From: Elusimicrobiota bacterium
Lineage (GTDB): Bacteria; Elusimicrobiota; Elusimicrobia; UBA1565
DNA: 64,000 nucleotides
Direction of reading: 5' to 3'
NCBI GenBank assembly: GCA_043819795.1
Contig: JBDREN010000049.1
Coordinates: forward strand, 2,379 to 66,378
Shown here one piece after another: positions 1-64,000 of the stretch. A program made the translations under genes and the position numbers. Numbering within the stretch: position 1 is the first letter of the stretch; every line of letters begins with the position of its first letter. Under the pieces are notes generated by a model. It made no database searches, had not been told where the DNA came from, and saw only the letters and a program-made list of their open reading frames with translations.

Positions 1-720
1 CTGCGTTTCGAGGATAAGACCGTATTCGAGCGCGGGCCGGGCTACGCGGTCATGAGGATCGTCCATTACGTCATCATCGTCGCTTCGTCGATGGTGGCGC
101 TGCAGACGATCGGGTTCAGGCTCACCAGCGTGGCCGTCGTCGGTGGCTTCCTGGGGGTAGGCTTGGGTTTCGGCCTGAAGAACGTCACGGAAAATTTCAT
201 ATCCGGCATCATCCTGCTGCTGGAGCAGCCCATCCGCGTCGGCGACAAGGTGAGCGTCCAGGACCTCATCGGGACGGTCAAGAGGATCGGCATCCGCTCC
301 ACGGTCATCGACACCTTCGACAACATCACGCTGATCCTGCCGAACTCGGTCCTGGTCCAGGAGCAGGTCATCAACTGGTCGCACAGCGACCCGAAAATAC
401 GCATCCATGTGCCCTTCGGCGTCGCCTACGGCAGCGACATCCCCCGCCTGCGCGCCGCGGCGATCAAGACGGCCCTGGATGCGCCCCGGGTGCTCAAGAG
501 CCCGTCGCCGGAGCTGCGCTTCCTCGGGTTCGGCGATTCCTCCCTCGACTTCGACCTGCTCGTCTGGATCGACGAGCCCCTAAACCAGTTCGTGGTCAAG
601 AGCGACATCTACTACGCGCTGGAGAGGGCTTTGCGCGAAAGCGGGATCGAGATCCCGTTCCCCCAGCGCGACGTGCACATCAAGACCGCGCGCGGCCTTC
701 AAGGAGCGAAGATCGGCTGA
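1..720 (+). CDS. Mechanosensitive ion channel, MscS family (5' end truncated by the window edge)
   Basis: The reading frame is open from position 1. The translation contains the MscS pore helix and beta-domain signature (GGFLGVGLGFGLKNVTENFISGIILLLEQPIRVGDKV...GTV..IGIRST). The track's first ATG at 52 is probably internal. Confidence 0.8.
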   Translation: MRFEDKTVFERGPGYAVMRIVHYVIIVASSMVALQTIGFRLTSVAVVGGFLGVGLGFGLKNVTENFISGIILLLEQPIRVGDKVSVQDLIGTVKRIGIRSTVIDTFDNITLILPNSVLVQEQVINWSHSDPKIRIHVPFGVAYGSDIPRLRAAAIKTALDAPRVLKSPSPELRFLGFGDSSLDFDLLVWIDEPLNQFVVKSDIYYALERALRESGIEIPFPQRDVHIKTARGLQGAKIG

Positions 721-806
721 GGTGTGCGCTTCTCAAAATCCACGAGCTGTCCCGGGAGTTTGCTAGACTATTTTGAAGGCCAGGCCGGGCGGTTCAGGGG
801 GGGGAC

Positions 807-2240
807 ATGAGAGTCGCAGAGAAGACGAAGTCCGCGCAGGAGGTCTGGGCCAAAGGGTACGGCGTCATCAAGCACGCGCCCGAGACCCAGAGGCGCGTGC
901 GCGCCATGGCCAAGCACTTCAAGGCCACGGGAGACGGGACGCCTCTCTTCGAGATTCTGGCGGCGGCCGACCGGCTCGCGAGCGCGGCCATGTGGCTCAC
1001 GGTGCACGACACCTACGCCAGGAACGTGTACTTGGACGGGCGCAAGCTCGGCCGCGAGGACTTCAAGAAGAGCCCCGAGGGGCACACCGGAGGCTCCCTC
1101 AACATCTGCCCGGCCTACGCGGGCTATCTCGCCGCGAACGCGATCACCGGCCATACCCGGGGCTGGCTCATGGAGCAGGGGCACACGGTCTCGGCGATCG
1201 ACTCCGTGAACCTGCTCGTCGGCAACCTGACGCCGGCCCATGCGGAGCGTTACGACCTGACCAACGAGGGCCTGAGCCGTTTCGTGCGGGACTTCTACTC
1301 CTACCGGCTCAACGACAAGGGCGAGCAGGATTCCCCGCGGGGCAGCCACGTGAACGCCCACACGGCGGGGGGCATCGCCGAAGGCGGGTATCTCGGCTTC
1401 GCCGGCCTGCAGTACGCGCACCTGCCCCTGGCGGGCGAGAGGCTGGTGGCGTTCCTGAGCGACGGCGCCTTCGAGGAGCAGCGCGGCCCGGACTGGGCCC
1501 CGCGATGGTGGCGGCACGCGGACTGCGGCTTGGTCGCGCCCATCATGATCTGCAACGGCAGGCGCATCGACCAGCGCACCACCATGAGCATGTCCGGCGG
1601 CTCGGCCTGGTTCCGCAGGCATCTGGAGCTCAACAACTTCGATCCCATCGTGATCGACGGAAGGGACCCGGCGGCCTTCGCCTGGGCGATCTGGGAGACG
1701 GAGAGAAGGCTCGAGTCCGCTCCCCGGAAATATCCCGTGAGGCTTCCCTACGCGATCGCGGAGACCGTCAAGGGATACGGCTTCCCCGGGCAGGGGACGA
1801 ACGCGGCCCACGGCCTGCCTATAGGCGGCAAGGCGGACGACGAGATGATCCGCGTATTCAATGACGGCGCCGGGAAGCTGCACGTGCCCGCGCAAGAGCT
1901 CAAGGAGGCGGCGGCGAGGTTCCAGCGGCACAAGGACCGGCCCAAGGAGCGGGACCACGCCATGGCGGCGCGGGACGTGAAACTCAAGAGGACGGTCGAG
2001 CCCCCCTGGCTGCGAGTGGACGAGAAGCACATTCCCATGACGATGATCGACTACATGTTCGTCGAGACCTGCCTGGCGAACAAGCACCTCCGGCCCCGCG
2101 TGGGCAACCCGGACGAGCTCCGCTCCAACCGGATGGAGCGCACCTTGGATATCCTCAAGCACCGGGTGACGCTTCCGGAGCGGGGAATGGCGGAGGCGCT
2201 CGACGGGAAGCTGTCTCCGCACGAGGTGATCCTCCGATGA
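807..2240 (+). CDS. Phosphoketolase (XFP) family protein, N-terminal and central portion only (477 aa; possible truncated gene or pseudogene)
   Basis: Clear similarity to xylulose-5-P/fructose-6-P phosphoketolase TPP-binding regions (GHTGGSLNI.., HTAGGIAEGGYLGFAGLQYAHL, FLSDGAFEEQRGPDWAPRWW, APIMICNGRRIDQRTTMS, RVGNPDELRSNRMERT). The ORF is ~477 aa versus ~790-820 aa for characterised XFPs. It stops just after the central domain, 4 nt after the next gene's start. Confidence 0.7.
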   Translation: MRVAEKTKSAQEVWAKGYGVIKHAPETQRRVRAMAKHFKATGDGTPLFEILAAADRLASAAMWLTVHDTYARNVYLDGRKLGREDFKKSPEGHTGGSLNICPAYAGYLAANAITGHTRGWLMEQGHTVSAIDSVNLLVGNLTPAHAERYDLTNEGLSRFVRDFYSYRLNDKGEQDSPRGSHVNAHTAGGIAEGGYLGFAGLQYAHLPLAGERLVAFLSDGAFEEQRGPDWAPRWWRHADCGLVAPIMICNGRRIDQRTTMSMSGGSAWFRRHLELNNFDPIVIDGRDPAAFAWAIWETERRLESAPRKYPVRLPYAIAETVKGYGFPGQGTNAAHGLPIGGKADDEMIRVFNDGAGKLHVPAQELKEAAARFQRHKDRPKERDHAMAARDVKLKRTVEPPWLRVDEKHIPMTMIDYMFVETCLANKHLRPRVGNPDELRSNRMERTLDILKHRVTLPERGMAEALDGKLSPHEVILR

Positions 2241-2815
2241 GCGGCCCGGCATCCGTCGCGAGAAGACTGCTCTTTGTGGGGCTGTTGGCCGCGGTCCTGG
2301 GGCCGCTCGCCGGCTCCGCCCGCGCCGCGGTCTCCCGGGGCATGCACGTGGGCGGCTTCGCCAACGGGGCGAACTGGGGCGTGGGACGCCTCGGCCGCAT
2401 AACGGACACGGGGATCAACTTCGCGCTGCTCTACAGGTATCACATCACCGGAGCGCTCTCCGCGGGAATGGAGGTGCGCCGCATCGACTACGGGGCCACC
2501 GCGGCCTCGGGCACCGAGTCCGACGTGGAGCTGGATTCCTACGCTCTGATCGGCAGGTGGGATGTCCTGCCCAAGTCCGATCTCCGGCCGCATCTGGTCT
2601 GCGGCGTGTCCAGCAACAGGTTCAAGCGGAAGGTCGTCCTCGGCCGCTCCACCTCCGAGTCGTCCTCGTATAAGCCCGGCGGAAGCGTCGCGATCGGCCT
2701 GGACAGGGACTTCGGGAAGGGCTGGACCGTGGGCGGGCAGTTCCGCTACCTGCACGTGGGCTCGGACATCAACGCCCTCGGGCTCCGCCTGGTGATCTCC
2801 TTCAGGTTCGCGTAG
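2237..2815 (+). CDS. Outer-membrane beta-barrel protein (OmpA-like/porin-family beta-barrel)
   Basis: N-terminal signal peptide (LLFVGLLAAVLGPLAGSARA), alternating amphipathic beta-strand pattern, and the C-terminal aromatic signature RLVISFRFA (terminal F-x-F) typical of BAM substrates. Confidence 0.65.
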   Translation: MSGPASVARRLLFVGLLAAVLGPLAGSARAAVSRGMHVGGFANGANWGVGRLGRITDTGINFALLYRYHITGALSAGMEVRRIDYGATAASGTESDVELDSYALIGRWDVLPKSDLRPHLVCGVSSNRFKRKVVLGRSTSESSSYKPGGSVAIGLDRDFGKGWTVGGQFRYLHVGSDINALGLRLVISFRFA

Positions 2816-2877
2816 AGAACCGGCCCACTCGCACGCCGTCCGACCGCGCCGACTGGGGAGAATCCGTCAAAACGCCG

Positions 2878-3351
2878 CTAATCCTGGCCGTGGAGGGAAG
2901 ACGACTTGTCGTCGTGCACGCCGCGGCGTAGCGTCTGAAAGAGCCGCTCGAAGTGATGGACGCTGACAAGGACCGTGACCGAAACAAGCGCCATCGCCAG
3001 GGCCAGGCCGAATTCCCGGAACCCGATGGCGCAGCCGATGGCGGCCAGGAGCCACACCACCGCCGCCGAGGTGATCCCCGTGACGAGACCTTGCCTGTGC
3101 ATCATGAGTCCGGCGCCCAGGAACCCGACGCCGGTGGCCACCTGGCCCAGCACCCGTGTCGGGTCCCCCTGACCCATATGGCGCATGCCTATGTCAATGT
3201 AGGTGAGGGTGCCGAGGCAGATGAGGATGCTGGTCCGGATGCCGATCGGCTTGCCGCGCAGCTGCCTCTCGATGCCGATGATCACGCCGCAGGCTATGGC
3301 GGCCAGGATCTGAAGCCAGAAGATGCGATCCGCGAGAACATGTGCGCCCAT
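2878..3351 (-). CDS. mgtC: MgtC/SapB family membrane protein
   Basis: MgtC signature IIGIERQLRGKPIGIRT and 4-5 TM helices. I set the start to the internal ATG at 3351 (MGAHVLADRIFWLQ...); the longer track ORF running to 3573 adds an arginine-rich non-homologous leader. Confidence 0.75.
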   Translation of the reverse strand: MGAHVLADRIFWLQILAAIACGVIIGIERQLRGKPIGIRTSILICLGTLTYIDIGMRHMGQGDPTRVLGQVATGVGFLGAGLMMHRQGLVTGITSAAVVWLLAAIGCAIGFREFGLALAMALVSVTVLVSVHHFERLFQTLRRGVHDDKSSSLHGQD

Positions 3352-3555
3352 CCCGGGAGTATAACTTACCCATGAACGGCCTGCAAATCGCCGAATCGCC
3401 CCACGCTCCCTTCCTCTCCCCTCACGGAGAGAATTTCGTGCACATCCGCGGCGTTTCGCCGGGCGCGCGCATCTCAGTCCGGGCCAGCTCTCCATCCCGG
3501 CAGCGTAAAAACGGGACGCCGGTGGGGAGAATATGGTTAAATTGATGCCGCTCTC

Positions 3556-5052
3556 ATGCCCGCCGATCCTCAAACGTGGGAATCCCGGAGCCCGTTGCGG
3601 AACTTTCTATTGGAAAGCGTCACGGGGCAGGTCCTGATTTCCCTGACAAGCGGGACCTTCGTGACCGCCTTCGCCGTCAAGCTCGGAGCGTCCAACGCGC
3701 AGGTCGGGATCCTGGCATCCATCGCCGCCCTGTCCCAGCTCGTGCAAATCCCCTCGATCTATCTGATCAACCGCTTGCGGGATCGCAAGATCATCGCCAT
3801 GGCCGGCTTCCTTCTCTCCAAGCTTTCCTGGCTGTTGATCGTCCTGCCCATCTTGTGGGGGGCCCGGTCCGTCCCCATGGGGCGTCTGACCGTCGCCGTG
3901 GCCTTGAGCTCCACCTTCGCGGCGGCGGCGCTCTGCAGCTGGAATTCCTGGCTTCGCGACGTGATCGGGCGCAGCCGCATGGGCGCGTTCTTCGCCAAGC
4001 GGCTGGCCTACAGCAAGGCCGTGGGCATCATCACCGGCCTGTCGGCCGGATTCTTCGTGACGGCTTGGGGGAGCTACTCCCGGGAGACGGTGCTCGCCAG
4101 CTATGCCATCCTCTTCTTGGGCGGCATCCTGTTCGGACTGATGAGCGTGTATTTCGTCTGGACCTCCCCCGAGCCGCCTCAAATCCCGATCGACGTCGGA
4201 TTCCTTTCCTCGATCCTGGAGCCGTTCCGCGACAGGAATTACCGGATGCTCATCATCTTCCTCGCGATGTGGAGCTTTTCGGTCAACCTGGCCGCCCCGT
4301 TCTTCACTGTGTACATGCTCAGGCGGCTGCACTTCACCGTGGCCTTCGTGATGTCCATGTCCGTCTTGAGCAACGTCATGAACCTCATATTCTTCCGGTT
4401 CTGGGGCGCTTTCGCCGACCAGTTCTCCAACAAAGGCGTCCTCGCCGTTTGCGCGCCGCTTTGCATCGTCAGCACCTTGTCTTGGGCTTTCACGACCTTG
4501 CCCGAGCCGCACTTCCTGACCTTGCCGATGGTGATCGCGATACATATAGTGGTGGGCGCGGCCACCGCCGGTGTCATACTGGCGTCGAGCAATATCGGCA
4601 TGAAATTGTCCCCGAAGGGGAAGTCGGCGTCGTTTCTGGCCGCGAGCTCCATCGTAAGCTCCTTGGCGGCCGGCATCGCCCCGGTCATCGGAGGGATGTC
4701 GGCGGACTACTTCGCCAGCCGGGAGCTGTCCCTCCTGCTGACATGGAAGAGTCCGGCGTTGGACCTCGGCTTGCGGGCGATCAGCTTCAGGCACTGGGAC
4801 TTCTTCTTCGCCATCGCGTTCGCGCTCGGACTCTATGCATTGCGGCGCTTGTCCTTGGTCCGGGAGGAGGGGGAGGTGCAGCAGAGGGTCGCCCTCCGGG
4901 AATTCCTCCGGCGCCTGCGCGCGAGAATGCTGGCGTTGACCACGGTCCGCGGGATGCGGCAGTTCATCCTCATGCCCGTGGAATTCCTCCGGGACTTCAC
5001 CGAGGAGGACGATATCCTGCCGCACGCGGAGTCCCGGGAAATCCCACGATGA
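3556..5052 (+). CDS. MFS (major facilitator superfamily) transporter
   Basis: 498 aa with ~12 hydrophobic helices and an MFS-like loop between TM2 and TM3 (LINRLRDRKII). Substrate cannot be inferred. Confidence 0.7.
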   Translation: MPADPQTWESRSPLRNFLLESVTGQVLISLTSGTFVTAFAVKLGASNAQVGILASIAALSQLVQIPSIYLINRLRDRKIIAMAGFLLSKLSWLLIVLPILWGARSVPMGRLTVAVALSSTFAAAALCSWNSWLRDVIGRSRMGAFFAKRLAYSKAVGIITGLSAGFFVTAWGSYSRETVLASYAILFLGGILFGLMSVYFVWTSPEPPQIPIDVGFLSSILEPFRDRNYRMLIIFLAMWSFSVNLAAPFFTVYMLRRLHFTVAFVMSMSVLSNVMNLIFFRFWGAFADQFSNKGVLAVCAPLCIVSTLSWAFTTLPEPHFLTLPMVIAIHIVVGAATAGVILASSNIGMKLSPKGKSASFLAASSIVSSLAAGIAPVIGGMSADYFASRELSLLLTWKSPALDLGLRAISFRHWDFFFAIAFALGLYALRRLSLVREEGEVQQRVALREFLRRLRARMLALTTVRGMRQFILMPVEFLRDFTEEDDILPHAESREIPR

Positions 5053-5071
5053 ACGAAGAGGCGGTATCCTT

Positions 5072-7951
5072 ATGAAGCACACTGCTTGGCTGTCGATCGG
5101 CGCGATGATCCTGTTCGCGGGAGCCGGGTCCGCGGCCCCGTTTCGCCCCCTCGAGCCCAAGGAGGCCGCCGCGCTGATATCGAAGATCCAGGCCAATCCG
5201 CGCGGGCCGTACGAGCGCGTGATGTGGCACTGCCGGGACGGCTCGGTGCTGCCTCCCGCGCCCTATGCCTGCTCCGAGCGCGGCGGCGGCCGGCAATACG
5301 GCGTCCCGAACGCGGACGCGGGGAAGCTGGCTGCGGCCGGGATATACGTCGGCACGGTCTTGGCGTCATTGTCGCCCGAGGATCTGACCGCCGACGGCTA
5401 TTACCGCGCGCGGGCCATTATCGTGGAGAAATTCCTCGAGATCGCGCTGGACGGGTGGGCCTTGCGTTCGGCGAAGTCGTATCGGGGCTTCAGGCAGGCC
5501 GAAGACGAGGAGAAAGCGGCCGAAACCCTTCTGGCGGTATTGGCCCGCGAGGACGGCTGGGCCCTGCGCCATCGCTACCTCGCCGTCCGGCTCGCGCGGT
5601 CCATGCCGGGCGGAGCGGACGCGAGCCTGGCCGATGAGATCCGCGCCCTCGCCGCCAAGATAGCGGACAAGGACCCCGCGTTCCAGGGCATGCGCTCCAA
5701 GATCCACTCCATCATGGAGCCCGGAGACGCCAGCGCGGTGCTGAGCTATTCGGAAACGGCGCCGGCGGCCGCGCCGGCGGCGAGGGAGCTGGCGGAGAAA
5801 ATCCGGGCCTATTACGACCCGCGCCAGTTGCGCGACCGCCTCCGGAGGATCAGACGCTTCTTGCCGGACCGGGGGATCGCAGGCCTGATCGACGAGTTGG
5901 TTTCCGCGGAAGCCGATGTCTTCGAGCGGATACGGATCGTCGAGGAATTGCTGACCCTGGCGGACCGAGCGCTCGGCCAGGCCGCGTCCCGCACCGACGG
6001 GACCCGGCTCCACCTGATCCAACTCATGAGCGCCTTGGAGGATGTCCTGGCCTCGACGACCGCGCAGCTAAGAGGCGCGAGCATGTTCAGGCTTCAGGCG
6101 GTGGAGACCGCGCAGAGGCTGTCGCGGTGCGCCCGGGCGCTCGGGCTTCTCTCGCCGCGCGAGCTGGAGGCCGCCCGGCCGGTCATAGGGCGCATGCGGA
6201 CCGGAGGGGGAGCGGATTACGTCGCCGGGCATCGCCAGCTGATTCGGACCGCCGAATGGGCTCGTGCCCTGGTGCTGTCGGAGCTGGGCATCCCCATCGG
6301 CCGGTACGTCCTGGCCGAAGGCCGGGCGGCGCAGGTCGTGGACGAGCTGCTTCGCAGCGGGGTGATGCTGCCGCTGGCGGCGATCATCGACCGCATCGGC
6401 GCCGACCTGTACTCCCTGCGGGGAGGGAACCATCGCGTCTACGGCGTGAAGGGGGCCGCCGTGCGGGGCGAGAACCCGGGCCTGGCGATCGGGCCGCTTC
6501 GCGTCCGAGAGCATTCCCAATCGCCCAAAGGACTCAAGCGCAACGAGGTGGCGCTCCTATATGAGCTCCCTTCGGAGCTGCCTCCGGTCGCGGGGATCAT
6601 CACCGTGGGCGCGTCCGGCAGCCTATCGCATGTCGCCCTGCTGGTGCGGAATCTGGGGATTCCCTTGGTTTCCGTGGACGGGCGGACCGCCGACGCGATC
6701 AAGGCCTGGGAAGGGCGGGAGGTGGCCGTGGGCGTGAGCGCGGGCGGCCGCGTGGTCTTGGGAGAGCTTATCGCGTTCGGGGAGGAAGACCGGCGGCTGT
6801 TGGGGCGATCGTCGGCCAAGGACCAGCCTTTCCTGAGGATCCCGCGCGAGTCGCTCAACCTCCGCTTCGCGGAGGCCCTCGCGCTGGGCGAGGTGTCGGA
6901 AAAGGATTCCGGGGCGAGGGTCGGGCCCAAGGCCGCGGAGCTGGCCAGGCTCAAGCGTCTGTTCCCGGATCGCGTGAGCGACGCGGCGGTGCTGCCCTTC
7001 GGGCTGTTCGTCGAGCATGTCGACCGGCCGGGGCCGGACGGGGCTCCGTCCCCCCTGGCGAGGCTGCGGTGGGCCTATGCCCAGGCGGCCACAAAAGGCG
7101 CCGAGGAGCGGGAGCGGTTCATGCTGGAAGAGCTCGCCAGGTTCCGCAAGCGGATACTGGAGCTCCCCTTTGCGGATGGGTTCGAGCGGAAGATCGACGA
7201 GGCGCTCGCGCGCGTCGGCCGGCCGGGCGCATTCGGGGTCTTCGTCCGCAGCGACACCAACGTGGAGGACCTCAAGGAGTTCACCGGCGCCGGCCTGAAC
7301 CTGACGGTACCCAACGTCGTAGCGCGCGATTCGGTCTTCTCCGCGATCCGTTCGGTCTGGGCGTCCCCCTATTCCGAACGCTCCTACGCCTGGCGGCAGC
7401 GCATACTCCTCGATCCGGAGCATGTCTATCCGTCGGTCATTCTCCACAAGACCGTTCCCTCCGAAATATCGGGGGTCCTGGTCACGATGGACATGGAGAC
7501 GGGGGATCCGGGCCAGGTCACGGTGAGCGCGAGCGAGGGCGTGGCCGCGGTGGTGGACAGCGGCCTTCCGGAGACGATCGTCGTGCCCAGACAGGGAGGC
7601 GCCCCTCGGTGGCTCTCCTCGTCCCGGACCGCGACCAGGAAGGCGGTCCCCCCGTTGCCGAAAGAGGGGCTCGAGGTGCTCCCCGCCTCCGGCGGCGAGC
7701 CTCTGCTGGGACCGGCAAGGATCAAGGACATCCTCCATGTCGTTTCGCGTCTGGAGACGATCGAACGGGCCGACCCGGCCGTCCCCTGGGATGTGGAGTT
7801 CGGGTTCCTGGGGGATCGGATGTTCCTCATGCAGCTGCGGCCGCTCAAGGTGTCCCGCTCGGCCGTCCGCCAGCCCTATCTGCGGAAGCTCGATCGGGAG
7901 GTCTCGTCGAGGATCGGCGAGGTCGACATGAGCCGGCCGTTGGCAAGGTGA
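5072..7951 (+). CDS. PEP-utilizing-enzyme family protein with signal peptide and permuted domain order (N-terminal unknown domain, then phosphohistidine swivel domain, then PPDK_N ATP-binding domain)
   Basis: Signal-like N-terminus MKHTAWLSIGAMILFAGAGSAAP. The mid-region matches the PEP-utilizers mobile domain (AGIITVGASGSLSHVALLVRNLGIPLVSVDG). The C-terminal ~330 aa match the PPDK_N / PEP-synthase nucleotide-binding domain (VGPKAAELARLK.., VFVRSDTNVEDL..GAGLNLTVPN...AIRSVWASPYSERSYAWRQ...SGVLVTMDMETGD..VTVSASEGVAAVVDSG). Confidence 0.7.
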   Translation: MKHTAWLSIGAMILFAGAGSAAPFRPLEPKEAAALISKIQANPRGPYERVMWHCRDGSVLPPAPYACSERGGGRQYGVPNADAGKLAAAGIYVGTVLASLSPEDLTADGYYRARAIIVEKFLEIALDGWALRSAKSYRGFRQAEDEEKAAETLLAVLAREDGWALRHRYLAVRLARSMPGGADASLADEIRALAAKIADKDPAFQGMRSKIHSIMEPGDASAVLSYSETAPAAAPAARELAEKIRAYYDPRQLRDRLRRIRRFLPDRGIAGLIDELVSAEADVFERIRIVEELLTLADRALGQAASRTDGTRLHLIQLMSALEDVLASTTAQLRGASMFRLQAVETAQRLSRCARALGLLSPRELEAARPVIGRMRTGGGADYVAGHRQLIRTAEWARALVLSELGIPIGRYVLAEGRAAQVVDELLRSGVMLPLAAIIDRIGADLYSLRGGNHRVYGVKGAAVRGENPGLAIGPLRVREHSQSPKGLKRNEVALLYELPSELPPVAGIITVGASGSLSHVALLVRNLGIPLVSVDGRTADAIKAWEGREVAVGVSAGGRVVLGELIAFGEEDRRLLGRSSAKDQPFLRIPRESLNLRFAEALALGEVSEKDSGARVGPKAAELARLKRLFPDRVSDAAVLPFGLFVEHVDRPGPDGAPSPLARLRWAYAQAATKGAEERERFMLEELARFRKRILELPFADGFERKIDEALARVGRPGAFGVFVRSDTNVEDLKEFTGAGLNLTVPNVVARDSVFSAIRSVWASPYSERSYAWRQRILLDPEHVYPSVILHKTVPSEISGVLVTMDMETGDPGQVTVSASEGVAAVVDSGLPETIVVPRQGGAPRWLSSSRTATRKAVPPLPKEGLEVLPASGGEPLLGPARIKDILHVVSRLETIERADPAVPWDVEFGFLGDRMFLMQLRPLKVSRSAVRQPYLRKLDREVSSRIGEVDMSRPLAR

Positions 7952-7958
7952 ACGGGCG

Positions 7959-9269
7959 ATGAGAGCAAGGGCGCCGAGACTTTTGACGCGGCTGGGGCTG
8001 GCTCTGGGCATGGCCTGCCTACGGCAGGGCGCGGCGGCGTACCCGACGGATTCCGGGGAGCGGACCGGCATCCGCCGGTTGTCCTGGCAGGCGCAGGTCG
8101 ACCGGGGCGAGACGCGGGGAGTCAAGAACCCGCCTGGAGGGCGCTGGGGGGAGGATCGGATACGCCTGCGGCTGCTGAGCTCGGGCGCGCGATTCCGGCT
8201 GTCCGAGGACAGCCCCAAGGACCCGGTCCTTCAGAAGGGCCTGACGGACATACTCAAACGCGGGGGTTGGGAGTCGTACGGGGCGGCGATCGTGGACATC
8301 TCCGACCCGGAAGCCCCGAGATACGCGGCCGTCAACGAGCTCAAGCGCCAGATACCGGGCAGCACGGCCAAGGTGCTGGCGGCCGCGGGCATGCTGGAGG
8401 CGCTGCGGTCCCTTTATCCCGACGACATAGCCGCCCGGGAGAGGGCTTTGCGGACGATTCGGGTTCCGGCGGACTCCTGGGCCATGCCCAACTCTCATGA
8501 TGTCCCGATCCTGACGGCCGAGGGGATGTCGATGCGCCCCATCCGCCCCGGCGACGTCTTCTCACTGTGGGAGTGGCTGGACCACGCACTCTCCCCGAGC
8601 TCCAACGCCGCGGGGACCATGGTGTGGCGCGAGGCGGCGCTGCTGCGCTTGTTGGGGCGGGAATATCCCCCGGCGGCTTGGGACGGAAAGCTCTTCGCAC
8701 GGTGGAGCAGGCAGGATTTCACCAAGGCCGCGTTCGATGCGGTCGACGCTCCGCAGGCCGGGGCCGGGCTCGATACGGACCTGTTGCGGATACGTACATT
8801 CTTCACGGCGGGCGCTTCCCGCCACATCCTTTCGTCGAGCAGCGTCGGGACTCCCTTGGGCCTGGCGCAATGGCTGCTCAGCATGGAGCAGGGCAGGATC
8901 GTGGACCCTTGGTCCAGCCTCGAGCTCAAGCGCCTCCTCTACGTCACGCGCAGGCGCATCCGGTCCGCCGCGGCCCCGGAGCTGGCGGAATGCGCCGTAT
9001 ACTTCAAGAGCGGAAGTCTCTACAAGTGCAGACCCGAGGAGGGCTTCGTCTGCAAGAAGTATATGGGCAACGATCAGAACCTGCTCAACTCGCTGGCCTT
9101 GGTCGAAGTCCCGTCCGCGGAGCCCGATGAGGGCGGTCGACACCGCATTTCAGGGGCGTATATCGTGGCCGTGACGTCGAACGTGCTCAAGCGGAACTCG
9201 GCCGACGATCACGCGCGCCTCGCGGGCGCCATCCATCGCTTGCTGACGGGCCGGCAAAAAAAGAAATGA
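7959..9269 (+). CDS. Class A beta-lactamase-like serine hydrolase (Beta-lactamase2 family), secreted
   Basis: Signal peptide. S-x-x-K (PGSTAKVL), S-x-N (SPSSNAAG) and K-S-G (YFKSGSL) motifs are in class-A order and spacing. Confidence 0.65.
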   Translation: MRARAPRLLTRLGLALGMACLRQGAAAYPTDSGERTGIRRLSWQAQVDRGETRGVKNPPGGRWGEDRIRLRLLSSGARFRLSEDSPKDPVLQKGLTDILKRGGWESYGAAIVDISDPEAPRYAAVNELKRQIPGSTAKVLAAAGMLEALRSLYPDDIAARERALRTIRVPADSWAMPNSHDVPILTAEGMSMRPIRPGDVFSLWEWLDHALSPSSNAAGTMVWREAALLRLLGREYPPAAWDGKLFARWSRQDFTKAAFDAVDAPQAGAGLDTDLLRIRTFFTAGASRHILSSSSVGTPLGLAQWLLSMEQGRIVDPWSSLELKRLLYVTRRRIRSAAAPELAECAVYFKSGSLYKCRPEEGFVCKKYMGNDQNLLNSLALVEVPSAEPDEGGRHRISGAYIVAVTSNVLKRNSADDHARLAGAIHRLLTGRQKKK

Positions 9270-10267
9270 CCAAAAATGGCGCCGTGCTCGCCGTGTCCGC
9301 CTTTCTGCTGAGCGTCTTCCCGCATGCCTCGCCGGCGGGAGAGGAAGCCCCGCCGCCCGTCGAGCTGGACTCCAACGGCAATCCCATCGGAGAGGCGGCC
9401 CTCAACTGCAGGGCGAACTATCCTCTTTTGCGCAAGAACGCGGACCTCATGGCCGCGCTCGCGGCGGCGCTGGAGAAGGCCGGATACAGCGAGGCGATAC
9501 GGAAAAGGAAGATGGCGGTTTCCATCGTCGATCTGACGGCCAAGAACCGCGTCTATTACGCGGGCATCAACGGCAACCACATGATGTACGCCGCCAGCCT
9601 CCCGAAGATAGCCGCGCTTCTGGCGTACGTCGAGGCGGTCAAGGACGGCCGGCTGCCCTGGAATGACGATGTCCGGAGGCGGCTCTCGCGCATGATCAAC
9701 GCATCGAGCAACAAGGACGCCACGTGGGCCATCGAGCAGGTGGGCCTCGATTACATCGAAAAGGTCCTGCGCAAGCAGGGCCGGTGTTTCTACGGCGACC
9801 GGTATGGAGGGCAATGGCTGGGCAAGCCGTACCGGAAGGAAAGCAAGGCGAAGAGGGACCCTTTGCGGGGATTGTCTCACGGCGCCACGACCCGCCAGAC
9901 CGCGAGATGGTTCGTTCTGCTGGACAAGGGTTTGCTCGCGGATCCGGTGGGGAGCAGGCGGATGATGGGGGTGATGAGTCCCCCGCAAAAGCGCCACAAA
10001 TTCGTCAAAGGGCTGAAGCCTCTCGGGGACGTCCGTATTCTGGCCAGAAAAAGCGGGACTTGGCGGACCTACCACTCCGACAGCATCCTGGTGGAGCATG
10101 AGAGCGGCGTCCGCTATGTGGCCGTCGGGATGCTGGACCACCCAAGGGGCGGGAGAATCCTCGTCGATCTGATAAGGATCGTCGACCGGCTGATGGTGGG
10201 AGGGAAACACCGCGTTCCTCGGGCGGAGCCCGGCGGGGGCGCCGGATCGCCCGAGATCCCGCGGTGA
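9266..10267 (+). CDS. Class A beta-lactamase-like serine hydrolase (paralog of the preceding gene), secreted
   Basis: Signal peptide. SLPK (S-x-x-K), ASSNKD (S-x-N), an RKE omega-loop-like triad and ARKSGTW (K-S-G). The start overlaps the upstream stop (ATGA). Confidence 0.65.
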   Translation: MTKNGAVLAVSAFLLSVFPHASPAGEEAPPPVELDSNGNPIGEAALNCRANYPLLRKNADLMAALAAALEKAGYSEAIRKRKMAVSIVDLTAKNRVYYAGINGNHMMYAASLPKIAALLAYVEAVKDGRLPWNDDVRRRLSRMINASSNKDATWAIEQVGLDYIEKVLRKQGRCFYGDRYGGQWLGKPYRKESKAKRDPLRGLSHGATTRQTARWFVLLDKGLLADPVGSRRMMGVMSPPQKRHKFVKGLKPLGDVRILARKSGTWRTYHSDSILVEHESGVRYVAVGMLDHPRGGRILVDLIRIVDRLMVGGKHRVPRAEPGGGAGSPEIPR

Positions 10268-10334
10268 GGGTCCGTCCCCGTCCGGACCGGTAGCTTTTCA
10301 GCTCGACCGGCGACGATCCTTCATCGGAGCTCGG

Positions 10335-10622
10335 TCAGTCGGTCCATTCCCGCGACCGAAGGGCCCGGACCTCGTCCTCGAGCTCGGACACCCGGTCTCT
10401 GAGGGTCAGCATCAAGTGGGCTATCCCGACGTCGACGCCGAGGGCGCGGCAGACGCGCTCTATGCGCCGCAGGCGCGGGAGGGCCCGCCGGTCCAGCTCG
10501 ACCCCCTCATCGGTCTCGCGGACCTCGATGACGGACTCTTCGATGGACCGCTGCAGGAAATCCGGCTCGATGAGCAGCGTCTCCGAAAGTCTGAGGATCT
10601 GCGACCGCCTAACCCGCCGCAT
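10335..10622 (-). CDS. cbpM: Chaperone modulator CbpM-like (MerR-like small protein)
   Basis: 95 aa, similar to E. coli CbpM. It sits immediately downstream of, and overlaps, a DnaJ-family gene, which is the classic cbpA-cbpM arrangement. Confidence 0.6.
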   Translation of the reverse strand: MRRVRRSQILRLSETLLIEPDFLQRSIEESVIEVRETDEGVELDRRALPRLRRIERVCRALGVDVGIAHLMLTLRDRVSELEDEVRALRSREWTD

Positions 10623-11595
10623 TCTGGTGCTCCTTCTTCAGCTCCCCCATCAGAGCCTCCGCCTTGTGCGACAGCTCGGACGGGATGTCGACCTCGATGC
10701 GGGCGTAGAGGTCACCGCGGCCCCGCCGCCCGCCGCCGAGTCCCTTGCCCGGGATGCGAAGCCGCGTACCGGCTCTGGTCCCTTTGGGAACGCGGATGCG
10801 CACCCGGCCGAGAGGAGTGGGGACCAGGACCTCCGCTCCGAGCGCGGCGTCCCACGGCATCACCCGGACGGCGGTCTCGATGTCGGAGCCGCTCACCTTG
10901 AACCTCGGATCGGGCTTGAGCCGGACGGTCAAATAAAGATCGCCCGGAGGCTGGCCGTCCCCCGACTTGTTGCCCTGGCCTTTGAGCCTGATCCTGCTGC
11001 CGTCGCGCAGGTCGGAAGGAAGGCGCGAGCGTATCTCCCGAGCGCTTCGCGTCTCTCCCGCGCCCCCGCAGGCCGGGCAGAACGCCTTCCCGGCGTGCCC
11101 CGCGCCCAGGCATTTCGGGCACACTCCCGTGACGGACATTGAAAAAGAGCGCTCTCCTCCCCGGACAGCCTCTTCCAGGGAAAGCTCGATGACCGCCTCG
11201 ATGTCCAGCGAGGCGGGCGGCGCGCTCCATCGCCCCCCAGCGTGGCCGCCGCCGAAGAAGCTTCGGAAGAAGTCGCTGAATATCTCGTCTCCCGAAGCGC
11301 CCGTCTCGAACCTGAAGGAGTCCCGGGCTCTCTCCTGGGCCGGCGGCGGGCGGAAGGCCTGCCCGTCCTTCCAGTGCTCGCCGAGCTGATCGTACTTCGC
11401 CCGGTTCTCGGCGCTGCCCAGGACCTCGTACGCCTCGTTGATCACCTGGAACGCCTTGGTGTGCTCGGCCTTGTCCTTGTCGGGATGAAGGTCGGGATGA
11501 TGCTCCCGGGCAAGACGCCGGTAAGCCTGCTTGATCTCGTCGGAGCTCGCGCCGCGCGGCACGCCCAGGATCTTGTAGTAGTCCTTGTATTTCAC
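10609..11595 (-). CDS. DnaJ-class co-chaperone, CbpA-like (J domain, partial Cys-rich region, DnaJ C-terminal domain)
   Basis: J-domain DYYKILGV...HPD. Only two CxxCxGxG repeats (CPKCLGAGH, CPACGGAGE). I set the start to GTG at 11593-11595 (VKYKDYYKILGV) with an AGG upstream; the track ORF extends to 11799 through a non-homologous leader. Confidence 0.75.
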   Translation of the reverse strand: MKYKDYYKILGVPRGASSDEIKQAYRRLAREHHPDLHPDKDKAEHTKAFQVINEAYEVLGSAENRAKYDQLGEHWKDGQAFRPPPAQERARDSFRFETGASGDEIFSDFFRSFFGGGHAGGRWSAPPASLDIEAVIELSLEEAVRGGERSFSMSVTGVCPKCLGAGHAGKAFCPACGGAGETRSAREIRSRLPSDLRDGSRIRLKGQGNKSGDGQPPGDLYLTVRLKPDPRFKVSGSDIETAVRVMPWDAALGAEVLVPTPLGRVRIRVPKGTRAGTRLRIPGKGLGGGRRGRGDLYARIEVDIPSELSHKAEALMGELKKEHQNAAG

Positions 11596-11743
11596 CAGTA
11601 CCTGCGATGGTATCAAAACCTGCACGACTCCGCCACCAGAAGGACATGCTCCTGGGCGCGGCTCTCCAAGCGAAATGCTAGAGTATCCGCGTCCCCGCGG
11701 ATACCCGCGTCGGATCGGATCGAAAAGTCTTAAGGAGGCGGCG

Positions 11744-12586
11744 ATGGAAATAACCTTCTGGGGATGTCGCGGATCGATCGCGTCTCCGGGGCAGGACACT
11801 CTTCGCTATGGGGGCAACAGCACCTGCCTGGAGATCCGTCCCCGCGAGGGCGGGGTCATCATCCTGGATGCGGGTTCCGGGATGCGTCATCTCGGCAAGA
11901 AGTTGGCGAAGGACGCGGGGATCAACGAGCTCTATCTGTTGCTGACGCACTCGCATTGGGACCATCTGTCGGGCTTCCCGTTCTTCGCGCCCGCCTACAT
12001 GGAGCGGTTCAAGATCAACGTCTATGGGGGGCCCAAGGCTCGGGAATCCCTTAAGCGCTATCTATCGCACCAGATGAGCGCGCCGTACTTCCCCATCGAA
12101 TTCCGCCACTTGAAGGCGACGTTCAACTTCGGCGACGAGTGCCCCCGCATGGAGGAAATAGGCCTCGTGGAGTTCAGCGCGATCCCTCTCAACCATCCCA
12201 ACGGCGGTTATGGATTCAAGCTTTCGAAGCTCGGCAAGAGCCTCGTCTTTCTCACGGACAACGAGCTCGATGGCCGGCATCCCGGCGGGCTCGGATGGAA
12301 GGACTACCTGGACTTCTGCCGCGGGACCGATTTGCTGATCCACGACGCCCAATACACGGACCAGGAGTACGAGAAGACCAGGGGGTGGGGCCACTCCTCA
12401 TATTCCAGCGCCACGCGCTTCGCCATCGAGTCCGGGGCGAGGAGATTCTGCATTTTCCATCACGATCCCGACAGGACCGACGACGACCTTGACCGCCAGG
12501 TGGAATACTGCGCTCGCCTAATACGGGAGGCAGGCGCATCCGTAGAGTGTTTCGCCGCCAGGGAGGGGATGTCGATCCGTCTCTAG
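11744..12586 (+). CDS. MBL-fold metallo-hydrolase
   Basis: THSHWDH (HxHxDH) motif. Start set at ATG 11744 (MEITFWGCRGS), which is preceded by TAAGGAGG; the track ORF from 11585 lacks an RBS. Confidence 0.75.
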   Translation: MEITFWGCRGSIASPGQDTLRYGGNSTCLEIRPREGGVIILDAGSGMRHLGKKLAKDAGINELYLLLTHSHWDHLSGFPFFAPAYMERFKINVYGGPKARESLKRYLSHQMSAPYFPIEFRHLKATFNFGDECPRMEEIGLVEFSAIPLNHPNGGYGFKLSKLGKSLVFLTDNELDGRHPGGLGWKDYLDFCRGTDLLIHDAQYTDQEYEKTRGWGHSSYSSATRFAIESGARRFCIFHHDPDRTDDDLDRQVEYCARLIREAGASVECFAAREGMSIRL

Positions 12587-12709
12587 GACGGATCTTCCGC
12601 CTCGGCGTCGCCGCGCTCGGGCTCCGCCCGGCGGTCGGCTCGCGCCCTTCGTGGCCGAGAGCGGGCGGAAAGGCTTCCCATGCGGCGACGGCCCGGCCAG
12701 GAAGCCCGC

Positions 12710-13045
12710 CTACCTGGACCCGGGCCTCTCCGTCACTTCCCGGTCTTCGGGAAAATTCGAGTTGAAGGAATACGACTTGACCGTCCCATCCGCGCTGAAT
12801 CGGACGTAGAGATCCCGGGTGTCGCGGGCTCCGAGCAGCCGCAGTCTATAGTGGACCCAAGTCGCCGTGGCGTCCCCGTCATCGAGGCCTCTGCGGTATG
12901 GTCCGCCGAGCTCGCGCAGGAGATCCTGCTCCGTGGTCTTCCCCGTCCGGATCTCCGGGACGCGGGAAACATCGAAGGGCCGCCCGATGGTCACGCATCC
13001 GACGGACATGAATGGAATCGCCAGCAATATCAAGAGCGCGCGCAT
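12710..13045 (-). CDS. Small outer-membrane lipoprotein, SmpA/OmlA (BamE-like)
   Basis: Lipobox ...MSVGC, ~110 aa, and the BamE-like pattern (TGKTTEQDLLRELGGP...W.Y...). Start set at the internal ATG 13045. Confidence 0.5.
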   Translation of the reverse strand: MRALLILLAIPFMSVGCVTIGRPFDVSRVPEIRTGKTTEQDLLRELGGPYRRGLDDGDATATWVHYRLRLLGARDTRDLYVRFSADGTVKSYSFNSNFPEDREVTERPGSR

Positions 13046-13441
13046 ACCGCCTCCCGGTCGGCTTCCCGCCGTTGTGCAGAGCCTCCCGCAGCTATCCCCG
13101 TCTGCGCCAAGATGGTACACTTTTGCGCAAGGCTCTTCCAGCTCACCGACGACGGCGCCATCGACGGCGGGAAGAGCGACGGCGTTCTCGCGGCGGAGAT
13201 CCCGATAGCGCCGGGGAGCCGGCGACGCGGGGCAAGCCTTGCGGCGCCGGGTTGACCCGCCGCAGGGGCGCGCGGCCGGCCGGAGAGACTCCATTAAAAG
13301 AAGCGGCCGGAACCGGCGGATTGTGCGCTATGCTGCGGCCCGCGGCGCCCCCCGGCCTATCGACGCGCGGGAGCGGCGCGGGCTAATAGGAGACGTGACT
13401 CCCGTGGATAGGCGACGCGGCGCCCTTCCGCCCAAAGGCGA

Positions 13442-15985
13442 ATGACTTTCCGGCGCGTCGGGCGATTGCTTCTCGTCGCTCTCGGCCTTGCCATGCTCTT
13501 GACCGCGGGAGGCATCGCCCTCCGCCTTCGCGATATGGCCGCCGAGCTCCGCCCCCGGCTGGAGAAAGCCGCATCCAAGCATCTGCGCAGGGAATTGACC
13601 ATCGGGGCCCTGGAGTGGCGCGCGTTTCCAGGGCCCGCCTTGATCGGCAGGAACGTCCTGCTGTTCGAGAAGGACGGCTCCCTTCTGGCGTCGAGCCCCG
13701 AGGTCGTCCTGGAGGCGGCCGTTGGGGAACTGTTGGGCGGGATGGTCGAGATCGAACAGATGACGATCTCTCGGCTGCAGACGCATCTGCTCCGCCGTTC
13801 GGACGGTCTCTGTCCGGTGGCCGAGATGGTGGGGGAGATCGCGCAGGGAGATGCGCCTTCCGGGGCCGACTCCGCGCTCTTCGGGGTCGGGTTCGGGATC
13901 CGCCGGATCGAGCTCACAACGGCGGACATACGCGCTTGGAAGGAAGACGCGCCGCTCGCGCGCACCAGGCTTCTGGCCGACGGCTTCGTCGTGCTCGGCG
14001 GATCGATGCCGTTCCGGCTGGCCGGTCGTTTGGAGCGGGCCGAATCGGGCGGCGACTTGGAGCTGGCGGGGACGTTCGTCCCCGGCCTGGCCGTCCACGC
14101 GAGATCGGAGGGGATGCCGCTGGACGCGCTCCGTGAGATCGCTCCCTCCATCGAGGGATGGACGGGAATGGCCGCGGGCGAGGCCGGCTTGCGGGACGAC
14201 GGCGCGGGGCTTCGCTGGGATGCGGCCGGCACCGTCAAGGGCCTTCGTCCGCCGGGGGAGGCCTCCCTCCCGGAGCTGACCGGCTCCTACGCGCTGTCGT
14301 CCCGTTCGACGTCCACGCTCGTGCTGGCCGCTTCGCATCCTGCGATCCGCGGATCGGCGCGGATGACGTGGGGGGACCCGGCTCGTCCGGGAGTGCGTGT
14401 GGATGTCGACGCGGACCACGTCGACGTCGGGGCGATCCGGGAGATGCTGCTTCGGCCGGCGGGCGAGGCCGGCGTCCCGAGCGACGCGTCGTTCAGGCCC
14501 CCTCCATGGAGACTGTCCGCGCGGATCGGCGGTCTCAGATGGGGCGAGGAGGTCTTGAGACATGCCGTCTTCGAGGGGGCGGGCGCTTCCGACGGCTCGC
14601 TGAAGGCGGGGCCGATCAGCGCCGAGGGATTCGGAGGGCGGTTGCGGGCGGAGATATCGGTCCAGCCGTCCTCCGGACCGGCCGCGGGCTGGAGCGCGCG
14701 CCATGCGCGGCTGGAATGGAGAGCGCGGGACATGCGGCTCGAGCGGGTCCTCCGCGCGCGCGGGTGGCCGCTGAGGGCTTCAGGCACGGTCTCCGGAAGG
14801 GGACGATGGGAGGGGCCGCTGGGGGGACTGCCCGATCTCCATGGCTCGGGACGGGCCGAGCTGATTCTGCGAGAGATCTTTTCCGCGGATATAAGCAGCA
14901 CCACCCCCTTGCTGCCTGAGGTGCGGGGCAAGATCGCGTGGGAGCCGCGGGAGCCCTGGAGCATCGAGCTGAATGCGGGCGACGACTGGTCGGTCCGGGC
15001 CCATGCGCACCCGCCCCCCCTGCGTCGTCTCTCGGCCGAGATCGAGGGGAAGACGCTGGACTTCGAACGCCTCTCCGGATGGACCGCGCTTGTGCGCGAG
15101 GCCGAGGCGCCGGACCCCGGCCGCCCCGCCGATGACGGGTGGGCCATAGACGCTCAGGTGAAGTTCCAGCAGGCCCGATTTCGCGAGGTCCAGCTCGAGG
15201 AGCTGGCCTTGGTGCTGGAGAAGAGGCCGGAGGGACCTGTCCGCATCTCGGGCTTGCGCGCCCGGGGTATGGGAGGCGTTCTGGAGGCCGATCTGGAGCT
15301 ATCCCTCCCCGCGCGGGGAGACCCGCCTGGGCCCGCGTTCTACGGCATCCGATGGAGCACCGATGGAATGGACGTGGAGAGACTCCTGCGCTCTTTCGGC
15401 GCGAAATACATGATATCGGGCGTCGGACGGACCAGCGGCCGCCTGAGAGGGCCCTTGGATCGGCTGAAATGGGGGCATGCAACGGGGACTATCGACATCG
15501 AGGTCGGGGATGGGAACGTCTGGCAGGCTCCCGCCCTCGTCAAAGCCCTATCGACGCTGAGCGTCACATCGGCCTTGCGCAGAATAGGACGAAAGGCCGA
15601 TGTCGGCTTCCCTTTCCGCACTGGGCGGGCTCAGATCGAGCTGGGCGGCGGCAAAGCGGTCATCCGCGCTCCTGCGCACCTTGAGAACCCCAGCCTCAAG
15701 ATCGCCTTCATCGGAACCTACGACCTGGCTGAAGAGACGATAGACGGACGCTTTGTGATCTATTTCCTCACGGTCGTGGACGAGGTCCTGCGCGTAGTCC
15801 CCGGCGTACGCAGACTGCTGTTCAACAAGCGCATGGGGCTGGTGCCCATCTGGGTCGAGGTGAAGGGTCCCCGCCAGGACCCGAAAGTCACGATCCTCCC
15901 GGCAAGGTCGATCTCCGATGCTCTCTGGCAGCCGGTGAGCAGCGTCTTCCACCTCCCGCTGGACCTCATCAAGAAAGCCGAATAG
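13442..15985 (+). CDS. AsmA family outer-membrane biogenesis protein
   Basis: N-terminal TM anchor, 847 aa, long repetitive beta-rich body and a C-terminal AsmA-like region. Confidence 0.65.
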   Translation: MTFRRVGRLLLVALGLAMLLTAGGIALRLRDMAAELRPRLEKAASKHLRRELTIGALEWRAFPGPALIGRNVLLFEKDGSLLASSPEVVLEAAVGELLGGMVEIEQMTISRLQTHLLRRSDGLCPVAEMVGEIAQGDAPSGADSALFGVGFGIRRIELTTADIRAWKEDAPLARTRLLADGFVVLGGSMPFRLAGRLERAESGGDLELAGTFVPGLAVHARSEGMPLDALREIAPSIEGWTGMAAGEAGLRDDGAGLRWDAAGTVKGLRPPGEASLPELTGSYALSSRSTSTLVLAASHPAIRGSARMTWGDPARPGVRVDVDADHVDVGAIREMLLRPAGEAGVPSDASFRPPPWRLSARIGGLRWGEEVLRHAVFEGAGASDGSLKAGPISAEGFGGRLRAEISVQPSSGPAAGWSARHARLEWRARDMRLERVLRARGWPLRASGTVSGRGRWEGPLGGLPDLHGSGRAELILREIFSADISSTTPLLPEVRGKIAWEPREPWSIELNAGDDWSVRAHAHPPPLRRLSAEIEGKTLDFERLSGWTALVREAEAPDPGRPADDGWAIDAQVKFQQARFREVQLEELALVLEKRPEGPVRISGLRARGMGGVLEADLELSLPARGDPPGPAFYGIRWSTDGMDVERLLRSFGAKYMISGVGRTSGRLRGPLDRLKWGHATGTIDIEVGDGNVWQAPALVKALSTLSVTSALRRIGRKADVGFPFRTGRAQIELGGGKAVIRAPAHLENPSLKIAFIGTYDLAEETIDGRFVIYFLTVVDEVLRVVPGVRRLLFNKRMGLVPIWVEVKGPRQDPKVTILPARSISDALWQPVSSVFHLPLDLIKKAE

Positions 15986-16280
15986 AATCGGATCGCCGGG
16001 GATCGTGTCGCCTGCGCGCTCCCCGCGGTCCGCGCCGCCGCGCAGTGGTCAAGACAGGACCCGTTCCCGGCTCGTTGGAATTCCCGCTGCGCGGCAGACC
16101 CATGGGATTTCCGGGCGCGTCAATCGCCCCGGAACCGCCAATGGAAAGCGCGGCACCGCGGGACGATGAGACAGGTGCGGCTTGATACGATGACGCAGGA
16201 GATGCCGGCTCCCGCGCTTCGCAAGGGGTTTTTCAGCACCCTGCTGGCGGGCCGGAGAATTCGGGCGCCGGCCGTGCGGC

Positions 16281-17759
16281 TCAGAGATAGGGGGAGAGCA
16301 GCCGGACGGCGGCGTCCCTGAGCCTCGCGGCGCGATTGCGCAGCATAAGATCCGCGAGTTTGAGCTCCCTCGCGGAGCGGCGTTTGCGGGCCGCGATCCG
16401 CTCCAGCGCGGCGGCCAGGCCCGGGCTGTAGCATTCCAGGTTGAATTCGAAGTTCAGAGCCAGGCTCCTGGGGTCCCAGTTCCCCGATCCGAGAAGGGCC
16501 CAGGACGAATCAACGAGCATCAGCTTGCTGTGGTCGAACGGAGGCGGCGAAAGCCATATCCTGCACCCGCGGGCGAGCAGCTCCGGCAGCAGGGGGTAGG
16601 AGGCCCACTGGACCAGCCGCAGGTTGGAGCGCTCCGGCAGGAGGATGTCCACGCGTACGCCGGCCATGGCCGCCACGCACAGCGCCGTGACCAGCGCCTC
16701 GTCCGGGAGGAAATAGGGCGTCACGACGATCACCGAGCGCCCGGCGCACTCGATCGCGCCCAAGAGCGTCCAGCGCAGCTTGTCGAAATCCTCGTCGGGG
16801 CCGTCGGCGATGCCGCGGGCGAGGACTCCCCCGGCCTCGGCGAGCGGCGGGAACCAGGCCTCTTCCGAAAGACGCTCGCCCGTGCAGAAGAACCAGTCCT
16901 CCGCGAAGACCTCCTGCAGGTCGGCCACCACCGGCCCCTCGACCCGGAAGTGCAGGTCTCGGATCCGCGGGGGCTCCGCGTCCCGCCCTTGGTAGGACTG
17001 GCCGATGTTCAGGCCGCCCGTGAAGCCGGTCCGTCCGTCGGCGACCAGGATCTTCCTGTGGCTGCGCAGGTTCACGTAGGGCATGCCCCACGGGATCATC
17101 GTGGGCATGAAATGCGCGACCCGCACGCCGGCGCGGCGGAGCGAGGACGTGATGGGAGGGACCGAGTAGCGCGCGCCCACGTCGTCTATCAGGACGCGGA
17201 CCTGGACCCCGCGCCGCACGGCGCGGCCGAGGGCCTCCCGGAACGTCGCCCCGACCGCGTCGTTGGAGAAGATATAGGAAGCCAGCGATACGGACCGTTC
17301 GGCCTCGTCGACGGCGCGCAACATCGCCGGGTAGGCCTGCGAGCCGTCTTGAAGCGGGAGTATCCGGTTTCCCGCGAGCAGCGGCCTTCGCGTCACATTG
17401 TCCATCACCCTCGCCAACGGAAGAAGGTGGCGCCGATCGGGCCCCAGGACGGCTCGCAGCGCTTCCGTCCCGGCGGCCTCGCGGCGGCGCGCGAACCGGA
17501 GCTTGCTCGCCCCCTTGCGCAGGCGCACGGCCTTCCTGCGGATCCGGTTGATGCCGAGCAGCATATAGACGCCGGCTCCGATCACCGGGGCGAGCCAGAT
17601 GAGGCCGATCCATCCCGTCGCCGCCCTGGAGTCCCGTTTGTTGACGAGGACGTGGACGGACGCCGCCACGGTGATCGCGAGGGTGAGGGCCCCGGCGATG
17701 TGGGGCTGAAACTGCCGGATCGTCTCGAGAATCGTCGCCGCGATGAGACCTGAGTTCAT
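16281..17759 (-). CDS. cls: Cardiolipin synthase (phospholipase D superfamily, two HKD motifs)
   Basis: Two N-terminal TM helices. HKD motifs HRKILVADG and HSKLMLVDSSWALLGSGN. Confidence 0.85.
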   Translation of the reverse strand: MNSGLIAATILETIRQFQPHIAGALTLAITVAASVHVLVNKRDSRAATGWIGLIWLAPVIGAGVYMLLGINRIRRKAVRLRKGASKLRFARRREAAGTEALRAVLGPDRRHLLPLARVMDNVTRRPLLAGNRILPLQDGSQAYPAMLRAVDEAERSVSLASYIFSNDAVGATFREALGRAVRRGVQVRVLIDDVGARYSVPPITSSLRRAGVRVAHFMPTMIPWGMPYVNLRSHRKILVADGRTGFTGGLNIGQSYQGRDAEPPRIRDLHFRVEGPVVADLQEVFAEDWFFCTGERLSEEAWFPPLAEAGGVLARGIADGPDEDFDKLRWTLLGAIECAGRSVIVVTPYFLPDEALVTALCVAAMAGVRVDILLPERSNLRLVQWASYPLLPELLARGCRIWLSPPPFDHSKLMLVDSSWALLGSGNWDPRSLALNFEFNLECYSPGLAAALERIAARKRRSARELKLADLMLRNRAARLRDAAVRLLSPYL

Positions 17760-17888
17760 CCGGATGGCGAAGGCTGCGGGCTCATGGTCTTCTCCAGGAA
17801 AAGTATATCTCTTTTCATCGAGGCGGCCGCACGCATGGCCGGGCCCGGGAACTTCCGCCCGGCGGCCGCGTAGTGAAGGACGGGGAGG

Positions 17889-18827
17889 GTGGCAGCCAGT
17901 CCATCGTCATCGATGAGCCTTTCTTTGGGCCGCATCACGGCCGGCCTTCGCGTCCGCGATCGCTCTCACGACGCGCTGCGCCGGCGCGTGCTCCGGCTTT
18001 CATCCCCGTTCAGTATCCGGCGTCAGTTGCGCCGCCTGGCCCAAGCGCGCGCGGATCCCGGCAAGACCGTCCGGTTCGCGGTCCTGGGAGACTGCGAGCC
18101 GGGGCGGTTCCGGGTCACGCGGGCCCTGTTCGGCTCGCCGGGGGCCTTTCAGCGGCTGATGGCCGCGATCGCCGAGAGGGAGCCGGAGTTCCTCCTACAG
18201 CTCGGCGACATGGTCAGCCGGGGCACCCTGCGCAACTATGAGCGCCTTTTCGAGACCCTCGCGGAGCTCGATCCGGCCTTCCCGTTCCTCCCCGTGCCCG
18301 GGAACCACGAACGGAGGTCTCCGCATCTGCGGTCGGATTCGCGGCTGTTCCGCGCCTGCTTCGGGAAGAGCAACTACGCGTTCGACCACGGTCCGGCGCG
18401 CTTCGTGGCGGTCGATACCAGCGACCGGCGGCTGACGCGATTGCAGCTGTCCTGGCTGGACCGCGTTCTGCGCACCCCCCTTCGAAAGCTCGTCTTCACC
18501 CACTTCCCGCCGCGTCCCCTGAGGGAATGGACTTCCGTGCTCCGCGTCCCGATGGCGGCCGGCTTCCGCAAGGGGGCGGAGGCGTTCGTCAGGCTCGCGT
18601 CCGCTCATCGGGTGGACCGGGTGTACGTCGGCCACATCCACGCGCTGGCCTCGACGCGCCACGGGGGCGTGGGATACGTCCTCTCCGGCGCCGGGGGTTC
18701 CCCGCTCTATCCCTGGCCGGTGGGCGAGAGAAGGCATCACTTTCTGATCGTACGAGCCGGTCCGCGCGGGATCCGGGAGGAGGTCCGCTACCTCGACGGA
18801 AGCTCGAAGCCGCTGGTCCCGTCCTGA
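17889..18827 (+). CDS. Calcineurin-like metallophosphoesterase
   Basis: GDxxxRG (LQLGDMVSRG), GNHE and GHIH motifs. The exact start is uncertain. Confidence 0.7.
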   Translation: MAASPSSSMSLSLGRITAGLRVRDRSHDALRRRVLRLSSPFSIRRQLRRLAQARADPGKTVRFAVLGDCEPGRFRVTRALFGSPGAFQRLMAAIAEREPEFLLQLGDMVSRGTLRNYERLFETLAELDPAFPFLPVPGNHERRSPHLRSDSRLFRACFGKSNYAFDHGPARFVAVDTSDRRLTRLQLSWLDRVLRTPLRKLVFTHFPPRPLREWTSVLRVPMAAGFRKGAEAFVRLASAHRVDRVYVGHIHALASTRHGGVGYVLSGAGGSPLYPWPVGERRHHFLIVRAGPRGIREEVRYLDGSSKPLVPS

Positions 18828-18830
18828 GCG

Positions 18831-19823
18831 TCACTTCCATCTGGCGCGCCAGCCCCGGGCGTCTATATGGACGAAGGGCGGGTGGCCGGGGTTTCTACGG
18901 TAGCGCGCCAGGCCGCCCGTCAGGCGGCTCAAGACCGGCTTCCCGAACAGCTCGTCGACCAGGCGGTGAAGGACGTCCGCGTCCCTCCAGTCGGACCTGC
19001 CGTCTCCGTTGAGATCGTCCATGTCGCCGTCTTTCGGCGACTGGTCGACGAAGATGTCCGCGCCCCCGCCCCAGAGATGCCTGCTGTGCTTGACCCGGCC
19101 GATCGCGCGGTTGTGGTGGGGGGTGCGGTAGCCGCTCATGATGTGGAAGGTGTCGGCCCGGTGCCCCTTTTTGTTGAGGGCTTCGAGCAGGAGCTCGAGC
19201 TTGAGCAATAGACGCTCCCGCAGCACGAGGTACTTGGGGAAACCGGACTTCTGCTTGCAGAGGAACTGTCCGAGCGAGAAGTGCGGCGAGACGGGGCGCG
19301 CCATGTTCTCGGCGGTCACCTCCACGAAGCCCGCGGGGGGCTTGTAGATGGGAAGGCCCCGGAAAGGCTTGGCCGGATACTCCCCGATGCGGTATCCGTT
19401 CAGGACTCCTTTGCTGACGCGTGAGTAAGGGACCATCACGAAGGCGTTCAGGAGGATGTCGTCCCCGGACTTCACGCGCGACACGCGGAGCGCGAAGGAG
19501 CCGTGCGTCGATGGGGCCTTCCAGACCCACTTCCGCGGCTCTTTGCGGACCACGTCCCCGGCCTCCGCCCACAGCGTGAACTCCTGCGCGTCCTCCCCGT
19601 CCAGCGCCTCGACGTCCAGACTCTCTCCCGGCAGCACGAATACCGCGAAGACCCGGTATGGGACCGGCTCGCCTTTGACCCTGACCACGAACCCGGCCCG
19701 GCCCGGATCGAAGGGGGGATCGGAGCCGGCCGAGATCGGCGCAGGACGAGACAGGGATGCGAGGACGCATACGACAGGCAGAAGCGGAAGCAGCCGCGAG
19801 CTTCGGCCGAGGCGGATGCTCAT
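18831..19823 (-). CDS. Peptidase M15-like / DUF882 (YcbK/MepK-like murein endopeptidase family)
   Basis: Signal peptide. SGYRTPHHNRAIGRVKHSRHLWGGGADI matches the YcbK/DUF882 zinc-peptidase core. Confidence 0.7.
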   Translation of the reverse strand: MSIRLGRSSRLLPLLPVVCVLASLSRPAPISAGSDPPFDPGRAGFVVRVKGEPVPYRVFAVFVLPGESLDVEALDGEDAQEFTLWAEAGDVVRKEPRKWVWKAPSTHGSFALRVSRVKSGDDILLNAFVMVPYSRVSKGVLNGYRIGEYPAKPFRGLPIYKPPAGFVEVTAENMARPVSPHFSLGQFLCKQKSGFPKYLVLRERLLLKLELLLEALNKKGHRADTFHIMSGYRTPHHNRAIGRVKHSRHLWGGGADIFVDQSPKDGDMDDLNGDGRSDWRDADVLHRLVDELFGKPVLSRLTGGLARYRRNPGHPPFVHIDARGWRARWK

Positions 19824-21487
19824 GGCTCAGGCGGCGTCGAGAGTAGAGCCAGCGCGACGGCTTCGTCCCGTTCGTAGACGTCGCGCCGGAAGTGGACCGC
19901 GCCATCGCCTTCGGCCCACGCGGTCCAGTAGAGGAGATGGACCGGTATGGGCCGTGGAAGCCGCACCGTCCGCTCCTCGCCGGCCTCGATGGCGGCAAGG
20001 ATGCTCTCGCGGCTCCACGCGGGATCGTCCTCGAGCGCCCGCACGGCGAGCTCCAGGGGTCTCTCCACGCGGATGCAGCCCGAGCTGAACGTGCGCGTCC
20101 CTTCGGCGAACAGGCGTCTATCCGGCGTGTCGTGCAGGTAGACGCTGAACTCGTTCGGGAGCATGAATTTGATGCGGCCGAGGGCGTTGAGCGGGCCGGG
20201 CTCCTGCACGAGGCGGTACGGGAAGTCCTCCTCATTGAGGGAGGCCCAGCCGACGGAGTCCGGGTCCACCTCCACCGTCTCGCCCCCGCGGCTTTCATAG
20301 ACCCGCATCCGTTGGCGCTTCAGATAGCGAGGATCCCTTTGGATCTCCGGGAGCTTGTCCGCCACCGCGATGCTGCGCGGGACGTTCCATGAGGGGTTGA
20401 GCACCAGGTACGTCATCCTGTCGCTGAACATGGGAGTGCGCCGGTAGGCGCGGCCGATGATGACGCTCATCCTCAGCGCCTCACGGCCGTCTTCCTGCAT
20501 GCGCAGGCTGAAATCCGGGACATTGACCAGGATGTGCCGGTCCCCGAAGTCCTGCGGCATCCATCGCCACCGCTCCATGTTCACGACGATCTGCTGCGCC
20601 CGGCGCGCCGGGGATACGTTGATCTCCGCGATCGTCCGGGCGCCCGCCACCCCGTCCGCGTCGAGCCCGTGGCGCGCTTGGAAGCGGCGGACCGCCCGTT
20701 CCAGCTCTTCGTCATACAGTTCCGGCGCGGCCGTGCCGGTCCGCTCGATGTCGCCCAAGACCGCCAGCCTGCGGCGCAGCAGAGCGACCGCCGCCCGGCG
20801 GGCGCCGGGGCGCAGGACGGGCGCGGAGGGGATGGCCGTCCACTTGGTCCGCGAGCCCAGACTCCGGTAATGCGCCAGAGCCTCGCGCAGCTTCCAGTAT
20901 CCCGGATCCCTCGGCAGAAGGCCTCTAAGGGCGGCGGAGACCTCCCCCGACGCGAGCGCGTCCTCGAGCACCCTCTCGACGTCGCCTTCCCGCCCGTGGA
21001 CATGCCACTCGGCGTCCAGGGACTGCGGGTTCAGCCGGCCGGACAGGAGGTGCGACGCGTAGACCAGAAAGGCGTCCGTCATGAGGATGTCCGCTTCGGC
21101 CGCCATGTCCCGTGCCCGAGGGGATGCCGGGAGATTTTCGGGCGGCAAAGCCTCGATGGCGCTCAGGTGGTAGTCCTCGGGACGCAGCCCTTCCCGATCC
21201 GCATCGCGCAGGGCCGCGAGCAGCCGGCGTCCGCCCGCATTGAGGCCTCCCTCGGCGACCCACGCCGGCAGGAAGCCTCGCCGCTCATAGAAGGCGGGCA
21301 GGGCAAGCCTGGCGTGCACGCGCTCGTGCCGGGAGGATATCCTCGCGGGCAGGCCCGCGGTCTCGATACGGCGCCTTATCCCCTCGGCGACGCGCTGCTC
21401 CCGATCCGCCTGGGCGGCGGCCGGGACGCGGATCGCGCAGAGCGCGCCGAGGCACAGGCCGGCGAGGATGGCGCGGCGGCGCCCCAT
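19820..21487 (-). CDS. L,D-transpeptidase, YcbB/LdtD-like (PG-binding domain plus YkuD catalytic domain)
   Basis: RFQARHGLDADGVAG (PG_binding_1), YkuD-type catalytic region ...HDTPDRRLF..GTRTFSSGCIRVERP. Start set at ATG 21487 (MGRRRAILAGLCLGALCA); the track ORF extends to 21556. Confidence 0.75.
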   Translation of the reverse strand: MGRRRAILAGLCLGALCAIRVPAAAQADREQRVAEGIRRRIETAGLPARISSRHERVHARLALPAFYERRGFLPAWVAEGGLNAGGRRLLAALRDADREGLRPEDYHLSAIEALPPENLPASPRARDMAAEADILMTDAFLVYASHLLSGRLNPQSLDAEWHVHGREGDVERVLEDALASGEVSAALRGLLPRDPGYWKLREALAHYRSLGSRTKWTAIPSAPVLRPGARRAAVALLRRRLAVLGDIERTGTAAPELYDEELERAVRRFQARHGLDADGVAGARTIAEINVSPARRAQQIVVNMERWRWMPQDFGDRHILVNVPDFSLRMQEDGREALRMSVIIGRAYRRTPMFSDRMTYLVLNPSWNVPRSIAVADKLPEIQRDPRYLKRQRMRVYESRGGETVEVDPDSVGWASLNEEDFPYRLVQEPGPLNALGRIKFMLPNEFSVYLHDTPDRRLFAEGTRTFSSGCIRVERPLELAVRALEDDPAWSRESILAAIEAGEERTVRLPRPIPVHLLYWTAWAEGDGAVHFRRDVYERDEAVALALLSTPPEP

Positions 21488-21593
21488 CTTCGAGGAGATC
21501 CCGGGGCAGGGAAGACGCCGCCGCCCGTCGGCGGGGTCACTGCGCGCGGCGGGCATGGCTCCTTTTGGGCCTCCGGATCACGCCGCCGGCGGC

Positions 21594-21977
21594 TCAGGAG
21601 GCGGATCGGGGCTTGAGCAAAAACTCGATCCGTGTCGTCAGATCGGCCGGGGAGAACGGCTTGGTGATCCAGGAGTCGCACCCGGCTGAGAGCCCTTTGA
21701 TGTATTCCTCGTCGTCGTGGAGCGCGGTCAAAAACAGGATGGGGATGTCCCGGCTCGACGCCCTGGCCCGGAGCTGCCGGCAGACGGATATGCCGTCCGG
21801 CCCCGGCATCATGACGTCGAGGATGATGAGGTCGGGCTCGAAATCCGAGACCGCCTCGTCGATGTCGTCCGCCATGTCGAGCGTGCTGACATCGTAGCGT
21901 CTTCCCAGGCATTCCTGGAGCATCGCGCGGACGCCGGGGTCGTCGTCCACGGCAAGTATTCTCTGTTTTGTCGCCAC
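21594..21977 (-). CDS. Single-domain response regulator (CheY-like receiver)
   Basis: ILAVDDDPGVR...DLIILDVMMPG..DG...ITKPF receiver signature. Confidence 0.8.
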   Translation of the reverse strand: MATKQRILAVDDDPGVRAMLQECLGRRYDVSTLDMADDIDEAVSDFEPDLIILDVMMPGPDGISVCRQLRARASSRDIPILFLTALHDDEEYIKGLSAGCDSWITKPFSPADLTTRIEFLLKPRSAS

Positions 21978-22144
21978 CGGGTGAGGACCTCCTCTCTGGA
22001 TATGTATACTACGGGGAGCTCAGAAGAAAGTTCCCGAAGGCGGGGCCCGAAAGCGACCAGGAGAGGGGCCCGTCGGGAAAGCGATGCCGGGAGGGGCCCA
22101 TGCCGGATAGGCGCTCCGCCCGTCTTGGAGAGGGAGATTAAGAC

Positions 22145-22687
22145 ATGGAAGCCGTAAACGCTTTGTTCGCCGGGCCGTGGGGACCCCTCATCATCTTCGC
22201 GCTCCGCATCTGCGACGTGTCGATCGCGACCATCCGGATGCTATTGATGATGCGGAGCGCGAAAATGATCGTGCCGATCCTCGCGTTCTTCGAGATCCTC
22301 ATCTGGATATTCGCGATAGGCAGCGCCATCAAGAACCTCAACAGCCCCTGGCATATCCTGGGCTACGCCGGAGGCTTCGCCACAGGGACCGTCGTGGGGA
22401 TGTGGATCGAGGAGAAGCTCGCCTACGGCTATGCCACGGCCCGCTTCATCTCGAAGAAATCCGGAGCCGAGCTGGGCGCGATCCTCAGGGAGAGGGGGTT
22501 CGGCGTCACCGAGCTCTCGGGCCGGGGCCGCGAGGGCGAGGTGGCCGTCTTCGTCAGCGTTGTCCGGCGCAAAGAGCTTGAGGACCTCGTAGCGGCGGCT
22601 CAGCAGGCGGACCCGGACATCTTCGTGACGGTCGAGGAAACGCGGTCGATCGCCCGGGGATGGCTGTTTCCCAGGAGACGGAAGTAA
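22145..22687 (+). CDS. UPF0316 / DUF2179 family membrane protein
   Basis: Closely resembles B. subtilis YebE-type UPF0316 proteins (N-terminal 3-TM region plus C-terminal soluble domain). Confidence 0.65.
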   Translation: MEAVNALFAGPWGPLIIFALRICDVSIATIRMLLMMRSAKMIVPILAFFEILIWIFAIGSAIKNLNSPWHILGYAGGFATGTVVGMWIEEKLAYGYATARFISKKSGAELGAILRERGFGVTELSGRGREGEVAVFVSVVRRKELEDLVAAAQQADPDIFVTVEETRSIARGWLFPRRRK

Positions 22688-22893
22688 CGCGTGAAGGCGG
22701 TGAGGAAAGGGCGAATGCCTCTCAGGCTCGGGAACTATCTTGCCGGCGCTCCGTAATGTAAGGGACGACATATGAGGGCCGTTGCCGTGGCGAGAACAGC
22801 GGGGATACTGTCCGCGGGGGAGCGCTCCGATATGGGTGCGGCTCTCCCGCTGAGCCTCGCCGGGCGCTACGGGCGCGGCTGGTCCGGGACAAG

Positions 22894-24000
22894 ATGACGG
22901 ACCCCGGCCAGCCGGCGCAGGGCGACCCCGCCGCCTTCAACCCCCTCGACGGGGCCGAGGGGGATCCTTCCGTCTTCTGGGAGGAGGTCGCCGGACTCCG
23001 GAGAGTGGCCGCGGATCGCGCCGAGCCGCTGGAGCGCCGCCTCGAAGCCTTCGAGGACATTATGGAGTCCGAGGTCGGGGACACGTCGTTCTTGCGCGCC
23101 CGCAAGCTGGAGAGCGAGTTCTCCCTGCGCCAGATCTACCTCAAGTTCGAGGGGGGCAACCCCACCGGCACGCAGAAGGACCGCATCGCTTTCTCCCAGG
23201 TGCTCGACGCCATGCGCCGGGGCTTCGACGCCATCACCCTCGCCACCTGCGGGAACTACGGCGTCGCGGCCGCCCTCGCCGCCTCCATGTGCCGGCTGCG
23301 CTGCATCGTGTACGTCCCGGAGACCTACCGCCCGAGCCGGCTGGGCGAGATCCAGGATCTCGGCGCGGAGGTCGTGCGCGCCGGCGGGGACTACGAGGCG
23401 GCGGTGGCCCTTTCCAGCGAGCGCGCCGCCAAGGAGGAGCTCTACGACGCCAATCCAGGAGGCCAGAACACCCTGCTCCAGCTGCGGGCCTACGGGGAGA
23501 TCTCCTATGAGATCTACGACGAGCTGCGCGACGCTCCCGCCGCCGTGGCCGTGCCCGTGTCCAACGGCACCACCCTCGCCGGGATCTACAAGGGCTTCCT
23601 GAGCCTTTACCGCCGGGGCAAGACCTCCCGGATGCCCAGGCTCGTGGCCGGCTCGGCTTTCAACAAGAATCCCATCGTCCTGGCCTTCCGGAGGGGCAGG
23701 CCCGTCTGCGAGGACCTTCCTCCCCATGTGGTCCGGGAGTCCCGGGTCAACGAGCCGCTGATCAACTGGCATTCCAGCGACGGCGACCACGCGCTGGAAG
23801 CCCTCAGGAAGAGCCATGGCTGGGCGCACAACGCCACGGACCGGATGATGACCGACTTCTGCCGCCTGCTCCGCGAGAAGGAGGGCTACCACGTGCTGCC
23901 CGCCTCCACCGCGGGCCTCATCGCCCTGCTGGAGAGGAACAAAAGCGAGCGGCTCCCGAGCGACCGCTACGTGGCCGTCCTGACGGGTAAGAAGGCATGA
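22894..24000 (+). CDS. PLP-dependent enzyme of the tryptophan-synthase-beta / threonine-synthase-like fold
   Basis: IYLKFEGGNPTGTQKDR (PLP-lysine motif, compare NPTGSFKDR), a glycine-rich loop and ~368 aa. Confidence 0.7.
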   Translation: MTDPGQPAQGDPAAFNPLDGAEGDPSVFWEEVAGLRRVAADRAEPLERRLEAFEDIMESEVGDTSFLRARKLESEFSLRQIYLKFEGGNPTGTQKDRIAFSQVLDAMRRGFDAITLATCGNYGVAAALAASMCRLRCIVYVPETYRPSRLGEIQDLGAEVVRAGGDYEAAVALSSERAAKEELYDANPGGQNTLLQLRAYGEISYEIYDELRDAPAAVAVPVSNGTTLAGIYKGFLSLYRRGKTSRMPRLVAGSAFNKNPIVLAFRRGRPVCEDLPPHVVRESRVNEPLINWHSSDGDHALEALRKSHGWAHNATDRMMTDFCRLLREKEGYHVLPASTAGLIALLERNKSERLPSDRYVAVLTGKKA

Positions 24001-25091
24001 CCGGGTTTCCCGAGGGCCGCGCGGTCGTCTACTGCCAGGGAGCCTTCGCCACCCCCAACGGGAAGACGGCGCACGGGCTGGTCCGCTTCACGCGGCGCTA
24101 CGAGGTCCTCTCCGTCGTGGACGGTTCCTGCGCGGGGCGGGACGCCGGCGTGGTGCTGGACGGCAGGCATCGGGGCATCCCCGTCCTGGCGACCCTGGAG
24201 GAGGCCCTGAAGCACGGCAAAGACGCCGGCCGGCCGGCCACCCACCTGGTGGTCGGGCTCGCGCCCGACGGAGGCCGCCTGCCCCCTTCCGCCAAAGATG
24301 ACATGGCGGCGGCCATCCGGGCCGGGCTGCACGTGGACAGCGGGCTGCACGACTTCCTGAGCGAGGACCCGCTGCTGAGCCGGCTGGCCGCGGAGCGGGG
24401 GGTGCGGATCCGCGACGTGCGCAAGCCCCCGTCGCGCAACGAGCTGAGCTCCTTCAGCGGCCGCATCCGCCAAGTCCGCGCCCCGCGGCTCGCGGTGCTC
24501 GGCACGGACTCGGCGCTCGGCAAACGCACGACAGCCGTGCTCCTGACGGAGGCCCTCCGGGGGCTCGGCTGCAACGCGGAGTTCATCGGGACGGGGCAGA
24601 CGTCGTGGCTGCAGGGGGCGCGCCACTGCATCGTGCTGGATTCCATCATCAACGATTTCGTCGCGGGGGAGATCGAGCGCGTCGTCTGCCTCGCGGACGA
24701 GCGCGAGAACCCCGACGTGATCGTCATCGAGGGCCAGGGCAGCCTGCTCAACCCCGCCTATCCGGGGGGCTTCGAGATACTGGCCGCCGCGCGTCCGGAG
24801 CTGATCGTCCTGCAGCACGCCCCGGCCAGGACGCACTACGACGGCTTCCCGGACTGTCCGATGGACCCGCTCGACCGGCAGATCCAGGCGGTCGAGCTCA
24901 TCGGCAGGAGGCCGCCGGCGGCGATCACGCTCAACCACGAGGGATTGGACGAAGGCCGGATCCCGGCCGTCTGCGAGGATATCTCCCGGAGGACCGGCCT
25001 CCCCGTGTTCGACGTCCTGCTCCAGGGCGCGCAGCCGCTCGCCCGGAGGATCCTCTCCGAAGCCAAGTCGCTATGCCGGCCGTCCGCATGA
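23997..25091 (+). CDS. DUF1611 family protein (Rossmann-like N-domain plus P-loop-containing C-domain), function unknown
   Basis: Overall DUF1611 architecture with GTDSALGKRTT P-loop-like motif. Overlaps the upstream stop by 4 nt. Confidence 0.55.
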   Translation: MTGFPEGRAVVYCQGAFATPNGKTAHGLVRFTRRYEVLSVVDGSCAGRDAGVVLDGRHRGIPVLATLEEALKHGKDAGRPATHLVVGLAPDGGRLPPSAKDDMAAAIRAGLHVDSGLHDFLSEDPLLSRLAAERGVRIRDVRKPPSRNELSSFSGRIRQVRAPRLAVLGTDSALGKRTTAVLLTEALRGLGCNAEFIGTGQTSWLQGARHCIVLDSIINDFVAGEIERVVCLADERENPDVIVIEGQGSLLNPAYPGGFEILAAARPELIVLQHAPARTHYDGFPDCPMDPLDRQIQAVELIGRRPPAAITLNHEGLDEGRIPAVCEDISRRTGLPVFDVLLQGAQPLARRILSEAKSLCRPSA

Positions 25092-25110
25092 CGGGGCAGG
25101 AGGTTTTAAG

Positions 25111-27492
25111 ATGACTTCTAGGGACGCGGCCGGCGACGCCCCTAAGCCGCGCCGCAGGGCCGGCGCCGAGCCTTCGAGCCATCTCGCCGCCCTGCTCTGT
25201 CTCGACGAGCTCCGGGTGGGCCCCCCCAGGCTCGAGCCCCGGAGACTGACGGTGCCCTATGCCGCGACCCGCGACGGCCGCGCCGAGAGCCTGGAGCTCG
25301 TCTACAAGTACGACGAGGACGTCTTCGACCCCGAGGACGAAGGCCACCGCAACCTGGCTTCCATGATCGGCGCCCAGGTGGCGCTGAACTACGGCCTGTT
25401 CTGCCGGGGCATCCGCTTCGACGGGACCTACTCGGAGGCGGACCGCCGGTTCATCGTGGAGATGGCCGAGAACACGGCGCGGGAGATCCTGGTAAAGAAG
25501 CTGCTCCAGCCGAACCCGTTCCTCGTGCCGGACTTCGCCCCGCTGCGGCCGGGGAAGCTCGATACGTACTCCCAGGCCCGAATCCGGTTCTCCTCCCCCG
25601 TGACGGGGGACCGTCAGGTGCCCTGGCAATCCTGGGAGACGAGCCACGAGCGGCTCGCGGTGCTCTCCAGCGGCGGCAAGGACAGCCTCCTGAGCTTCGG
25701 CCTGCTCCAGGAGCTCGGCCGGGAGACGCATCCCATCTTCATCAACGAGTCCGGCCGGCACTGGTTCACCGCGTTCAACGCCTTCAAGCGGTTCAAGGAG
25801 GATGTGCCCCTCACGGCCAAGGTCTGGACCAACGCGGACCAGATGTTCTCCTGGATGCTGCGGCGGCTGCCGTTCATCCGCCGGGACTTCTCCGAGGTGC
25901 GCTCCGACGACTACCCGATCCGTCTGTGGACGGTGGCCGTATTCCTGTTCGGCGCCCTTCCGCTCTTGCGCCGGCGCGGCATCGGCCGCCTCGTCATCGG
26001 CGACGAGTACGACACGACGCGCCGCAGGCGGCATCTCGGCATCCGGCACTACGACGGCCTTTTCGACCAGAGCCGCTACTTCGACAATTATGTGTCGCGC
26101 TACTTCCTGGGCAAGGGCTGGGCCGTGAGCCAGTTCTCCCTGCTGCGCCCCTTGTCCGAGCTTCTGGTCCAGAAGACGCTGGTCGAGCGCTATCCCGATC
26201 TCCAGAGGCTGCAGGTCTCCTGCCACGCCGCCCACATGCGGGAGGGGGCGGCGCGGCCCTGCGGCGGCTGCGAGAAGTGCCGCCGCGTGGTCGGGATGCT
26301 CCTGGCCGCGGACGCGGACCCCTCGCGCTGCGGCTACACCCCGGCGCAGGTCGAAAGCTGTCTCTCCCAGATGGGCAGCAAGGGCGTGCATCAGGAGGAA
26401 GCCTGCTGGCGGCACGTGCTGTTCCTGCTGCGATCCAAGGGGCTCCTCCGCCGGGAAGGGCCCCTGATCGCGCGGGCGGAGGAGAAGCCCGAGGCGCTCA
26501 GCCTGCGCTTCGACGGCGAACGCGCGCCCCTGGACGCCGTCCCCGTGGACCTGCGCCGCCCCCTCTACCGCATCCTCCTGGGCCACGCCGCGGGCGCGAT
26601 GAGGCGGGTGGAGCGGCGCTGGGCGCCCTTCGACCTGCTGGCCGACCGCGGTCTCGCGAAGACCTACCCCTTCGAGTTCGAGACCAAGCGTCAGCCGGGG
26701 GAAGGCGCTCCCCGCAGCTATCTTTACGGCGAGCTGACCTGGCCCGAGATGACGGAGAGGCTGCGGAAGGTCGACCTCGCCCTCCTCCCCGTGGGCGCGA
26801 TCGAGCAGCACGGGCCGCACCTGCCGCTCGACACCGACGCATTCGACGCCGCCTACCTGGCGAGCCGGGTCGCCGAGGCGTGCGGCAAGCCCCAGCCCCT
26901 GGTCCTTCCGGGCATCCCATACGGCGTCTCGTATCACCACGACGAATTCAAGGGCACCGTGAGCATCCGGAACGGCACGCTCTCCGGCCTCGTCTACGAC
27001 GTCGGCATGAGCCTGGCCCGCAACGGCATCCGGAAGCTCGTCATCATCAACGGCCACGGCGGGAACAGCCCGGCGCTCAACTACGCCGCGCAGATGATCA
27101 ACCGCGACGCCCGCATCTTCGTCTGCGTCGATACCGGCGAGACCAGCGACGTGGACATCAACGAGCTGATCGAGACGCCCAACGACGTGCACGCCGGCGA
27201 GATCGAGACCAGCACGGCCCTGGCGGTCCGGCCGGAGCTGGTCCGGATGCGCCTGGCCAAGCGCTCCGTCCCGAGGTTCTCCAGCCGCTATCTCGACTTC
27301 AGCTCGAAGCGCAGCATCTCCTGGCACGCCCACACCAAAAGGATCTCCGAGAGCGGCGTGATGGGCGACCCCACGCGCGCGAGCCGGGAGAAGGGCCGGC
27401 GTATCTGGGAGATCATGGTCGCCCACCTGGTCAACCTGGTGGAGGAGCTGAAATCCTTGAGCCTCGAAGAGATATGCCAGCGCCGCTACTGA
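25111..27492 (+). CDS. Fusion protein: N-terminal domain, PP-loop ATP pyrophosphatase (SGGKDS; QueC/Dph6-like with CxxCxxC zinc motif), and C-terminal creatininase-family amidohydrolase
   Basis: PP-loop LAVLSSGGKDSLLSF at ~residue 187 and CGGCEKCRR at ~372. The C-terminal 250 aa carry creatininase signatures LLPVGAIEQHGPHLPLDTD, IINGHGGN and HAGEIETS. Confidence 0.7.
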   Translation: MTSRDAAGDAPKPRRRAGAEPSSHLAALLCLDELRVGPPRLEPRRLTVPYAATRDGRAESLELVYKYDEDVFDPEDEGHRNLASMIGAQVALNYGLFCRGIRFDGTYSEADRRFIVEMAENTAREILVKKLLQPNPFLVPDFAPLRPGKLDTYSQARIRFSSPVTGDRQVPWQSWETSHERLAVLSSGGKDSLLSFGLLQELGRETHPIFINESGRHWFTAFNAFKRFKEDVPLTAKVWTNADQMFSWMLRRLPFIRRDFSEVRSDDYPIRLWTVAVFLFGALPLLRRRGIGRLVIGDEYDTTRRRRHLGIRHYDGLFDQSRYFDNYVSRYFLGKGWAVSQFSLLRPLSELLVQKTLVERYPDLQRLQVSCHAAHMREGAARPCGGCEKCRRVVGMLLAADADPSRCGYTPAQVESCLSQMGSKGVHQEEACWRHVLFLLRSKGLLRREGPLIARAEEKPEALSLRFDGERAPLDAVPVDLRRPLYRILLGHAAGAMRRVERRWAPFDLLADRGLAKTYPFEFETKRQPGEGAPRSYLYGELTWPEMTERLRKVDLALLPVGAIEQHGPHLPLDTDAFDAAYLASRVAEACGKPQPLVLPGIPYGVSYHHDEFKGTVSIRNGTLSGLVYDVGMSLARNGIRKLVIINGHGGNSPALNYAAQMINRDARIFVCVDTGETSDVDINELIETPNDVHAGEIETSTALAVRPELVRMRLAKRSVPRFSSRYLDFSSKRSISWHAHTKRISESGVMGDPTRASREKGRRIWEIMVAHLVNLVEELKSLSLEEICQRRY

Positions 27493-27508
27493 GCCGGCCG
27501 GGGCCGCG

Positions 27509-28579
27509 ATGAGGATCGCCCGCTGCGAGGCCTGGCTCGTGGAGATGCCCCTGTCCGAGCCCTACGAGATCGCCTATGAGAAGGTCGACAAGGCTCGAAA
27601 CGTGTTCCTGCGCGTCGAGACCACCCGGGGGACCTCGGGCTTCGGCTGCGCGGCGCCGGACCCGAACATCACCGGCGAGACCGTCGAGCAGGCGCTGGCC
27701 GCTCTGCGGGACGCGGCCCCGCCCGTCCTGAAAGGGCTCGATCCCCTGCGCCCGGTCATGGTCATGGAGCGGTTCAAGGTGTCTCTTCAGGCCTTCCCCT
27801 CCGCTCGCGCTGCGATCGACATGGCGCTCCACGACATCTTGGGAAAGGAAGCGGGGCTCCCCCTGTGGAAGCTCCTGGGCGGGTTCCGTTCATCCTTCCG
27901 GACCACCGTCACGCTGGGGATCATGGGCGTCCGCGAGTCCGTCGATAGGTCCCTGGAGATGGCGGCCCGCGGCTTCAAGGCGCTGAAGATCAAGGGGGGG
28001 CTGGACGCGGAGCAGGACGTCGAGCGGCTGGTCCGTATCCGGGAAGCGGTGGGGCCCAGGATCGAGCTGCGATTCGACGCCAACCAGGGCTATACGGCCG
28101 AGCAGACGGCGCGGTTCCTCCGCCGGACGCGCCCGGTCAAGCTGGAGCTCATCGAGCAGCCCACGCCGAGCAAGGACCTCGACCAGCTGGAGCGCGCGAC
28201 CCGGATGGCCTCGATCCCCGTGATGGCCGACGAGAGCCTCATCAACCTCCGGGACGCCTTCCGCCTCGTCCGCAGGGGCATCGCGGACATGGTGAACATC
28301 AAGCTGATGAAGTGCGGCGGCATCACGGAGGCTCTCAACATCAACTCGGTGGCCAAGGCCGGGGGCTACGAGGCGATGGTCGGCTGCATGGACGAGTCGG
28401 CCCTTGCGATCGCGGCCGGCCTGGCTTTCGCCCTGTGCCGGCCGAACGTCGCCTATGCGGACCTGGACGGACACCTGGGCCTGGCGGGCGATCCGTTCGA
28501 GGGGTCGGTCGTGCTGAAGGAAGGAGTGCTCTATCCCACCGGGGCTCCGGGCCTGGGCTGCAAGGCGCCGCGGTCATGA
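27509..28579 (+). CDS. Dipeptide epimerase (L-Ala-D/L-Glu epimerase-like), enolase superfamily MR/MLE subgroup
   Basis: KxK motif (ALKIKGG), metal ligands D/E/D (RFDANQGY, ELIEQP, VMADESL) and second catalytic Lys (NIKLMKCGG). Confidence 0.8.
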   Translation: MRIARCEAWLVEMPLSEPYEIAYEKVDKARNVFLRVETTRGTSGFGCAAPDPNITGETVEQALAALRDAAPPVLKGLDPLRPVMVMERFKVSLQAFPSARAAIDMALHDILGKEAGLPLWKLLGGFRSSFRTTVTLGIMGVRESVDRSLEMAARGFKALKIKGGLDAEQDVERLVRIREAVGPRIELRFDANQGYTAEQTARFLRRTRPVKLELIEQPTPSKDLDQLERATRMASIPVMADESLINLRDAFRLVRRGIADMVNIKLMKCGGITEALNINSVAKAGGYEAMVGCMDESALAIAAGLAFALCRPNVAYADLDGHLGLAGDPFEGSVVLKEGVLYPTGAPGLGCKAPRS

Positions 28580-28616
28580 AGAAACACGACACCTCCTCCT
28601 GCCCGCGCCGCGCGGC

Positions 28617-28814
28617 CTAATCCTTTCGATCCAGATCCTCTTCGGCCACGTCCTTCTCCTGCGCCCCCTCGTCCTCCTCGGCGGCATATTCGTCCGCCGT
28701 CTGCTCCTCCTCCTGCGGCGTGTCGTCGTACGCTTCCTCCGCCGGGCCGCGCGCGCAGCCCCAGGAGGCGGACATCAAGACCCACATCGCGAACAACACT
28801 CCAAGCTTCCTCAT
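28617..28814 (-). CDS. Small acidic lipoprotein (65 aa), hypothetical
   Basis: Strong RBS AGGAGGAGAATCGAGG before ATG 28814. Lipobox-like SASWGC, followed by a highly acidic E/D-rich tail. The track ORF extends further upstream to 29075 through a non-coding-looking leader. Confidence 0.45.
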   Translation of the reverse strand: MRKLGVLFAMWVLMSASWGCARGPAEEAYDDTPQEEEQTADEYAAEEDEGAQEKDVAEEDLDRKD

Positions 28815-28833
28815 CCTCGATTCTCCTCCTCCT

Positions 28834-29208
28834 TCAGAGGGGGGCTCTGGCGCCGTGCTTGCGGCGCGGCGCGGGCCGGCCGCCCTTCTTGTTTCTCGCC
28901 GGCCCGGCATCCGAGACGGTCCCGACGCGGAAATACCTCGACTTAGTCCTGCATGATCGGCCGTCTCCGCCTCCGGCCATCCGGGCCGCCAGCTTGTGCC
29001 TTCCGGGCCGCCCCGCCATCCAGTCGAACCACCAGTAGCCCACGGAAGGCCGGCAGTCCTGCCACGGCCCGTCATCGATAGATACCTCCACCGGCTTCCC
29101 GCCGGGGGAGTCGATGCGGACGGTGTAGTCGCCCGGGGCCACCATCTCGTTGAACCTCGGATAATCCACGCGGATCGTCCCGCGCGCCGCTACCTCTTCC
29201 ATCGGCAT
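28834..29208 (-). CDS. Hypothetical protein (124 aa)
   Basis: AAGGAGG lies 8 nt upstream of the ATG. Balanced composition in the N-terminal 80 aa with a basic C-terminus. No recognisable motif. Confidence 0.4.
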   Translation of the reverse strand: MPMEEVAARGTIRVDYPRFNEMVAPGDYTVRIDSPGGKPVEVSIDDGPWQDCRPSVGYWWFDWMAGRPGRHKLAARMAGGGDGRSCRTKSRYFRVGTVSDAGPARNKKGGRPAPRRKHGARAPL

Positions 29209-29286
29209 CCTCCTCGCCTCCTTATGCGGCCTTGCGCGACGGCTTCCGCCGTCCCTGAAATCACGTCGCGGTCCGGCTCCCCTGAT

Positions 29287-30006
29287 TCACAGCGTCCTCT
29301 CCGGAGGTCCCTCTTTGCCCTCCTCTTGGGGCGGAGGCTCTCGGTCCTGGCCGCCGCGCGGCTGGCGTTTCTTGACGGGGACGGGCGGACGGTCCCGCGG
29401 GCGGTCATCGGGAGCCGGTTGCGCGGAAGACGGCGCCGCGGGCTTTAAGGGGATCCTTTGGTGGTCCGCCCCGTAGCCGAATCGTTCCTCGCCGTCCACG
29501 CTGAAGAGCGCCTTGTCGGCCACGCGCCATGCCCCGTCCGTCCGGGCCAACGTGAAGTCCACCACCGCGCGGACGGGACGGTCGTCCAGCTCCAGGTCGC
29601 TGGGCTCCATGAACTCCGCGCGGAGGATGTACTTGTCCGCGCTTACCCGGCGCATCCCCGCGGGATCGATCCTCTTGAACTCCAGGAAGTACGTCTGATC
29701 GAAGGCGCCATCGTCGACGGGGAATAGTCCGCTGCCCTCGTCGACGGCATTCCGGATATGGGCGAGAAGTTCTTTGCGCAGGCTTCGCCGCAATTCCGAG
29801 TCCTCCGCGTTCGGCATCGGCGCGGGCTCTTTGACCGGGCTCCGTCCGGCGCCGCCGTCCGGCGCGGGCGCCGGACTCCGGGCGTCACCGTCGCGGGCTC
29901 GGGCATCGCCGCCGGGGAGCGCCTGCTGCCCCGCCACGGCGGCCGCGAGCACGGCGATCACGACGAGGCGATTCTTCATTGCGCGCCGCTGTTTCCCGAT
30001 GTGCAT
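29287..30006 (-). CDS. Hypothetical secreted protein (signal peptide; Pro/Arg-rich C-terminal tail)
   Basis: MKNRLVVIAVLAAAVAGQQALP signal-like segment. The start could be ATG 30006 or ATG 29979. No recognisable domain. Confidence 0.4.
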   Translation of the reverse strand: MHIGKQRRAMKNRLVVIAVLAAAVAGQQALPGGDARARDGDARSPAPAPDGGAGRSPVKEPAPMPNAEDSELRRSLRKELLAHIRNAVDEGSGLFPVDDGAFDQTYFLEFKRIDPAGMRRVSADKYILRAEFMEPSDLELDDRPVRAVVDFTLARTDGAWRVADKALFSVDGEERFGYGADHQRIPLKPAAPSSAQPAPDDRPRDRPPVPVKKRQPRGGQDREPPPQEEGKEGPPERTL

Positions 30007-30045
30007 ATTTACACTACGCGGTTGACGGCGGGAAGTTCCGGAGCG

Positions 30046-30083
30046 GCCTGCCGGTCAGCCTGCCGGTCAGGCCTGCCGGTCAG
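30046..30083. repeat. Three tandem direct repeats of (g)cctgccggtcag (12-13 bp period)
   Basis: gcctgccggtcag / cctgccggtcag / gcctgccggtcag read directly. They lie in the divergent intergenic region between 29287-30006 (minus) and 30196 (plus). Confidence 0.8.
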
Positions 30084-30195
30084 GGCGCAGGGCACAGGGT
30101 TGCCAAGCCGCTCCCGCAAGGTTAGAATCCGGGGGACGGCGAACGGGGTCTATGGCGAGCCCTGAGCCCGCGCCTTCCGGCGCAGGAGGAATACG

Positions 30196-30825
30196 ATGTT
30201 CATGAAGTTCAAGAAAGCCCTCTATAAAAATTTCATGGCCGGACTGCTGGTGGTCGTGCCGATCGGCGCGACCTGGATGATCCTGCGGTTCGTGGCGCGC
30301 AGGCTGGACGCCGTGCTGCCCCTGCCCGTCCCGGGCCTGGGCGTGGTGGTCGTCCTGGTCGTGATCGTGCTCGTCGGCGCGCTCGGCAGGCTGTTCGCCG
30401 TGCGCAGGGCGATCGACCTTGGCAACCGCTTCCTGGCCAGCGTGCCGCTGGTCAATAAGATATACGAGCCCTTGCGGCAGATCCTGCACTTTCTGCTGGC
30501 CAAGAAGCCCCATGCCTTCGGGCAGCCGGCCCTCATCGAGTTCCCGCGCAGGGGCATGCGCAGCCTGTGCTTCGTGACCGGGGCCGCTTCCGGGTCCGTC
30601 CGGGAAGCCATGGGCGAGGACTCCGTGCACGTGTTCTGTCCGACCTCGCCCAATCCCACCTCGGGCTTTCTCCTCGTCGTCCCCCGTAGGGACGTGGTCC
30701 TTCTGAGGATGGGCGTGGAGGAGGCGCTGCGCCTGATCCTCTCCGGGGGCATGGTCGGCGCCCAAGCCGCGCAGCCCAGGGCTCAAGCCGCAGGCGAGGA
30801 GCGCTCGCACGAGAAGCCCGATTGA
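30196..30825 (+). CDS. DUF502 family membrane protein
   Basis: Two N-terminal TM helices and a DUF502-like conserved core (PLVNKIYEPLRQIL...GFLLVVPRRDVV). Confidence 0.65.
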   Translation: MFMKFKKALYKNFMAGLLVVVPIGATWMILRFVARRLDAVLPLPVPGLGVVVVLVVIVLVGALGRLFAVRRAIDLGNRFLASVPLVNKIYEPLRQILHFLLAKKPHAFGQPALIEFPRRGMRSLCFVTGAASGSVREAMGEDSVHVFCPTSPNPTSGFLLVVPRRDVVLLRMGVEEALRLILSGGMVGAQAAQPRAQAAGEERSHEKPD

Positions 30826-30941
30826 CGGGCCCGTGGTTGGGCCGGCTCGTCCGTTGTCCGCCCGTCGGGAACTTCTTCACCGAGGCTCCGTAGTGCAGGC
30901 AGGACGCCTTCGGAGCGGGATGATTATCAGGGAGGATCCAT

Positions 30942-32255
30942 ATGCCCACGCGCACGTTGGCCGTTGCCGCCGTCCGGCAGCTGATCGAAGCCGATCCTAG
31001 ACGGGCCGCGTTCTTCCTAGAGGGCCTCGACATCAATGATGCGGGAGCCATGCTGGCCGCCTTGCCGCCGTCCTCCGCGCGCCGCCTCTTCAAGCACCTC
31101 CAGCCCGCCTTCGCGGGCAGGATGCTGAGCGCCTTGCGGCCGGACAGTGTCGCCGCGGTCCTGGAGAGTGTCGAGCCCGAAGCCGCGGTCGATGCCTTCC
31201 GCTCCATGGAGAACGGGGTCCGTCAGACGGTGCTGGGCGCTCTTTCCGAGCAGAGGAAGATCGCGCTTCAGGAGCTGTTGGCCTATCCGGAAGGGAGCGC
31301 GGGCAGGCTCATGAGCACCGACGTCGTGTCCTTCATCCAGGGGACCAAGGTGCGCGAAGTCATCCAGAGGCTGCGCGCGGCCGTCAGGAAGGGCTCGTCG
31401 CCGACGTACGCCTACGTCGTCGATGAGGACCGGAAGCTCAAGGGGGTCCTGGTGATGCGGGACCTGCTCTTCGCGGATTCGGGCGCGCCGATCGAGAGCG
31501 TGATGAGCCCGGGGGTCAAGGCCGTATCCGGCTTCACGGACCGCGAGGATTTGGTCCAGCTGGCCAAGGAGAGACGCTACCTCTCGGTGCCGGTGGTGGA
31601 CGCGGACGGACGGATCCTCGGCTCGGTGCGCATGGCCGAGCTCCTGGAGTCCAGCCAGGAGGAGGCCGGCGAGGACATCCAGCTCATGTTCGGCGGGAGC
31701 GCGGACGAGAGGCCGTTCTCTCCGGTCTCGTTCAAGCTGGCGCGAAGGCTGCCGTGGCTCCATGTGAACCTCGTTACGGCCTTCATGGCCGGGGCGGTGG
31801 TGGCCCTCTTCGAGGGACTGATCAGCCAGCTGGCCGTGCTCGCGGTGTTCCTGCCGATCATCGCGGGGCAGGGGGGCAACGCCGGGACCCAGACGCTGTC
31901 CGTGGTCCTGCGCGGCCTCATCATGCGGGAGATCCGGCCCCGGGACGCTTGGCGCGCGATCGTCAGGGAGTCGGGGGTGGGCGCGATCACCGGCCTGGTC
32001 ACGGGCGTGGTGACCGCAGGCGTGGCGTGGCTGTGGAAGGGGAACCTGTTTCTGGGGCTCGTCGTGGGGCTCGCCATGATCGTGAACCTGGTCGCGGCGG
32101 GGGCCGCGGGCGCGGTCATACCGCTGGCCATGAAGAGGCTCGGCTTCGACCCGGCCCAATCCTCGGGCATCATCCTTACCACGGTGACGGACGTCGTCGG
32201 TTTCTTCGCCTTCCTGGGCTTCGCGTTCCTGTTCCGGAGCCGGCTCATCGGATGA
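30942..32255 (+). CDS. mgtE: Magnesium transporter MgtE
   Basis: MgtE N-domain, tandem CBS-like region (VVDEDRKLKGVLVMRDLL, SVPVVDADGRILGSVRMAELL) and C-terminal 5-TM MgtE pore domain (PIIAGQGGNAGTQT). Confidence 0.85.
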   Translation: MPTRTLAVAAVRQLIEADPRRAAFFLEGLDINDAGAMLAALPPSSARRLFKHLQPAFAGRMLSALRPDSVAAVLESVEPEAAVDAFRSMENGVRQTVLGALSEQRKIALQELLAYPEGSAGRLMSTDVVSFIQGTKVREVIQRLRAAVRKGSSPTYAYVVDEDRKLKGVLVMRDLLFADSGAPIESVMSPGVKAVSGFTDREDLVQLAKERRYLSVPVVDADGRILGSVRMAELLESSQEEAGEDIQLMFGGSADERPFSPVSFKLARRLPWLHVNLVTAFMAGAVVALFEGLISQLAVLAVFLPIIAGQGGNAGTQTLSVVLRGLIMREIRPRDAWRAIVRESGVGAITGLVTGVVTAGVAWLWKGNLFLGLVVGLAMIVNLVAAGAAGAVIPLAMKRLGFDPAQSSGIILTTVTDVVGFFAFLGFAFLFRSRLIG

Positions 32256-32268
32256 GCGCGCGCCGCGA

Positions 32269-35200
32269 TCACCGGAAGGCGAAGTTGAGCAGGATGTCGA
32301 TGACGTACGTGCCGTCGCTCGAGTCGCGGCCCTCCAGGCTCCAGCGGGGCGAGAGCGTGTAACGCGCCTCGACGCGCCTCTGCCCCGCGGGTCCCAGCGT
32401 CTGGCCGTAGGTCACGAAGAGCCGCTTCGTGAGATACTTCCCGGCGGTCACGTCCGCTTCCCGCGCCCCCCTGGCACGCACCTGGAAGGTGTCGATCTTG
32501 GCCTTGCGGATGACGTGCCGATGGAGGCTCCGGGAGACGTACTCGGTGAACAGCCGGGCCGCTTCCTCCCGCTTCTTCTTGGAGTCGCTCTCCGATCCCA
32601 GATCGTAGACGGGCTTTCCCAGGGTGAGCATGGAGATGATGTCGCGCTGCTCCATGGGGGGCTCCGAGCTCAGAGACACGACGGGCCGGCTGGCCGTGCC
32701 GCTCAGGTCAAGGAAGACCTTGGCCCGCGTGCCCTGGTCCACGTAGACGGCTCGGACGTCGATGGTGGGATCCGGGGGAGCCGCGCCCGAGAACTCGGCG
32801 CGCCCTTCCCGGATATCGAACGGCCGGCCGTAGATGACGTAGCGGCCCTGCAGGGTCCGCACCGCGCCCAGGATCCGGGCGGGCTCGCTTTGCTCTTTCT
32901 TCACGAGGAGCTCGCCTTTGGTCTCTATGTCGCTCGCGCCCTGCCGGAACCAGGCGTTCCTGTCGAAGCGCACGCGCAGGTCGAGCTGCAGCGGGGACAT
33001 CTCCGCCCGCGCGGAAGCCTTCAACTCCCGGGCCCCGCGCGCGGGGGCGCGCGGGGAGGCCGGAGCCTCGGGCTTCTTGGGGGGCGGCATGAATTCGGCC
33101 TCGGAGAGCGCGATCGTCCCTCCCACCCGGAGGGCTTTCCAGGCTCCTTTCAGGCCGACGTCGAGGTCCGCCTCTCCCGAGAGGCCGGCCTCGGAGCGGA
33201 AAGGAAGGTTCCGCGCCGAGACGAGTAGATCAGGCCCGTCCAGCCCGGCCTCGCCGGACAGCGTCAGGGTCCCGCGCGGCTCCTCTATCTTCCGTTCGAA
33301 TATCCCGGAGAGCCTTCGGGCGACGCGCCGCAGCAGGCCGGCCAGCGGCGGCTCCTGTCCCAGAGGGACCGCCGATCCCCGCAACGACAGGGCCGGTCGT
33401 CCTTCTCCAACGGCGCTTAGGGTCACGCCGGTCAGCGTTATCCCGGCCGCGGGGATGCGGACGGCTTCCGCGCGCAGAGCCGCCTCGCCGTCGCAGAACG
33501 GCGCGCCGGCGCGCCGGCCGACGCGCATCCGCCCCGAGAGCCGGCTTGACTCCGGAACGATCGCGTCGGACCAAGCGGCCAGGGGAGCGGGATCGAACCC
33601 GTCCGCTTCCAGGTCCACGAGGAAGTCGGGGGTCTCGCCCCCGCCGAAAGCCAGCGGCGCCGTGCCGCGGAGGGTCAGCGTTCCCCCTCCGGATTCCCAG
33701 AGCAGAGTCTCGACGCGCAGGGTCTTCCCGTCGGAGGAGAGCCTGCCAGAAATGTCGCCCAGCGGCCGTCTCCGCCAATGCCCGTCTCGGAGCCGGAAGG
33801 CCGCCTTCCCCGACGGCGCGGACAGCGCGCCTTTCAGCTCGATCGCGGCGTCCACCTCTCCGTCCAATGGGACCGTGCGGACGCCTATGTGCCGCAGAAA
33901 GGCGGGGTCGAAGCCGGACGCGGTCATCCGGAGGCGCTCGAAGATGGTCCCCCTCGCGGCCGCGTCGACCGCGAGCCGCGCCTTCCCATCCGAGACCGCG
34001 AGGCTCGAGACCGACCAGGCGCCGGACCCGATCTCGGTCTTGAACGGCGTCGAGCTGCGGTATACCCGCCCCGCGTATGCTTGAAGCTCTTTCCAACGCA
34101 CGGTCCAGACGCCGCCGGCGAGCGCGCCGCTCCCTCTCGCCGCCAAAGTACCGCCGGAGACCGCCGCCTCCCAATCGGTCGTGTGCGAGGAGGTCGAGCC
34201 TGAGAGGGATACCCGCGCCTCATCCAGGGAGACCGCCCCGGCGCGCAGTCCCGCCGCGACCACCCGCACGTCCATGACGGCCGGCCGCAAGCCGCGGCCC
34301 GCGGCGGTGAATGCCGCGCTGGAGAGGCGGATGGTTTCGTGGTCCAGGCCTTCCATCCGGCCTTCGGCCCGCCATCGCAAGGCCGGCCACGTTCCGGAGA
34401 CCGATCCCGCGGCCCGCATCCCCGCCGCCCAGGTCCCGGCCAGGCGTCGGATCGCGGCCGCGTCCGCCTCCAGCGTCCAGGTCGCCCGAACGACGCCGGA
34501 CTCGAAGGAGCCTAGGGAGGAGGCGGAGGCTCCCGCCGTGGAGAGCTCCACGCGCCAGTCCGTTCTTCCCTCCGCCGTATGTCCCTTCGCCTGGAGGCGG
34601 AGGCCTCCCTCCTCTTGCAGATCGAACAGGCCCGCGGATATTCCTCCCGGACCGGGACCGCCGCCCTTTGCCTGGAGGTCGCCGGAGACGGGCGCGATCC
34701 GGAAAGGCAGGGCGATCATCAAGTCGGCCGGGTCCAGCCGGGCCAGGTTCCCCTGGAAATGCCAGGCGTTCTCCTTGTCCGAGCGGGCGGCGACAGAGAG
34801 CGACGGTTTCCGTCGCTTCTTGATCTCGGCGTTGGCCTTCCAGCCTTCCGCATCGCGGGTCCACCGGAAGGACCCCTCGATGTCGCGGTCCCAGCGCAGG
34901 GTCGTGTTCACGGAGAGAGGGGCAAAACCGACCGTGCCTGTGGCATTCATCTCCCGCCCCGCCATGCGCCACGTGGCTGATTCGAGGTGAACGCGCTCTT
35001 CGTCCACGCGCAGGCGGGCGTCCAGACGTTCGATCCGGCCGGGCAGGATCGCGGAAGGGGGCTCCCATATGATGGCCCCCTCCTGGATGCTGGCTCGGAG
35101 GAGGGATATGATCCAGGCCGGCTTCTTGCGCGCGGAAGAATCCGGCAGGGATGTTTCCCCGGGCGGTTTGAGCCGCAGGGTCGGCCGGGTCAGCGCCAGC

Positions 35201-35493
35201 GATGTCACGATCACGCGCTTGCGCAACAAAGACTTCGCGTCTACCTTCATGGCCAAGCGGGGAACCGCGAGGACGCCTGCGGGCCAGCTCAGCTCGACGT
35301 CGTGGAGCACGAGGCCTTCGGCGGGGCTTCCCGATACGCCGCCGACTTCCACGCGCACGCCCGTCCGGGCCTCGAGCCAGGAGGCCGCTTTTTCGACGAA
35401 CGGTCCCGGAATCCTGAGCGCCGCGGTCGCCGGCCCGGCGACGGCCGCCATCGCCGCCGCGAGGAGCGCAAAGTGAAGGGGCTTGCGGCCCAT
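32269..35493 (-). CDS. tamB: Translocation and assembly module subunit TamB (DUF490 C-terminus)
   Basis: N-terminal signal-anchor MGRKPLHFALLAAAMAAVAG, >1000 aa beta-rich body and DUF490-like C-terminus. I set the start to ATG 35491-35493, which overlaps the tamA stop (ATGA); the track ORF continues to 36213 in a non-homologous leader. Confidence 0.75.
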   Translation of the reverse strand: MGRKPLHFALLAAAMAAVAGPATAALRIPGPFVEKAASWLEARTGVRVEVGGVSGSPAEGLVLHDVELSWPAGVLAVPRLAMKVDAKSLLRKRVIVTSLALTRPTLRLKPPGETSLPDSSARKKPAWIISLLRASIQEGAIIWEPPSAILPGRIERLDARLRVDEERVHLESATWRMAGREMNATGTVGFAPLSVNTTLRWDRDIEGSFRWTRDAEGWKANAEIKKRRKPSLSVAARSDKENAWHFQGNLARLDPADLMIALPFRIAPVSGDLQAKGGGPGPGGISAGLFDLQEEGGLRLQAKGHTAEGRTDWRVELSTAGASASSLGSFESGVVRATWTLEADAAAIRRLAGTWAAGMRAAGSVSGTWPALRWRAEGRMEGLDHETIRLSSAAFTAAGRGLRPAVMDVRVVAAGLRAGAVSLDEARVSLSGSTSSHTTDWEAAVSGGTLAARGSGALAGGVWTVRWKELQAYAGRVYRSSTPFKTEIGSGAWSVSSLAVSDGKARLAVDAAARGTIFERLRMTASGFDPAFLRHIGVRTVPLDGEVDAAIELKGALSAPSGKAAFRLRDGHWRRRPLGDISGRLSSDGKTLRVETLLWESGGGTLTLRGTAPLAFGGGETPDFLVDLEADGFDPAPLAAWSDAIVPESSRLSGRMRVGRRAGAPFCDGEAALRAEAVRIPAAGITLTGVTLSAVGEGRPALSLRGSAVPLGQEPPLAGLLRRVARRLSGIFERKIEEPRGTLTLSGEAGLDGPDLLVSARNLPFRSEAGLSGEADLDVGLKGAWKALRVGGTIALSEAEFMPPPKKPEAPASPRAPARGARELKASARAEMSPLQLDLRVRFDRNAWFRQGASDIETKGELLVKKEQSEPARILGAVRTLQGRYVIYGRPFDIREGRAEFSGAAPPDPTIDVRAVYVDQGTRAKVFLDLSGTASRPVVSLSSEPPMEQRDIISMLTLGKPVYDLGSESDSKKKREEAARLFTEYVSRSLHRHVIRKAKIDTFQVRARGAREADVTAGKYLTKRLFVTYGQTLGPAGQRRVEARYTLSPRWSLEGRDSSDGTYVIDILLNFAFR

Positions 35494-37022
35494 CAGAAGG
35501 CCTCCCCCAGGCTGAAGTGGACGCGCCAGTCCGAGCCGTCGGCGGGCTGCCGGCTGAGCTTGTAGCCCGCGTCCAGCCGCAGCGGGCCGACCGGCGTCCT
35601 CAGGCGCAGCCCGAAGCCCGTCCCGTAGCGCCACTGGCCCGGGACCGCGAGGTCCTCGTGCGCGGCTACTTGGCCGCCGTCCACGAACACCGCCCCCCAG
35701 AACCGCCATGCGAGGGGGAAGCGCAGCTCCGCGTTGGCGCCCGTCATCACGTTCCCGCCCAGGGGCGCGCCCAGGCTGTCCACGGGCCCCACGCCGCGCT
35801 CGCGGTAGCCGCGGACCGTGTTCGCGCCCCCCATGAAGAAGCGCTCGTAGACCGGGACCTCCGACGCGCGTCCGAACTGACGTACGACTCCGGCGCGAGC
35901 CGAGAAGGCGGCGGTGAGCCTCTTCCATGGCGTCCAGTAACGGGACGCTTCCAGGCTCGCCCGGTTGAGGTGGACGTCGCCGCCCAGCACGCCGCCGGAG
36001 CGCTCGATGCGTCCCTGCAGGAGAGCCCCCTTGGTCGGGAAGAAGGGATCGTCGGTCGTGTCCCGGTTGGCGAGCAGGGCGACGGAGCTGGCCAGGTCGT
36101 GACGCCGCGCGGACGCGGCGGTTTCCGGGTTCAGGTTGAAGAGCGCCGAGCGCTGGAGCTTGTACAGGAAGGTCCCCCGGAGCCGGTAAGGCAGCGCCCG
36201 GCCCAGGCTGCACTGCCCCCCGGCCCTTTCGATGTCGTAGCCGCGGCGGTCTTCCCTGCGCCAGGAGGCCTGAAGGCGGTTCTCGATATCGGTTCCGAGG
36301 AGGTGGCGGTTGACGAACTCGCCGCGGTACTCCAGCCAGATGCGGGAGTAGAGGGCGCCGAACTCGGTCCGGTAGGCGCGTCCCAGGAAGTTGCCGTGCG
36401 TGAGCCGGGCCGAGAAGCGCTCCTGCTCTTCGGACCCGTAACCGACGCCGGTGTTGACCGACTTCATCGGCTTCTCTTGAAGCCCGATGAGGACCTCCGC
36501 CGTTTTCGCCGCCGTCGTGGAGGCGCGGATGCTCAGGTCCTCGAAGAAGCCGAGGCCGTAGAGACGGCTCTGGGCCGTGAAGAGGAGCGGCCTCTCGTAC
36601 GGGTCGCCCGGGCGGTAGGGCAGTTCCCTGCGGACATGCTTCTCCTTGACGGCGCTGAGCCCTTCGATGCGTGTCTCCCCGAAGCGGTAGAGGGGGCCTT
36701 CCGTCGACCGGAGCGTCAGCTCGAACGCTCCCTCCCGCCGGACCACCCGGCTCTCCACCGAGGCCTCCAGGTATCCGCTGTTCTGCAGAAGAGAGAGGAG
36801 GCTCTCGGTCGCGAAGTCCACCTTGGCGGGTTCGTAGGGATCGCCCGCGTGGACCGCGACCGCCGCGTCCACTCTGGACCGCGGGAGCGAAGGCGCGCCT
36901 TCGATCAGGACCGACGAGAAGGTGGTGGTGGATGCGGGAGCGGCGTCGGCGCCGGCCCAGGAAGGACTCCGTGCCGAGAGAGCGCCGATGACGGCCGCGG
37001 CTAGGAAGAGAGAGCGCGTCAT
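35493..37022 (-). CDS. tamA: Omp85-family outer-membrane protein TamA/BamA-like (POTRA domains plus D15 beta-barrel)
   Basis: Signal peptide MTRSLFLAAAVIGALSA, POTRA-like repeats and a C-terminal barrel ending ...VHFSLGEAF. Start set at ATG 37022; the track ORF extends to 37679. Confidence 0.75.
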   Translation of the reverse strand: MTRSLFLAAAVIGALSARSPSWAGADAAPASTTTFSSVLIEGAPSLPRSRVDAAVAVHAGDPYEPAKVDFATESLLSLLQNSGYLEASVESRVVRREGAFELTLRSTEGPLYRFGETRIEGLSAVKEKHVRRELPYRPGDPYERPLLFTAQSRLYGLGFFEDLSIRASTTAAKTAEVLIGLQEKPMKSVNTGVGYGSEEQERFSARLTHGNFLGRAYRTEFGALYSRIWLEYRGEFVNRHLLGTDIENRLQASWRREDRRGYDIERAGGQCSLGRALPYRLRGTFLYKLQRSALFNLNPETAASARRHDLASSVALLANRDTTDDPFFPTKGALLQGRIERSGGVLGGDVHLNRASLEASRYWTPWKRLTAAFSARAGVVRQFGRASEVPVYERFFMGGANTVRGYRERGVGPVDSLGAPLGGNVMTGANAELRFPLAWRFWGAVFVDGGQVAAHEDLAVPGQWRYGTGFGLRLRTPVGPLRLDAGYKLSRQPADGSDWRVHFSLGEAF

Positions 37023-37075
37023 GAAGGGCAACCCTTTGGATCCTCCGCTCGGGCCGTGGGCCGAGATCGCGCGCT

Positions 37076-38254
37076 TCAGGACCTTTCGGCCCCGGCGCCG
37101 AATGCGTGCATCTTGTCCACGACCGCGGGGATCTCCTCCGCCGACACGTTTCCCAGGGCTAACCGGACGCAGCGCTCTTGTCCGGGACCGAAGAAGGTCC
37201 CCGGCAGCATGATGATGTTCTCTTTCCGGAGGAAGCCGCGGCAGATCTCGTCGGCCGAGGCGCACATGTCGGACTCCAGGTAGACGAAGAAGGCGCCGGC
37301 GGCGCGCAGGCGGAAGCGCGATGGCCGGCTCGCGAAAGCGTCTTGGAAGGCCTTCAGCCGGGCGCGCATCATCTCGATCTTCCCCTCGAGCCAGGCCCTG
37401 GAGGCGCGCAAGCCCCCGAGCGCCGCGGCCTGGCCTATGCTCGGGGCGCAGATGACGTTGGTGTCGTGGACCTTCATGAACTCGCGGAGGAACCGCGTGG
37501 AGGCCGCTACGAAGCCCACGCGCAAGCCCGTCAGGCTGAAGGTCTTGGAGTAGGAATGGACGGCGACCGCGTGCTCCTCGAAGCCCTCGATGTTCAGTAC
37601 CGAGGCGGGCCGAGGATAGGCGTCGTGGAAGTAGTTGTAGACCTCGTCGGAGATGAGGACGACCCCGCGCTCGCGGCACAGCGCGAAGAGGGCGTCGACC
37701 TCCTCCTGAGCGCTGGACCTCCCGGTGGGGTTGCAGGGATTGACCAGGACGACGGCCCGGGTTCTGGGGCCCAGGGCCCTCTCGATCTCAGCCAAGGGCA
37801 GGGGGAAGCCGGCCGCGGGGTCCCGCACGATCTCCACCGGCTTGAGGCCGCGGATGACCGCCGCCATGTAGTAGTTGAAATAGTAAGGCGCCAGGAATAC
37901 GATCTCGTCGCCCGCCTCGGCCAGGGTGTTCAGGACGGAGAAGAACGCGTTATTGGCTCCGGCCGTGAGGCAGATGCTCTCCGCCGCGGGGGGGCGGGCG
38001 TAGAGCCTTCCTAGCTCCTGGGCGATGGCCTCTCTGAGCTCTCGCGTGCCCTCGTCCGCGGTGTAGTGCGAGTAGTCGTCCGTGTTCAGGAACCTCTTGA
38101 GAGCGAGGCGGATCTCTTCGGGAGGGGGGTAGTCGGGTACGGCCTGGCTCAGGTCGTAGACCTTCTTGGCCGGGTCCGTCGTCTTCTCGGCCAGGTCCTT
38201 GAAGTCGCAGATGGGAGGATAGTATAGGTCTCGGATGGCTTTGGGCAGGTCCAT
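37076..38254 (-). CDS. Pyridoxal-phosphate-dependent aminotransferase, class I/II
   Basis: SYSKTFSLTGLRVG (PLP-lysine motif), NPCNPTG. Start set at ATG 38254 (MDLPKAIRDL). Confidence 0.8.
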   Translation of the reverse strand: MDLPKAIRDLYYPPICDFKDLAEKTTDPAKKVYDLSQAVPDYPPPEEIRLALKRFLNTDDYSHYTADEGTRELREAIAQELGRLYARPPAAESICLTAGANNAFFSVLNTLAEAGDEIVFLAPYYFNYYMAAVIRGLKPVEIVRDPAAGFPLPLAEIERALGPRTRAVVLVNPCNPTGRSSAQEEVDALFALCRERGVVLISDEVYNYFHDAYPRPASVLNIEGFEEHAVAVHSYSKTFSLTGLRVGFVAASTRFLREFMKVHDTNVICAPSIGQAAALGGLRASRAWLEGKIEMMRARLKAFQDAFASRPSRFRLRAAGAFFVYLESDMCASADEICRGFLRKENIIMLPGTFFGPGQERCVRLALGNVSAEEIPAVVDKMHAFGAGAERS

Positions 38255-38357
38255 AGCTGATGGCCAGTATATTAAAAAAACGCGGCCATAGCTCAGCTTC
38301 TCGTCGCACGGTTTTGTATTATGCTGGACCGACGCATCGCAGTCCGGAGGCGTGCCC

Positions 38358-39686
38358 ATGACCGCAGCGATCAGCCGTTTTTTCGAGCTCGAGGAGCGGA
38401 ACACGAACGTCCGCACGGAGCTGGCCGCGGGGCTGACCACGTTCATGACCATGGCCTATATCATCTTCGTCCAGCCCCAGGTCTTGGGAGCGGCCGGGAT
38501 GGACAAGGGGGCGGTCCTGGTGGCCACGTGCCTCTCCAGCGCCTTGGCGTGCTTTCTGATGGGCATCCTGGCCAACTATCCCATCGCCCAGGCCCCGCTG
38601 ATGGGCGAGAACTTCTTCTTCGCCTACACGGTGATCCTGGGTATGGGGATACCCTGGGAGAAGGCCCTGGGGCTGGTATTCCTGTCGGGCGTGCTTTTCT
38701 TGGCCCTGACGCTGACCCAGGTGCGCGAGATGATCGTGAACTCCGTGCCGGAGGGGCTCAAGTACGGGATCGCGGTGGGGATAGGCTTCTTCGTCACGCT
38801 GATCGGCTTGAAAGAGGCCGGAGTGGTGGTGTTCACCGAGGCCGCCCCGAAGCTGGGGCCCGTCACGAGCCTTCCCGTGGCCCTCTCCTTGGCGGGCTTC
38901 ACGCTGATGGCCGTCTTGACGGCCCGGCGGGTGAAGGGCGCCGTGCTCATCGGGATCCTGGCCACTGGAGTCGCGGCCTGGGCCTGCGGCCTGGTCGTCT
39001 ACGAGGGGCTCGTCAGCGCGCCTCCCTCGCTGTCCCCGACGTTCCTGAAGTTCGATCTCGCGGGGCTGTGGCGCTGGGAGTACCTCTCCCTGATCATCGT
39101 ATTCCTCTACATGACCCTCTTCGATACCGTGGGCACCCTCCTCGGCGTGAGCATTCAGGCGGACCTCCTCAAGGACGGCAAGCTCCCCCGGGCCTCCCGG
39201 GCGCTCATGGCGGACGCCGTGGCCACCACCGTGGGCGCGTGTCTGGGGACCTCCACGGTCTCGAGCTACATCGAGAGCAGCACGGGGGTAAGGGTGGGAG
39301 GCAGGACGGGGCTCACCGCCGTGACGGTCGGAGGCTTGTTCCTGGCGGCGCTCTTCGCGTTCCCGCTGGTGCGCATGATCAGCGGGGGCGTTGAGATCGC
39401 GGGCGGCCACATGATCCATCCCATCACGGCCCCGGCGTTGATCCTCGTCGGAGCCTTCATGGTGGAGGGCCTGCGGCGCATCGACTGGAAGGACTTCACC
39501 GAGTCCATGCCCGCCTTCCTGACGATCGTATGCATCCCCTTCACGTTCAGCATCGCCGAGGGCATCGCGATCGGGTTCATCTCCTATCCGATCCTCAAGG
39601 CCGCCGCCGGCCGGCCGCGGGACGCCAGCCCCCTGGTCTGGGTCATGGCGACGTTGTTCGTGCTGCGCTACGTCTTTCTTGATTAG
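38358..39686 (+). CDS. NCS2-family nucleobase permease (AzgA/PbuG-like guanine/hypoxanthine permease type)
   Basis: ~13 TM helices with an NCS2/AzgA-like conserved core. Start set at ATG 38358, 7 nt after GGAGG; the track lists a GTG start at 38352. Confidence 0.75.
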   Translation: MTAAISRFFELEERNTNVRTELAAGLTTFMTMAYIIFVQPQVLGAAGMDKGAVLVATCLSSALACFLMGILANYPIAQAPLMGENFFFAYTVILGMGIPWEKALGLVFLSGVLFLALTLTQVREMIVNSVPEGLKYGIAVGIGFFVTLIGLKEAGVVVFTEAAPKLGPVTSLPVALSLAGFTLMAVLTARRVKGAVLIGILATGVAAWACGLVVYEGLVSAPPSLSPTFLKFDLAGLWRWEYLSLIIVFLYMTLFDTVGTLLGVSIQADLLKDGKLPRASRALMADAVATTVGACLGTSTVSSYIESSTGVRVGGRTGLTAVTVGGLFLAALFAFPLVRMISGGVEIAGGHMIHPITAPALILVGAFMVEGLRRIDWKDFTESMPAFLTIVCIPFTFSIAEGIAIGFISYPILKAAAGRPRDASPLVWVMATLFVLRYVFLD

Positions 39687-40126
39687 GCGGGGCGGATGTA
39701 CTTCGCGGGGACTTCGCCGGTGAGCCAGGTCCCGCTCGCGTTGAAGAATCGGTAGCGGTCCTTGAACATCCCCCCGGAGTCCACCCTCAGCACCGCCGGT
39801 GTGCCGCGCCTGCGTCCGACACTGCGGGCGGTCTTCGTATCCGGTGAGAGATGCACGTACTGCCTGCGCATGGGCTTGATGCCGTGCGCCAGGATCGAGG
39901 CCACGCTGGACTGCGCGGTTCCATGGAAGAGCGTCGAAGGAGGGCGCGCGGGCTCGTATTGGAGGTCCACCGGCGCCGAGTGGCCGTAGTTGGCCCTGAT
40001 ATGCCTGCCGTCCATCGACAGGGAGAGCCTAGGCTTATCCCCGTCGACGACCACTCCCTCGACGTCCCGCCCGGTGAGAGGGAAATCGTGGCGCTTACAG
40101 GCATCGAGCAAGGCCTTGAGTTCCAC
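39683..40126 (-). CDS. kptA: RNA 2'-phosphotransferase Tpt1/KptA family
   Basis: LFHGTAQSSVASILAHGIKPMRRQYVHLS matches the KptA catalytic HGT / HxH core. The only canonical start in frame is GTG 40126, but conserved N-terminal KptA sequence continues upstream to a CTG at 40223-40225 (see findings). Confidence 0.7.
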   Translation of the reverse strand: MELKALLDACKRHDFPLTGRDVEGVVVDGDKPRLSLSMDGRHIRANYGHSAPVDLQYEPARPPSTLFHGTAQSSVASILAHGIKPMRRQYVHLSPDTKTARSVGRRRGTPAVLRVDSGGMFKDRYRFFNASGTWLTGEVPAKYIRPA

Positions 40127-40461
40127 CCAGCCGCCCGGAGCCAGACGGAGCCCCAGGCGCTCCGGGTGATGCCTCAGGTGCCTGCTCAGGTACTTGCTTA
40201 TCTTGACGAGGCGTGAGCTGCGCAGAGACTACCTCTTCTTGTGTCCGCAGTCCGACCGGCCGGCCTCGCCGTCGCATTCGTTGTCCGAGCCGTCGCAGGC
40301 TTCGGCGGACGGCGCCACGGGAAATTGTACATTGTCCGGAGCGCGGGGCTCAAGGCCGCCGGGAGGGGCCGCCGGGAGGGGCGCTCAAGGTGGCGGGTGG
40401 TTTGCGGGCCCGGCATTTTCTGGTATAGTTTCAAGTATACACCCCGTTTCTGGAGGCGGAT

Positions 40462-41577
40462 ATGGCTGACATCAGGCTGATAAGACTCGCGAAGATACTT
40501 GTCGAATATTCGCTTGGGATCAAGAAGGGCGATTATCTGGCGATCCAGGGCGCGGTCGTGGCGCAGCCCCTCATGAAAGAGGTGACGCGCCTTGCCGCGC
40601 GCAAGGGCGCCATGGTCGACGTCTACACCAATCTGCCCGAGATCAAGAGGGTCTTCCTGGAGAACGCCGGTCCCGACCAGCTGAAGCGGACGCCGCTTCT
40701 GATGAAGACGTTCCTCGGGGACTACGACAAGAACCTGACGCTCTTCGGCGAGACGAACACCCGGGAGCTCAACAGCCTCCCGCCCCAGAAGCTGAAGGCG
40801 TCCATGCAGGGGGTCAAGAAGATCCGCGAGAAGTTCTTCAAGCGGATGGGGGAGAACAAGGTCAGCTGGTGCGGCAGCATATTCCCCACCAACCCGCTCG
40901 CCCAGGAGGCGGGGATGGCGCTCGAGGAGTACGAGGATTTCGTCTATGGCGCGTGCTTCTGCGATAAGCCGGATCCCGTGGCCCTCTGGAAGAAGATGTC
41001 CCGGAAGCAGGAGAAGGTGGCGGCTTTCCTCAACAGGGCCAAAGAGATCCATATCATGGCCCCGGGCACCGATCTCAGGGCGAGCGTCAAAGGGCGCAGG
41101 TGGGTGAACTGCGACGGCAAAGTAAACCTGCCCGACGGAGAGGTCTTCACCGGCCCGGTCGAGACGAGCATCAACGGGCATATCCGGTTCTCTTTCCCGG
41201 GGATCTATATGTCCAAAGAGGTCGACGACATCTACCTGGAGTTCAAGGACGGCAAGGTGGTCAAGGCCCGGGCCGCGAAGGGAGAGGGACTGCTGCACCA
41301 GCTTCTGAAGACCGACGCGGGCGCGCCGTTCGTGGGCGAGCTGGCCGTCGGGACGAACCACGGGATCCAGACCTTCACGCGCAACATGCTCTTCGACGAA
41401 AAGATCGGGGGCACGGTCCACCTCGCCATCGGCGCCGGGTTCCCCGAGACCGGCTCGAAGAACAGGTCCTCGCTCCACTGGGACATGCTCTGCGACATGC
41501 GCAAGGGCGGGAGGCTCTCCGTCGACGGCAAGCTCGCCTACAAGAACGGCAAGTTCGTCGACAATCGTTTGAACTGA
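40462..41577 (+). CDS. Aminopeptidase, M29 (AmpS/PepS, thermophilic metalloprotease) family
   Basis: 371 aa, M29-like core (ELAVGTNHGIQTF..., GTVHLAIGAGFPETG). Confidence 0.75.
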   Translation: MADIRLIRLAKILVEYSLGIKKGDYLAIQGAVVAQPLMKEVTRLAARKGAMVDVYTNLPEIKRVFLENAGPDQLKRTPLLMKTFLGDYDKNLTLFGETNTRELNSLPPQKLKASMQGVKKIREKFFKRMGENKVSWCGSIFPTNPLAQEAGMALEEYEDFVYGACFCDKPDPVALWKKMSRKQEKVAAFLNRAKEIHIMAPGTDLRASVKGRRWVNCDGKVNLPDGEVFTGPVETSINGHIRFSFPGIYMSKEVDDIYLEFKDGKVVKARAAKGEGLLHQLLKTDAGAPFVGELAVGTNHGIQTFTRNMLFDEKIGGTVHLAIGAGFPETGSKNRSSLHWDMLCDMRKGGRLSVDGKLAYKNGKFVDNRLN

Positions 41578-41705
41578 GGCGCGGAGGAATACCGCCGTCC
41601 GCCGTCCGTTCGTCGGCGGGGCGCTCTGCTCGGCATCTCCACCTTCCGGAAATCCCGGCGGCGTTCTCGCGACTTTAATGCCAAAATAGAACGTCATCCG
41701 CACGG

Positions 41706-44700
41706 TTGGCGGCGGCGCTTGATGACAAGCGGGGACGTAACTTCTTACACTACATCAAGGACATGAGAGCGGGAAGAGCGGGCAGCGAAAAGGCCAGGCT
41801 CGCGGCCGCGGCCGAGTCGGGGCTGCTCGATACGCCGCCGGAGGAGCGTTTCGACCGCATCACGCGGATCGCCCGGCGGCATTTCGGGACCTCGGTGGCC
41901 TACATCTCCCTGGTGGACGCCGACCGCGAGTGGTTCAAGTCCCGGCAGGGACTGCGCCTGCGGTCCGTCCCGCGGGAAGTCTCGTTCGGCGCGCGGGTCG
42001 TCCGGAAGAGCGGGGTATTCTCTCTCGTGGACGCCCGCAAGGACCCGAAGTTCTCCGAGCATCCCCTGGTGGCCGGAGGGCCGCGCGTCCGGTTCGTGGC
42101 GGCATGCCCGCTTTCCACATCGGACGGAAGCCGGGTCGGCGCTCTGGCGATCGCGGACCGGAAGCCCAGACGGCTGGGGAAAGGGGATCTCGGCGCGCTG
42201 CGCGACCTGGCCCGGATCGCCGAGGCGGAGCTGCGCGCTTCCGGGGCTCATGATCCGGCCGCCGGGACGCTCCGGCGGGTCCGGGACCTGCAGGACTTCG
42301 TGGACAACGTGCCCGAGCTCATCCAAAGCGTCGCTCCCGACGGGAGTTTCCGGTACGTGAACCGGGCCTGGCGCCGGGCCCTGGGCTACGACGAGGATGA
42401 TGTCGCGCGGCTCAACCTCTTCGACATCATCGCCCCGGAGAGTTTCGCGCATTGCCAGGACGTCTTTAAAAGGGTGATGTCCGGGGAGTACGTCCAAGAC
42501 ATGGAGGCGGTGTTCCTCGCCAAGGGCGGGGGCAAGGTATTCCTTTCCGGGAGCGCGAACTGCCACATGGAAAGCGGCAAGCCCACGCACACCCGGGCCA
42601 TTTTCAGAGACGTCACGGAGCAGAAGCGCGCGGAGGCCGAGTTGCGGAAGCGGACGTATGAGCTCGGCGAACGGGTCAAGGAGCTGAACTGCCTCTACGG
42701 GATCTCGGCTCTGTCCGAGAGGGCGGATATCTCGTTGGAGGAGTTCCTCCAGGAGACCGCGGAGCTCATCCTCCGTTCGTGGCAGTATCCGGAGGTCACC
42801 TGCGCGCGCATCACTTTGGAGGGCCGGGAGTTCAGGACGAGGAACTTCCGCGAGAGTCCCTGGAAACAAACCGCGGACCTCCAGGCGCGCGGCGCGCGGT
42901 TCGGCTCCGTCGAGGTGTATTACCTCGAGAAACGGCCGCGGCGCTACGAAGGCCCCTTTCTCAAGGAGGAGCGGAGGCTGCTCAACGCTATCGCGGAGCG
43001 GTTGGGGAAGATCGCGCAGCGCCGGCGAGTGGAGGACGCTCTCAGGAAGGGCGAGGCCGGTTACAGGACGCTCGTGGACAACCTGCCGCAGAAGGTTTTC
43101 CTGAAGGACGAAAATTCCGTCTACCTGTCCTGCAATGAGAGGTACGCGCGCGACCTGAAGATCCGTCCCGAGGAGATCCTGGGAAGGACGGACTACGAGT
43201 TCTTCCCCCGGGAGCTCGCCGAGAAATACAGGACCGACGACAAGAGGATCATGGAGTCGGGCAGGATCGAGGATCTGGAGGAGGAGTACATAGAGGACGG
43301 CCGGCGGGCGATCATCCAGACCGTAAAGACGCCGATCAAGGACGACTCGGGCGTCGTCGTCGGGGTGCTGGGCATCTTCTGGGACATCACGGAGCGCAAG
43401 CGGGCGGAGCAGAAGCTGCGCCAGCTGTCGCTCGCCGTCGAGCACAGCCCGAACATCGTGATGATCACCGATCCCGAGGGCAAGATCGAATACGTCAATC
43501 CGGCGTTCTCCTCGGTGGCCGGATACGCGCCCGAGGACGTGCTCGGGCGGGGCGCGGGGGAGCTGGGCGAGCAGTCCGCCGAGGAGCAGGGGCGGATGTG
43601 GGCCGCCATCAGGTCCGGCACGGTATGGCGGGGAGAGTTCCCGAACAAGACCAAGTCCGGCGGGTCCTACTGGGAGCTGGCCTCGATCGCTCCGATCAAG
43701 GACGAGGACGGGAATATCACTCATTTCGTCAAGGTCGCGCAGGACATCACCGAGCGCAAGCGCATGGAGGCCGAGCTGGCCAAGGCCCGGGACCAGGCCC
43801 TGGCGGCGGCCAAGGCCAAGGCCCAGTTCCTGGCCAAGATGAGCCACGAGCTTCGCACGCCCCTCAACGCCATCATCGGCATGAGCGACCTGCTCTTGGA
43901 TACCCCGCTCAAGCACCAGCAGCGGGAATACGCGTCCACGGTCCACGATTCCGGCGAGGTGCTGCTGTCCTTGATCAACGACGTCCTGGACTTCTCCAAG
44001 CTCGAGGTCGGGAAGCTCCAGCTGGAAAGCGTCGAGTTCGACCTTCGCTTGCTCTTAGAGGAGGCGGCCCAGCTCTGCTCGTTCCAGGCCCACGCGAAGG
44101 GGCTGGAGGTGCTGCTCGCCATGCCCGACGACGTGCCGAGCGCCCTGCGCGGGGATTCGGGCCGGCTGCGCCAGATCCTGATGAATTTCCTGGGCAACGC
44201 CGTGAAGTTCACGGAGAAGGGCCAGGTGGTCCTGCTCGCGTCCAAGGAAGAGGAGGACGAGCGGCGCGCGATGCTGCGGCTGGCGGTGGCGGATACGGGC
44301 CTCGGGATCGAGCCCGAGACGCAGGCCCGCCTGTTCGAGGCCTTCACCCAGGCGGACGCCTCGACCACCAGGAGGTTCGGCGGGACGGGTCTCGGGCTGG
44401 CCATCTCGCGGCAGATCATCGAGCGGATGGGAGGAGAGTTCGGGGTCGAGAGTTCTCCGGGCATCGGCTCGACCTTCTGGTGCCGGGTTCCTTTCGAGAA
44501 GGCGCCGGGCGAGGGCTCCGCCGAGGCCGCGCGCAAGCCGGATTTCTCGGGCGCGCGGGTGCTCGTGGTCGACGACAACGCGGCCAACCGCGAGATCATG
44601 CGCGAGCGGCTCTCGGGCTGGGGGATGCGGCCGGATGTGGCCGCGGGAGCCCCCGAGGCGCTGGACAGGCTGCGGCGGGAGGCGGCGGGACCGGACCCGC

Positions 44701-45680
44701 ACCGTCTCCTGCTCACGGACATGCGGATGCCGGAGACGGACGGCGCGGACCTGGCGCGGGAGGTGCGCCGGGACCCGGCCTTGGCGGACGTTCCGATCGT
44801 GGTGATGACCTCGCTGGGGCAGTCGCTTCCCGCGGACCAGGCGCGCGAGGCCGGGATCGTGGGCTGGCTCTACAAGCCGGTCCGGTCGGCGGAGCTTCTC
44901 GCCTGTCTCGCCTTGGTCCTGGGCAAGGGCGGGCGGGAGCCCGCGGGGCCGGCGCCCGCACCTCCTCGATGGCGCGCGCGACGCAGACAGCGTCTTCGCG
45001 TGCTTCTCGTCGAGGATAACCCCGTGAACCGGAAAGTAGCCCTGATCCAGCTCGACAGGCTGGGGTACCAGGCCGACGCGGCGGCCAACGGCCTGGAGGC
45101 GCTCCGCGCGTTCGAGAAGGGCTCCTATGACCTGGTGCTCATGGACTGCGAGATGCCGGAGATGGACGGCTATCAGGCGACCGCGGAGATCCGCCGCCGC
45201 GAGGGGGCCCAGGATCGCGTCCCCATCATCGCCATGACGGCGCACGCGCTGAAAGGGGACCGCGAGAAGTGTCTGGCGGCCGGGATGGACGACTACGTCT
45301 CCAAGCCGGTCCGGTTCAAGGACCTGTCGGCGGCGCTGGCGCGCTGGGAGGATCCGCTGGACCGTTCCGTCGTGGACGATCTGCGCGAGGTCGCCGGCGA
45401 TGTGAGCGAGGTGGCCGGCGTCTTCCTGGAGGACGCCCCGAAGCGGATCGCGGCGATGCGCGGAGCCGTCTCGGCGGGCGATTCCCATAAGCTCGCTTTC
45501 GAGAGCCACCAGCTCAAGGGCGCGAGCGGCAGCATTGGCGCGAGGCGTCTGCGCCGGCTCTGCGCCCGGATCGAGGCGATCGCCAAGTCGGGCGCCGTCT
45601 CCGAGGTCGAGGGGCTCCTCAGCGGGCTGGAGGACGAGTTCCAGGAGGTTCAGGCGGGGCTCGAGAGGAATACTAGATAG
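41706..45680 (+). CDS. Hybrid sensor histidine kinase: GAF, multiple PAS/PAC, HisKA, HATPase_c, two receiver domains and a C-terminal Hpt domain
   Basis: GAF (FGTSVAYISLVDADREWF), several PAS/PAC repeats, H-box MSHELRTPLNAI, G-box GTGLGLAI, receivers (VLVVDDNAANR; VLLVEDNPVNR...DLVLMDCEMPEMDG) and Hpt (HQLKGASGSIGARRL). The start is uncertain (a TTG at 41706 per the track, or ATG 41763). Confidence 0.8.
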   Translation: MAAALDDKRGRNFLHYIKDMRAGRAGSEKARLAAAAESGLLDTPPEERFDRITRIARRHFGTSVAYISLVDADREWFKSRQGLRLRSVPREVSFGARVVRKSGVFSLVDARKDPKFSEHPLVAGGPRVRFVAACPLSTSDGSRVGALAIADRKPRRLGKGDLGALRDLARIAEAELRASGAHDPAAGTLRRVRDLQDFVDNVPELIQSVAPDGSFRYVNRAWRRALGYDEDDVARLNLFDIIAPESFAHCQDVFKRVMSGEYVQDMEAVFLAKGGGKVFLSGSANCHMESGKPTHTRAIFRDVTEQKRAEAELRKRTYELGERVKELNCLYGISALSERADISLEEFLQETAELILRSWQYPEVTCARITLEGREFRTRNFRESPWKQTADLQARGARFGSVEVYYLEKRPRRYEGPFLKEERRLLNAIAERLGKIAQRRRVEDALRKGEAGYRTLVDNLPQKVFLKDENSVYLSCNERYARDLKIRPEEILGRTDYEFFPRELAEKYRTDDKRIMESGRIEDLEEEYIEDGRRAIIQTVKTPIKDDSGVVVGVLGIFWDITERKRAEQKLRQLSLAVEHSPNIVMITDPEGKIEYVNPAFSSVAGYAPEDVLGRGAGELGEQSAEEQGRMWAAIRSGTVWRGEFPNKTKSGGSYWELASIAPIKDEDGNITHFVKVAQDITERKRMEAELAKARDQALAAAKAKAQFLAKMSHELRTPLNAIIGMSDLLLDTPLKHQQREYASTVHDSGEVLLSLINDVLDFSKLEVGKLQLESVEFDLRLLLEEAAQLCSFQAHAKGLEVLLAMPDDVPSALRGDSGRLRQILMNFLGNAVKFTEKGQVVLLASKEEEDERRAMLRLAVADTGLGIEPETQARLFEAFTQADASTTRRFGGTGLGLAISRQIIERMGGEFGVESSPGIGSTFWCRVPFEKAPGEGSAEAARKPDFSGARVLVVDDNAANREIMRERLSGWGMRPDVAAGAPEALDRLRREAAGPDPHRLLLTDMRMPETDGADLAREVRRDPALADVPIVVMTSLGQSLPADQAREAGIVGWLYKPVRSAELLACLALVLGKGGREPAGPAPAPPRWRARRRQRLRVLLVEDNPVNRKVALIQLDRLGYQADAAANGLEALRAFEKGSYDLVLMDCEMPEMDGYQATAEIRRREGAQDRVPIIAMTAHALKGDREKCLAAGMDDYVSKPVRFKDLSAALARWEDPLDRSVVDDLREVAGDVSEVAGVFLEDAPKRIAAMRGAVSAGDSHKLAFESHQLKGASGSIGARRLRRLCARIEAIAKSGAVSEVEGLLSGLEDEFQEVQAGLERNTR

Positions 45681-45712
45681 TATAAGGCGCAGTTTCCGGA
45701 GGAGGCCGCCAT

Positions 45713-47005
45713 ATGACATCCGAAACCCGTGGGTACGCGATCGTCTTGAGCGCGCTCCTGCTTCTGGCCGGGGGAGCCGGGGCCGGTCATGCGGCGCCGG
45801 ACAAGCTGGGGAAGGTCAACGTCCTGGGCGTCTGGAAAGGCGAGGAGCTGCGCAGCTTCCGGGCCGTGGTGAAGCCGTGGGAAAAGGAGACGGGCGGCAA
45901 GATGCGTTTCGAGGGCAGCCGGGACCTGTCGGCCGTCTTGACGGCTCGGGCGGCGAAGGGCGACGCGCCCGACGTCGCCATCCTGCCCAATCCCGGCCTC
46001 ATGGTCCAGCTGGCGAAGACGAAGAAGCTCGTCCCCCTCGACGGGATGCTGGATATGACGCATTTCGAGGCGGAGTACGCGCGGACCTGGATCGAGCTGG
46101 GATCGGTGGAGGGCAGCCTCTACGGCGTCTTCTACAAGGCCGCCAACAAGAGCACGCTTTGGTACAGCCCCCAGCAGTTCTCCGACCACCAGTGGCCGAT
46201 CCCGCGGACCTGGAAGAGCCTCCTGGCGGTGTCGGAAAGGATCCACGAGGAGGGCAAGACCCCCTGGGCCCTGGGCCTGGAAAGCGGGGATGCGAGCGGC
46301 TGGCCGGCCACCGACTGGATCGGCGAGATCCTGCTCAAGGAGTACGGCCCGGAGAAATACGACGCGTGGGTCGCGCATGAGATCCCCTGGACCGACGAAG
46401 CCGTGCGCTCGGCGTGGGAGAATTTCGGGCGGATCGCGCACGGCGAGGGATACGTGGCGGGAGGCGCTTCCGGGATATTGACCACCGGCTTCCGGGAAGC
46501 GGCGTACCGGGTCTTCCGGAAGCCACCGAAGGCGTATCTCTACTTCCTCGGGAGCTTTACCAAGAAATTCATCACCGAGCGGTTCTCCGGCCTGATGCCG
46601 GCGAAGGACTATTCCTTCATCCCGTTCCCGGCCTTGAACCCCGCATACAGCGGGGCCGTGACCGGCGGGGCGGACGTGGTCGTCGTGTTCAAGGACAACG
46701 CGACCACGCGCTCGTTCATCAACTATCTCGCCTCGGCCGAGGCTCAGGAGATCTGGGTCGAGCGCGGGGGCTTCACGGCCGTCAACCGGAAGGTCAGGCT
46801 CCACAGCTATCCCGACTGGGTCTCCGCGCGGATCGCCTTGCAGCTGTCGAACGCCAAGGTCTTCCGCTTCGACGCCGACGACCAGATGCCGGCCGAGGTC
46901 CAGAAGGCCTTCTGGAAGGGAGCGCTCGACTACGTCCGTGATCAGGCGAGCCTGGACCGCGTCCTCGAAGACATCGAAGCCGTCGCCCGGAAGGCCTACC
47001 GGTAG
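45713..47005 (+). CDS. Extracellular solute-binding protein (ABC transporter SBP family 1-like), secreted
   Basis: Signal peptide and ~430 aa periplasmic-binding-protein fold. No cognate permease or ATPase genes in the window. Confidence 0.65.
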   Translation: MTSETRGYAIVLSALLLLAGGAGAGHAAPDKLGKVNVLGVWKGEELRSFRAVVKPWEKETGGKMRFEGSRDLSAVLTARAAKGDAPDVAILPNPGLMVQLAKTKKLVPLDGMLDMTHFEAEYARTWIELGSVEGSLYGVFYKAANKSTLWYSPQQFSDHQWPIPRTWKSLLAVSERIHEEGKTPWALGLESGDASGWPATDWIGEILLKEYGPEKYDAWVAHEIPWTDEAVRSAWENFGRIAHGEGYVAGGASGILTTGFREAAYRVFRKPPKAYLYFLGSFTKKFITERFSGLMPAKDYSFIPFPALNPAYSGAVTGGADVVVVFKDNATTRSFINYLASAEAQEIWVERGGFTAVNRKVRLHSYPDWVSARIALQLSNAKVFRFDADDQMPAEVQKAFWKGALDYVRDQASLDRVLEDIEAVARKAYR

Positions 47006-47177
47006 CGTTGAAGCGGCCCGCTCGTAATGGGAAGGCCGTTCCCAAGCGAATCCGCGAGAGAGTGAGCGTCCTGGCCGGGTCGCCGCGTCTGTGTCTCCCC
47101 GGAAGGAACGAATGAATGCGTAGGCCGCGGGGCGAGCTTGCGGCGCTGGAAAGAATCCGCCGGTGTTGAACGCCGGT

Positions 47178-47220
47178 CCGCACGGCTGGGGATAGATCGG
47201 GAAAGTCCCCAGCCGTGCGG
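47178..47220. other. Perfect 15-bp GC-rich hairpin (ccgcacggctgggga / tccccagccgtgcgg, 13-nt loop) followed by TGCTTTG
   Basis: Read directly. Could be an intrinsic terminator with a weak U-tract, or part of a structured RNA. Confidence 0.5.
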
Positions 47221-47470
47221 TGCTTTGAGGCCTGCCCGAGTATCCTAGCCCGAATTCCCCGTCTGGATCGCTGGATTCGACGCAAGATGCCGGGACTTTT
47301 CTGTGCGAAATGTCTCGACCGCACGGTTTCCTGACAGGGAGTGGAAGCGGCATTTCCTCGTGGTGACGCTTGGTCATGCCGCAGCGGGTACGCTCTCCAA
47401 ATTCCGCGTTGAACTGGCCTCGGCCTCTTGCATCTCGGTCCCACGCGCCCAACTGGGGAATCCGGGCCAG

Positions 47471-47773
47471 GTGTAGTGAACCATAAATCCCTTGACATTC
47501 GGGCGATCGATTTCGGCCTCCGGCTAGGCGCGGGGAGCGCGCATGCCCGCAGGTATGTAAGCGACGAGCAACGACGCCGGAAGCCAAAAGCGCCCGCCCC
47601 CTCCTCCTTGACGCGGACAGCGGCGAAATTCTATGGAAAGGGGAGGCCCGATCCCGGCCGATTCCCACGTTGCTCCTCGGTTGCATAGCTTAAGCCATGC
47701 GCCCTCATCGCGCCTCGAAATCGACTCGGGCTCGGGCCTCCAAATGACAAGGGATTTATGATTCACTACACTA
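47471..47773. mobile_element. Candidate MITE-like element: ~303 bp bounded by ~32-bp imperfect terminal inverted repeats (29/32 core identity, extended similarity with one 12-nt indel)
   Basis: Left arm gtgtagtgaaccataaatcccttgacattcgg. Right arm ccaaatgacaagggatttatgattcactacac is its near-exact reverse complement. The interior is non-coding. Two mirror-image 86-aa ORFs on opposite strands are artefacts of this symmetry. Confidence 0.45.
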
Positions 47774-47941
47774 GCGATGGCCACTTACTGATTCGGATGG
47801 GGCAAATCCTTTCTATAGCGCAGTATTGTTAAATATGAAACATGTGGCGCTGCTAAACGTTGCAAAAGAGAAACTAGAAGCAGTTTGGAGGCATTCTGAA
47901 CTGGTCAAAAAGAACGAAAAAAACGCAACTATTGGTGGCTA

Positions 47942-47970
47942 TTGCAAAATGGAACGATATCTGCTATAAT
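47942..47970 (+). promoter_or_regulatory. Sigma-70-type promoter (TTGCAA, 17 bp spacer, TATAAT) for the downstream sigma-54 activator gene
   Basis: TTGCAA at 47942-47947, exactly 17 nt of spacer, TATAAT at 47965-47970, ~40 nt upstream of ATG 48011. Embedded in an unusually AT-rich stretch. Confidence 0.55.
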
Positions 47971-48010
47971 AGAACCATAGCATACGTTTCCAGCCGCCGG
48001 GAGTTGATAT

Positions 48011-49369
48011 ATGCAGTTTGAAGGCCAAGGTCGTTTTTTCGAGACCATCCTCCGTTGTGTCGCTGACGGCGTGTTCACGGTGGACCGCGACTGGCGTATC
48101 ACCTCCTTCAATAAGGCGGCCGAGCGCATCACGGGCATGAGCGCCCGGCAGGCCATGGGCAAGAGATGCTCCGAAGTCTTTCACGCGGACCTCTGCGGTG
48201 ACGGCTGCGCCATCAGGCGGGCTCTCGAGACCAAACGCGAGGTCATCGAGCAGCCGGCCAATATCCGCGACCAGCGCGGCAGGGCGATCCCGATAAGCAT
48301 CAGCGCGGCCGTGCTTCGGGGGGAGGACGGGACCGTCCTCGGCGGGGTCGAGACGTTCCGCGACCTGTCGGCCATCGAGCAGCTCAGGCGCGAGATCCGG
48401 AGCCAGTACACCTTCGAGGAGATCGTCGGCAAGAGCGAGGCTTTCCAGAAGGTGTTCTCCATCCTGCCGGACGTCGCCGCCAGCGAGAGCACGGTCCTCA
48501 TCGAAGGCCCGAGCGGCTCCGGCAAACAGCTCCTGGCGCGGACCATACACAACCTGAGCCCCCGCCGGGATCGGCCTTACGTCGTGGCGAACTGCGGGAT
48601 GATGCCGTCCGGCCGCTGCGCGTCCGAGCTTTTCGGCCACGTGCGAGGCGCCTTCAAGGACGCCAAGGGGGACCGGCTCGGCCGCATCGCGCAGGCCGAA
48701 GGGGGGACCATCTTCCTGGACGAGATCGGCGACCTGTCGATGGAGAGCCAGGTCAGGCTCCTCAAGGTCCTTCGGGACGGAGAATACGAGCCGCTGGGCG
48801 GCGTCAGTCCCCGGCGCGCCGATGTGCGCGTGGTCGCTGCCACGAGCAAGAGCCTGCCGGATCTGGTCGGGCGGGGGCTTTTCCGCGACGATCTCTACTT
48901 CCGCCTGGCGGTGGTGCGGCTGAGCATACCGCCCCTGTCCGAGCGGCGCGAGGACATCCCCTGCCTGGTCGAGCACTTCGTCCAGCGCTTCAACGCCAAG
49001 CGCGGCAAGAGCATCCAGGGGGTGACGCCCGCGGCCATGGAGCTTCTCATGCGCCATGGTTTTCCCGGGAACGTGCGCGAGCTGGAGAACCTGATCGAAT
49101 GCGGCTTCGCTCTATGCCACGGCGGATGGATGGACGTCGGCCATCTGCCCGAGGATCTGAGGCCGTCGCGGCGGCCGGGCGCCGCCGGGCGCCGCCTCGA
49201 GGGCGCGTCCCTGCTCCGGCACATCGAGGCGGACGCGGTCCGCGCCTCCTTGGGGCGGAACGCGGGCCATCTCGGCCGCACGGCCGAGGAGCTGGGCATC
49301 AGCCGGACCACGTTGTGGCGCAAGATGAACAAGTACGCCATCGAAGCGGACGAGTTCCGGGCCGGTTGA
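48011..49369 (+). CDS. Sigma-54-dependent transcriptional activator with N-terminal PAS sensor (no receiver domain) and C-terminal Fis-type HTH
   Basis: PAS (VFTVDRDWRITSFNKAAERITG) with a Cys cluster (CSEVFHADLCGDGC). AAA+ sigma-54 interaction domain (LIEGPSGSGKQLLA, GAFKDA, ESQVRLLKVL...FRDDLYFRL). HTH_8 (ELGISRTTLWRKMNKY). Confidence 0.85.
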   Translation: MQFEGQGRFFETILRCVADGVFTVDRDWRITSFNKAAERITGMSARQAMGKRCSEVFHADLCGDGCAIRRALETKREVIEQPANIRDQRGRAIPISISAAVLRGEDGTVLGGVETFRDLSAIEQLRREIRSQYTFEEIVGKSEAFQKVFSILPDVAASESTVLIEGPSGSGKQLLARTIHNLSPRRDRPYVVANCGMMPSGRCASELFGHVRGAFKDAKGDRLGRIAQAEGGTIFLDEIGDLSMESQVRLLKVLRDGEYEPLGGVSPRRADVRVVAATSKSLPDLVGRGLFRDDLYFRLAVVRLSIPPLSERREDIPCLVEHFVQRFNAKRGKSIQGVTPAAMELLMRHGFPGNVRELENLIECGFALCHGGWMDVGHLPEDLRPSRRPGAAGRRLEGASLLRHIEADAVRASLGRNAGHLGRTAEELGISRTTLWRKMNKYAIEADEFRAG

Positions 49370-49388
49370 CCCGGGGGGAGAGAACGCG

Positions 49389-50762
49389 GTGAGCACCCAA
49401 AGGAAATACAGCTACTTCGTCGAGCCCAAGGCGCTCGAGGTCGCGGAGCGTCCGCGAAAATTCCTCATGGCATTCGCGGCCGTGCTGAAGAACGCCAGCT
49501 ACGGGCTGGCGCTCGATACGTACGCGCGCCTGAGCACCAAATGCGGGCGTTGCGTGGCCTCCTGTCAGCTCTATCAGACCACGCGCGAGGAGCGGGACAT
49601 CCCCTGCCATCGCTCCGAGCTCCTGCTGCGGGTGTACCGGCGGTACTTCACGCATTCGGGCCGCCTCAAGGCCAAGATATTCAGCGGTTTCGAGTTGACG
49701 GACGCCTACTTGGACGAGATGGGCGAGGCCTACTACCGCTGCACCGCCTGCCGGCGGTGCAAGGCCACCTGCCCCATGGGCATCGACCACGCCCTGGTCA
49801 CTCATCTGGCCCGGTGGCTGCTCTCGGAGATCGACGTCATCCCCAAGGCGCTGTTGGTGGCGACGCGCGAGCAGCTCGAGGGCGTCGGCAATACCTCGGC
49901 CATCCCGGTCCCCGCGCTCAAGGACACCTGCGAGTTTCTGGAGGAGGAGCTCAAGGAGATCACCGGCGTGGACATCAAGTTCCCCATGGATGTCGAGGGC
50001 GCCGAGTACGTCTTCTTCCCGGCGGTCTCGGACTATCTGCTCGAGGCGGACACCCTCATGGGCAACGCGGCCGTCATGCACGTCACCGGCGGGTCGTGGA
50101 CCATCGGCACGGGCAACTACGACGGCATCAACTACGGCCTGTTCTACAGCGATCGCATGATGGAGCGGATCGTCAACAACGTCGTCAAGGAGGTCCGCCG
50201 CCTCAAGGGGAGGAAGGTCCTCGTCGGCGAATGCGGCCACGCCACTCGCAGCGCCTGGTACGTGCCGGCCTTCGGCGGCCCGGACGCGCCGCCGGTGGTC
50301 AATTGCTTGCAGTACGCCCACCGGATGCTCGAGGCCGGGAAGCTCCCCCTGAAGAAAGAGCTTATCAAGGAGCGGGTCACCTATCACGATCCGTGCAATA
50401 TCGCCAGGAGCGGGCGGATCACCGAGGAGCCTCGGGAGCTCCTTAAGGCTATCTGCGGGGACTTCGTGGAGATGACGCCGAACCGCGCGGAGAACTACTG
50501 CTGCGGCGGAGGCGGCGGCACGGTCTCCATCGACGAGATCCGGGCTTTCCGCACGGGTCTCATGGGAAAGCGCAAGGCGGATCAGATCCGCGCGACCGGC
50601 GCCAAATACGTCGTGTCGCCCTGCGCCAACTGCAAGAAACAGCTCCGCGAGGTCTGCGAGGACAACGGCCTCAACGAGGTCGAGGTCGTGGGCCTGCACG
50701 ACCTGCTGCTGAAGGCGATCGACTTCGGGGTCCCCGAGAAGAAAGGAGAGGACGATGGGTGA
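49389..50762 (+). CDS. DsrK/HdrD/HmcF-like iron-sulfur oxidoreductase (CCG-domain protein)
   Basis: Ferredoxin-type CxxCxxCxxxCP motifs (CGRCVASCQ; CTACRRCKATCP) and C-terminal CCG-domain motifs (PCNIA...YCCGGGGG...SPCANC). Confidence 0.75.
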   Translation: MSTQRKYSYFVEPKALEVAERPRKFLMAFAAVLKNASYGLALDTYARLSTKCGRCVASCQLYQTTREERDIPCHRSELLLRVYRRYFTHSGRLKAKIFSGFELTDAYLDEMGEAYYRCTACRRCKATCPMGIDHALVTHLARWLLSEIDVIPKALLVATREQLEGVGNTSAIPVPALKDTCEFLEEELKEITGVDIKFPMDVEGAEYVFFPAVSDYLLEADTLMGNAAVMHVTGGSWTIGTGNYDGINYGLFYSDRMMERIVNNVVKEVRRLKGRKVLVGECGHATRSAWYVPAFGGPDAPPVVNCLQYAHRMLEAGKLPLKKELIKERVTYHDPCNIARSGRITEEPRELLKAICGDFVEMTPNRAENYCCGGGGGTVSIDEIRAFRTGLMGKRKADQIRATGAKYVVSPCANCKKQLREVCEDNGLNEVEVVGLHDLLLKAIDFGVPEKKGEDDG

Positions 50763-51465
50763 GCTAGAGATCTGGACCGAGTGGGCGCGCGGGCCGCTGT
50801 TCAGGGCCGCGCTGGCGTTCATGATCCTGGGCCTTCTGCGTCACGCGGCGTTGACCATATGGGAGCTGGCGGGGATCATGTACCGCGCCGGCGACAAGGC
50901 CTTCCCGTGGAGGCGGGCATTCTCCGCCACGCTAAAATGGCTTTTCCCGGTGGGGCAGATCAAGAACCGTGTCCTCTACAGCCTGACCACGCTCGGCTTC
51001 CATGCCGCCGTCATCATCGTTCCCGTTTTTCTCGCGGGCCACGTCGCGCTCTGGGAGCGGGGCACGGGCCTGTGCTGGCCGACCATCCCCAACGGCGTGG
51101 CGGACGTGCTGACGATCATGGCCGTGCTCGCGGCGGCCTTGCTCGTGGCGGAGCGCGCGGCCGCGCGGGACTCCCGGGCGCTGAGCCGCTTCCAGGACTA
51201 CGCCTTGCCCCTGCTCGTGGCCGCGCCCTTCGCGACCGGCTTCCTGGTCATGCATCCGGCTTTAAACCCGTTCGGCCATGAAGCGACGATTCTGGTCCAC
51301 GTGTTGAGCGCGGATATTCTGTTCATCCTCATCCCGCTGACCAAGCTGAGCCACATGATCCTGCTCCCGGGCACGCAGATCATCTCCGAGCTGTCCTGGC
51401 ATTTCCCGCCGGACGCCGGCAGGAAAGTGGGCGTCGATCTCGGGAAGGAGAAGCAACCCATATGA
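50755..51465 (+). CDS. DsrM/HmcE/NarI-like di-heme b membrane subunit
   Basis: Five TM helices with conserved His pairs placed as in the nitrate-reductase gamma family. Translationally coupled to flanking genes. Confidence 0.65.
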   Translation: MGELEIWTEWARGPLFRAALAFMILGLLRHAALTIWELAGIMYRAGDKAFPWRRAFSATLKWLFPVGQIKNRVLYSLTTLGFHAAVIIVPVFLAGHVALWERGTGLCWPTIPNGVADVLTIMAVLAAALLVAERAAARDSRALSRFQDYALPLLVAAPFATGFLVMHPALNPFGHEATILVHVLSADILFILIPLTKLSHMILLPGTQIISELSWHFPPDAGRKVGVDLGKEKQPI

Positions 51466-52595
51466 AGAAGCCCGTCGCCATCCTTACGGACACGACGCTC
51501 TGCACCGGCTGCGAGGAATGCGTCGCGGCGTGCAAGAAGGAGAACGGCCTGGGCGAGGATCGCCGGTGGCGCTGGCAAAGCTCCGTGAGCGAGCTTTCCG
51601 CGTCGCGCTTCACCGCAATCATCCGTCGGCCCGGCAACCGCTACGTCCGCCAGCAGTGCCGGCACTGCGTGGACCCGGCGTGCGTGAGCGCCTGCATCGT
51701 GGGCGCGCTGCGGAAGACGGAAGAAGGCGCGGTGGTCTACGACCAGGATAAGTGCATCGGCTGCCGTTACTGCATGCTGGCCTGCCCCTACGGGATCCCG
51801 CGCTACGATTGGGAGAAGCCGATCCCGTACATCAGGAAGTGCACGCTCTGCTATGACAGGCTTGAGGAGGGAAAGGCCCCCGCCTGCGTGGAGGCCTGCC
51901 CCGAGAAGGCGACGATATTCGGCTCCCGCTCCGATATGCTGGCCGAGGCCCATCGGCGCCTGAAACGGCATCCCGGGAAGTACGTCCAGAAGGTCTACGG
52001 GGAACGCGAGGTGGGGGGGACGTCGGTCCTCTACATCTCGGACATACCCCTTGATTTCCTCGGCTGGCAGACCGATCCCGGCGAGCGGCCGCTGCCGGAC
52101 CTCACGTGGGCCGCCCAAAGGAAGATCCCGGCCGCGGCTCTGGGGGTGTTCGGGCTCATGGGCGGCACCTACTGGGTCATCGGCCGGAGGATGCAGGCCG
52201 CGGCGCGGGCGGGCCTGAAAGACGCGCCCCGGGAAGGGGACGCCCCGTCCGTGGGGCACGGGCATCCGGAGCAGGGAGGGGCCCTCTCCGGCCTGAAGAC
52301 GGCCCTGTGGATGCCTCTCGGCGTGGTGGCGGCCGTGACCATCGTGCGTTTCGCGCGGAATCTGGACGCGGCCGCGAGCCTCGGGGACGGAGCCCTCTGG
52401 ACCCTGTGGCTCGCCCTCGGCGTGGCGGGAGGCACCGGTCTCGGGGCGGGGATCCATTGGCTCGCCGCCCGCCGCAAGAAGGCGCCGGAGGAGGACGCGG
52501 AGCCCGAGGAAGGAACTCCCACCCCGCCCGTCCAGGCGTCGAAGACTTCCGTTCCCAAGCAGATCGCGGGCGACGGCGGCCCGAAGGAGCGATAG
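51462..52595 (+). CDS. DsrO/HmcB/PsrB-like four-cluster [4Fe-4S] ferredoxin-type subunit with C-terminal membrane anchor
   Basis: Four CxxCxxCxxxC(P) motifs (CTGCEECVAAC, CRHCVDPACVSAC, CIGCRYCMLACP, CTLC...ACVEACP) and 2-3 C-terminal TM helices. No obvious Tat signal. Confidence 0.7.
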   Translation: MKKPVAILTDTTLCTGCEECVAACKKENGLGEDRRWRWQSSVSELSASRFTAIIRRPGNRYVRQQCRHCVDPACVSACIVGALRKTEEGAVVYDQDKCIGCRYCMLACPYGIPRYDWEKPIPYIRKCTLCYDRLEEGKAPACVEACPEKATIFGSRSDMLAEAHRRLKRHPGKYVQKVYGEREVGGTSVLYISDIPLDFLGWQTDPGERPLPDLTWAAQRKIPAAALGVFGLMGGTYWVIGRRMQAAARAGLKDAPREGDAPSVGHGHPEQGGALSGLKTALWMPLGVVAAVTIVRFARNLDAAASLGDGALWTLWLALGVAGGTGLGAGIHWLAARRKKAPEEDAEPEEGTPTPPVQASKTSVPKQIAGDGGPKER

Positions 52596-52599
52596 GGCG

Positions 52600-54561
52600 A
52601 TGATGCCTCTGAGAAGAATCAAGAGCCTGCTCTGGTTCGTCCTGGGCGCGGGCATGGTGACCATCGCCGCGCGGCTGCTCACCGGGCTCGGCGCGGTCAC
52701 CAACCTGTCCCACAACGTTTCCTGGGGCCTGTGGAACGCGGTCAAGATCAGCATCGTGCCCCTCTCGGCCGGAGGGTTCGTTTTGGCTGCGATCGTCTAC
52801 GTCTTCCATATGGAGAGGTTCCGTCCCGTGCTCCGTTTGGCCATCCTTACGGGGTTTTTGGGCTACTCGACCTTCGCCACGATGCTCATGTTCGATATCG
52901 GGGTGCCCTACCGGATATGGCATCCCATGGTCTACTGGCAGCACCATTCCGTGCTCTTCGAAGTGGCGTGGTGCGTGATGCTGTATCTGACCGTGCTGGC
53001 CCTCGAGTTCTTGCCCAACGTGCTGGAGCATCCTCTGCTGAAGCACCCCCTGCTCCAGAAGGGATACAAGCTCCTGAAGAGCGCGACCGTACCCCTGGTG
53101 ACCGCGGGGATCGTGCTGTCCACGCTGCACCAGTCGTCGTTGGGCTCGCTGTTTTTGATCGTCCCCCACCGTCTCGATCCCTTATGGTACAGCCCGCTGA
53201 TACACGCGCTCTTCCTGGTCTCCGCCGTCGGGATGGGGCTTCTGGTGATCGCCGTGGAGGCGGTCCTGATCGAGCGTCTCTACGGCGTCAAGGCGCCGCT
53301 GGACGTCCTCGCCCCTTTGGCCCGCGCGGGCGCGGTGGTGATGGCCCTCTTCTTGGCCGTCAGGCTGGCCGACCAGGTCGCTCGCGGGGTGCTCCCGGGT
53401 GCTCTGAGCACATCTCCGATGGCGGCGGCATTCGTCCTTGAGACTCTGATCGCCTCGATCGTGCCGCTGCTGCTTCTGCGCAGGAGCGTCCGCGAGAGCC
53501 GCGGGGGCCTGTTCGCCTGCTCTCTTTCCGCGGTGCTGGGAGTCGTCTGGTACAGGTCGAACGTCGCCTTGCTGGCCATCGACTGGGGCGAGGCGGCCTA
53601 TTTCCCGGCGTGGACCGAGTTCGCCCTGTGCTTCGGCATACTGGCCGGGTCGGGCTTGGTGTTCTTCTTGCTGCTGGAGAACCTGGACATTTATTACGGG
53701 CCGGCCGCATCCGGCCGTGACCGCGAGCCGCAGGTGCCGGGGTTGGCGTTCGAGGCTTGGCTGGCGGACGCGAGGATCACCGCGGCCAGGCGCTATTCCC
53801 TGTTCATCGTGGCGGGCGCGGCGGCGGCCGTCTTGTTTCTCCCCGAGGGCACGGTGTTCGGAGCCAGGCCCGCGGACACGCCGGCGGCGCAGGCCCGGCG
53901 GGTCCGGGGCTTGTCGGTCCGGACCGGCGGCGGACGCGTCAGCACGCTGCGCCTCGGCGAGAGGCCGGTCCCCGCTAAGGGCCGAGTGAAGCGCCTGCCG
54001 CTTTACCTGATTGACGGCGACCGCGATGAGGACGCGGTCCTCTTCGATCACGCGGGCCATGTCAAGCGGGCGGGCGGCGAGAAGCGCTGCGGGGTGTGCC
54101 ATCACCTGAACATGCCGCTCGACGAGAACACCTCCTGCCATGAATGTCATCGCGACATGTACGAGCCCGCCTCCGTGTTCAGCCACGCATCGCATGTGCG
54201 CGAACTCGGGGGGAACGCGGGCTGCGTCAAGTGCCATGAGGATCCTCTCGTGGTGAAGGACCGCCGGACGGCCGTCGCTTGCGGGGAATGCCACTCCGAT
54301 TCGGCGGCAAAGGGCTCCTTCGTCGAGGCGCCGGGGCCGAGGTGGGGGGCCGCGCCGGGCTACGCGGACGCGATGCACGGCCTCTGCGAGAGTTGTCATA
54401 AGAAGAAGGCGAAAGAAGAGCCGGGCCGTTATCCCGCGGCGCTGGGGCGTTGCGCCGCCTGCCACGATACGGACCGCCCCATGGATATCCGTCGGATGGC
54501 GCCGCGAAGTGATAGAATGCGGGCCATGCGCGCCGAGGAACGCGGGCTCTCGGGCGGCTGA
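52600..54561 (+). CDS. NrfD/PsrC/DsrP-like polytopic membrane subunit fused to a C-terminal hexaheme cytochrome c domain (DsrJ/HmcA-like)
   Basis: ~10 TM helices of the NrfD family over ~430 aa, then a soluble C-terminal domain with six CxxCH motifs (CGVCH, CHECH, CVKCH, CGECH, CESCH, CAACH). Confidence 0.7.
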   Translation: MMPLRRIKSLLWFVLGAGMVTIAARLLTGLGAVTNLSHNVSWGLWNAVKISIVPLSAGGFVLAAIVYVFHMERFRPVLRLAILTGFLGYSTFATMLMFDIGVPYRIWHPMVYWQHHSVLFEVAWCVMLYLTVLALEFLPNVLEHPLLKHPLLQKGYKLLKSATVPLVTAGIVLSTLHQSSLGSLFLIVPHRLDPLWYSPLIHALFLVSAVGMGLLVIAVEAVLIERLYGVKAPLDVLAPLARAGAVVMALFLAVRLADQVARGVLPGALSTSPMAAAFVLETLIASIVPLLLLRRSVRESRGGLFACSLSAVLGVVWYRSNVALLAIDWGEAAYFPAWTEFALCFGILAGSGLVFFLLLENLDIYYGPAASGRDREPQVPGLAFEAWLADARITAARRYSLFIVAGAAAAVLFLPEGTVFGARPADTPAAQARRVRGLSVRTGGGRVSTLRLGERPVPAKGRVKRLPLYLIDGDRDEDAVLFDHAGHVKRAGGEKRCGVCHHLNMPLDENTSCHECHRDMYEPASVFSHASHVRELGGNAGCVKCHEDPLVVKDRRTAVACGECHSDSAAKGSFVEAPGPRWGAAPGYADAMHGLCESCHKKKAKEEPGRYPAALGRCAACHDTDRPMDIRRMAPRSDRMRAMRAEERGLSGG

Positions 54562-54565
54562 AACC

Positions 54566-55681
54566 ATGGCCCCCAAAGAGATAGAAAGCTGGCTTCGATC
54601 GAGCCTCTTTAACGAGGTCCCGGTGAGCATCTGCGTGATCGACCGGGGTTTCCGGATCATCGAGGCGAACCGGAGGTTCAGGGAGGAATACGGCCCCTGG
54701 AAGGACCGGGCGTGCCACGAGGTCTGCAAGGGTCTGGAGGAGCCCTGCGAGCGTTGCGGCGCGGTCAAGACCTTCTCGGACGGGCGCGTGCGCAACCGGG
54801 AGGAGACGGGAGCGGGCGGGAAGCACTACCTGGTGCACATGGTCCCCATCACCACCGACGGCGGGGATATCTCCTACGTCATCGAGACGTTCACGGATAT
54901 CACGCAGGTGAAGCAGCTGGAGGGCGAGAAGCGCGAAGCCGAGCGTCTGGCCGCCGTCGGCGAGACCGTGGCCGGCATCGCCCACGGCATGAAGAACGTG
55001 CTTACCGGGCTCGAAGGCGGCGTCTATGCCGTCAATACGGGCATCCAGCATGGCGACGACGAGAGGATCACCGAAGGCTGGGCCATGCTCGAGGAGAATA
55101 TCGCGCGCATCTCGGAGTTTGTCAAGGAGTTCCTGGCTTTCTCCAAGGGGCGCATCGCGCGGGTGGCCTTCGTGGACCCCAACGCCCCGGCGCGGGCGGT
55201 CTTTGAGCTCTTCCGGGAGAAGGCCGCGCAGGCGGGCATCGAGCTGAAGGCGGACCTGCAAGAGGGGATTCCTCCCGCGCCCCTGGACGAGCAGGGGATC
55301 CACGCCTGCCTGGCCAACCTCGTATCGAACGCCCTGGACGCCTGCTCCATGGGCGAGCAGCGGCGCGCGTGCGTGGTGACGATTCGCTCCCGGGAGCGCA
55401 GCGGGACGCTAGTGTACGAGGTTGCGGACAACGGCCGCGGGATGGACTACGAGATCAGTAGGAAAGTGTTTTCGAGGTTCTTCAGCACGAAGGGCTCGGA
55501 CCGGGGCACGGGTCTGGGGCTGCTCACCACTAAGAAGACCATCCACCAGCACGGCGGCCGGGTCTCGTTCAGCTCCGAGGAGAGCAGGGGCTCGGTGTTC
55601 CGCATCGAGCTTCCCCGGGAAAGACTGCCCAAGCCGGGCGGGAAGCCCGCCCAACGACAGGCCGCGGAAGGAGACGCCTGA
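54566..55681 (+). CDS. PAS-domain sensor histidine kinase (cytoplasmic; PAS with Cys4 cluster)
   Basis: PAS (ICVIDRGFRIIEANRRF) with CHEVCKGLEEPCERC. H-box AHGMKNVL, N/G boxes (LVSNALDA, GTGLGL). Start set at ATG 54566. Confidence 0.8.
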   Translation: MAPKEIESWLRSSLFNEVPVSICVIDRGFRIIEANRRFREEYGPWKDRACHEVCKGLEEPCERCGAVKTFSDGRVRNREETGAGGKHYLVHMVPITTDGGDISYVIETFTDITQVKQLEGEKREAERLAAVGETVAGIAHGMKNVLTGLEGGVYAVNTGIQHGDDERITEGWAMLEENIARISEFVKEFLAFSKGRIARVAFVDPNAPARAVFELFREKAAQAGIELKADLQEGIPPAPLDEQGIHACLANLVSNALDACSMGEQRRACVVTIRSRERSGTLVYEVADNGRGMDYEISRKVFSRFFSTKGSDRGTGLGLLTTKKTIHQHGGRVSFSSEESRGSVFRIELPRERLPKPGGKPAQRQAAEGDA

Positions 55682-56229
55682 TGGACAAAGAGAACGCCAA
55701 AGGACGCGCCGAGGATAAGACCGTACTCGTGGTCGATGACGAGCCGAACGTGCGCCGCCACCTGGCCCACATCCTAGAGGACGCCGGCTTCAAGGTCCTT
55801 ACGGCCTCCGATGGGGATGAGGCCCTGAAGACCATCCGGGAGCGGCGCCCGGACATCATCTCGCTCGACCTGGTCATGCCGCGCAAGAGCGGGCGCCGGC
55901 TGCTCTACGAGCTGAAGAAGGATAAGGAGCTCTCCCGCATCCCGGTGGTCATCGTCACCGCGCACGCCCAGGACGAGCTGGGCCAGAGCGACATGGAAGC
56001 CATCAGGGAGAGCATGATCATATCGGGCCCGGGCTTCTATCTGGAGAAGCCGGTTAGGCCCATGGACTACGTGCGCTGCATCCAGGAAGCCCTGGGCATC
56101 GAAGTGGCGGATCAAGCCGCGGACAAAGTCAGCCTCAAGGACGAGCTGAAGCGGCAGATGCAGGGGGCGGAGCCGCACGCGCTGCGCCGCGCCCTCGAGG
56201 CGTTGAGAAAGAAAGGCCCGCCGCGCTAG
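55681..56229 (+). CDS. Response regulator, receiver domain with C-terminal extension (no DNA-binding domain recognised)
   Basis: VLVVDDEPNVRRHL...DIISLDLVMPRKSG...VVIVTAH receiver signature. Confidence 0.75.
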   Translation: MDKENAKGRAEDKTVLVVDDEPNVRRHLAHILEDAGFKVLTASDGDEALKTIRERRPDIISLDLVMPRKSGRRLLYELKKDKELSRIPVVIVTAHAQDELGQSDMEAIRESMIISGPGFYLEKPVRPMDYVRCIQEALGIEVADQAADKVSLKDELKRQMQGAEPHALRRALEALRKKGPPR

Positions 56230-56248
56230 AGGGCCGAGGAGACCTGCG

Positions 56249-56602
56249 ATGGCGAAGAAGATCCTGATCGTCGAAGACGAGCCGCACGTCGTGAAGTATC
56301 TCGAGATGTTCCTCCACGACGCGGGCTTCCAGACGGTATCCGCGAGCGACGGTCAGACGGGTCTGGAGCTGGCCAAGCGCGAGAAGCCGGACCTGGTGAT
56401 CCTGGACCTTATGATGCCGAAGAAGACGGGGACGGACTTCTACCGGAAGCTCTCCAGGGACAAGGAGCTCGGCGATACCCCCGTCATCGTGGTCAGCGGT
56501 CTGGCCGGCCGAGATCTCGTCGTCAGGAAGCCTGCGGCGGTGTTCGACAAGCCCCCGGACCGCGAGGGGCTCATCGCCGCCATCAAGAAAGCCCTCCCGT
56601 AG
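56249..56602 (+). CDS. Single-domain response regulator (CheY-like)
   Basis: ILIVEDEPHVVKYL...DLVILDLMMPKKTG..PVIVVSG. Confidence 0.8.
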   Translation: MAKKILIVEDEPHVVKYLEMFLHDAGFQTVSASDGQTGLELAKREKPDLVILDLMMPKKTGTDFYRKLSRDKELGDTPVIVVSGLAGRDLVVRKPAAVFDKPPDREGLIAAIKKALP

Positions 56603-56651
56603 AGCCCCGGCTTCTGGAGCTTGCCCGGAGCAGGTATCCGGGCGACCGCCC

Positions 56652-56676
56652 CGGCAGGAACGTTGCGTGCTATAAT
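56652..56676 (+). promoter_or_regulatory. Candidate sigma-54 (-24/-12) promoter cGGcaggaacgttGCg overlapping a TATAAT box, upstream of the hydrogenase operon
   Basis: GG at 56653-56654 and GC at 56665-56666, separated by exactly 10 nt (consensus TGGCAC-N5-TTGCA). TATAAT at 56671-56676. A sigma-54 activator is encoded at 48011. Confidence 0.4.
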
Positions 56677-56708
56677 CCTGTGAGAACGCGGCGCCGGGGG
56701 GAAGTCCG

Positions 56709-57752
56709 ATGCTGTACAAGGTGATCACGAAGGCCGAGTTTCGGAAGTTCGTCGACGGCCTGATCCAGGACAACCAGACTATAGGCCCCAAGCGGGTCGC
56801 CACGGACGCGAAAGGCAAGCCCGTCTACCAGTTTGTCGAGGTCCGCTCCTTCGACGAGTTGGACCTCGACTACACGATCACCTACTCCTCGGTGAAGAAT
56901 TTCTTCCACCCCTTCCGCGAGGAGCTGTCTCGTTTCAAGCTGAAAGATGACGATTGGGAGCAGGAGATCGAATACCGCGTCAATCCGAGGGTCATCATCG
57001 GCGTGCGGCCGTGCGACATCAACGCCTTGGCGATCCTGGACAAGGTGTTCTTGAGCGGGAGATTCCCCTCGCCGTACTACATCGCCCGGCGCCGGAACAC
57101 CTTCCTGATCGGAATGGACCATCTGCCCCTGGATGACTGCTTCTGCGAGTCCCTGAACCGGCACGCCCCGCGCGAGGGGTTCAACCTCTACTGCTCGGAC
57201 ATCGGGGACAGATACTATCTCTCGATCCTTTCCTCAAAGGCCTTCAGCTTCCTCAAGAACGTGAGGACGAGCGAGCCCTCCAAGGCGGACAACAAAAGAT
57301 ACATCGAGAGAAGAAAGCTCATCAAACGGAGCTTCAAGACCAAGGTGGAGGTCTCGGGCCTGCCGAGCTTCCTGGACATCGAGTTCAAGTCCCCGATATG
57401 GGATAAATGGGGGGACAAGTGCCTGAACTGCGGGACATGCGCCATGGTCTGCCCCACGTGCTACTGCTACGGGGTGGAGCAGTCCGTGGACGTGGACCTG
57501 AAGACCGCCCGCAAGGAGCGCATGCTGTACTCCTGCAACGTCGTGGATTTCGCGGAGGTGGCCGGAGGGCACAACTTCAGGCCGAAGAAGGCGGACAGGC
57601 TGAAGTACCGGTTCTATCACCATTACAGGGGTTTCGAGGAGAACGCCGACGAGCAGATCTGCGTTGGCTGCAACCGGTGCGGCAGGGCCTGCCTGGCGGG
57701 GATCAACCCGAAGGACGTGATCAACGACTTGAGGCTGGAGACCGGAGAATGA
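56709..57752 (+). CDS. Group 3b [NiFe]-hydrogenase beta subunit / anaerobic sulfite reductase AsrA-like iron-sulfur subunit
   Basis: AsrA/HydB-like Cys clusters ([16 protein letters not shown]; [14 protein letters not shown]). Confidence 0.75.
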
Positions 57753-58663
57753 AGGCGGGATTCAAAATACCCAGGCAGGACATCAATCTCGAGCCGTTCA
57801 TGACGGCGCCTCCCCAGTTCAACCGCAAGACCATCGTCATGCGCACGGACAAGGTCTACAAGTGCGAGCTCATCAACATCGTCGAGCTGACCTCCATGGA
57901 GAAGCTCTTCCATCTCAAGATCATCGACCCCCGCGAGAGGAAGCTGTTCTCCTTCCGGCCGGGACAGTTCGTGATGGTCCAGGTGCCCGGCTCCGGGGAG
58001 GTCCCGGTCTCCATATCGAGCTCGAGCAACAACCGGGAGTTCCTGGAGCTGTGCGTCCGCAGGGCGGGGCGCACCACCGGCATGCTGCACCGGGCCCGGA
58101 TCGGCGCGAAGGTGGGGATCCGCGGGCCCTTCGGCTCGTCTTTCCCCATGGAGGAGATGGCTGGCCACAACGTCCTGCTGATCGCCGGAGGGCTCGGCCT
58201 GGCCCCCCTGCGCGCCCCCATCTGCTGGGTCAACGAGCGCCGGGACCAGTACGGCGACGTCCACATCCTCTACGGCGCCAAAGAGCCTTCCCAGATGCTC
58301 TTCACGTACGAATTCAAGGAATGGGAACGGGTGAACCACATCAATCTGCTGACCATCGTCGAGAAGGCGGACAAGGCCTGGAAGGGCGGGACGGGCCTCA
58401 TCACCGAGCTCTTCAGGGATTTCTCCATCAAGCCGCTCGACACCTACGCGATCGTGTGCGGGCCGCCCGTCATGTTCAAGTTCGTGTGCGGGCATCTGGA
58501 CTCCATCGGGGTTCCCATGAACCGCATGTTCGTCTCCCTGGAGCGGCGGATGCACTGCGGCATGGGCAAGTGCTGCCGGTGCATGGTGGGCTCGACGTTC
58601 ACCTGCGTGGAAGGCCCCGTGTTCGACTACTGGAGCGTCATGAATTTGAAGGAGGCGATTTGA
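57749..58663 (+). CDS. Group 3b [NiFe]-hydrogenase gamma subunit / AsrB-like FAD-NAD(P) oxidoreductase with [2Fe-2S] cluster
   Basis: Ferredoxin-reductase-type FAD/NAD-binding fold ([20 protein letters not shown]) and C-terminal CGMGKCCRC...C cluster. Start set at ATG 57749, overlapping the upstream stop. Confidence 0.75.
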
Positions 58664-59415
58664 GATACCTCGGCATCGAGCTCAAGAAGCCCAGGATCGC
58701 CGTCTTCGACTTCACCTGCTGCGAGGGCTGCGAGCTGCAGCTGGCGAACAAGGAGGAGACCCTGGTCGATTTCCTCTCCCTTGTCGAGGTCGTGAACTTC
58801 CGGGAGGTGTCCTCGGACAAGAGCGAGGACTACGAGATCGCCTTCGTGGAGGGGGCGGTCTCGAGGGAGGATGAGGTCGCTCGCCTGAAGAAGATCAGGG
58901 TGAACGCGAAGGTCCTCGTGGCTTTCGGCGCCTGCGCCTGCTTCGGCGGCGTGAACCAGATCAAGAACAAGTTCCCGCTCAAGTCGGTCGTCCGAGAGGT
59001 GTACGGCAGGCACCGCGTGGCCACGTCCAAGGTGCGGAAGATCAGCGAAGTGGTCAAAGTGGATCTCGAGATCCCGGGCTGTCCGGTCTCCAAGAAAGAG
59101 GTGGAAAGGATCGTCGTCGCTCTGGTCACGGGCGCGGGCATCAGCCTGCCGAAGTACCCCGTCTGCCTCGAGTGCAAGGCGAAGTGCAACGTCTGCGTCC
59201 TGGACCTCGGGCAGATCTGCCTGGGTCCGATCACGCGCGCGGGCTGCGATTCGCCCTGCCCATCCGGGGGGACCGCGTGCCTGGGCTGCAGGGGGCCGGC
59301 GCCCGAGGCCAATTACGAGTCGTTCCTGCGGATATTGAAAGACCGGGGCTTCAAGGCCCCGGAGATCAAGGAGAGGCTCGAGTTCTACGGCGCCTTCAAC
59401 GGGGTCATGAGATGA
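58660..59415 (+). CDS. [NiFe]-hydrogenase small (delta) subunit, group 3 type
   Basis: Proximal-cluster Cys ligands ([10 protein letters not shown]; GACACFGG; PGCP). TTG start at 58660 after AGGAGG. The track ORF in this frame is artificially extended upstream. Confidence 0.75.
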
Positions 59416-60686
59416 AGCGCGCCAGGGAGATCACCGTACGCCATGTGACCCGGGTCGAGGGCCACGGCGACATCCATATCAAGGTGAAAGACGGCCGGCT
59501 CGTGGATGCGCGGTGGGCCGTGGTGGAGACCCCGCGTTTCTTCGAGGCCATGCTCAAGGGCATGTCCCATGATCTGGCGCCCATACTGACGGCCAGGATC
59601 TGCGGCATCTGCTCCATAGGCCACTGCCTGGCGAGCCTGAGGGCGGTGGAGAGGGCCATGGACGTCAAGGTCCCGGAGACCGCGCGGCTGTTGCGCCTGC
59701 TCGCCAAGCACGGCGAGACCCTTCAGAGCCACGCGCTCCACGTGTTCTTCCTGTCCGCGCCCGATCTCTTCAAGGTGGGGAGCGTCATCCCCCTGATCAA
59801 GTCCCATCCCGAGGTCGTCGGCATCGCGGCCAGGCTCAAGAAGCTGGGAAACGACGCTTGCGACCTGATCGCGGGGCGGACCACGCACCCGGTGAGCCTG
59901 GTGGTGGGCGGGCTCAGCAGGCTGCCCACGGACAAGCAGATCGAGGAGCTGAGGGGCGCGTTCCTTGCGAGGCTGCCGGACATGCGCGCGGCCGTCGACC
60001 TCTTCAAGACGCTTCCCATGCCGGACTTCCAGCGGGAGACGGAGTTCGTGTCATTGAAGGGCCAGGGGGACTATCCCTGGATCGGGGGGGATCTCGTGTC
60101 GTCCGACGGCGTCCGCAGGCCGGAGGACGGCTACCTGGCCATGACGAACGAATACAAAGTGGAGTTCAGCACCTCGAAGTTCGCCAAGCTGAGTAGGGAG
60201 TCCTTCGCGGTCGGCGCCCTGGCGAGGTTCAACAACAATCACAAGCATCTGCGGCCGGAGGCGAAGGGAGCCGCCAAGGCGCTGGGCTTGAGTCCCCTGA
60301 GCCACAACCCTTTCATGAACAACGTGGCCCAGCTCGTGGAATGCTATCACGTGATGCTGGAGTCCATCGAGTTGCTGGACGGGCTTCTGGGCCGCCGGGG
60401 AAAGACCGCGTCCCGTCCTTATAAAGTGAAGGCCGGCCGGGGCGTCGCCGCCGTGGAGGTGCCCCGGGGCATCCTCTACCACGAATACGAGCTCGACAAG
60501 AAGGGCAAGGTCGTCAGGGCGAACTGCGTCATCCCCACCACGCAGAACCACGCCAACATCCACCACGATCTCCGGGCGCTCGCCGCGCGGCTGGTGCGGG
60601 AAGGCAAAAGCGACGGGGAGATCACTTTGCTGAGCGAGATGCTGGTCCGGTCCTACGACCCCTGCATCTCCTGCTCCGTCCACTAG
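59412..60686 (+). CDS. [NiFe]-hydrogenase large (alpha) subunit, group 3b type
   Basis: N-terminal Ni-Fe ligands [10 protein letters not shown] and C-terminal DPCISCSVH. The protein ends exactly at the His, with no C-terminal extension. Start ATG 59412 overlaps the small-subunit stop. Confidence 0.85.
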
Positions 60687-61591
60687 AGCAGATCTTTCGC
60701 CTCGGGGAAGCTCGTCTGGGTGCCGGACGAGCGCACGCTGAGGGCGGCCACGCGGTTGGCCCGCCGTACCGCTTCGGGCAGCGCCGTGCCGGAGGCCAGG
60801 AAGAAGGCCAGGCTGCCCACGAACGCGTCCCCGGCTCCGGTCGTGTCGACGGCCTTCACGGGCTCGACGGGCACGTGCTCGGCGCCGCCGCCGGCGACTA
60901 GCAGGCTGCCCCGCTCTCCCAGGGTCAGGATCACCGTCCCCGCTCCGCGCTCCACGAGGACGCGCGCCGCGGCCTCGGCCTCCTTTGGGGTCCCCACCGG
61001 CATGCCGGTCAGGAGCTCGGTCTCGCTCTCGTTGGGGCAGAAGACGTCGCTCAGCCGGTAGAGCTCCTCCGGCAGGTCCGGACGGGCCGGCGCCGGATTG
61101 AAGATGGTCCTTACTCCTTCCTGGCGGGCGATGCGCAGGGCGGCCAAGGAGACCTCCAGGGGGATCTCCAGCTGGCAGACCAGTATCCGGGCGGCGGCGA
61201 TCGACCGGCGCCCGGCCTCGATCTCACCCTCGGTCAGCAGATCGTTGGCTCCGGTCACGATGATGATGGAGTTGCGCCCTTCCGGGTCCACGGCGATCGG
61301 GGCCACTCCCGAGAACGCCCGGTCGGTGAGATGCACATGCCGGGTGTCCACTCCCAGGGACTCGAAGTTCTTCAAGGTGTCCTTGCCGAAGACGTCGTCT
61401 CCCAGCTTGGCCACCATGGCGACGTCGCCTCCCAGTTTGGCGGCCATGACCGCCTGGTTGGCGCCCTTGCCCCCGAATCCCATGTGGAAGCGGGTCCCAT
61501 GCAGAGTCTCGCCCACGCGGGGCAGCCTCGGCACGTAACTGATCAGATCGAGATTGCATGCCCCCACGACGCAGATCTTCGGTCTATCCAT
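60683..61591 (-). CDS. rbsK: Ribokinase (PfkB family)
   Basis: GGKGANQA and DTTGAGDAF motifs. 302 aa. Confidence 0.85.
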   Translation of the reverse strand: MDRPKICVVGACNLDLISYVPRLPRVGETLHGTRFHMGFGGKGANQAVMAAKLGGDVAMVAKLGDDVFGKDTLKNFESLGVDTRHVHLTDRAFSGVAPIAVDPEGRNSIIIVTGANDLLTEGEIEAGRRSIAAARILVCQLEIPLEVSLAALRIARQEGVRTIFNPAPARPDLPEELYRLSDVFCPNESETELLTGMPVGTPKEAEAAARVLVERGAGTVILTLGERGSLLVAGGGAEHVPVEPVKAVDTTGAGDAFVGSLAFFLASGTALPEAVRRANRVAALSVRSSGTQTSFPEAKDLL

Positions 61592-61706
61592 GTGGCTTCC
61601 TCCTGAGCGTGCGGCCGGCCAGCTCGTAGATGGTATGAAAAAAAGCGGGCGGCGGACCCGGGCCCGAGTCCCGCCGGAAGCATCCTACATGTGTTCGGTC
61701 AGGTTA

Positions 61707-61735
61707 TTGATTTGGGAGTACAGTTAAGCTATACT
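61707..61735 (+). promoter_or_regulatory. Sigma-70-type promoter (TTGATT, 17 bp spacer, TATACT) for the MerR-family gene, overlapping a 16/20 imperfect palindrome
   Basis: TTGATT at 61707-61712, TATACT at 61730-61735. Palindrome gctatactatatagagtagc spans the -10 region. Confidence 0.45.
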
Positions 61736-61756
61736 ATATAGAGTAGCTTTGTAATA

Positions 61757-62272
61757 ATGGTAGACCCTGCAAAGGCTTTTACCGAACCTGTGATTGCGAT
61801 CGGGACGCTGGCTGAGAAGAGCGGCCTTTCCGTATCCGCGATCCGGAAGTACGAGGCGGAGGGCCTGCTCATTCCCTTTCGGACGCCTTCCGGCCATCGC
61901 CTGTTTTCTCACGAGGACATGGACCGGGTGAAGATCATCCGCCACATGATCCAGGAGCTGGGCCTGAACATCGAGGGCATCAGGAGGCTGCAGGCGCTGC
62001 TTCCGTGCTGGGAGCTGGTCCGGTGCTCGGAGGATAAGCGAAGCGAGTGCCCGGCCTACAAAGACAACTCCAAGCCGTGCTGGATGGTCCGGGGAGGGGA
62101 CTGCAGCGCGCGCGGGAACGAATGCCGCAGCTGCGCGGTGTACCGGTTCGGCTCGCAGTGCACCGAGGACATCAAGCGCGTGGTGCACAACCGGGCGGCT
62201 CCGGAGGAGCTGAGCGAGGAAGTGCGGAAGGCTTTGAACAGGCTGGAACAACCTGAGAAGGGGGATAGATGA
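61757..62272 (+). CDS. MerR-family transcriptional regulator with C-terminal Cys-rich (8 Cys) domain
   Basis: MerR HTH (IGTLAEKSGLSVSAIRKYEAEGLL) and a C-terminal segment CWELVRC...C..C...C..C..C..C. Confidence 0.75.
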   Translation: MVDPAKAFTEPVIAIGTLAEKSGLSVSAIRKYEAEGLLIPFRTPSGHRLFSHEDMDRVKIIRHMIQELGLNIEGIRRLQALLPCWELVRCSEDKRSECPAYKDNSKPCWMVRGGDCSARGNECRSCAVYRFGSQCTEDIKRVVHNRAAPEELSEEVRKALNRLEQPEKGDR

Positions 62273-63156
62273 TAGTCATACTCACCTATGTCGCGTTGAT
62301 CGTGTTCGGGGCGGGATTCCTTTATAGAGGCTTAAGCATCGCGATGATGCCGGTGCATCTGCGATGGGAGCTCGCGCCCGTGCCGCACGAAAAAGGAAGA
62401 GCCCATTACGGGGGGTCTTACCTGGAGGAGTTCGAGTGGTGGACCAAGCCCAGGGAGAAGTCGCTTGTGGGCGAAGCCTTCTACATGTTCCAGGAGATCG
62501 TCTTCCTCAAGGGAGTCTGGGAGCACAACCGCTCTTTGTGGGTGTTCTCCTTCCCGTTCCATTTCGGTTTGTACCTGCTCGTCGGCATGGGGGGGTGCCT
62601 CATCCTGGCGTCTTTCGGCGTCCCATTCTTCGGCCCGGCGGCTTTGGCCCTCGGAGGAGCGGGCTACGTGCTGGGCAGCGTCGGGACCTTGGGGCTCCTT
62701 GCCAGGCGCGCCTTCGACCCCAAGCTCAAGCCCTTCACCAGCATGGCGTCGTATTTCAACCTCCTGTTCCTGGCGGCGGTGTTCGTGACCGGCTGCGTCG
62801 CGTTGTTCTCGGGGGGCTTTCTGGCGGACATGACCTCCTACCTCAAGGCCGTCGCCTTCGCCGAGGCGGGGCCGGCGCTGGGCGCCGCGATCTCGACGCA
62901 CATCGCCGTGGGGATGCTCTTCCTCGTCTACCTGCCGTTCACCTACATGATGCATTTCGTGGCCAAGTACTTCACCTACCACGAAGTGCGGTGGAACGGC
63001 GAGCCCATGTCGGGCAATGACGCCATGCAGGAAGAGGTCAAGAAGCTGCTCGGGCAGACCGTGACGTGGTCCGCTCCACACATCGGCGCCGACGGCAAGA
63101 AGAACTGGGTCGATATCGCCACCGCGGGGACAGCCAAGGAGAAAAAAGATGCCTAA
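62269..63156 (+). CDS. NarI/DsrM/HdrE-like heme-b membrane subunit (second copy)
   Basis: Five to six TM helices with conserved His residues. Confidence 0.55.
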   Translation: MIVILTYVALIVFGAGFLYRGLSIAMMPVHLRWELAPVPHEKGRAHYGGSYLEEFEWWTKPREKSLVGEAFYMFQEIVFLKGVWEHNRSLWVFSFPFHFGLYLLVGMGGCLILASFGVPFFGPAALALGGAGYVLGSVGTLGLLARRAFDPKLKPFTSMASYFNLLFLAAVFVTGCVALFSGGFLADMTSYLKAVAFAEAGPALGAAISTHIAVGMLFLVYLPFTYMMHFVAKYFTYHEVRWNGEPMSGNDAMQEEVKKLLGQTVTWSAPHIGADGKKNWVDIATAGTAKEKKDA

Positions 63157-64000
63157 GCCCCTGAGAGTCGAGGATTTCGGGAAGAACGAAGGGCAGCAGC
63201 TGACCAGCGTCGACATGAGCGACCTGGTCCCCCTGCCGCCCCCTTACGACAAGATCGAGGAGCAGCCGGTATGGAAGGAGATCAAGCCGGAGGCGAAGGA
63301 GAAGATGGCCTGCAACCTCGACGGGGTGGTCGCCTGCAGCCTGCCCAAGCCCAAGGACGCCGCCGAGGAGCAGGAGATCGTCGACAAGTTCGTCTCGGGC
63401 CTTAGGAAAATCCTGACGAAAGAGAACAATTGGACCTTCCTCCAGCCGCTTATGCTGTCTTTGGAGTACTGCGCCAAGTGCCAGACCTGCAACGACGCCT
63501 GCCCGGTCTACGAATTCAGCGGCAAGAACGACCTCTACCGGCCCACTTACCGTTCCGAGGTGTGGCGGCGCCTGGTCAACAAGTACGTCAAGTCCGGCCC
63601 CAAGTGGCTGGCGAAGTTCAAGCACGGGGATATCGACCTTAACTGGACGACGGTCTCGAGGCTCTACGAGCTTGCCTACCGCTGCACCTTGTGCCGCCGC
63701 TGCGCGCAGGCCTGCCCCATGGGAGTCGACAACGGGCTCATCACCCACGAGCTGCGCAAGATCTTCAGCCAGGAGCTGGGCTGGGCCCCGAAGGAGCTCC
63801 ATGAGAAGGGCACCGTGCTGCAGCTCGATGTCGGCTCCTCGACGGGCATGAGCCCCCTGGTGGTCAAGGACAACATCGAGTTCGTGGACGAGGACTTCTC
63901 CGAGGAGTCCGGCCTGGACGCCAAGACTCCGTGGGACAAGGAGGGCGCGGAGGTCCTGCTCATCCATAACGCGGGCGAGATCATGACCTGGCCGGAGAAC
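63149..64000 (+). CDS. DsrK/HdrD-like iron-sulfur oxidoreductase, second copy (3' end beyond the window)
   Basis: Not in the ORF track because no stop occurs before 64000. Frame read manually from ATG 63149 (RBS AAGGAG). CAKCQTCNDACP and CTLCRRCAQACPMG motifs are paralogous to the 49389 gene. Confidence 0.65.
   Translation, partial: MPKPLRVEDFGKNEGQQLTSVDMSDLVPLPPPYDKIEEQPVWKEIKPEAKEKMACNLDGVVACSLPKPKDAAEEQEIVDKFVSGLRKILTKENNWTFLQPLMLSLEYCAKCQTCNDACPVYEFSGKNDLYRPTYRSEVWRRLVNKYVKSGPKWLAKFKHGDIDLNWTTVSRLYELAYRCTLCRRCAQACPMGVDNGLITHELRKIFSQELGWAPKELHEKGTVLQLDVGSSTGMSPLVVKDNIEFVDEDFSEESGLDAKTPWDKEGAEVLLIHNAGEIMTWPEN

Follow-up and report, generated by a model that had tools for sequence, protein, structure and literature searches.

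The four genes at positions 49389-54561 on the + strand of the window (the whole stretch of DNA that was analysed, 64,000 nucleotides) form an operon for a membrane redox complex of the Hmc/Tmc type, and this cassette, hitherto undescribed but widespread, is a variant of the Hmc and Tmc complexes known from sulfate reducers. The tight coupling of the genes noted in a preliminary description was borne out: the coordinates are exactly those of the open reading frames, and the intergenic gaps F/E, E/B and B/C measure -8, -4 and +4 nt.

49389..50762, + strand, F, protein with a CCG domain and Fer4 domains (Pfam; NCBIfam)
50755..51465, + strand, E, TmcC/HmcE-like membrane protein (NCBIfam; transmembrane prediction)
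51462..52595, + strand, B, Fer4_11 protein, HmcB/HybA-like (NCBIfam)
52600-54561, + strand, C::cyt, NrfD domain and six CxxCH motifs

All five functional parts of a DsrMKJOP/Hmc-type complex were found, namely the CCG protein, a cytochrome b, a ferredoxin, an NrfD protein and a cytochrome c. The proposed gene order K-M-O-P matches the order F-E-B-C of the reading frames, and the cytochrome suggested to be fused to P is the hexaheme domain in which the NrfD subunit C ends. The assignments in the window had HMM E-values of 1e-34 to 1e-85, so that chance matches are no concern; none of the four subunits reached the threshold of an NCBIfam model of Dsr, Hmc, Tmc or Hyb. The label 'DsrMKJOP-like' held for the membership in the Dsr/Hmc/Tmc superfamily, but not for B and C, which score as Hmc/Hyb-type rather than DsrO/DsrP-type proteins. 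On account of these scores and the Tmc order of E and F, 'Hmc/Tmc-like' fits better. All cofactor ligands of F, E, B and C are kept in alignments of 48-69 relatives, the histidines of E slightly less uniformly. The cassette probably encodes a compact two-module transmembrane redox complex of the Hmc/Tmc type, through which cytochromes in the periplasm, the quinone pool and a sulfur carrier in the cytoplasm would be connected.

The iron-sulfur protein F scored 274 bits with the NCBIfam model of DsrK (cut-off 400), 203 bits with TmcB (cut-off 735) and 200 bits with HmcF. It has motifs for two [4Fe-4S] clusters, a GECGH cysteine and one five-cysteine CCG motif; all 48 aligned sequences share C52/55/59/73, C118/121/124/128, C282 (GECGH) and C336/371/372/412/415. 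No transmembrane segment was predicted in F, and no other subunit of the cassette is as well conserved (identity of 78-85 % across phyla). Its sequence predicts a cytoplasmic CCG protein of the DsrK/HmcF/TmcB family. A study of DsrMKJOP described the single CCG motif and the T/GECGH cysteine as common to DsrK, HmcF and TmcB and tied them to the reduction of di- or trisulfides.

For the subunits of the complex, the preliminary description had preferred the Dsr/Hmc/Hme families over the NarI/FdnI membrane anchors of nitrate reductase and formate dehydrogenase. E matched only the models of TmcC (126 bits, cut-off 240), HmcE (117 bits, likewise below cut-off) and QmoC; NarI, FdnI and DsrM models were absent from its NCBIfam matches, and no Pfam family, NarI included, was matched. 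These results place the complex in the Dsr/Hmc/Tmc superfamily and not with the NarI/FdnI anchors, so that the preliminary description stands on this point. Five transmembrane helices are predicted, with the N-terminus out and the C-terminus in according to the loop charge count. H83, H96, H182 and H200 are kept in 54-60 of 60 sequences; E thus appears to be a TmcC/HmcE-type cytochrome in which the four histidines are the putative ligands of two hemes b.

Subunit C consists of three parts:

52600..53694, + strand, membrane part, 10-helix NrfD-family protein of the HybB/HmcC/QrcD clade (Pfam NrfD)
53791..53859, + strand, 11th transmembrane helix (hydropathy peak; helix 382-413 of the AF2 model)
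54049..54465, + strand, hexaheme cytochrome c domain, c3/c7-like, predicted to be periplasmic

The NCBIfam scores of C were 224 bits for HmcC, 222 for HybB, 124 for QrcD and 28 for DsrP (cut-off 350), and the best Foldseek matches of its AF2 model were ActC/ActF of ACIII. C is 33 % identical to HybB of E. coli. The HybB residues R89, Y99, E148 and H184, the replacement of which impairs H2 oxidation according to a review, correspond to R79, Y89, E136 and H177 of C, invariant in 57 sequences; Asp58 in the modelled quinone site of HybB is Lys49 in C of the window's clade. Duarte et al. infer that the HybB/HmcC/QrcD clade comprises electrogenic quinone reductases, and the membrane part of C is a putative quinone-reactive subunit. 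The predicted loops of C carry a median of 13 lysine and arginine residues on the inner against 3 on the outer side in 57 sequences, which together with the 11 helices places the heme domain outside. In this domain six CxxCH motifs (residues 497, 513, 542, 561, 596 and 618) are invariant in 57 homologues, as are six further histidines (H484, 487, 502, 529, 532 and 593), and all six hemes are predicted to be bis-His coordinated. The domain matched Cytochrom_CIII and Cytochrome_C7 in Pfam and HmcA in NCBIfam (26-31 bits). In one related locus (L001) it occurs as a free protein of 197 aa with a signal peptide, in a Tmc-like paralogous cluster of F', E' and the free hexaheme cytochrome c.

Subunit B scored 246 bits with HmcB, 209 with HybA and 120 with DsrO (cut-off 200). 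All 69 aligned sequences have the sixteen cysteines in common, which indicates four [4Fe-4S] clusters. The protein is 38 % identical to HybA of E. coli in an alignment starting at HybA residue 38, and its C-terminal anchor is followed by GRRMQ, that of HybA by RRNTK. A Tat signal is absent: upstream of B in the window neither a start codon nor a Tat motif was present. It is a puzzle that the signal is missing in all 73 relatives as well, none of which has a signal peptide, although the HybA-like tail anchor was retained. The topology check proposed earlier oriented E and the heme domain of C, whereas B is only presumed to lie in the periplasm. Lacking a Tat signal, it would reach this site without a known export route, which makes the wiring of its module uncertain. 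B of the window's lineage is lengthened by two further transmembrane helices and contains a relic:

52284..52472, + strand, relic inside B (aa ~275-337), in-frame copy of helices one and two of a C subunit of the mainstream type

Compared with residues ~5-66 of the C proteins in the Gemmatimonadota/Planctomycetota clade, this stretch shows an identity of 44-51 % (E 1e-13 to 1e-16); with the C encoded in the window itself the figure drops to 30 %. The B proteins of relatives measure 250-285 aa; the extended tail is shared by the closest relative (L082).

As to what F acts on, which way the electrons flow and how the cassette is regulated, we infer the following. The first module, B with C::cyt, would resemble HybAB, HmcBC and Qrc: a periplasmic hexaheme cytochrome c, tethered by the 11th helix, would exchange electrons with a site for menaquinone close to the outer surface of the 10-helix subunit, by way of four [4Fe-4S] clusters. 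The protons probably come from the cytoplasm, and such an uptake would render the step electrogenic. In the second module, E with F, similar to TmcCB, DsrMK and HdrED, the di-heme cytochrome b would carry electrons across the membrane to the cytoplasmic CCG protein, whose noncubane [4Fe-4S] cluster and GECGH cysteine may act on a di- or trisulfide bound to a protein, either reducing or oxidising it. Where dsr genes occur, the most likely substrate would be the DsrC-trisulfide. The relay envisaged in the preliminary description, which would lead from menaquinol to a thiol/disulfide in the cytoplasm, is plausible.

The fusion of C and cytochrome was present in 68 of 80 related loci, and F-E-B preceded C::cyt in 48 of 56 informative loci. 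Fusion and F-E-B-C order extend over more than 10 phyla, all represented by metagenome-assembled genomes, and at least 592 species genomes, mostly outside the Desulfobacterota, contain the cassette; Planctomycetota and Gemmatimonadota were the commonest carriers in the sample. In six planctomycete loci F is missing and E-B-C::cyt is present. These, the resemblance of B-C::cyt alone to known modules of cytochrome, FeS and NrfD proteins, and the precedent of Geobacter CbcBA/BccR for a sigma-54-controlled inner-membrane cytochrome complex would suit an enzyme that works mainly as quinol:cytochrome c or cytochrome c:quinone oxidoreductase in periplasmic or extracellular electron transfer, similar to Nhc/Ohc, Qrc or Cbc4, with E-F as accessory input and thiol chemistry not central. 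We regard this as improbable: F, with all catalytic residues intact, is the best-conserved subunit and present in the 48 of 56 loci, and genes for an outer-membrane conduit were not found in the window.

A connection to sulfite reduction has to be considered for the two-module complex. The absence of dsrAB, apr and qmo from the window was confirmed, and sat is likewise missing, among 48 called open reading frames, 46 of them scanned with Pfam. The conclusion drawn from it, a Dsr-independent use of the module, does not follow from 64 kb without dsr genes, and dsrAB(D)(N) genes lie at 2-5 kb from the cassette in five related loci. A DsrC-like reading frame was detected neither in the window nor in 82 related loci. 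The second M/K-type pair reported at 62269-64000 is present:

62269..63156, + strand, M2, NarI-family membrane protein (Pfam Nitrate_red_gam, 33.5 bits)
63149..64000, + strand, K2, DsrK-like CCG protein, cut by the window end, 283 aa present

On these 283 aa K2 scored 139 bits with the DsrK model, its full-length relatives 320-334 bits against the cut-off of 400; the sequences suggest a DsrMK-like pair. Of 80 loci, 8 have it next to the cassette, and the K2 scan added three more. The closest relative (L084; 81 % identity for K2, 69 % for M2) sits within a dsrABDN-dsrO-dsrP-M-K-hdrA-like locus with bona fide scores for DsrA, DsrB and DsrO, the latter with a Tat signal. Paralogues dsrM2K2 beside dsrAB are already known. 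The cassette might then be the lineage's dedicated Dsr electron-transfer complex, replacing or partnering DsrMKJOP and reducing DsrC-trisulfide; the dsrAB and dsrC genes would then lie in another part of the genome, perhaps shortly beyond the window end. The adjoining pair, the dsrAB genes (with or without dsrD and dsrN) near five relatives and DsrK as best model for F speak for this role. We nevertheless hold it to be rather unlikely, since only 5 of 68 fused loci had dsrAB within the flanks examined, no DsrC gene is nearby, B, C and E score low or nil with DsrO, DsrP and DsrM, and the six bis-His hemes leave no DsrJ-like His/Cys heme. The distribution also speaks against it: compared with the at least 592 carriers, only ~11 % of the 902 bacterial dsrAB genomes stand in phyla outside the canonical groups according to a 950-genome survey, whose main text names neither Planctomycetota nor Gemmatimonadota. 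As these are the main carriers in the sample, the substrate may in general be something other than DsrC; another source lists Planctomycetes among the phyla encoding dsrABCD.

The neighbours named in the preliminary description, a sigma-54 activator upstream of the operon and a two-component system and a cytoplasmic hydrogenase downstream, were identified with Pfam and NCBIfam:

48011..49369, + strand, PAS-AAA+-HTH sigma-54 enhancer-binding protein (Pfam Sigma54_activat 190 bits, PAS, HTH_8)
54566..55681, + strand, PAS histidine kinase (Pfam HATPase_c, PAS_4)
55681..56229, + strand, receiver protein 1 (Pfam Response_reg), REC with a tail of ~60 aa, kept 3' of the kinase
56249..56602, + strand, receiver protein 2 (Pfam Response_reg), REC alone, kept 3' of the kinase
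56709-60686, four-subunit cytoplasmic [NiFe] hydrogenase, starting 106 bp after the second receiver gene

The activator has no receiver domain; the cysteine triad of its PAS domain (C53, C62, C66) is kept in 25 of 35 homologues, and 23 of 46 fused loci have such a homologue at a distance of up to 7 kb. The kinase, with ATG 54566 as its probable true start, has a cysteine triad as well (C69, C80, C83 in ORF numbering; 37-38 of 40 sequences) and H159 in 40 of 40 sequences. Kinase and receiver follow the cassette in 26 of 46 loci; receiver protein 1 has no DNA-binding domain. Relatives possess -24/-12 promoters of good quality upstream of the operon, and a sigma-54 promoter with at most one mismatch was not found in the window. 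The cysteine-bearing PAS sigma-54 activator, together with the kinase and the two receivers, probably controls expression of the cassette. The hydrogenase comprises an AsrA/ShyB-like beta subunit, an FAD/NAD gamma subunit and the small and large subunits. Its proximity, and HybA and HybB among the best-scoring models, could suggest B and C as its HybA/HybB-type membrane module. This is extremely improbable and effectively refuted by the cytoplasmic four-subunit type of the enzyme and its occurrence beside the cassette in 0 of 80 related loci, which marks the adjacency as incidental.

Among known systems, HmcABCDEF of Desulfovibrio shares with the cassette a multiheme cytochrome c, a tail-anchored four-cluster FeS protein, a 10-helix NrfD protein, a di-heme cytochrome b and a CCG protein; in NCBIfam, B and C score highest with HmcB and HmcC, and HmcA weakly matches the heme domain. 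The cassette differs in several ways: its hemes number six instead of sixteen and are part of the NrfD protein, HmcD is missing, the genes run F-E-B-C instead of A-F, B has no signal peptide, the scores lie far below the equivalog cut-offs, and there are sigma-54 and two-component regulators of its own. TmcABCD likewise has the CCG gene ahead of the cytochrome b gene, and TmcC is the best model for E, but Tmc lacks the FeS/NrfD module and possesses TmcD and a free tetraheme c3 cytochrome. DsrMKJOP (Hme) has the same five parts with a cytoplasmic single-CCG GECGH protein, and some relatives of the cassette adjoin dsrAB; DsrJ, however, is a triheme cytochrome with a His/Cys heme, against six bis-His hemes, E does not match DsrM, and the FeS subunit has no Tat signal, unlike the true DsrO of L084. 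HybA/HybB of E. coli hydrogenase-2 and QrcCD agree with the cassette in the proton-path and active residues of HybB, kept in C, and in the anchor pattern of B. The cassette has no hydrogenase or QrcB-like partner, its cytochrome is fused to the membrane subunit, B lacks the Tat signal of HybA, and HybB Asp58 is replaced by Lys in the window's clade. Nhc/Ohc and Cbc4 (CbcSTU) of Geobacter, with a separate cytochrome and no pair of cytochrome b and CCG protein, resemble the first module in their combination of cytochrome c, FeS protein and NrfD-type subunit.

The four-gene unit proposed at 49389-54561 in the preliminary description is real: four open reading frames of the + strand fill the interval exactly, with gaps of -8, -4 and +4 nt, in a window with a G+C content of about 66 %.

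Genes of the cassette and the nearby hydrogenase, with NCBIfam scores in bits versus the equivalog cut-off
49389-50762, + strand: F, CCG iron-sulfur protein of 457 aa, CCG domain and two ferredoxin-type motifs; DsrK 274 vs 400, TmcB 203 vs 735, HmcF 200 vs 750
50755-51465, + strand: E, di-heme cytochrome b of 236 aa, five hydrophobic segments, no Pfam hit; TmcC 126 vs 240, HmcE 117 vs 275
51462-52595, + strand: B, four-cluster ferredoxin of 377 aa; HmcB 246 vs 420, HybA 209 vs 263, DsrO 120 vs 200
52600-54561, + strand: C::cyt, NrfD family subunit of 653 aa with fused hexaheme cytochrome c; HmcC 224 vs 550, HybB 222 vs 450, QrcD 124, DsrP 28 vs 350
56709-60686: four-subunit cytoplasmic [NiFe] hydrogenase; ShyB/AsrA-like beta, FAD/NAD gamma from 57749, small, large from 59412

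In C::cyt, the NrfD part is followed by one further hydrophobic helix and then by six CxxCH motifs. The family placement of F is by NCBIfam model scores, which stand in for a reference-based phylogeny. By model score, the sole NCBIfam matches of E were TmcC, HmcE and QmoC; a grouping with NarI or FdnI membrane anchors was absent, and Pfam Nitrate_red_gam did not match E. The earlier label of a DsrMKJOP-like complex described the anatomy largely correctly, but by score the subunits are Hmc/Tmc/Hyb-like and the DsrOP-like part of the label did not stand. In a sequence search of the PDB, F matched a single distant CCG protein and C::cyt had no match; Rfam had no matches in 46900-64000.

In alignments of the relatives, the four heme-ligating histidines of E (H83, H96, H182, H200) were invariant or nearly so, 16 cysteines were kept in B, and C retained six CxxCH motifs and six further histidines. 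F retained eight cysteines, the ligands of two cubane clusters, as well as the cysteine of GECGH and the five-cysteine CCG motif CX34CCGX39CX2C; the single CCG motif and the GECGH cysteine were invariant in 48 of 48 sequences. A study of DsrMKJOP reported these two features, with T/GECGH as the cysteine motif, as common to DsrK, HmcF and TmcB and tied them to di- or trisulfide reduction. The heme domain of C, with six hemes and six conserved distal histidines, had no extra conserved cysteine. C shares 33 % identity with HybB of E. coli, and the counterparts of HybB R89, Y99, E148 and H184 are kept as R79, Y89, E136 and H177; according to a review of NrfD proteins, replacement of these HybB residues impairs H2 oxidation. 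In the clade of the window, Lys49 of C takes the place of the Asp that matches Asp58 of the modelled quinone site of HybB. Residues 42-55 of C (window 52600-52800) include WGLWNAVKI in this clade and WGLWIGFDVM in the mainstream clade. The AF2 model of C (pLDDT 74) comprised 11 helices, with ActC/ActF of alternative complex III as top PDB matches; the heme domain was modelled with a confidence too low for a fold comparison. Because the predicted loops of C carried 13 inner versus 3 outer Lys and Arg residues (57 sequences), its N-terminus is placed inside and the heme domain outside. At one related locus, L001, the hexaheme domain is encoded as a separate protein of 197 aa whose N-terminus resembles a signal peptide, and the gene belongs to a Tmc-like cluster. 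Besides F' (54 % identity to F), E' and the free secreted hexaheme cytochrome, a homologue of the fused heme domain of C, this cluster (12172-17865, - strand) encodes a sigma-54 activator and an unknown 191-aa protein.

The B subunit presents a puzzle, because a Tat signal is absent although a HybA-like tail anchor is kept and the orientation of C is the standard one. Neither a start codon nor a twin-arginine motif occurs in the 61 codons that precede the B start. None of 73 relatives carried a Tat signal; all begin about ten residues ahead of the first cluster motif, those of low-GC genomes included. HybA of E. coli aligns to B from residue 38 only, past its RRNFIK signal, and the HybA-like tail anchor of B is followed by Arg-Arg. 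A Tat-bearing partner is not encoded in the cassette. B is either exported by an unknown route or cytoplasmic, with a wiring unlike every known NrfD-type module of this orientation; the signal-less HybA-like protein is a concrete, testable puzzle on complex assembly. The long tail of B contains a 63-residue segment (52284-52472) which is a diverged in-frame relic of helices 1 and 2 of another C allele, of the mainstream clade (44-51 % identity), and it is also found in the closest relative, L082. Judged from sequence, the relic looks like the scar of a gene replacement or recombination. A tandem duplication as origin of the tail was rejected: DNA self-comparison was negative, and the protein comparison led to the diverged relic of the other C allele.

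Database relatives of the fused protein number in the thousands. At least 592 relatives emerged from a scan limited to a single genome for each species; 80 loci were kept, all in MAGs of Planctomycetota, Gemmatimonadota, Acidobacteriota, Ignavibacteria/Kapabacteria, Zixibacteria, Chloroflexota, Thermodesulfobacteriota and others. Sixty-eight of the 80 loci had the NrfD-cytochrome fusion, and F-E-B lay directly upstream of C::cyt in 48 of the 56 loci with enough upstream sequence. Six planctomycete loci (L006, L007, L009, L011, L012, L015) had E-B-C::cyt without F; their flanks held neither kinase nor activator. Across phyla, identity was by far the highest in F (78-85 %), compared with about 45 % in C and about 37 % in the heme domain. 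A literature search in an incomplete library, which covered reviews on NrfD subunits, Qrc, DsrMKJOP, the genetics of Hmc and Tmc, Geobacter Cbc complexes and new Dsr lineages, found no published description of the cassette, an absence that counts as weak evidence. Among transmembrane complexes of the Hmc/Tmc/Dsr kind, the cassette represents a new variant; it is common in uncultured bacteria and in some cases lies inside a dsr locus.

The preliminary description had considered the module Dsr-independent. This agrees with the window, in whose 48 called open reading frames dsr, apr, qmo and sat domains were not detected, but the label is opposed by three observations on related loci. First, five of 68 related loci (L027, L065, L067, L068, L069), which belong to Acidobacteriota, Bacteroidota and one unclassified MAG, have dsrA and dsrB at a distance of 2-5 kb from the cassette; there, dsrAB is often accompanied by dsrD, dsrN and a conserved gene of 143 aa. 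Second, M2/K2, a DsrMK-like pair present at 62269-64000, where the end of the window cuts K2, adjoins the cassette at eight of 80 loci and at three more from the metagenome scan. Third, the best metagenome-scan match of the window's K2 (81 % identity) is located in L084, where dsrN-dsrD-dsrB-dsrA are followed divergently by genes for DsrO, a DsrP-like protein, M, K and HdrA-like proteins (1534-15490). DsrA, DsrB and DsrO of L084 pass the curated cut-offs, DsrO with a Tat signal. Paralogues dsrM2K2 beside dsrAB are already known. The main text of a survey of dsrAB in 950 genomes names neither Planctomycetota nor Gemmatimonadota; an earlier survey listed Planctomycetes among the dsrABCD-encoding phyla. 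The association of cassette and dsr genes is real but facultative, as most cassette loci have flanks without dsr genes. A DsrC-like open reading frame was found near none of the cassettes. A pyridine-nucleotide disulfide oxidoreductase is encoded near the cassette in L083 (5658-7319), L027 (9760-11451) and L049 (about 15979-16989), that of L083 being fused to a rhodanese domain by Pfam (CoADR/NPSR-like); these genes may hint at sulfur chemistry as well. Ahead of M2/K2, the window encodes a MerR-family regulator (61757-62272) with a cysteine-rich C-terminal half (CWELVRC...C...C...C...CRSC); in L094, too, M2 has a MerR homologue ahead of it.

A kinase and a receiver follow the cassette in 26 of 46 loci, and a sigma-54 activator is nearby in 23 of 46. 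The PAS domains of the activator (48011-49369) and of the kinase (54566-55681) each contain a conserved cysteine triad, as would fit a sensor of metal, Fe-S or redox type. Good -24/-12 promoters precede the operon in relatives; the search for sigma-54 promoters in the window gave 14 matches versus 16.9 expected, not exceeding chance. Between activator and F, most relatives, among them L001, L003, L010, L013, L016, L046 and L051, have a small gene of the Nitro_FeMo-Co (NifX-like) type, whose product has conserved cysteines; Ignavibacteria and Zixibacteria possess a long form with an extra cysteine-rich domain (CPxCGK...AICCGAH). The window lacks the NifX-like gene, and just 19 bp separate activator from F. 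The downstream hydrogenase is of a cytoplasmic type and was linked to the cassette in no other related locus. Upstream of the activator gene, a non-coding stretch of 1 kb contains a 301-bp element (47471-47771) with 32-nt inverted repeats (91 % complementary), MITE-like in look and present as a single copy in the window. Further upstream are genes for a 1324-aa hybrid sensor kinase (41706-45680; GAF, several PAS domains, kinase core, two receivers, Hpt-like end) and a solute-binding protein (45713-47005), neither visibly linked to the cassette.

The best reading of the cassette is a two-module complex, for which we infer the direction of electron flow, the substrate and the regulatory signal. 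B-C::cyt, like HybAB, HmcBC or Qrc, would exchange electrons between menaquinone and a wire of hemes in the periplasm, a step that is probably electrogenic. E-F, like TmcCB, DsrMK or HdrED, would carry electrons through the membrane to a reductase of di- or trisulfides in the cytoplasm. We consider it rather improbable that the cassette serves many non-sulfate-reducing phyla as a redox module, complete in itself and spread horizontally, in which F acts on a thiol or persulfide carrier other than DsrC and B is either periplasmic without Tat signal or partner, or faces the cytoplasm. One candidate for this carrier would then be the cysteine-bearing NifX-like protein whose gene neighbours F in most relatives. 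If this were true, a cytoplasmic carrier of F distinct from DsrC would be new, and either location of B would constitute a topology new for NrfD-type modules in standard orientation. The significance of the cassette lies in a compact relative of fixed architecture in hundreds of uncultured species, variably joined to dsrAB and a DsrMK-like pair; the patchy linkage to dsr genes across these species offers a natural comparison for what Hmc/Tmc-type complexes do. Its members could also be useful as markers in genomes for respiration of a cryptic sulfur or thiol-linked type in sediment and soil.

Hmc and Tmc complexes count as a speciality of sulfate reducers. The cytoplasmic partner of both is unknown and, like the direction of electron flow, under debate; opposite directions have been proposed for the two complexes. 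Cbc6 of Geobacter was dropped as an Hmc analogue, its listed subunits looking like ACIII. Compared with HybA and HybB of hydrogenase-2, the cassette proteins stay below the cut-offs (209 vs 263 and 222 vs 450) and lack the Tat signal; hydrogenase-2 has a linked periplasmic HybOC, whereas the one hydrogenase near the cassette is cytoplasmic and not a conserved neighbour. With TmcABCD, the gene order from B to C was the sole match among the features tested; scores were low (TmcB 203 vs 735, TmcC 126 vs 240), and neither a free c3 nor TmcD is encoded. The cassette shares with DsrMKJOP the DsrK-type single CCG motif and GECGH in F, though the DsrK score was 274 vs 400. Unlike DsrMKJOP, E has no DsrM match, DsrO and DsrP scored 120 vs 200 and 28 vs 350, B has no Tat signal, and six hemes with six conserved distal histidines replace the triheme DsrJ with its His/Cys-ligated heme. 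HmcABCDEF is alike in its cofactors: four [4Fe-4S] clusters with a tail anchor, an NrfD protein of ten transmembrane helices, a di-heme cytochrome b and a CCG protein. No cassette subunit reached the equivalog scores of HmcB, HmcC, HmcE or HmcF (246/420, 224/550, 117/275, 200/750). HmcA is a separate periplasmic protein with 16 hemes, whereas here the NrfD subunit itself carries the six CxxCH motifs (HmcA model 26-31 bits vs 400), and the order A-B-C-D-E-F, with the small membrane protein HmcD, contrasts with F-E-B-C::cyt, which has no additional open reading frame.

Follow-up and report, generated by a model that had tools for sequence, protein, structure and literature searches.

NrfD-type modules belong to the most common quinone-coupled energy converters of anaerobes. 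HmcC, HybB, and QrcD belong to the quinone-reducing branch of these proteins (PMC6303296). The functional roles of Y99, S129, and E133 of HybB have been described, and the Asp at HybB D58 (QrcD D70) has been reported to be essential for menaquinone reduction (PMC13059093). All entries in a review of NrfD-type modules have separate cytochrome subunits. What Hmc-type complexes do physiologically is still under debate, even for sulfate reducers. CbcL of Geobacter is a precedent for a single polypeptide that combines a quinone-interacting membrane domain with a periplasmic multihaem c domain. However, its membrane part is of the dihaem b type (HydC/FdnI-like), unlike the cofactor-free NrfD domain.

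The window analysed in this work is a stretch of 64,000 nucleotides from an Elusimicrobiota bacterium. It contains an operon in which the gene of an NrfD-type membrane protein continues into a multihaem cytochrome c domain. The predicted product of this fusion operon is a widespread four-gene electron-transfer complex that is related to Hmc and Tmc of sulfate reducers. The four genes (F, E, B, and the fusion gene), the segments of the fusion protein, and the neighbouring regulators are as follows:

48011..49369, + strand: regulator with PAS, sigma-54 activator, and HTH_8 domains, syntenic with the operon (Pfam; adjoins the operon in most related loci)
49389..50762, + strand: F, DsrK/HmcF/TmcB-like cytoplasmic iron-sulfur protein with a CCG domain (Pfam CCG and Fer4_8, NCBIfam)
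50755..51465, + strand: E, HmcE/TmcC-like membrane protein, predicted dihaem cytochrome b (NCBIfam, conserved His)
51462..52595, + strand: B, HybA/HmcB/FdnH-like protein with four 4-Cys cluster motifs and a C-terminal membrane helix, no Tat signal (NCBIfam, HybA alignment, PDB)
52600..54561, + strand: fused gene, 653 aa, NrfD (HmcC/HybB-like) domain, 11th helix, and six-haem class III cytochrome c domain (single ORF, Pfam, homologues of the same length)
52600..53682, + strand: NrfD core, aa 1-361, ten membrane helices, both termini cytoplasmic (HybB identity, ActC fold, K+R bias, AlphaFold)
53683..53856, + strand: cytoplasmic linker and 11th membrane helix, aa 362-419, Arg-Arg before the helix, chain leads to the periplasm (hydropathy, AlphaFold, alignment)
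53857..54027, + strand: periplasmic linker with predicted beta strands, aa 420-476 (AlphaFold, conservation)
54028..54489, + strand: six-haem cytochrome c domain, aa 477-630, CxxCH at 497, 513, 542, 561, 596, and 618 (alignment, PDB profile search)
54509..55681, + strand: PAS histidine kinase, downstream (Pfam; position conserved)
55681..56229, + strand: response-regulator receiver protein (Pfam; position conserved)
56249..56602, + strand: second, single-domain receiver protein (Pfam Response_reg, 72 bits)

The fusion gene is an uninterrupted ORF that starts with ATG and is translated without an internal stop. Its product is 100% identical to an NCBI protein of an Elusimicrobiota MAG. Pfam identified both NrfD (PF03916) at aa 33-319 (70.2 bits vs cutoff 25.8) and Cytochrom_CIII (PF02085) at aa 477-565 (44.3 bits vs cutoff 22.9), and Cytochrome_C7 was also matched. 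The intact ORF and the Pfam hits for both domains confirm the single polypeptide with an NrfD membrane domain and a multihaem cytochrome that had been proposed in the initial annotation, and its view that the fusion ties the quinone-interacting domain to the haems is supported. The possibility that a frameshift, a missed stop, or an assembly error merged separate NrfD and cytochrome genes is practically nil. No stop interrupts the 654 codons. The suspected junction at nt 53700-53950, where a frameshift or stop had been considered, is in frame and codes for the 11th membrane helix, the position and hydrophobic character of which are conserved in 29/29 aligned homologues. The best 120 matches from each of two database searches have 583-698 aa with both domains annotated in all but one, and full-length matches on a single strand and frame were found in 80 independent genomes. 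The artefact was also excluded because the same full-length architecture is exhibited by thousands of database proteins and by at least 581 species genomes of many phyla, with 33-69% identity. The stop-free ORF, the homologues, and the conserved junction helix together rule out this origin of the fusion.

The search for similar architectures that had been suggested earlier identified a fusion that is not rare. It is common in uncultured Gemmatimonadota, Planctomycetota, Acidobacteriota, Ignavibacteria, Zixibacteria, Latescibacterota, Elusimicrobiota, and other groups. All named homologues among the matches listed are from metagenome-assembled genomes. A homologue search for a cultured host that was seeded from Melioribacteraceae likewise gave only MAG-derived names among the matches listed. 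Mros1571/1572 of Melioribacter roseus, which have been described as an 'NrfCD cluster' (PMC3534657), could be members of the fusion family. The database labels of the homologues are 'NrfD/PsrC membrane anchor' or 'Ni/Fe-hydrogenase cytochrome b subunit', which name the membrane part only and so hide the cytochrome domain. No account of an NrfD-cytochrome c fusion was found in full-text literature searches, while the NrfD-family survey of Duarte et al. (BBA 2021) may mention one.

The NrfD domain of the fusion protein is 33% identical to E. coli HybB over 342 aa (E 1e-37). The NCBIfam scores of the NrfD part are 224.3 bits for HmcC (NF045714, equivalog cutoff 550), 221.7 bits for HybB (NF008133, equivalog cutoff 450), and 28.1 bits for DsrP (cutoff 350), and QrcD is also homologous. 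The identity as a fusion of DsrP and DsrJ that had been suggested initially was rejected on these scores; the cytochrome is c3-like and not of the DsrJ type. The closest solved folds to the NrfD core are those of ActC of alternative complex III, where the top Foldseek matches are ActC and ActF (probability 1.00, TM-score 0.60-0.65 on the target). The sequence threshold, the ten-helix PsrC/ActC-type fold, and the adjacent four-cluster partner all place this domain in the NrfD/PsrC family. Members of this family have 8-10 membrane helices and lack ligands for redox cofactors. Among the fusion homologues, the residues that correspond to HybB Y99, S129, and E133 do not vary. The Asp that is equivalent to HybB D58 and QrcD D70 is replaced by Lys, residue 49 of the fusion protein, in the clade of the window (6/29 sequences).

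Hydropathy and the AlphaFold model both exhibit 11 membrane helices in the fusion protein, which consist of a ten-helix core (aa 2-361) and one extra helix (aa 392-419). The initial estimate of about ten helices holds for the NrfD core but not for the total. The AlphaFold helices of the membrane part are confident. The 11th helix has its hydropathy peak at aa 396-419 and is modelled as a helix at 392-413 (pLDDT about 93), and an 'RRYSL + hydrophobic' segment was found in every aligned homologue. The mean K+R count of 29 homologues is 18.8 in the predicted cytoplasmic loops vs 4.5 in the periplasmic loops. This charge bias predicts that the N-terminus is inside, and with an odd number of helices the cytochrome domain would be outside, so that the periplasmic C-terminus that was implied earlier is also predicted here. 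Within the NrfD domain, conservation is highest in the periplasmic loops (0.81 vs 0.59 for the cytoplasmic loops). The periplasmic linker is the least conserved region (mean column conservation 0.47), and AlphaFold places strands at 433-442, 447-452, and 463-471 with modest confidence.

The six CxxCH motifs that had been noticed in the C-terminal part were located and take up all 12 cysteines of the last 230 residues. In 29 sequences, all six motifs are invariant, as are exactly six His outside them, which is consistent with six bis-His haems, and this invariance argues that the CxxCH pattern is no chance product. The candidate distal His are aa 484, 487, 502, 529, 532, and 593, and a c3-like F-x-H-x-x-H precedes the first haem motif. 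Both the Pfam score and the one extra His per haem agree with class III cytochrome c. The domain fits an all-bis-His class III cytochrome (c3/HmcA-like) with six predicted haems. A single-sequence search of the PDB with the fusion protein gave no match, and the profile search gave solely c3/HmcA/ActA-type cytochromes, with cytochrome c3, the 16-haem HmcA, and ActA of alternative complex III matched by the haem domain, and a weak ActC match. From these searches, the PDB holds no solved structure of a close relative. The match to HmcA is weak (26 bits). The AlphaFold model of the haem domain has low confidence (mean pLDDT 65.6), and haem geometry was not read from it.

The order activator-F-E-B-fusion-kinase-receiver-receiver is kept in most of 80 loci from many phyla, and the second receiver gene follows in many related loci. 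F, E, B, and the fusion gene are contiguous in most loci, often with overlapping stop and start codons, and B adjoins the fusion gene in every locus where upstream sequence is present. The expression of the operon is probably under the control of the adjacent sigma-54 activator and the two-component system. Two variants were identified. Locus L082 encodes a short form that consists of a membrane anchor and six haems without the NrfD core, together with F and E and without B. The Planctomycetales variant consists of E', B, the fusion, and an 888-aa multihaem cytochrome, without F. These variants indicate that the NrfD core never occurs without B, while the haem domain can also be combined with F and E. 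The hydrogenase genes nearby in the window match sulfhydrogenase-type NAD(P)-dependent subunits best, all below the cutoff, and they are not conserved beside the operon in related loci. The listed GTG start of the kinase gene overlaps the fusion gene, and the true start is probably later.

The best NCBIfam matches of E are TmcC (126 bits, cutoff 240) and HmcE (117 bits, cutoff 275), and its H83, H96, H182, and H200 are invariant in 66/66 sequences. F matches DsrK (274 bits, cutoff 400), TmcB (203), and HmcF (200, cutoff 750), and its two 4-Cys motifs and CCG cysteines are conserved in 56-58/58 sequences. B matches HmcB (246 bits) and HybA (209 bits), where both matches begin at profile position 36-38, and FdnH is its best PDB match. 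None of the fusion protein, B, E, and F reaches an NCBIfam equivalog cutoff for a subunit of Hmc, Tmc, Dsr, or Hyb, and a simple transfer of function from those complexes is therefore not justified.

B has 16 cysteines in four motifs and a C-terminal extension that is specific to the window. Its C-terminal anchor can be aligned with the one in E. coli HybA (in both, a helix is directly followed by Arg-Arg and an acidic tail), and a conserved 'GRRMKL' stands after the helix, from which a cytoplasmic tail and an Fe-S domain on the outside are predicted. The HybA-like tail thereby predicts a periplasmic B. The 36-aa signal of HybA is absent from B in the alignment. No Tat signal was found on B in the window or in 73 full-length homologues examined, and no Tat-bearing partner that is conserved in the operon was found across related loci, so that a periplasmic B remains a prediction. 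Only two Tat-like N-termini occur in the whole window, both >30 kb from the operon. NrfD modules are characterised by Tat export of the iron-sulfur partner, with the signal on this protein or on a co-encoded one, and neither kind of signal was found for B. F was also considered as a Tat carrier for B through the conserved 'DRPRRFLEAFAAIL' near its N-terminus. This candidate was rejected because only a short, charged stretch follows the Arg pair, which itself lies behind 20-45 conserved residues.

We propose that the product of the fusion gene is probably the membrane core of a compact transmembrane redox complex of the Hmc/Tmc type that would link periplasmic carriers, menaquinone, and a cytoplasmic disulfide-type reductase. 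The ten helices would make up an HmcC/HybB-like NrfD domain that holds no cofactor and has its menaquinone site close to the periplasmic side. The 11th helix would cross the membrane and present the six-haem, all-bis-His, c3-type domain in the periplasm, where it may exchange electrons with periplasmic carriers and serve as the hub of two routes. One route would run between the haem domain, B (HybA/HmcB-like), and the quinone site of the NrfD domain. The other would lead from the haem domain to the two b haems of E and across the membrane to the CCG protein F, which would reduce or oxidise a cytoplasmic thiol/disulfide-type substrate. The fusion would set a 1:1 ratio and hold the cytochrome at the membrane. 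The direct wiring of the haems to the quinone site that had been envisaged in the initial annotation is not favoured. A separate four-cluster protein, B, is encoded next door and is always present with the NrfD core, so the haems are probably wired to the quinone site through B. This proposal is based on architecture, topology prediction, ligand conservation, synteny, and homology, from which we infer cofactor loading, electron paths, flow direction, substrate, and the periplasmic location of B.

B without an export signal could instead stay in the cytoplasm and serve F or another cytoplasmic partner, and the six-haem domain would then be the only periplasmic redox partner and feed the quinone site directly. 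This reading, which we regard as doubtful, agrees with the Tat signal being missing in every homologue examined, with no Tat-bearing partner being conserved in the operon or near it in the window, and with the Sec route, which is unusable for iron-sulfur proteins. Cytoplasm-facing NrfC/NrfD-type complexes also exist, for example SoeABC (PMC8076601). However, the anchor with its HybA-like helix, Arg-Arg, and acidic tail and the 'GRRMKL' place the Fe-S domain of B outside, and B occurs only with the NrfD core, even where F is absent, and is missing from the F-E-cytochrome variant. The N-in orientation of the NrfD domain that is set by the 11 helices makes the usual docking face periplasmic, and the periplasmic loops that are common to HybB are the most conserved part of that domain.

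It is less probable that B and the fusion protein act as a stand-alone quinol:cytochrome c oxidoreductase that resembles alternative complex III, with periplasmic or extracellular acceptors and a functionally separate F-E pair; we consider this unlikely. NrfCD-plus-cytochrome clusters have been interpreted likewise in genome papers (PMC3534657, PMC9386147). ActC has the closest solved fold, ActA is in turn similar to the haem domain, and the Planctomycetales variant has its large multihaem cytochrome in place without F. However, the sequence affinity is to HmcC, HybB, and QrcD of the quinone-reducing branch and not to ActC (PMC6303296), and F, E, B, and the fusion gene are contiguous in most loci with regulators in common. 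The haem domain also occurs with F and E alone, which indicates a functional link to the transmembrane b-haem/CCG module. The compact Hmc/Tmc-type complex is the preferred reading.

The signal-less B poses a concrete and testable export problem. We suggest tentatively, and with considerable doubt, that B reaches the periplasm by an undescribed route or stays cytoplasmic while the six-haem domain directly feeds the NrfD quinone site. The latter case would be the first known example of a haem partner that directly feeds that site. If the suggestion is true, either outcome would be a new mode of assembly or wiring for the NrfCD 'dimeric redox module', and an Hmc-like energy-conserving complex would be used by many phyla without sulfate reduction. 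The four-gene version with dedicated regulators could ease the study of the CCG substrate and energy conservation.

The complex differs from each of the known systems. DsrMKJOP is similar in having an outside NrfD, Fe-S, and cytochrome c module and a cytochrome b and CCG module that reaches the cytoplasm, and DsrK is the best match of F. However, the NrfD domain matches DsrP weakly (28 bits), DsrO has a Tat signal, and the DsrJ-type cytochrome has three haems whereas the fusion domain has six of the bis-His c3 type, which argues against a DsrJ-like cytochrome. E. coli hydrogenase-2 is similar in HybB, which is 33% identical to the NrfD domain with Y99, S129, and E133 equivalents conserved, and in HybA, which aligns with B including the C-terminal helix, Arg-Arg, and acidic tail. 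It differs in that no periplasmic NiFe hydrogenase adjoins the fusion operon, HybA carries a Tat signal of its own, HybB lacks a cytochrome domain, and the D58 equivalent is Lys in the clade of the window. Alternative complex III (ActA-ActB-ActC) has a ten-helix NrfD-type subunit with the closest solved fold that works with a membrane-anchored five- or six-haem c7/c3-like cytochrome. However, ActA is a separate polypeptide, ActB has a Tat signal and a molybdopterin-like domain, and ActF is a second NrfD subunit, with no b-haem/CCG module.

Tmc (TmcABCD) lacks subunits of the NrfD or NrfC type and has a soluble cytochrome with four haems, and no TmcD equivalent was seen here. Both systems are similar in that the best match of E is TmcC and F matches TmcB, and the short relative of the haem domain in the F-E-cytochrome operon without the NrfD core or B has the Tmc layout. 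Hmc (HmcABCDEF of Desulfovibrio/Nitratidesulfovibrio vulgaris) has a separate 16-haem HmcA, whereas the six haems here are fused to the NrfD C-terminus through the extra helix. The gene order here is F-E-B-C/A with homologues of only four subunits, and no HmcD-like gene was found in the window. B has no Tat signal, all scores are below the equivalog cutoffs, and the hosts of the fusion are mostly not known sulfate reducers. Both Hmc and the complex in this work consist of a periplasmic c3-type multihaem cytochrome, a tail-anchored four-cluster protein, an HmcC-type ten-helix NrfD protein, a NarI-like cytochrome b, and a cytoplasmic CCG iron-sulfur protein, and HmcC, HmcB, HmcE, and HmcF are the best or near-best NCBIfam matches of the window proteins.

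The fusion gene at 52600-54561 (+) is a single open reading frame of 653 residues that starts with ATG and contains no stop codon, according to the ORF listing and the translation. An NrfD domain occupies residues 33-319 (Pfam, 70.2 bits against a cutoff of 25.8), and class III cytochrome c and c7 domains occupy residues 477-629 (Cytochrom_CIII, 44.3 bits against a cutoff of 22.9). Six CxxCH motifs are located at residues 497, 513, 542, 561, 596, and 618. They take up all 12 cysteines of the C-terminal 230 residues and show no variation in any of the 29 aligned sequences. Exactly six other histidines of the haem domain are invariant in these 29 sequences (H484, H487, H502, H529, H532, and H593), which is the count required for six bis-His haems. 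The open reading frame, the Pfam domains, and the motif positions confirm the single fused gene with NrfD and six CxxCH motifs that was proposed in the initial annotation. The approximately ten membrane helices proposed there have been revised to 11, as both hydropathy and AlphaFold predict ten helices in the core (residues 2-361) and an eleventh at residues 392-419. The pLDDT values are mostly 70-96 in the membrane part, and the haem domain is poorly modelled.

The predicted cytoplasmic loops of 29 homologues contain a mean of 18.8 lysines and arginines compared with 4.5 in the predicted periplasmic loops. This bias indicates that the NrfD core is N-in, as is known for HybB and other ten-helix members, and the eleventh helix then places the cytochrome domain outside, in agreement with the periplasmic C-terminus whose topology had been questioned. 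The attachment of c-type haem occurs outside the cytoplasm. The periplasmic loops are the best-conserved part of the fusion (mean column conservation of 0.81 compared with 0.59 for the cytoplasmic loops).

A hidden frameshift or stop around nt 53700-53950, which would have restored two separate genes, was not found, as this segment encodes a conserved 'RRYSL + hydrophobic' helix in the 29-sequence alignment. An artefactual origin of the fusion is ruled out by the full-length homologues, the invariant haem ligands, and this conserved junction helix. An NCBI entry of an Elusimicrobiota MAG matches the protein with 100% identity. The best 120 of 3746 database matches are 627-698 residues long, share 45-69% identity with the window protein, and have both domains annotated in all but one case. 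The scan of one genome per species identified at least 581 confirmed stretches that are related to the fusion. The best 80 of those are near-full-length with 33-50% identity and belong to Latescibacterota, Gemmatimonadota, Planctomycetota, Acidobacteriota, Zixibacteria, Ignavibacteria/Melioribacteraceae, Kapabacteria, Thermodesulfobacteriota, Myxococcota, and others. A second search with a Melioribacteraceae seed gave at least 8000 candidates, and the best 120 all have both domains.

The fusion architecture is abundant in databases. No description or characterisation of it was found in the literature covered. A review of NrfD names separate cytochromes only (PMC8076601), and two genome papers report NrfCD-type clusters that are accompanied by or feed separate cytochromes, with the fusion unmentioned (PMC3534657, PMC9386147). 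Databases call the homologues 'Ni/Fe-hydrogenase cytochrome b subunit', 'HybB-like protein', or, in other entries, 'NrfD/PsrC family molybdoenzyme membrane anchor subunit', and the six-haem domain appears in none of these names. Among the related loci examined, neither a hydrogenase nor a molybdoenzyme gene is a conserved neighbour of the operon.

Three genes, F, E, and B, precede the fusion gene, with stop and start codons that overlap or almost touch:

49389-50762 (+), F, DsrK/HmcF/TmcB-like CCG iron-sulfur protein
50755-51465 (+), E, HmcE/TmcC-like membrane protein
51462-52595 (+), B, HybA/HmcB/FdnH-like four-cluster protein

Across the related loci, F retains both its two 4-Cys motifs and its CCG cysteines, and E has exactly four invariant histidines. 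One gene order, from a sigma-54 activator through F, E, B, and the fusion to a histidine kinase and then two receivers, is found in most of the 80 loci from the species-genome scan (L001-L080) and in the closest relatives of the window. A highly conserved 'DRPRRFLEAFAAIL' is present near the N-terminus of F in L001-L080 ('ERPRKFLMAFAAVL' in the window, residues 20-34, 49446-49490 (+)). It superficially resembles a twin-arginine motif without the subsequent hydrophobic core, and is probably an amphipathic helix that binds the membrane or a partner. About 35 related loci have a small NifX-like gene (PF02579) directly 5' of F and 3' of the activator. This NifX/NafY-like gene encodes about 135 or about 250 residues, sits about 400-900 nt just upstream of F (L001, L005, L006, L018, L022, L025-L030, L087, and others; 2972-3715 in L082), and may act in assembly or form a fifth component. 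The window lacks this gene, and its activator and F are separated by 19 nt.

Other genes were observed around the operon. A 1324-residue hybrid sensor kinase (41706-45680 (+); GAF, three PAS, HisKA, HATPase, two receiver domains, and Hpt) lies just 5' of a solute-binding protein gene and the regulator of the operon. The genes at 56709-60686 (+), right after the regulators, have their best matches in three subunits (beta, delta, and alpha) of sulfhydrogenase-type NAD(P)-dependent hydrogenases, with every score under its equivalog cutoff. The delta-like ORF is extended by a long stretch at its N-terminus, and these genes are not kept beside the operon in other genomes. A 295-residue ORF close to the window end (62269-63156 (+)) matches the NarI type (Nitrate_red_gam) weakly and may encode a further cytochrome b of the DsrM/HdrE-like kind. 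In the closest long-contig relative (L086, 614-2974 (-)), a pyridine-nucleotide disulfide oxidoreductase-rhodanese fusion and a DUF4405 membrane protein adjoin the activator, and could hint at sulfur or persulfide chemistry.

The location of B has to be weighed. The first cluster motif of B lies a few residues from the N-terminus, both in the window and in each of the 73 full-length homologues that were examined, and an alignment to E. coli HybA shows that B lacks the 36-residue Tat signal of HybA. The operon has no conserved Tat-bearing partner, and the window contains just two Tat-like N-termini, both distant, which is in favour of a cytoplasmic B with direct transfer from haem to quinone. 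We consider this arrangement rather unlikely. The C-terminal anchor of B aligns with that of HybA and continues into a conserved 'GRRMKL' and an acidic tail, from which the tail is predicted to be cytoplasmic and the Fe-S domain external. B is also found only together with the NrfD core, whose periplasmic loops are strongly conserved. Because of these features we lean towards a periplasmic B, which would be exported without a Tat signal of its own. A signal-less tail-anchored Fe-S protein with a HybB-like protein has a published precedent, where the presumed carrier is an adjacent Tat-signal FeFe hydrogenase (PMC10924467). At 377 residues, the window B is longer than its closest relatives (279-280 residues) and than B in other loci (about 255-290 residues). 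The additional C-terminal stretch (residues 250-377, 52209-52592 (+)) has two more hydrophobic segments, is similar to helices 1-2 of the NrfD domain encoded downstream (28% identity over 72 residues; 23-44 bits with many homologues), and appears to be left over from a partial duplication.

Two variants lack parts of this operon. The first is a 288-residue protein with an N-terminal membrane anchor, which resembles the N-terminus of the fusion, and the same six-haem domain without the NrfD core (6001-6867 in L082, also L083 and L084; a short relative is at 12757-13368 (-) in L002). Its operon has the same regulators, F, and E but no B, in the order activator, NifX-like, F, E, cytochrome, receiver, kinase, and receiver. 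The second is a Planctomycetales (Planctomycetota) variant (6302-12523 in L019; also L011, L012, L017, L020, L021, and L024) that has a divergent E-like gene together with B and the fusion, and after them an 888-residue multihaem cytochrome with paired CXXCH motifs. The CCG protein F, the sigma-54 activator, and the kinase are absent from it. The haem domain alone gave 336 matches among 1.84 billion representatives, which comprise complete fusions, numerous gene fragments, and some short forms that are genuine. Taken together, both variants indicate that B accompanies the NrfD core, and the short form indicates that the haem domain also pairs with the F-E module. The haem domain is thus read as the hub that joins a quinone branch (B and NrfD) to a transmembrane branch (E and F).

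The closest solved folds to the NrfD half are ActC and ActF of alternative complex III, and it shares 33% identity with E. coli HybB over 342 residues. The invariant Y89, S117, and E121 are equivalent to Y99, S129, and E133 of HybB. The equivalent of HybB D58 and QrcD D70, an aspartate reported as essential for menaquinone reduction (PMC13059093), is aspartate in 23 of the 29 sequences and lysine (K49, 52744-52746 (+)) in the window and its five closest relatives, where a one-residue deletion adjoins it. The substitution suggests that the proton path or the reaction direction may differ in this clade.

The NrfD half scores 224 bits with HmcC, 222 with HybB, 124 with QrcD, and 28 with DsrP, all under the NCBIfam equivalog cutoffs. 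The cytochrome half matches cytochrome c3, the 16-haem HmcA, the Geobacter dodecahaem cytochrome, and ActA, and it opens with a c3-like F-x-H-x-x-H motif. The fusion does not qualify as a member of HmcC, HybB, DsrP, or the full Hmc complex, and is therefore filed under the NrfD and class III cytochrome superfamilies only. These scores and matches describe an HmcC-like domain joined to an HmcA/c3-like domain, and not the DsrP-DsrJ fusion that had been proposed. The 288-residue cytochrome operon has the layout of Tmc and is a Tmc-like sister system. The best reading of the fusion operon, judged from sequence, is a compact Hmc/Tmc-type complex that would link periplasmic carriers, the menaquinone pool, and a putative cytoplasmic thiol/disulfide-type reaction.

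Follow-up and report, generated by a model that had tools for sequence, protein, structure and literature searches.

An operon in a metagenome-assembled genome of Elusimicrobiota, the source of the contig studied here, raises two questions. Does a [NiFe]-hydrogenase whose large subunit ends at the last residue of its metal-binding motif mature without an endopeptidase, and are the preceding genes for a histidine kinase and receivers part of the same system? In what follows, the window is the whole 64,000-nucleotide stretch of DNA that was analyzed, and positions are counted from its first letter (Table 1). The operon itself, with four genes for a cytoplasmic nickel-iron hydrogenase, is of an ordinary kind. 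Taken as a whole, the locus is probably a 3b-type hydrogenase whose alpha subunit is encoded in its mature form, preceded by a kinase and receivers that are owned by a separate cassette.

Table 1. Positions of genes and candidate promoter elements at the hydrogenase locus and in the cassette upstream of it.
Feature	Position	Strand	Evidence
Sigma-54 enhancer-binding protein (PAS-AAA+-HTH_8), first gene of cassette	48011-49369	+	Pfam
Four-gene Hmc/Tmc/Dsr-like transmembrane redox module	49389-54561	+	Pfam, NCBIfam
CCG protein (redox module)	49389-50762	+	Pfam CCG
Cytochrome b-like protein (redox module)	50755-51465	+	NCBIfam
Fer4_11 protein (redox module)	51462-52595	+	Pfam Fer4_11
NrfD protein fused to six-CxxCH cytochrome c domain (redox module)	52600-54561	+	Pfam NrfD, Cytochrom_CIII
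Cytoplasmic PAS histidine kinase, 371 aa	54566-55681	+	Pfam PAS_4, HATPase_c
Receiver-only protein 1, 182 aa, REC and ~50-aa tail with no known domain	55681-56229	+	Pfam Response_reg only
Receiver-only protein 2, 117 aa, DVU0259/DivK-like	56249-56602	+	Pfam Response_reg
Candidate weak sigma-54-like -24/-12 element cGGCAGgaacgTTGC	56652-56666	+	8/10 specified positions matched
Extended -10 promoter-like element TGcTATAAT, in 106-nt gap 5' of hydB	56668-56676	+	Sequence read directly; function predicted
hydB, beta subunit (AsrA-like, Fer4_22 iron-sulfur protein), 347 aa	56709-57752	+	Pfam, NCBIfam
hydG, gamma subunit (FAD/NAD(P)-binding and [2Fe-2S] domain), 304 aa	57749-58663	+	Pfam, NCBIfam
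hydD, delta (small) subunit, 251 aa, TTG start	58660-59415	+	Pfam, NCBIfam
hydA, alpha (large, [NiFe]) subunit, 424 aa, ends at DPCISCSVH His	59412-60686	+	Pfam, NCBIfam, PDB

The product predicted for positions 56709 to 60686 is a cytoplasmic beta-gamma-delta-alpha heterotetramer, a [NiFe]-hydrogenase of the sulfhydrogenase, or group 3b, type. The same four-gene operon, including the AsrA-like Fe-S beta subunit and the AsrB-like FAD/NAD(P)/[2Fe-2S] gamma subunit, is found in six related loci. An earlier note on this DNA had described the four genes as translationally coupled through ATGA/TGA overlaps. Overlaps of 4 nt are indeed present at every junction, with ATGA at hydB/hydG and hydD/hydA, but the hydG/hydD junction is a TTGA overlap in which hydD starts with TTG and not ATG, 5 nt behind an aaggagg ribosome binding site. 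The hydB product matches Fer4_22 in Pfam (8e-28) and, in NCBIfam, the sulfhydrogenase subunit ShyB (222 bits) ahead of HydB (191) and AsrA (146); a gene of its length and position is present in related loci L001, L002 and L088-L090. Pfam divides the hydG product into FAD_binding_6, NAD_binding_1 and DHODB_Fe-S_bind, with NCBIfam matches to PRK08345 ("cytochrome-c3 hydrogenase subunit gamma," 272 bits) and ShyC (232 bits). The product of hydD is an Oxidored_q6 protein (HydD 183 bits, ShyD 164 bits) with 15 Cys in total, some of them in GCP motifs, and its orthologue in L001 is likewise 251 aa with a 4-nt overlap. HydA belongs to NiFeSe_Hases; its L1 motif (RxCGxCxxxH type) is at residue 62, and residues 416-424 form the L2 motif, DPCISCSVH.

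The assignment to group 3b made in the earlier note is upheld by the best matches in both NCBIfam and the PDB, which are to Pyrococcus sulfhydrogenase. HydA scores 255 bits with ShyA and 242 with HydA in NCBIfam, as compared with 155 for FrhA and 152 for VhuA. Among PDB sequences, P. furiosus SHI alpha comes first at 221 bits, followed by T. kodakarensis HyhL (215), MvhA (191), HoxH (148) and FrhA (104-134), the margin for group 3b over group 3c being only about 30 bits. The top match is the mature P. furiosus SHI alpha (9e15_B, 424 aa), whose alignment with the window protein, also 424 aa, runs from end to end. All four subunits score below their NCBIfam equivalog cut-offs. Therefore, the window hydrogenase is a relative, and not an orthologue, of the characterized archaeal enzymes. 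Phylogenetic placement consisted of a neighbor-joining tree of representatives, in which the window clade and P. furiosus SHI lie on separate branches. By homology, alpha-delta would form the H2-activating module, which beta-gamma (Fe-S, FAD/NAD(P) and [2Fe-2S]) would connect to NAD(P)(H). An enzyme coupled to NAD(P) in this manner, as this one presumably is, would thus interconvert H2 and NAD(P)H for redox balancing.

The archaeal archetype carries a short C-terminal peptide for a HybD/HycI-type endopeptidase, and this peptide is not present in HydA. The gene closes with GAC CCC TGC ATC TCC TGC TCC GTC CAC TAG (DPCISCSVH*, stop at 60684-60686), leaving no residue after the His, as the earlier note had read it. 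The missing extension is a trait fixed in the whole bacterial clade of HydA: each of the 120 closest homologue clusters (64-100% identity), among them that of Chloroherpeton thalassium with its complete genome, has zero extension and the same terminal His. Across 136 diverse group 3 representatives, 33 are without an extension, most have 4-22 residues, and 7 bear a fused protease-sized tail, which belongs to the HycI family in three of the four tested. The C-terminal peptide is a feature of the archetype and stands outside the formal definition of the group 3b class.

Two alternatives bear on this terminus. The earlier note itself had named as a refutation that the stop is a sequencing error, and an error of sequencing or assembly, or a recent truncation, might mask a normal extension. 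Nothing beyond the general possibility of such errors in metagenome assembly speaks for it, and its probability is negligible, as 120 independent clusters from many samples and a finished genome share the terminal His. The stop codons of hydA and of a convergent ribokinase gene overlap (CTAG), with the ribokinase coding sequence on the opposite strand immediately beyond, and conceptual read-through yields SRSFASGK..., which resembles no extension observed. The other alternative accepts the terminus but holds that the enzyme still requires a HycI/HoxW-type protein from elsewhere in the genome, as a chaperone and not as a protease. It draws on a Salmonella maturation protease, which still binds a large subunit from which the C-terminal peptide is missing (discussed in PMC7654741), and on the view of the genome being confined to the 64-kb window. 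Against it, no protease gene adjoins the six related operons, two of which have adjacent hyp genes, and the other naturally extension-free [NiFe]-hydrogenases (the sensors of groups 2b and 2d, 4c CooH, 4e Ech and 4g; PMC7294309, PMC12134894) mature with the Hyp machinery alone (PMC7294309). We regard a chaperone of this kind as rather unlikely.

The preferred reading is that hydA would encode the mature form directly, ending at the His where archaeal 3b precursors are cleaved; endopeptidase cleavage has been reported for the T. kodakarensis precursor (PMC7654741). Cofactors would presumably be inserted by HypA-F encoded elsewhere in the genome, with no endopeptidase step, as in groups 2b, 2d, 4c, 4e and 4g. 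The statement of the earlier note that the window holds no hyp or protease genes agrees with our searches: Pfam found none of the HypA-F and HycI families in the roughly 50 called ORFs across the window, and tblastn of the window with seven protease-sized tails of related large subunits returned nothing at E < 0.08. In neither the window nor seven related loci was a HycI-like sequence found. At the locus of a 72%-identical orthologue (L092), hypA-F-C-D-E form a divergent cluster that contains no gene for HycI, and hypA-hypB is present in L090. Of the further claim that such a subunit needs no endopeptidase, the absent extension is now observed across the clade; protease independence itself is a reasonable inference, because the extension is missing clade-wide.

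Turning to the genes upstream, Pfam confirmed the domain calls for the PAS kinase, the two receiver-only proteins and the sigma-54 activator. The kinase and receivers are the 3' end of a widely conserved cassette made up of the activator, four redox genes, the kinase and the receivers. Top NCBIfam matches of the redox genes are DsrK/TmcB/HmcF, TmcC/HmcE, HmcB and HmcC, all under the equivalog cut-offs, and receiver 2 matches DVU0259_DivK with 135 bits (cut-off 160). The kinase gene starts 4 nt past the NrfD-cytochrome gene, and its product has invariant H140 in the H-box AHGMKN and invariant C50, C61 and C64 in the PAS domain. Homologues of 56-75% identity are found behind Hmc-like genes in 83 other loci across phyla, and the cassette occurs in Elusimicrobiota, Gemmatimonadota and Planctomycetota. 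Where enough sequence is available, the NrfD-cytochrome gene directly precedes the kinase in 43 of 45 loci, all four redox genes do so in 29 of 29, and the activator stands 5' of the cassette in 19 of the 20 loci for which 7.5 kb or more lies upstream. On the other side, receiver 1 comes immediately after the kinase in 42 of 44 loci, and 41 of 44 have a second REC gene as well. In this genome, the conserved redox cassette happens to lie next to the hydrogenase operon.

This bears on the claim of the earlier note that the kinase/two-receiver module is dedicated to the hydrogenase, as a phosphorelay with the sigma-54 activator as its terminal regulator. The genes are adjacent and on the same strand, with no terminator between receiver 2 and hydB; a sigma-54-like element lies ahead of hydB; and the 8-mer AACGTTGC occurs solely in two promoter regions, upstream of the activator gene and of hydB. 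However, no hydrogenase gene lies 3' of the kinase in any of the 40 loci with enough downstream sequence, while the kinase, receivers and activator travel with Hmc-like genes, and none of six related hydrogenase operons has the module upstream. The sigma-54-like element is absent upstream of hydB in five related operons, its pattern is no commoner in the window than chance would give (35 occurrences against 47 expected), and the count of the 8-mer was reached in 20% of shuffles. The element should be regarded as a lead only. The activator carries a PAS input domain and has no Response_reg match by Pfam, and would therefore not be phosphorylated in the usual two-component way. The claim of dedication is not borne out, nor is that of a relay ending at the activator, and we consider the whole scheme quite improbable. 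A dedicated system like HupT/HupR or HoxJ/HoxA was also considered and rejected, as there is no co-conservation with hydrogenase genes and the activator is without a receiver. Regulatory hydrogenases work with a PAS kinase and an NtrC-type activator. The extension-free enzyme could in this light be an H2 sensor like HupUV/HoxBC (group 2b) that signals through the PAS kinase to the sigma-54 activator, given that all three genes are in the neighborhood and that regulatory hydrogenases are likewise without a C-terminal extension (PMC7294309, PMC12134894). However, the operon has beta and gamma subunits of the diaphorase type, as in catalytic group 3b enzymes, its similarity is to group 3b and not to group 2, the operon is found without the kinase in six other genomes, and the kinase is found without a hydrogenase in at least 40 loci, all of which makes a sensor very improbable.

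The hydrogenase operon is probably transcribed from a promoter of its own within the 106-nt gap. The TGcTATAAT element there was not listed by the promoter scanner because it is not accompanied by a good -35 hexamer. With no terminator in the gap, read-through transcription from the cassette into the operon may occur. Some local co-regulation of the two may also exist, since no terminator is predicted among the 13 genes that run on one strand between 48011 and 60686, and the 8-mer is shared.

Only one point is mildly new: the lists in PMC7294309 and PMC12134894 include no extension-free group 3b enzymes. It seems probable that the assembly peptide was lost independently in large bacterial 3b-type lineages, namely the Elusimicrobiota/Chlorobi/Planctomycetota clade and at least three more, and that maturation in these lineages involves no endopeptidase; their sister lineages have kept a peptide of 4-22 residues or have the protease fused to the large subunit. 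If true, group 3 would offer a natural series for probing the purpose of the peptide/protease checkpoint.

The closest known systems are P. furiosus sulfhydrogenases I and II (HydBGDA/ShyBCDA) and T. kodakarensis Hyh (PDB 9e15, 9nez, 5yxy), which share with the window operon all four subunit types, the beta-gamma-delta-alpha gene order, the L1 and L2 motifs and an identical DPCISCSVH. The mature 424-aa SHI alpha is collinear with the window HydA over residues 6-424. Identity to these archaeal enzymes is only about 35-40%, the scores fall below the NCBIfam equivalog cut-offs, and the source of the window is bacterial. Moreover, precursors of 428 aa with four residues past the His are seen in P. 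furiosus (9nez_D) and T. kodakarensis (HyhL, 5yxy_A), whereas the window HydA has none. In this respect it resembles groups 2b, 2d, 4c CooH, 4e Ech and 4g, whose large subunits also end at the His or Arg of the C-terminal motif and are likewise expected to mature without endoproteolysis. These belong to other phylogenetic groups and have other partner subunits, in contrast to the NAD(P)-linked beta-gamma module of the window enzyme.

The cassette finds its counterparts in Hmc, Tmc and DsrMKJOP of sulfate reducers, with which it shares a CCG/HdrD-like cytoplasmic subunit, a NarI-like cytochrome b, a Fer4_11 subunit, an NrfD-type membrane subunit and a c-type multihaem domain. Homologues of HmcF (CCG), HmcE (cytochrome b), HmcB (Fe-S) and HmcC (NrfD) are together in the window operon, with scores below the cut-offs. 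Unlike Hmc, which has a separate 16-haem HmcA, the cassette has a six-CxxCH domain at the C-terminus of its NrfD subunit, and its iron-sulfur subunit, beginning MKKPVAILTD, differs from those of Hmc, Tmc and Dsr in having no obvious twin-arginine signal. Regulatory genes stand at the 3' end of the cassette as they do in the D. vulgaris hmc operon (PMC10924467), although the regulators there are rrf1 and rrf2, and those of the cassette are a sigma-54 activator, a PAS kinase and two receivers.

Judged by its sequence, the locus downstream of the kinase and receiver genes is a real and ordinary group 3b-type hydrogenase operon and part of routine genome content. Pyrococcus sulfhydrogenase subunits rank top in NCBIfam for all four genes: hydB (beta subunit) matches ShyB with 222 bits and HydB with 191, hydG (gamma) PRK08345 with 272 and ShyC with 232, hydD (delta) HydD with 183 and ShyD with 164, and hydA (the large, [NiFe] alpha subunit) ShyA with 255 and HydA with 242, as against 155 for FrhA and 152 for VhuA; since all four score below the equivalog cut-offs, the enzyme is a relative of the archaeal ones and not their orthologue. 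In the PDB, the alpha protein encoded in the window (hereafter HydA) finds P. furiosus sulfhydrogenase I (SHI; 9e15_B, 221 bits) and T. kodakarensis HyhL (5yxy_A, 215 bits) first, followed by MvhA (191), H. thermoluteolus HoxH (148) and Frh alpha subunits (at most 134). With best matches of the Pyrococcus/Thermococcus sulfhydrogenase type in both databases, the group 3b assignment proposed in the earlier note stands. Both active-site motifs of HydA, the N-terminal L1 and DPCISCSVH, are complete, the gamma subunit combines FAD- and NAD(P)-binding domains with a [2Fe-2S] domain, and the beta subunit is AsrA-like in Pfam; by homology, the hydBGDA product would be a cytoplasmic, NAD(P)-linked bidirectional hydrogenase. 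An identical HydA is deposited at NCBI under the title 'MAG: Ni/Fe hydrogenase subunit alpha [Elusimicrobiota bacterium]', and group 3b hydrogenases have already been reported from groundwater Elusimicrobia (bioRxiv 10.1101/765248).

Features of the hydrogenase operon, the preceding cassette and their neighbours (window positions)
Feature	Position	Strand	Basis or remark
Hybrid sensor kinase, 1324 aa	41706-45680		GAF, three PAS, HisKA, HATPase_c, two receivers, Hpt
Solute-binding protein	45713-47005		
1-kb stretch without convincing ORF	47005-48010		G+C below surroundings
AACGTTGC, first copy	47856-47863		upstream of activator gene
Strong sigma-70-like promoter	47942-47970		TTGCAA-17-TATAAT; overlaps sigma-54-like element at 47950
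Sigma-54 activator	48011-49369	+	PAS-AAA+-HTH; Pfam
NrfD/HmcC-like subunit	52600-54561		C-terminal fusion, six CxxCH haem-binding motifs at residues 497-622
PAS + HATPase_c kinase	54566-55681	+	Pfam
Receiver-only protein RR1	55681-56229	+	Pfam
Receiver-only protein RR2	56249-56602	+	Pfam
Weak sigma-54-like element cGGCAGgaacgTTGC	56652-56666		106-nt gap before hydB
AACGTTGC, second copy	56659-56666		
Extended -10 element TGcTATAAT	56668-56676		106-nt gap before hydB
Hydrogenase genes, tightly packed	56709-60686	+	four genes
hydB	56709-57752	+	ORF reading
hydG	57749-58663	+	ATGA overlap with hydB
hydD	58660-59415	+	TTG start, TTGA overlap; aaggagg ribosome-binding site just upstream
hydA	59412-60686	+	ATGA overlap with hydD; TAG stop 60684-60686
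CTAG palindrome	60683-60686		overlapping stops of hydA and ribokinase gene
Ribokinase gene, convergent	60683-61591	-	TIGR02152, 352 bits
MerR-family regulator	61757-62272		
NarI/DsrM-like membrane protein	62269-63156		
DsrK-like Fe-S protein	after 63156		runs past window end (64000)

The four genes had been described as translationally coupled through overlaps, which is correct apart from the start of hydD, a TTG. The reading of HydA as ending at the histidine of DPCISCSVH was likewise confirmed, the stop codon following at once, and because this stop shares its CTAG with that of the ribokinase gene, no free coding space is left past the histidine. Beyond the ribokinase gene, the segment 61757-64000 forms a second Dsr/Hdr-type redox module adjoining the hydrogenase.

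In some other hydrogenases, a C-terminal extension after the His of DPCxxCxxH is removed by an endopeptidase of the HycI/HoxW/HybD type (PF01750). Its absence from HydA is genuine and clade-wide, and is not specific to the window locus. All 120 of the closest homologue clusters (64-100% identity; drawn from NCBI, JGI, ENA and Logan) stop at DPC[IV]SCSVH with zero residues after it, among them a protein of the finished Chloroherpeton thalassium ATCC 35110 genome. This pattern excludes a sequencing error behind the terminal hydA stop; the peptide read through that stop (SRSFASGK...) resembles no extension observed. HydA, with 424 residues, is shorter than both the precursor from P. furiosus (9nez_D) and T. 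kodakarensis HyhL, each of 428; the mature SHI alpha subunit also has 424 and aligns with HydA from end to end, so that the gene encodes what is elsewhere the already-processed form.

Among 1.84 billion cluster representatives searched, 136 diverse large subunits of group 3 containing the motif were obtained. About a quarter of these (33/136) have no extension, 95 carry one of 4-22 residues, mostly 4-10, and a single one ends in an unassigned tail of 134 residues. In the remaining seven (P0218, P0230, P0242, P0249, P0253, P0261 and P0262), a protease-sized tail of 162-202 residues directly follows the motif, and three of the four such tails tested contain a maturation protease domain of the HycI family (PF01750). 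In a neighbour-joining tree, the zero-extension state falls in several separate lineages; the window's clade shows it uniformly, whereas 4-9 residues are retained in most of the nearest sisters (P0122-P0125) and none in the sister P0126. Naturally extension-free enzymes are listed for groups 2b, 2d, 4c and 4e, with 4g added in one source (PMC7294309; PMC12134894), and the T. kodakarensis group 3b enzyme is cited as protease-dependent (PMC7654741). It is because group 3b is missing from both published lists that the extension-free HydA is modestly interesting; our literature search on extension-free group 3b enzymes and on Chloroherpeton hydrogenase maturation found nothing usable.

How such an enzyme matures can be approached through its neighbours. 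A Pfam scan covered about 50 ORFs, called heuristically throughout the window from GC content by codon position, and found no HypA-F or HycI family among them; tblastn of the window with the seven protease-sized tails gave nothing below E = 0.08. The earlier observation that hyp and protease genes are absent from the window therefore holds. In the related locus L092 (682-5836), whose HydA is 72% identical and also extension-free, a divergent hypA-hypF-hypC-hypD-hypE cluster lies immediately upstream, and its called genes include neither HycI nor a recognisable hypB. Another hydrogenase operon, L090, is adjoined by hypA-hypB without a protease gene. From the clade-wide lack of an extension together with these hyp-adjoined operons, protease-independent maturation is a sound inference, and would be a trait of a large, already-sequenced clade and not of the window locus alone. 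A protease homologue encoded elsewhere in the genome may still be needed in a chaperone-like role. As an entire large bacterial clade of group 3b lacks the extension, and short-peptide and protease-fusion forms exist beside it, group 3 offers a useful comparative set for asking why the proteolytic checkpoint exists, and the extension-free forms would be of practical value where NAD(P)-linked hydrogenases are to be expressed in a foreign host that has no cognate protease.

The kinase and two receivers ahead of hydB had been taken as a module dedicated to the hydrogenase, which comparison with other genomes does not support. The kinase starts 4 nt past the preceding gene, and no intergenic gap in 48011-56602 exceeds 19 nt. 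Ahead of it lie four genes for a CCG/HdrD-like protein, a cytochrome b-like membrane protein, a Fer4_11 iron-sulfur protein and an NrfD-type protein with six CxxCH motifs, whose best NCBIfam matches are DsrK/TmcB/HmcF, TmcC/HmcE, HmcB and HmcC. Both gene order and spacing of this nine-gene cassette are conserved in Elusimicrobiota, Gemmatimonadota and Planctomycetota (window 48011-56602; loci L003-L005, L008-L087 and L091), and the NrfD-cytochrome fusion is kept in the related loci. Kinase homologues from these three phyla are unusually conserved (56-75% identical), and the CCG protein is 74-83% identical in most cassette loci. Three annotated contigs, one a complete Gemmatimonadota chromosome, read activator, optional Nitro_FeMo-Co, CCG, membrane, Fer4_11, NrfD-cytochrome, kinase, receiver, receiver, and in none of the three does a hydrogenase follow. 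A further 80 kinase loci were collected from metagenomes by an alignment-based scan and searched by tblastn with all twelve window proteins; among loci with enough flanking sequence to be counted, the NrfD-cytochrome lies directly upstream of the kinase in 43/45, all four redox genes in 29/29 and the activator in 19/20, the first receiver follows in 42/44 and the second in 41/44, and any hydrogenase subunit downstream in 0/40. In L091, an Elusimicrobiota locus with a 73% identical kinase, what follows the cassette is a canonical set of Hmc genes, again without a hydrogenase. Conversely, in six members of the window's clade the hydrogenase operon has neither kinase nor receiver upstream. The kinase thus travels with the redox genes and not with the hydrogenase, and the kinase and receivers are to be annotated with the Hmc-like cassette. 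Nor is the suggested role of the activator as terminus of a phosphorelay supported: it is a cassette member with a PAS input and without a receiver domain, and so not the end of a conventional relay.

Since regulatory hydrogenases also lack the extension and are paired with a PAS kinase, one might read the window's enzyme as an H2 sensor working with this kinase. This is contradicted by the diaphorase-type beta and gamma subunits of the operon, by its group 3b affinity and by the missing co-conservation of hydrogenase and kinase. A second reading, that the cassette locally co-regulates the hydrogenase in this genome, is possible but unsupported, and we regard it as quite improbable. With no predicted terminator separating RR2 from hydB, read-through transcription is possible. 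The sigma-54-like element before hydB is without statistical support, as the pattern occurs 35 times in the window against 47 expected and shows no enrichment, and it is absent upstream of hydB in five related operons. Only two copies of the 8-mer AACGTTGC exist in the 64 kb, a count within chance (at least two copies in 20% of shuffles); their placement, in the two promoter-bearing gaps of a 13-gene same-strand cluster, is curious. Most other cassette loci have a sigma-54-type -24/-12 element between the activator and redox (CCG) genes, with repeated TGAAAC/GTTTCA (or TGCAAC/GTTGCA) sites about 100-150 nt upstream (L003, L004, L009, L018, L021, L054, L058, L059, L074 and L087); these repeats are likely activator binding sites. 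The activator-CCG spacer of the window measures only 19 nt, and clusters of at least three TGAAAC/GTTTCA sites are absent from the 64-kb window. The regulatory part of the earlier note is thus not supported, its kinase, receivers and activator belonging to the Hmc-like cassette.

This cassette is arguably more intriguing than the hydrogenase. It appears to be uncharacterised, no description having been found in the literature searched. In the kinase PAS domain (54566-54940), C50, C61 and C64 (C-x10-C-x2-C) are invariant in 27 aligned homologues, which suggests a metal or Fe-S redox sensor. The activator PAS domain also holds a Cys-rich stretch (CSEVFHADLCGDGC); a BLASTP match of only 18 residues between the two domains gives no grounds for regarding them as paralogous sensors. 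The very large hybrid sensor kinase and the solute-binding protein lie just upstream of the cassette, and the 1-kb stretch after them ends in the sigma-70-like promoter; Rfam gave no match in the window, and that stretch has no tRNA-type match. In D. vulgaris, DVU0258-0260 presumably neighbour the tmc operon; a literature search for DVU0259 gave nothing usable. The hmc operon of D. vulgaris likewise ends in regulators, rrf1 and rrf2 (PMC10924467), a parallel to the cassette's kinase and receivers.
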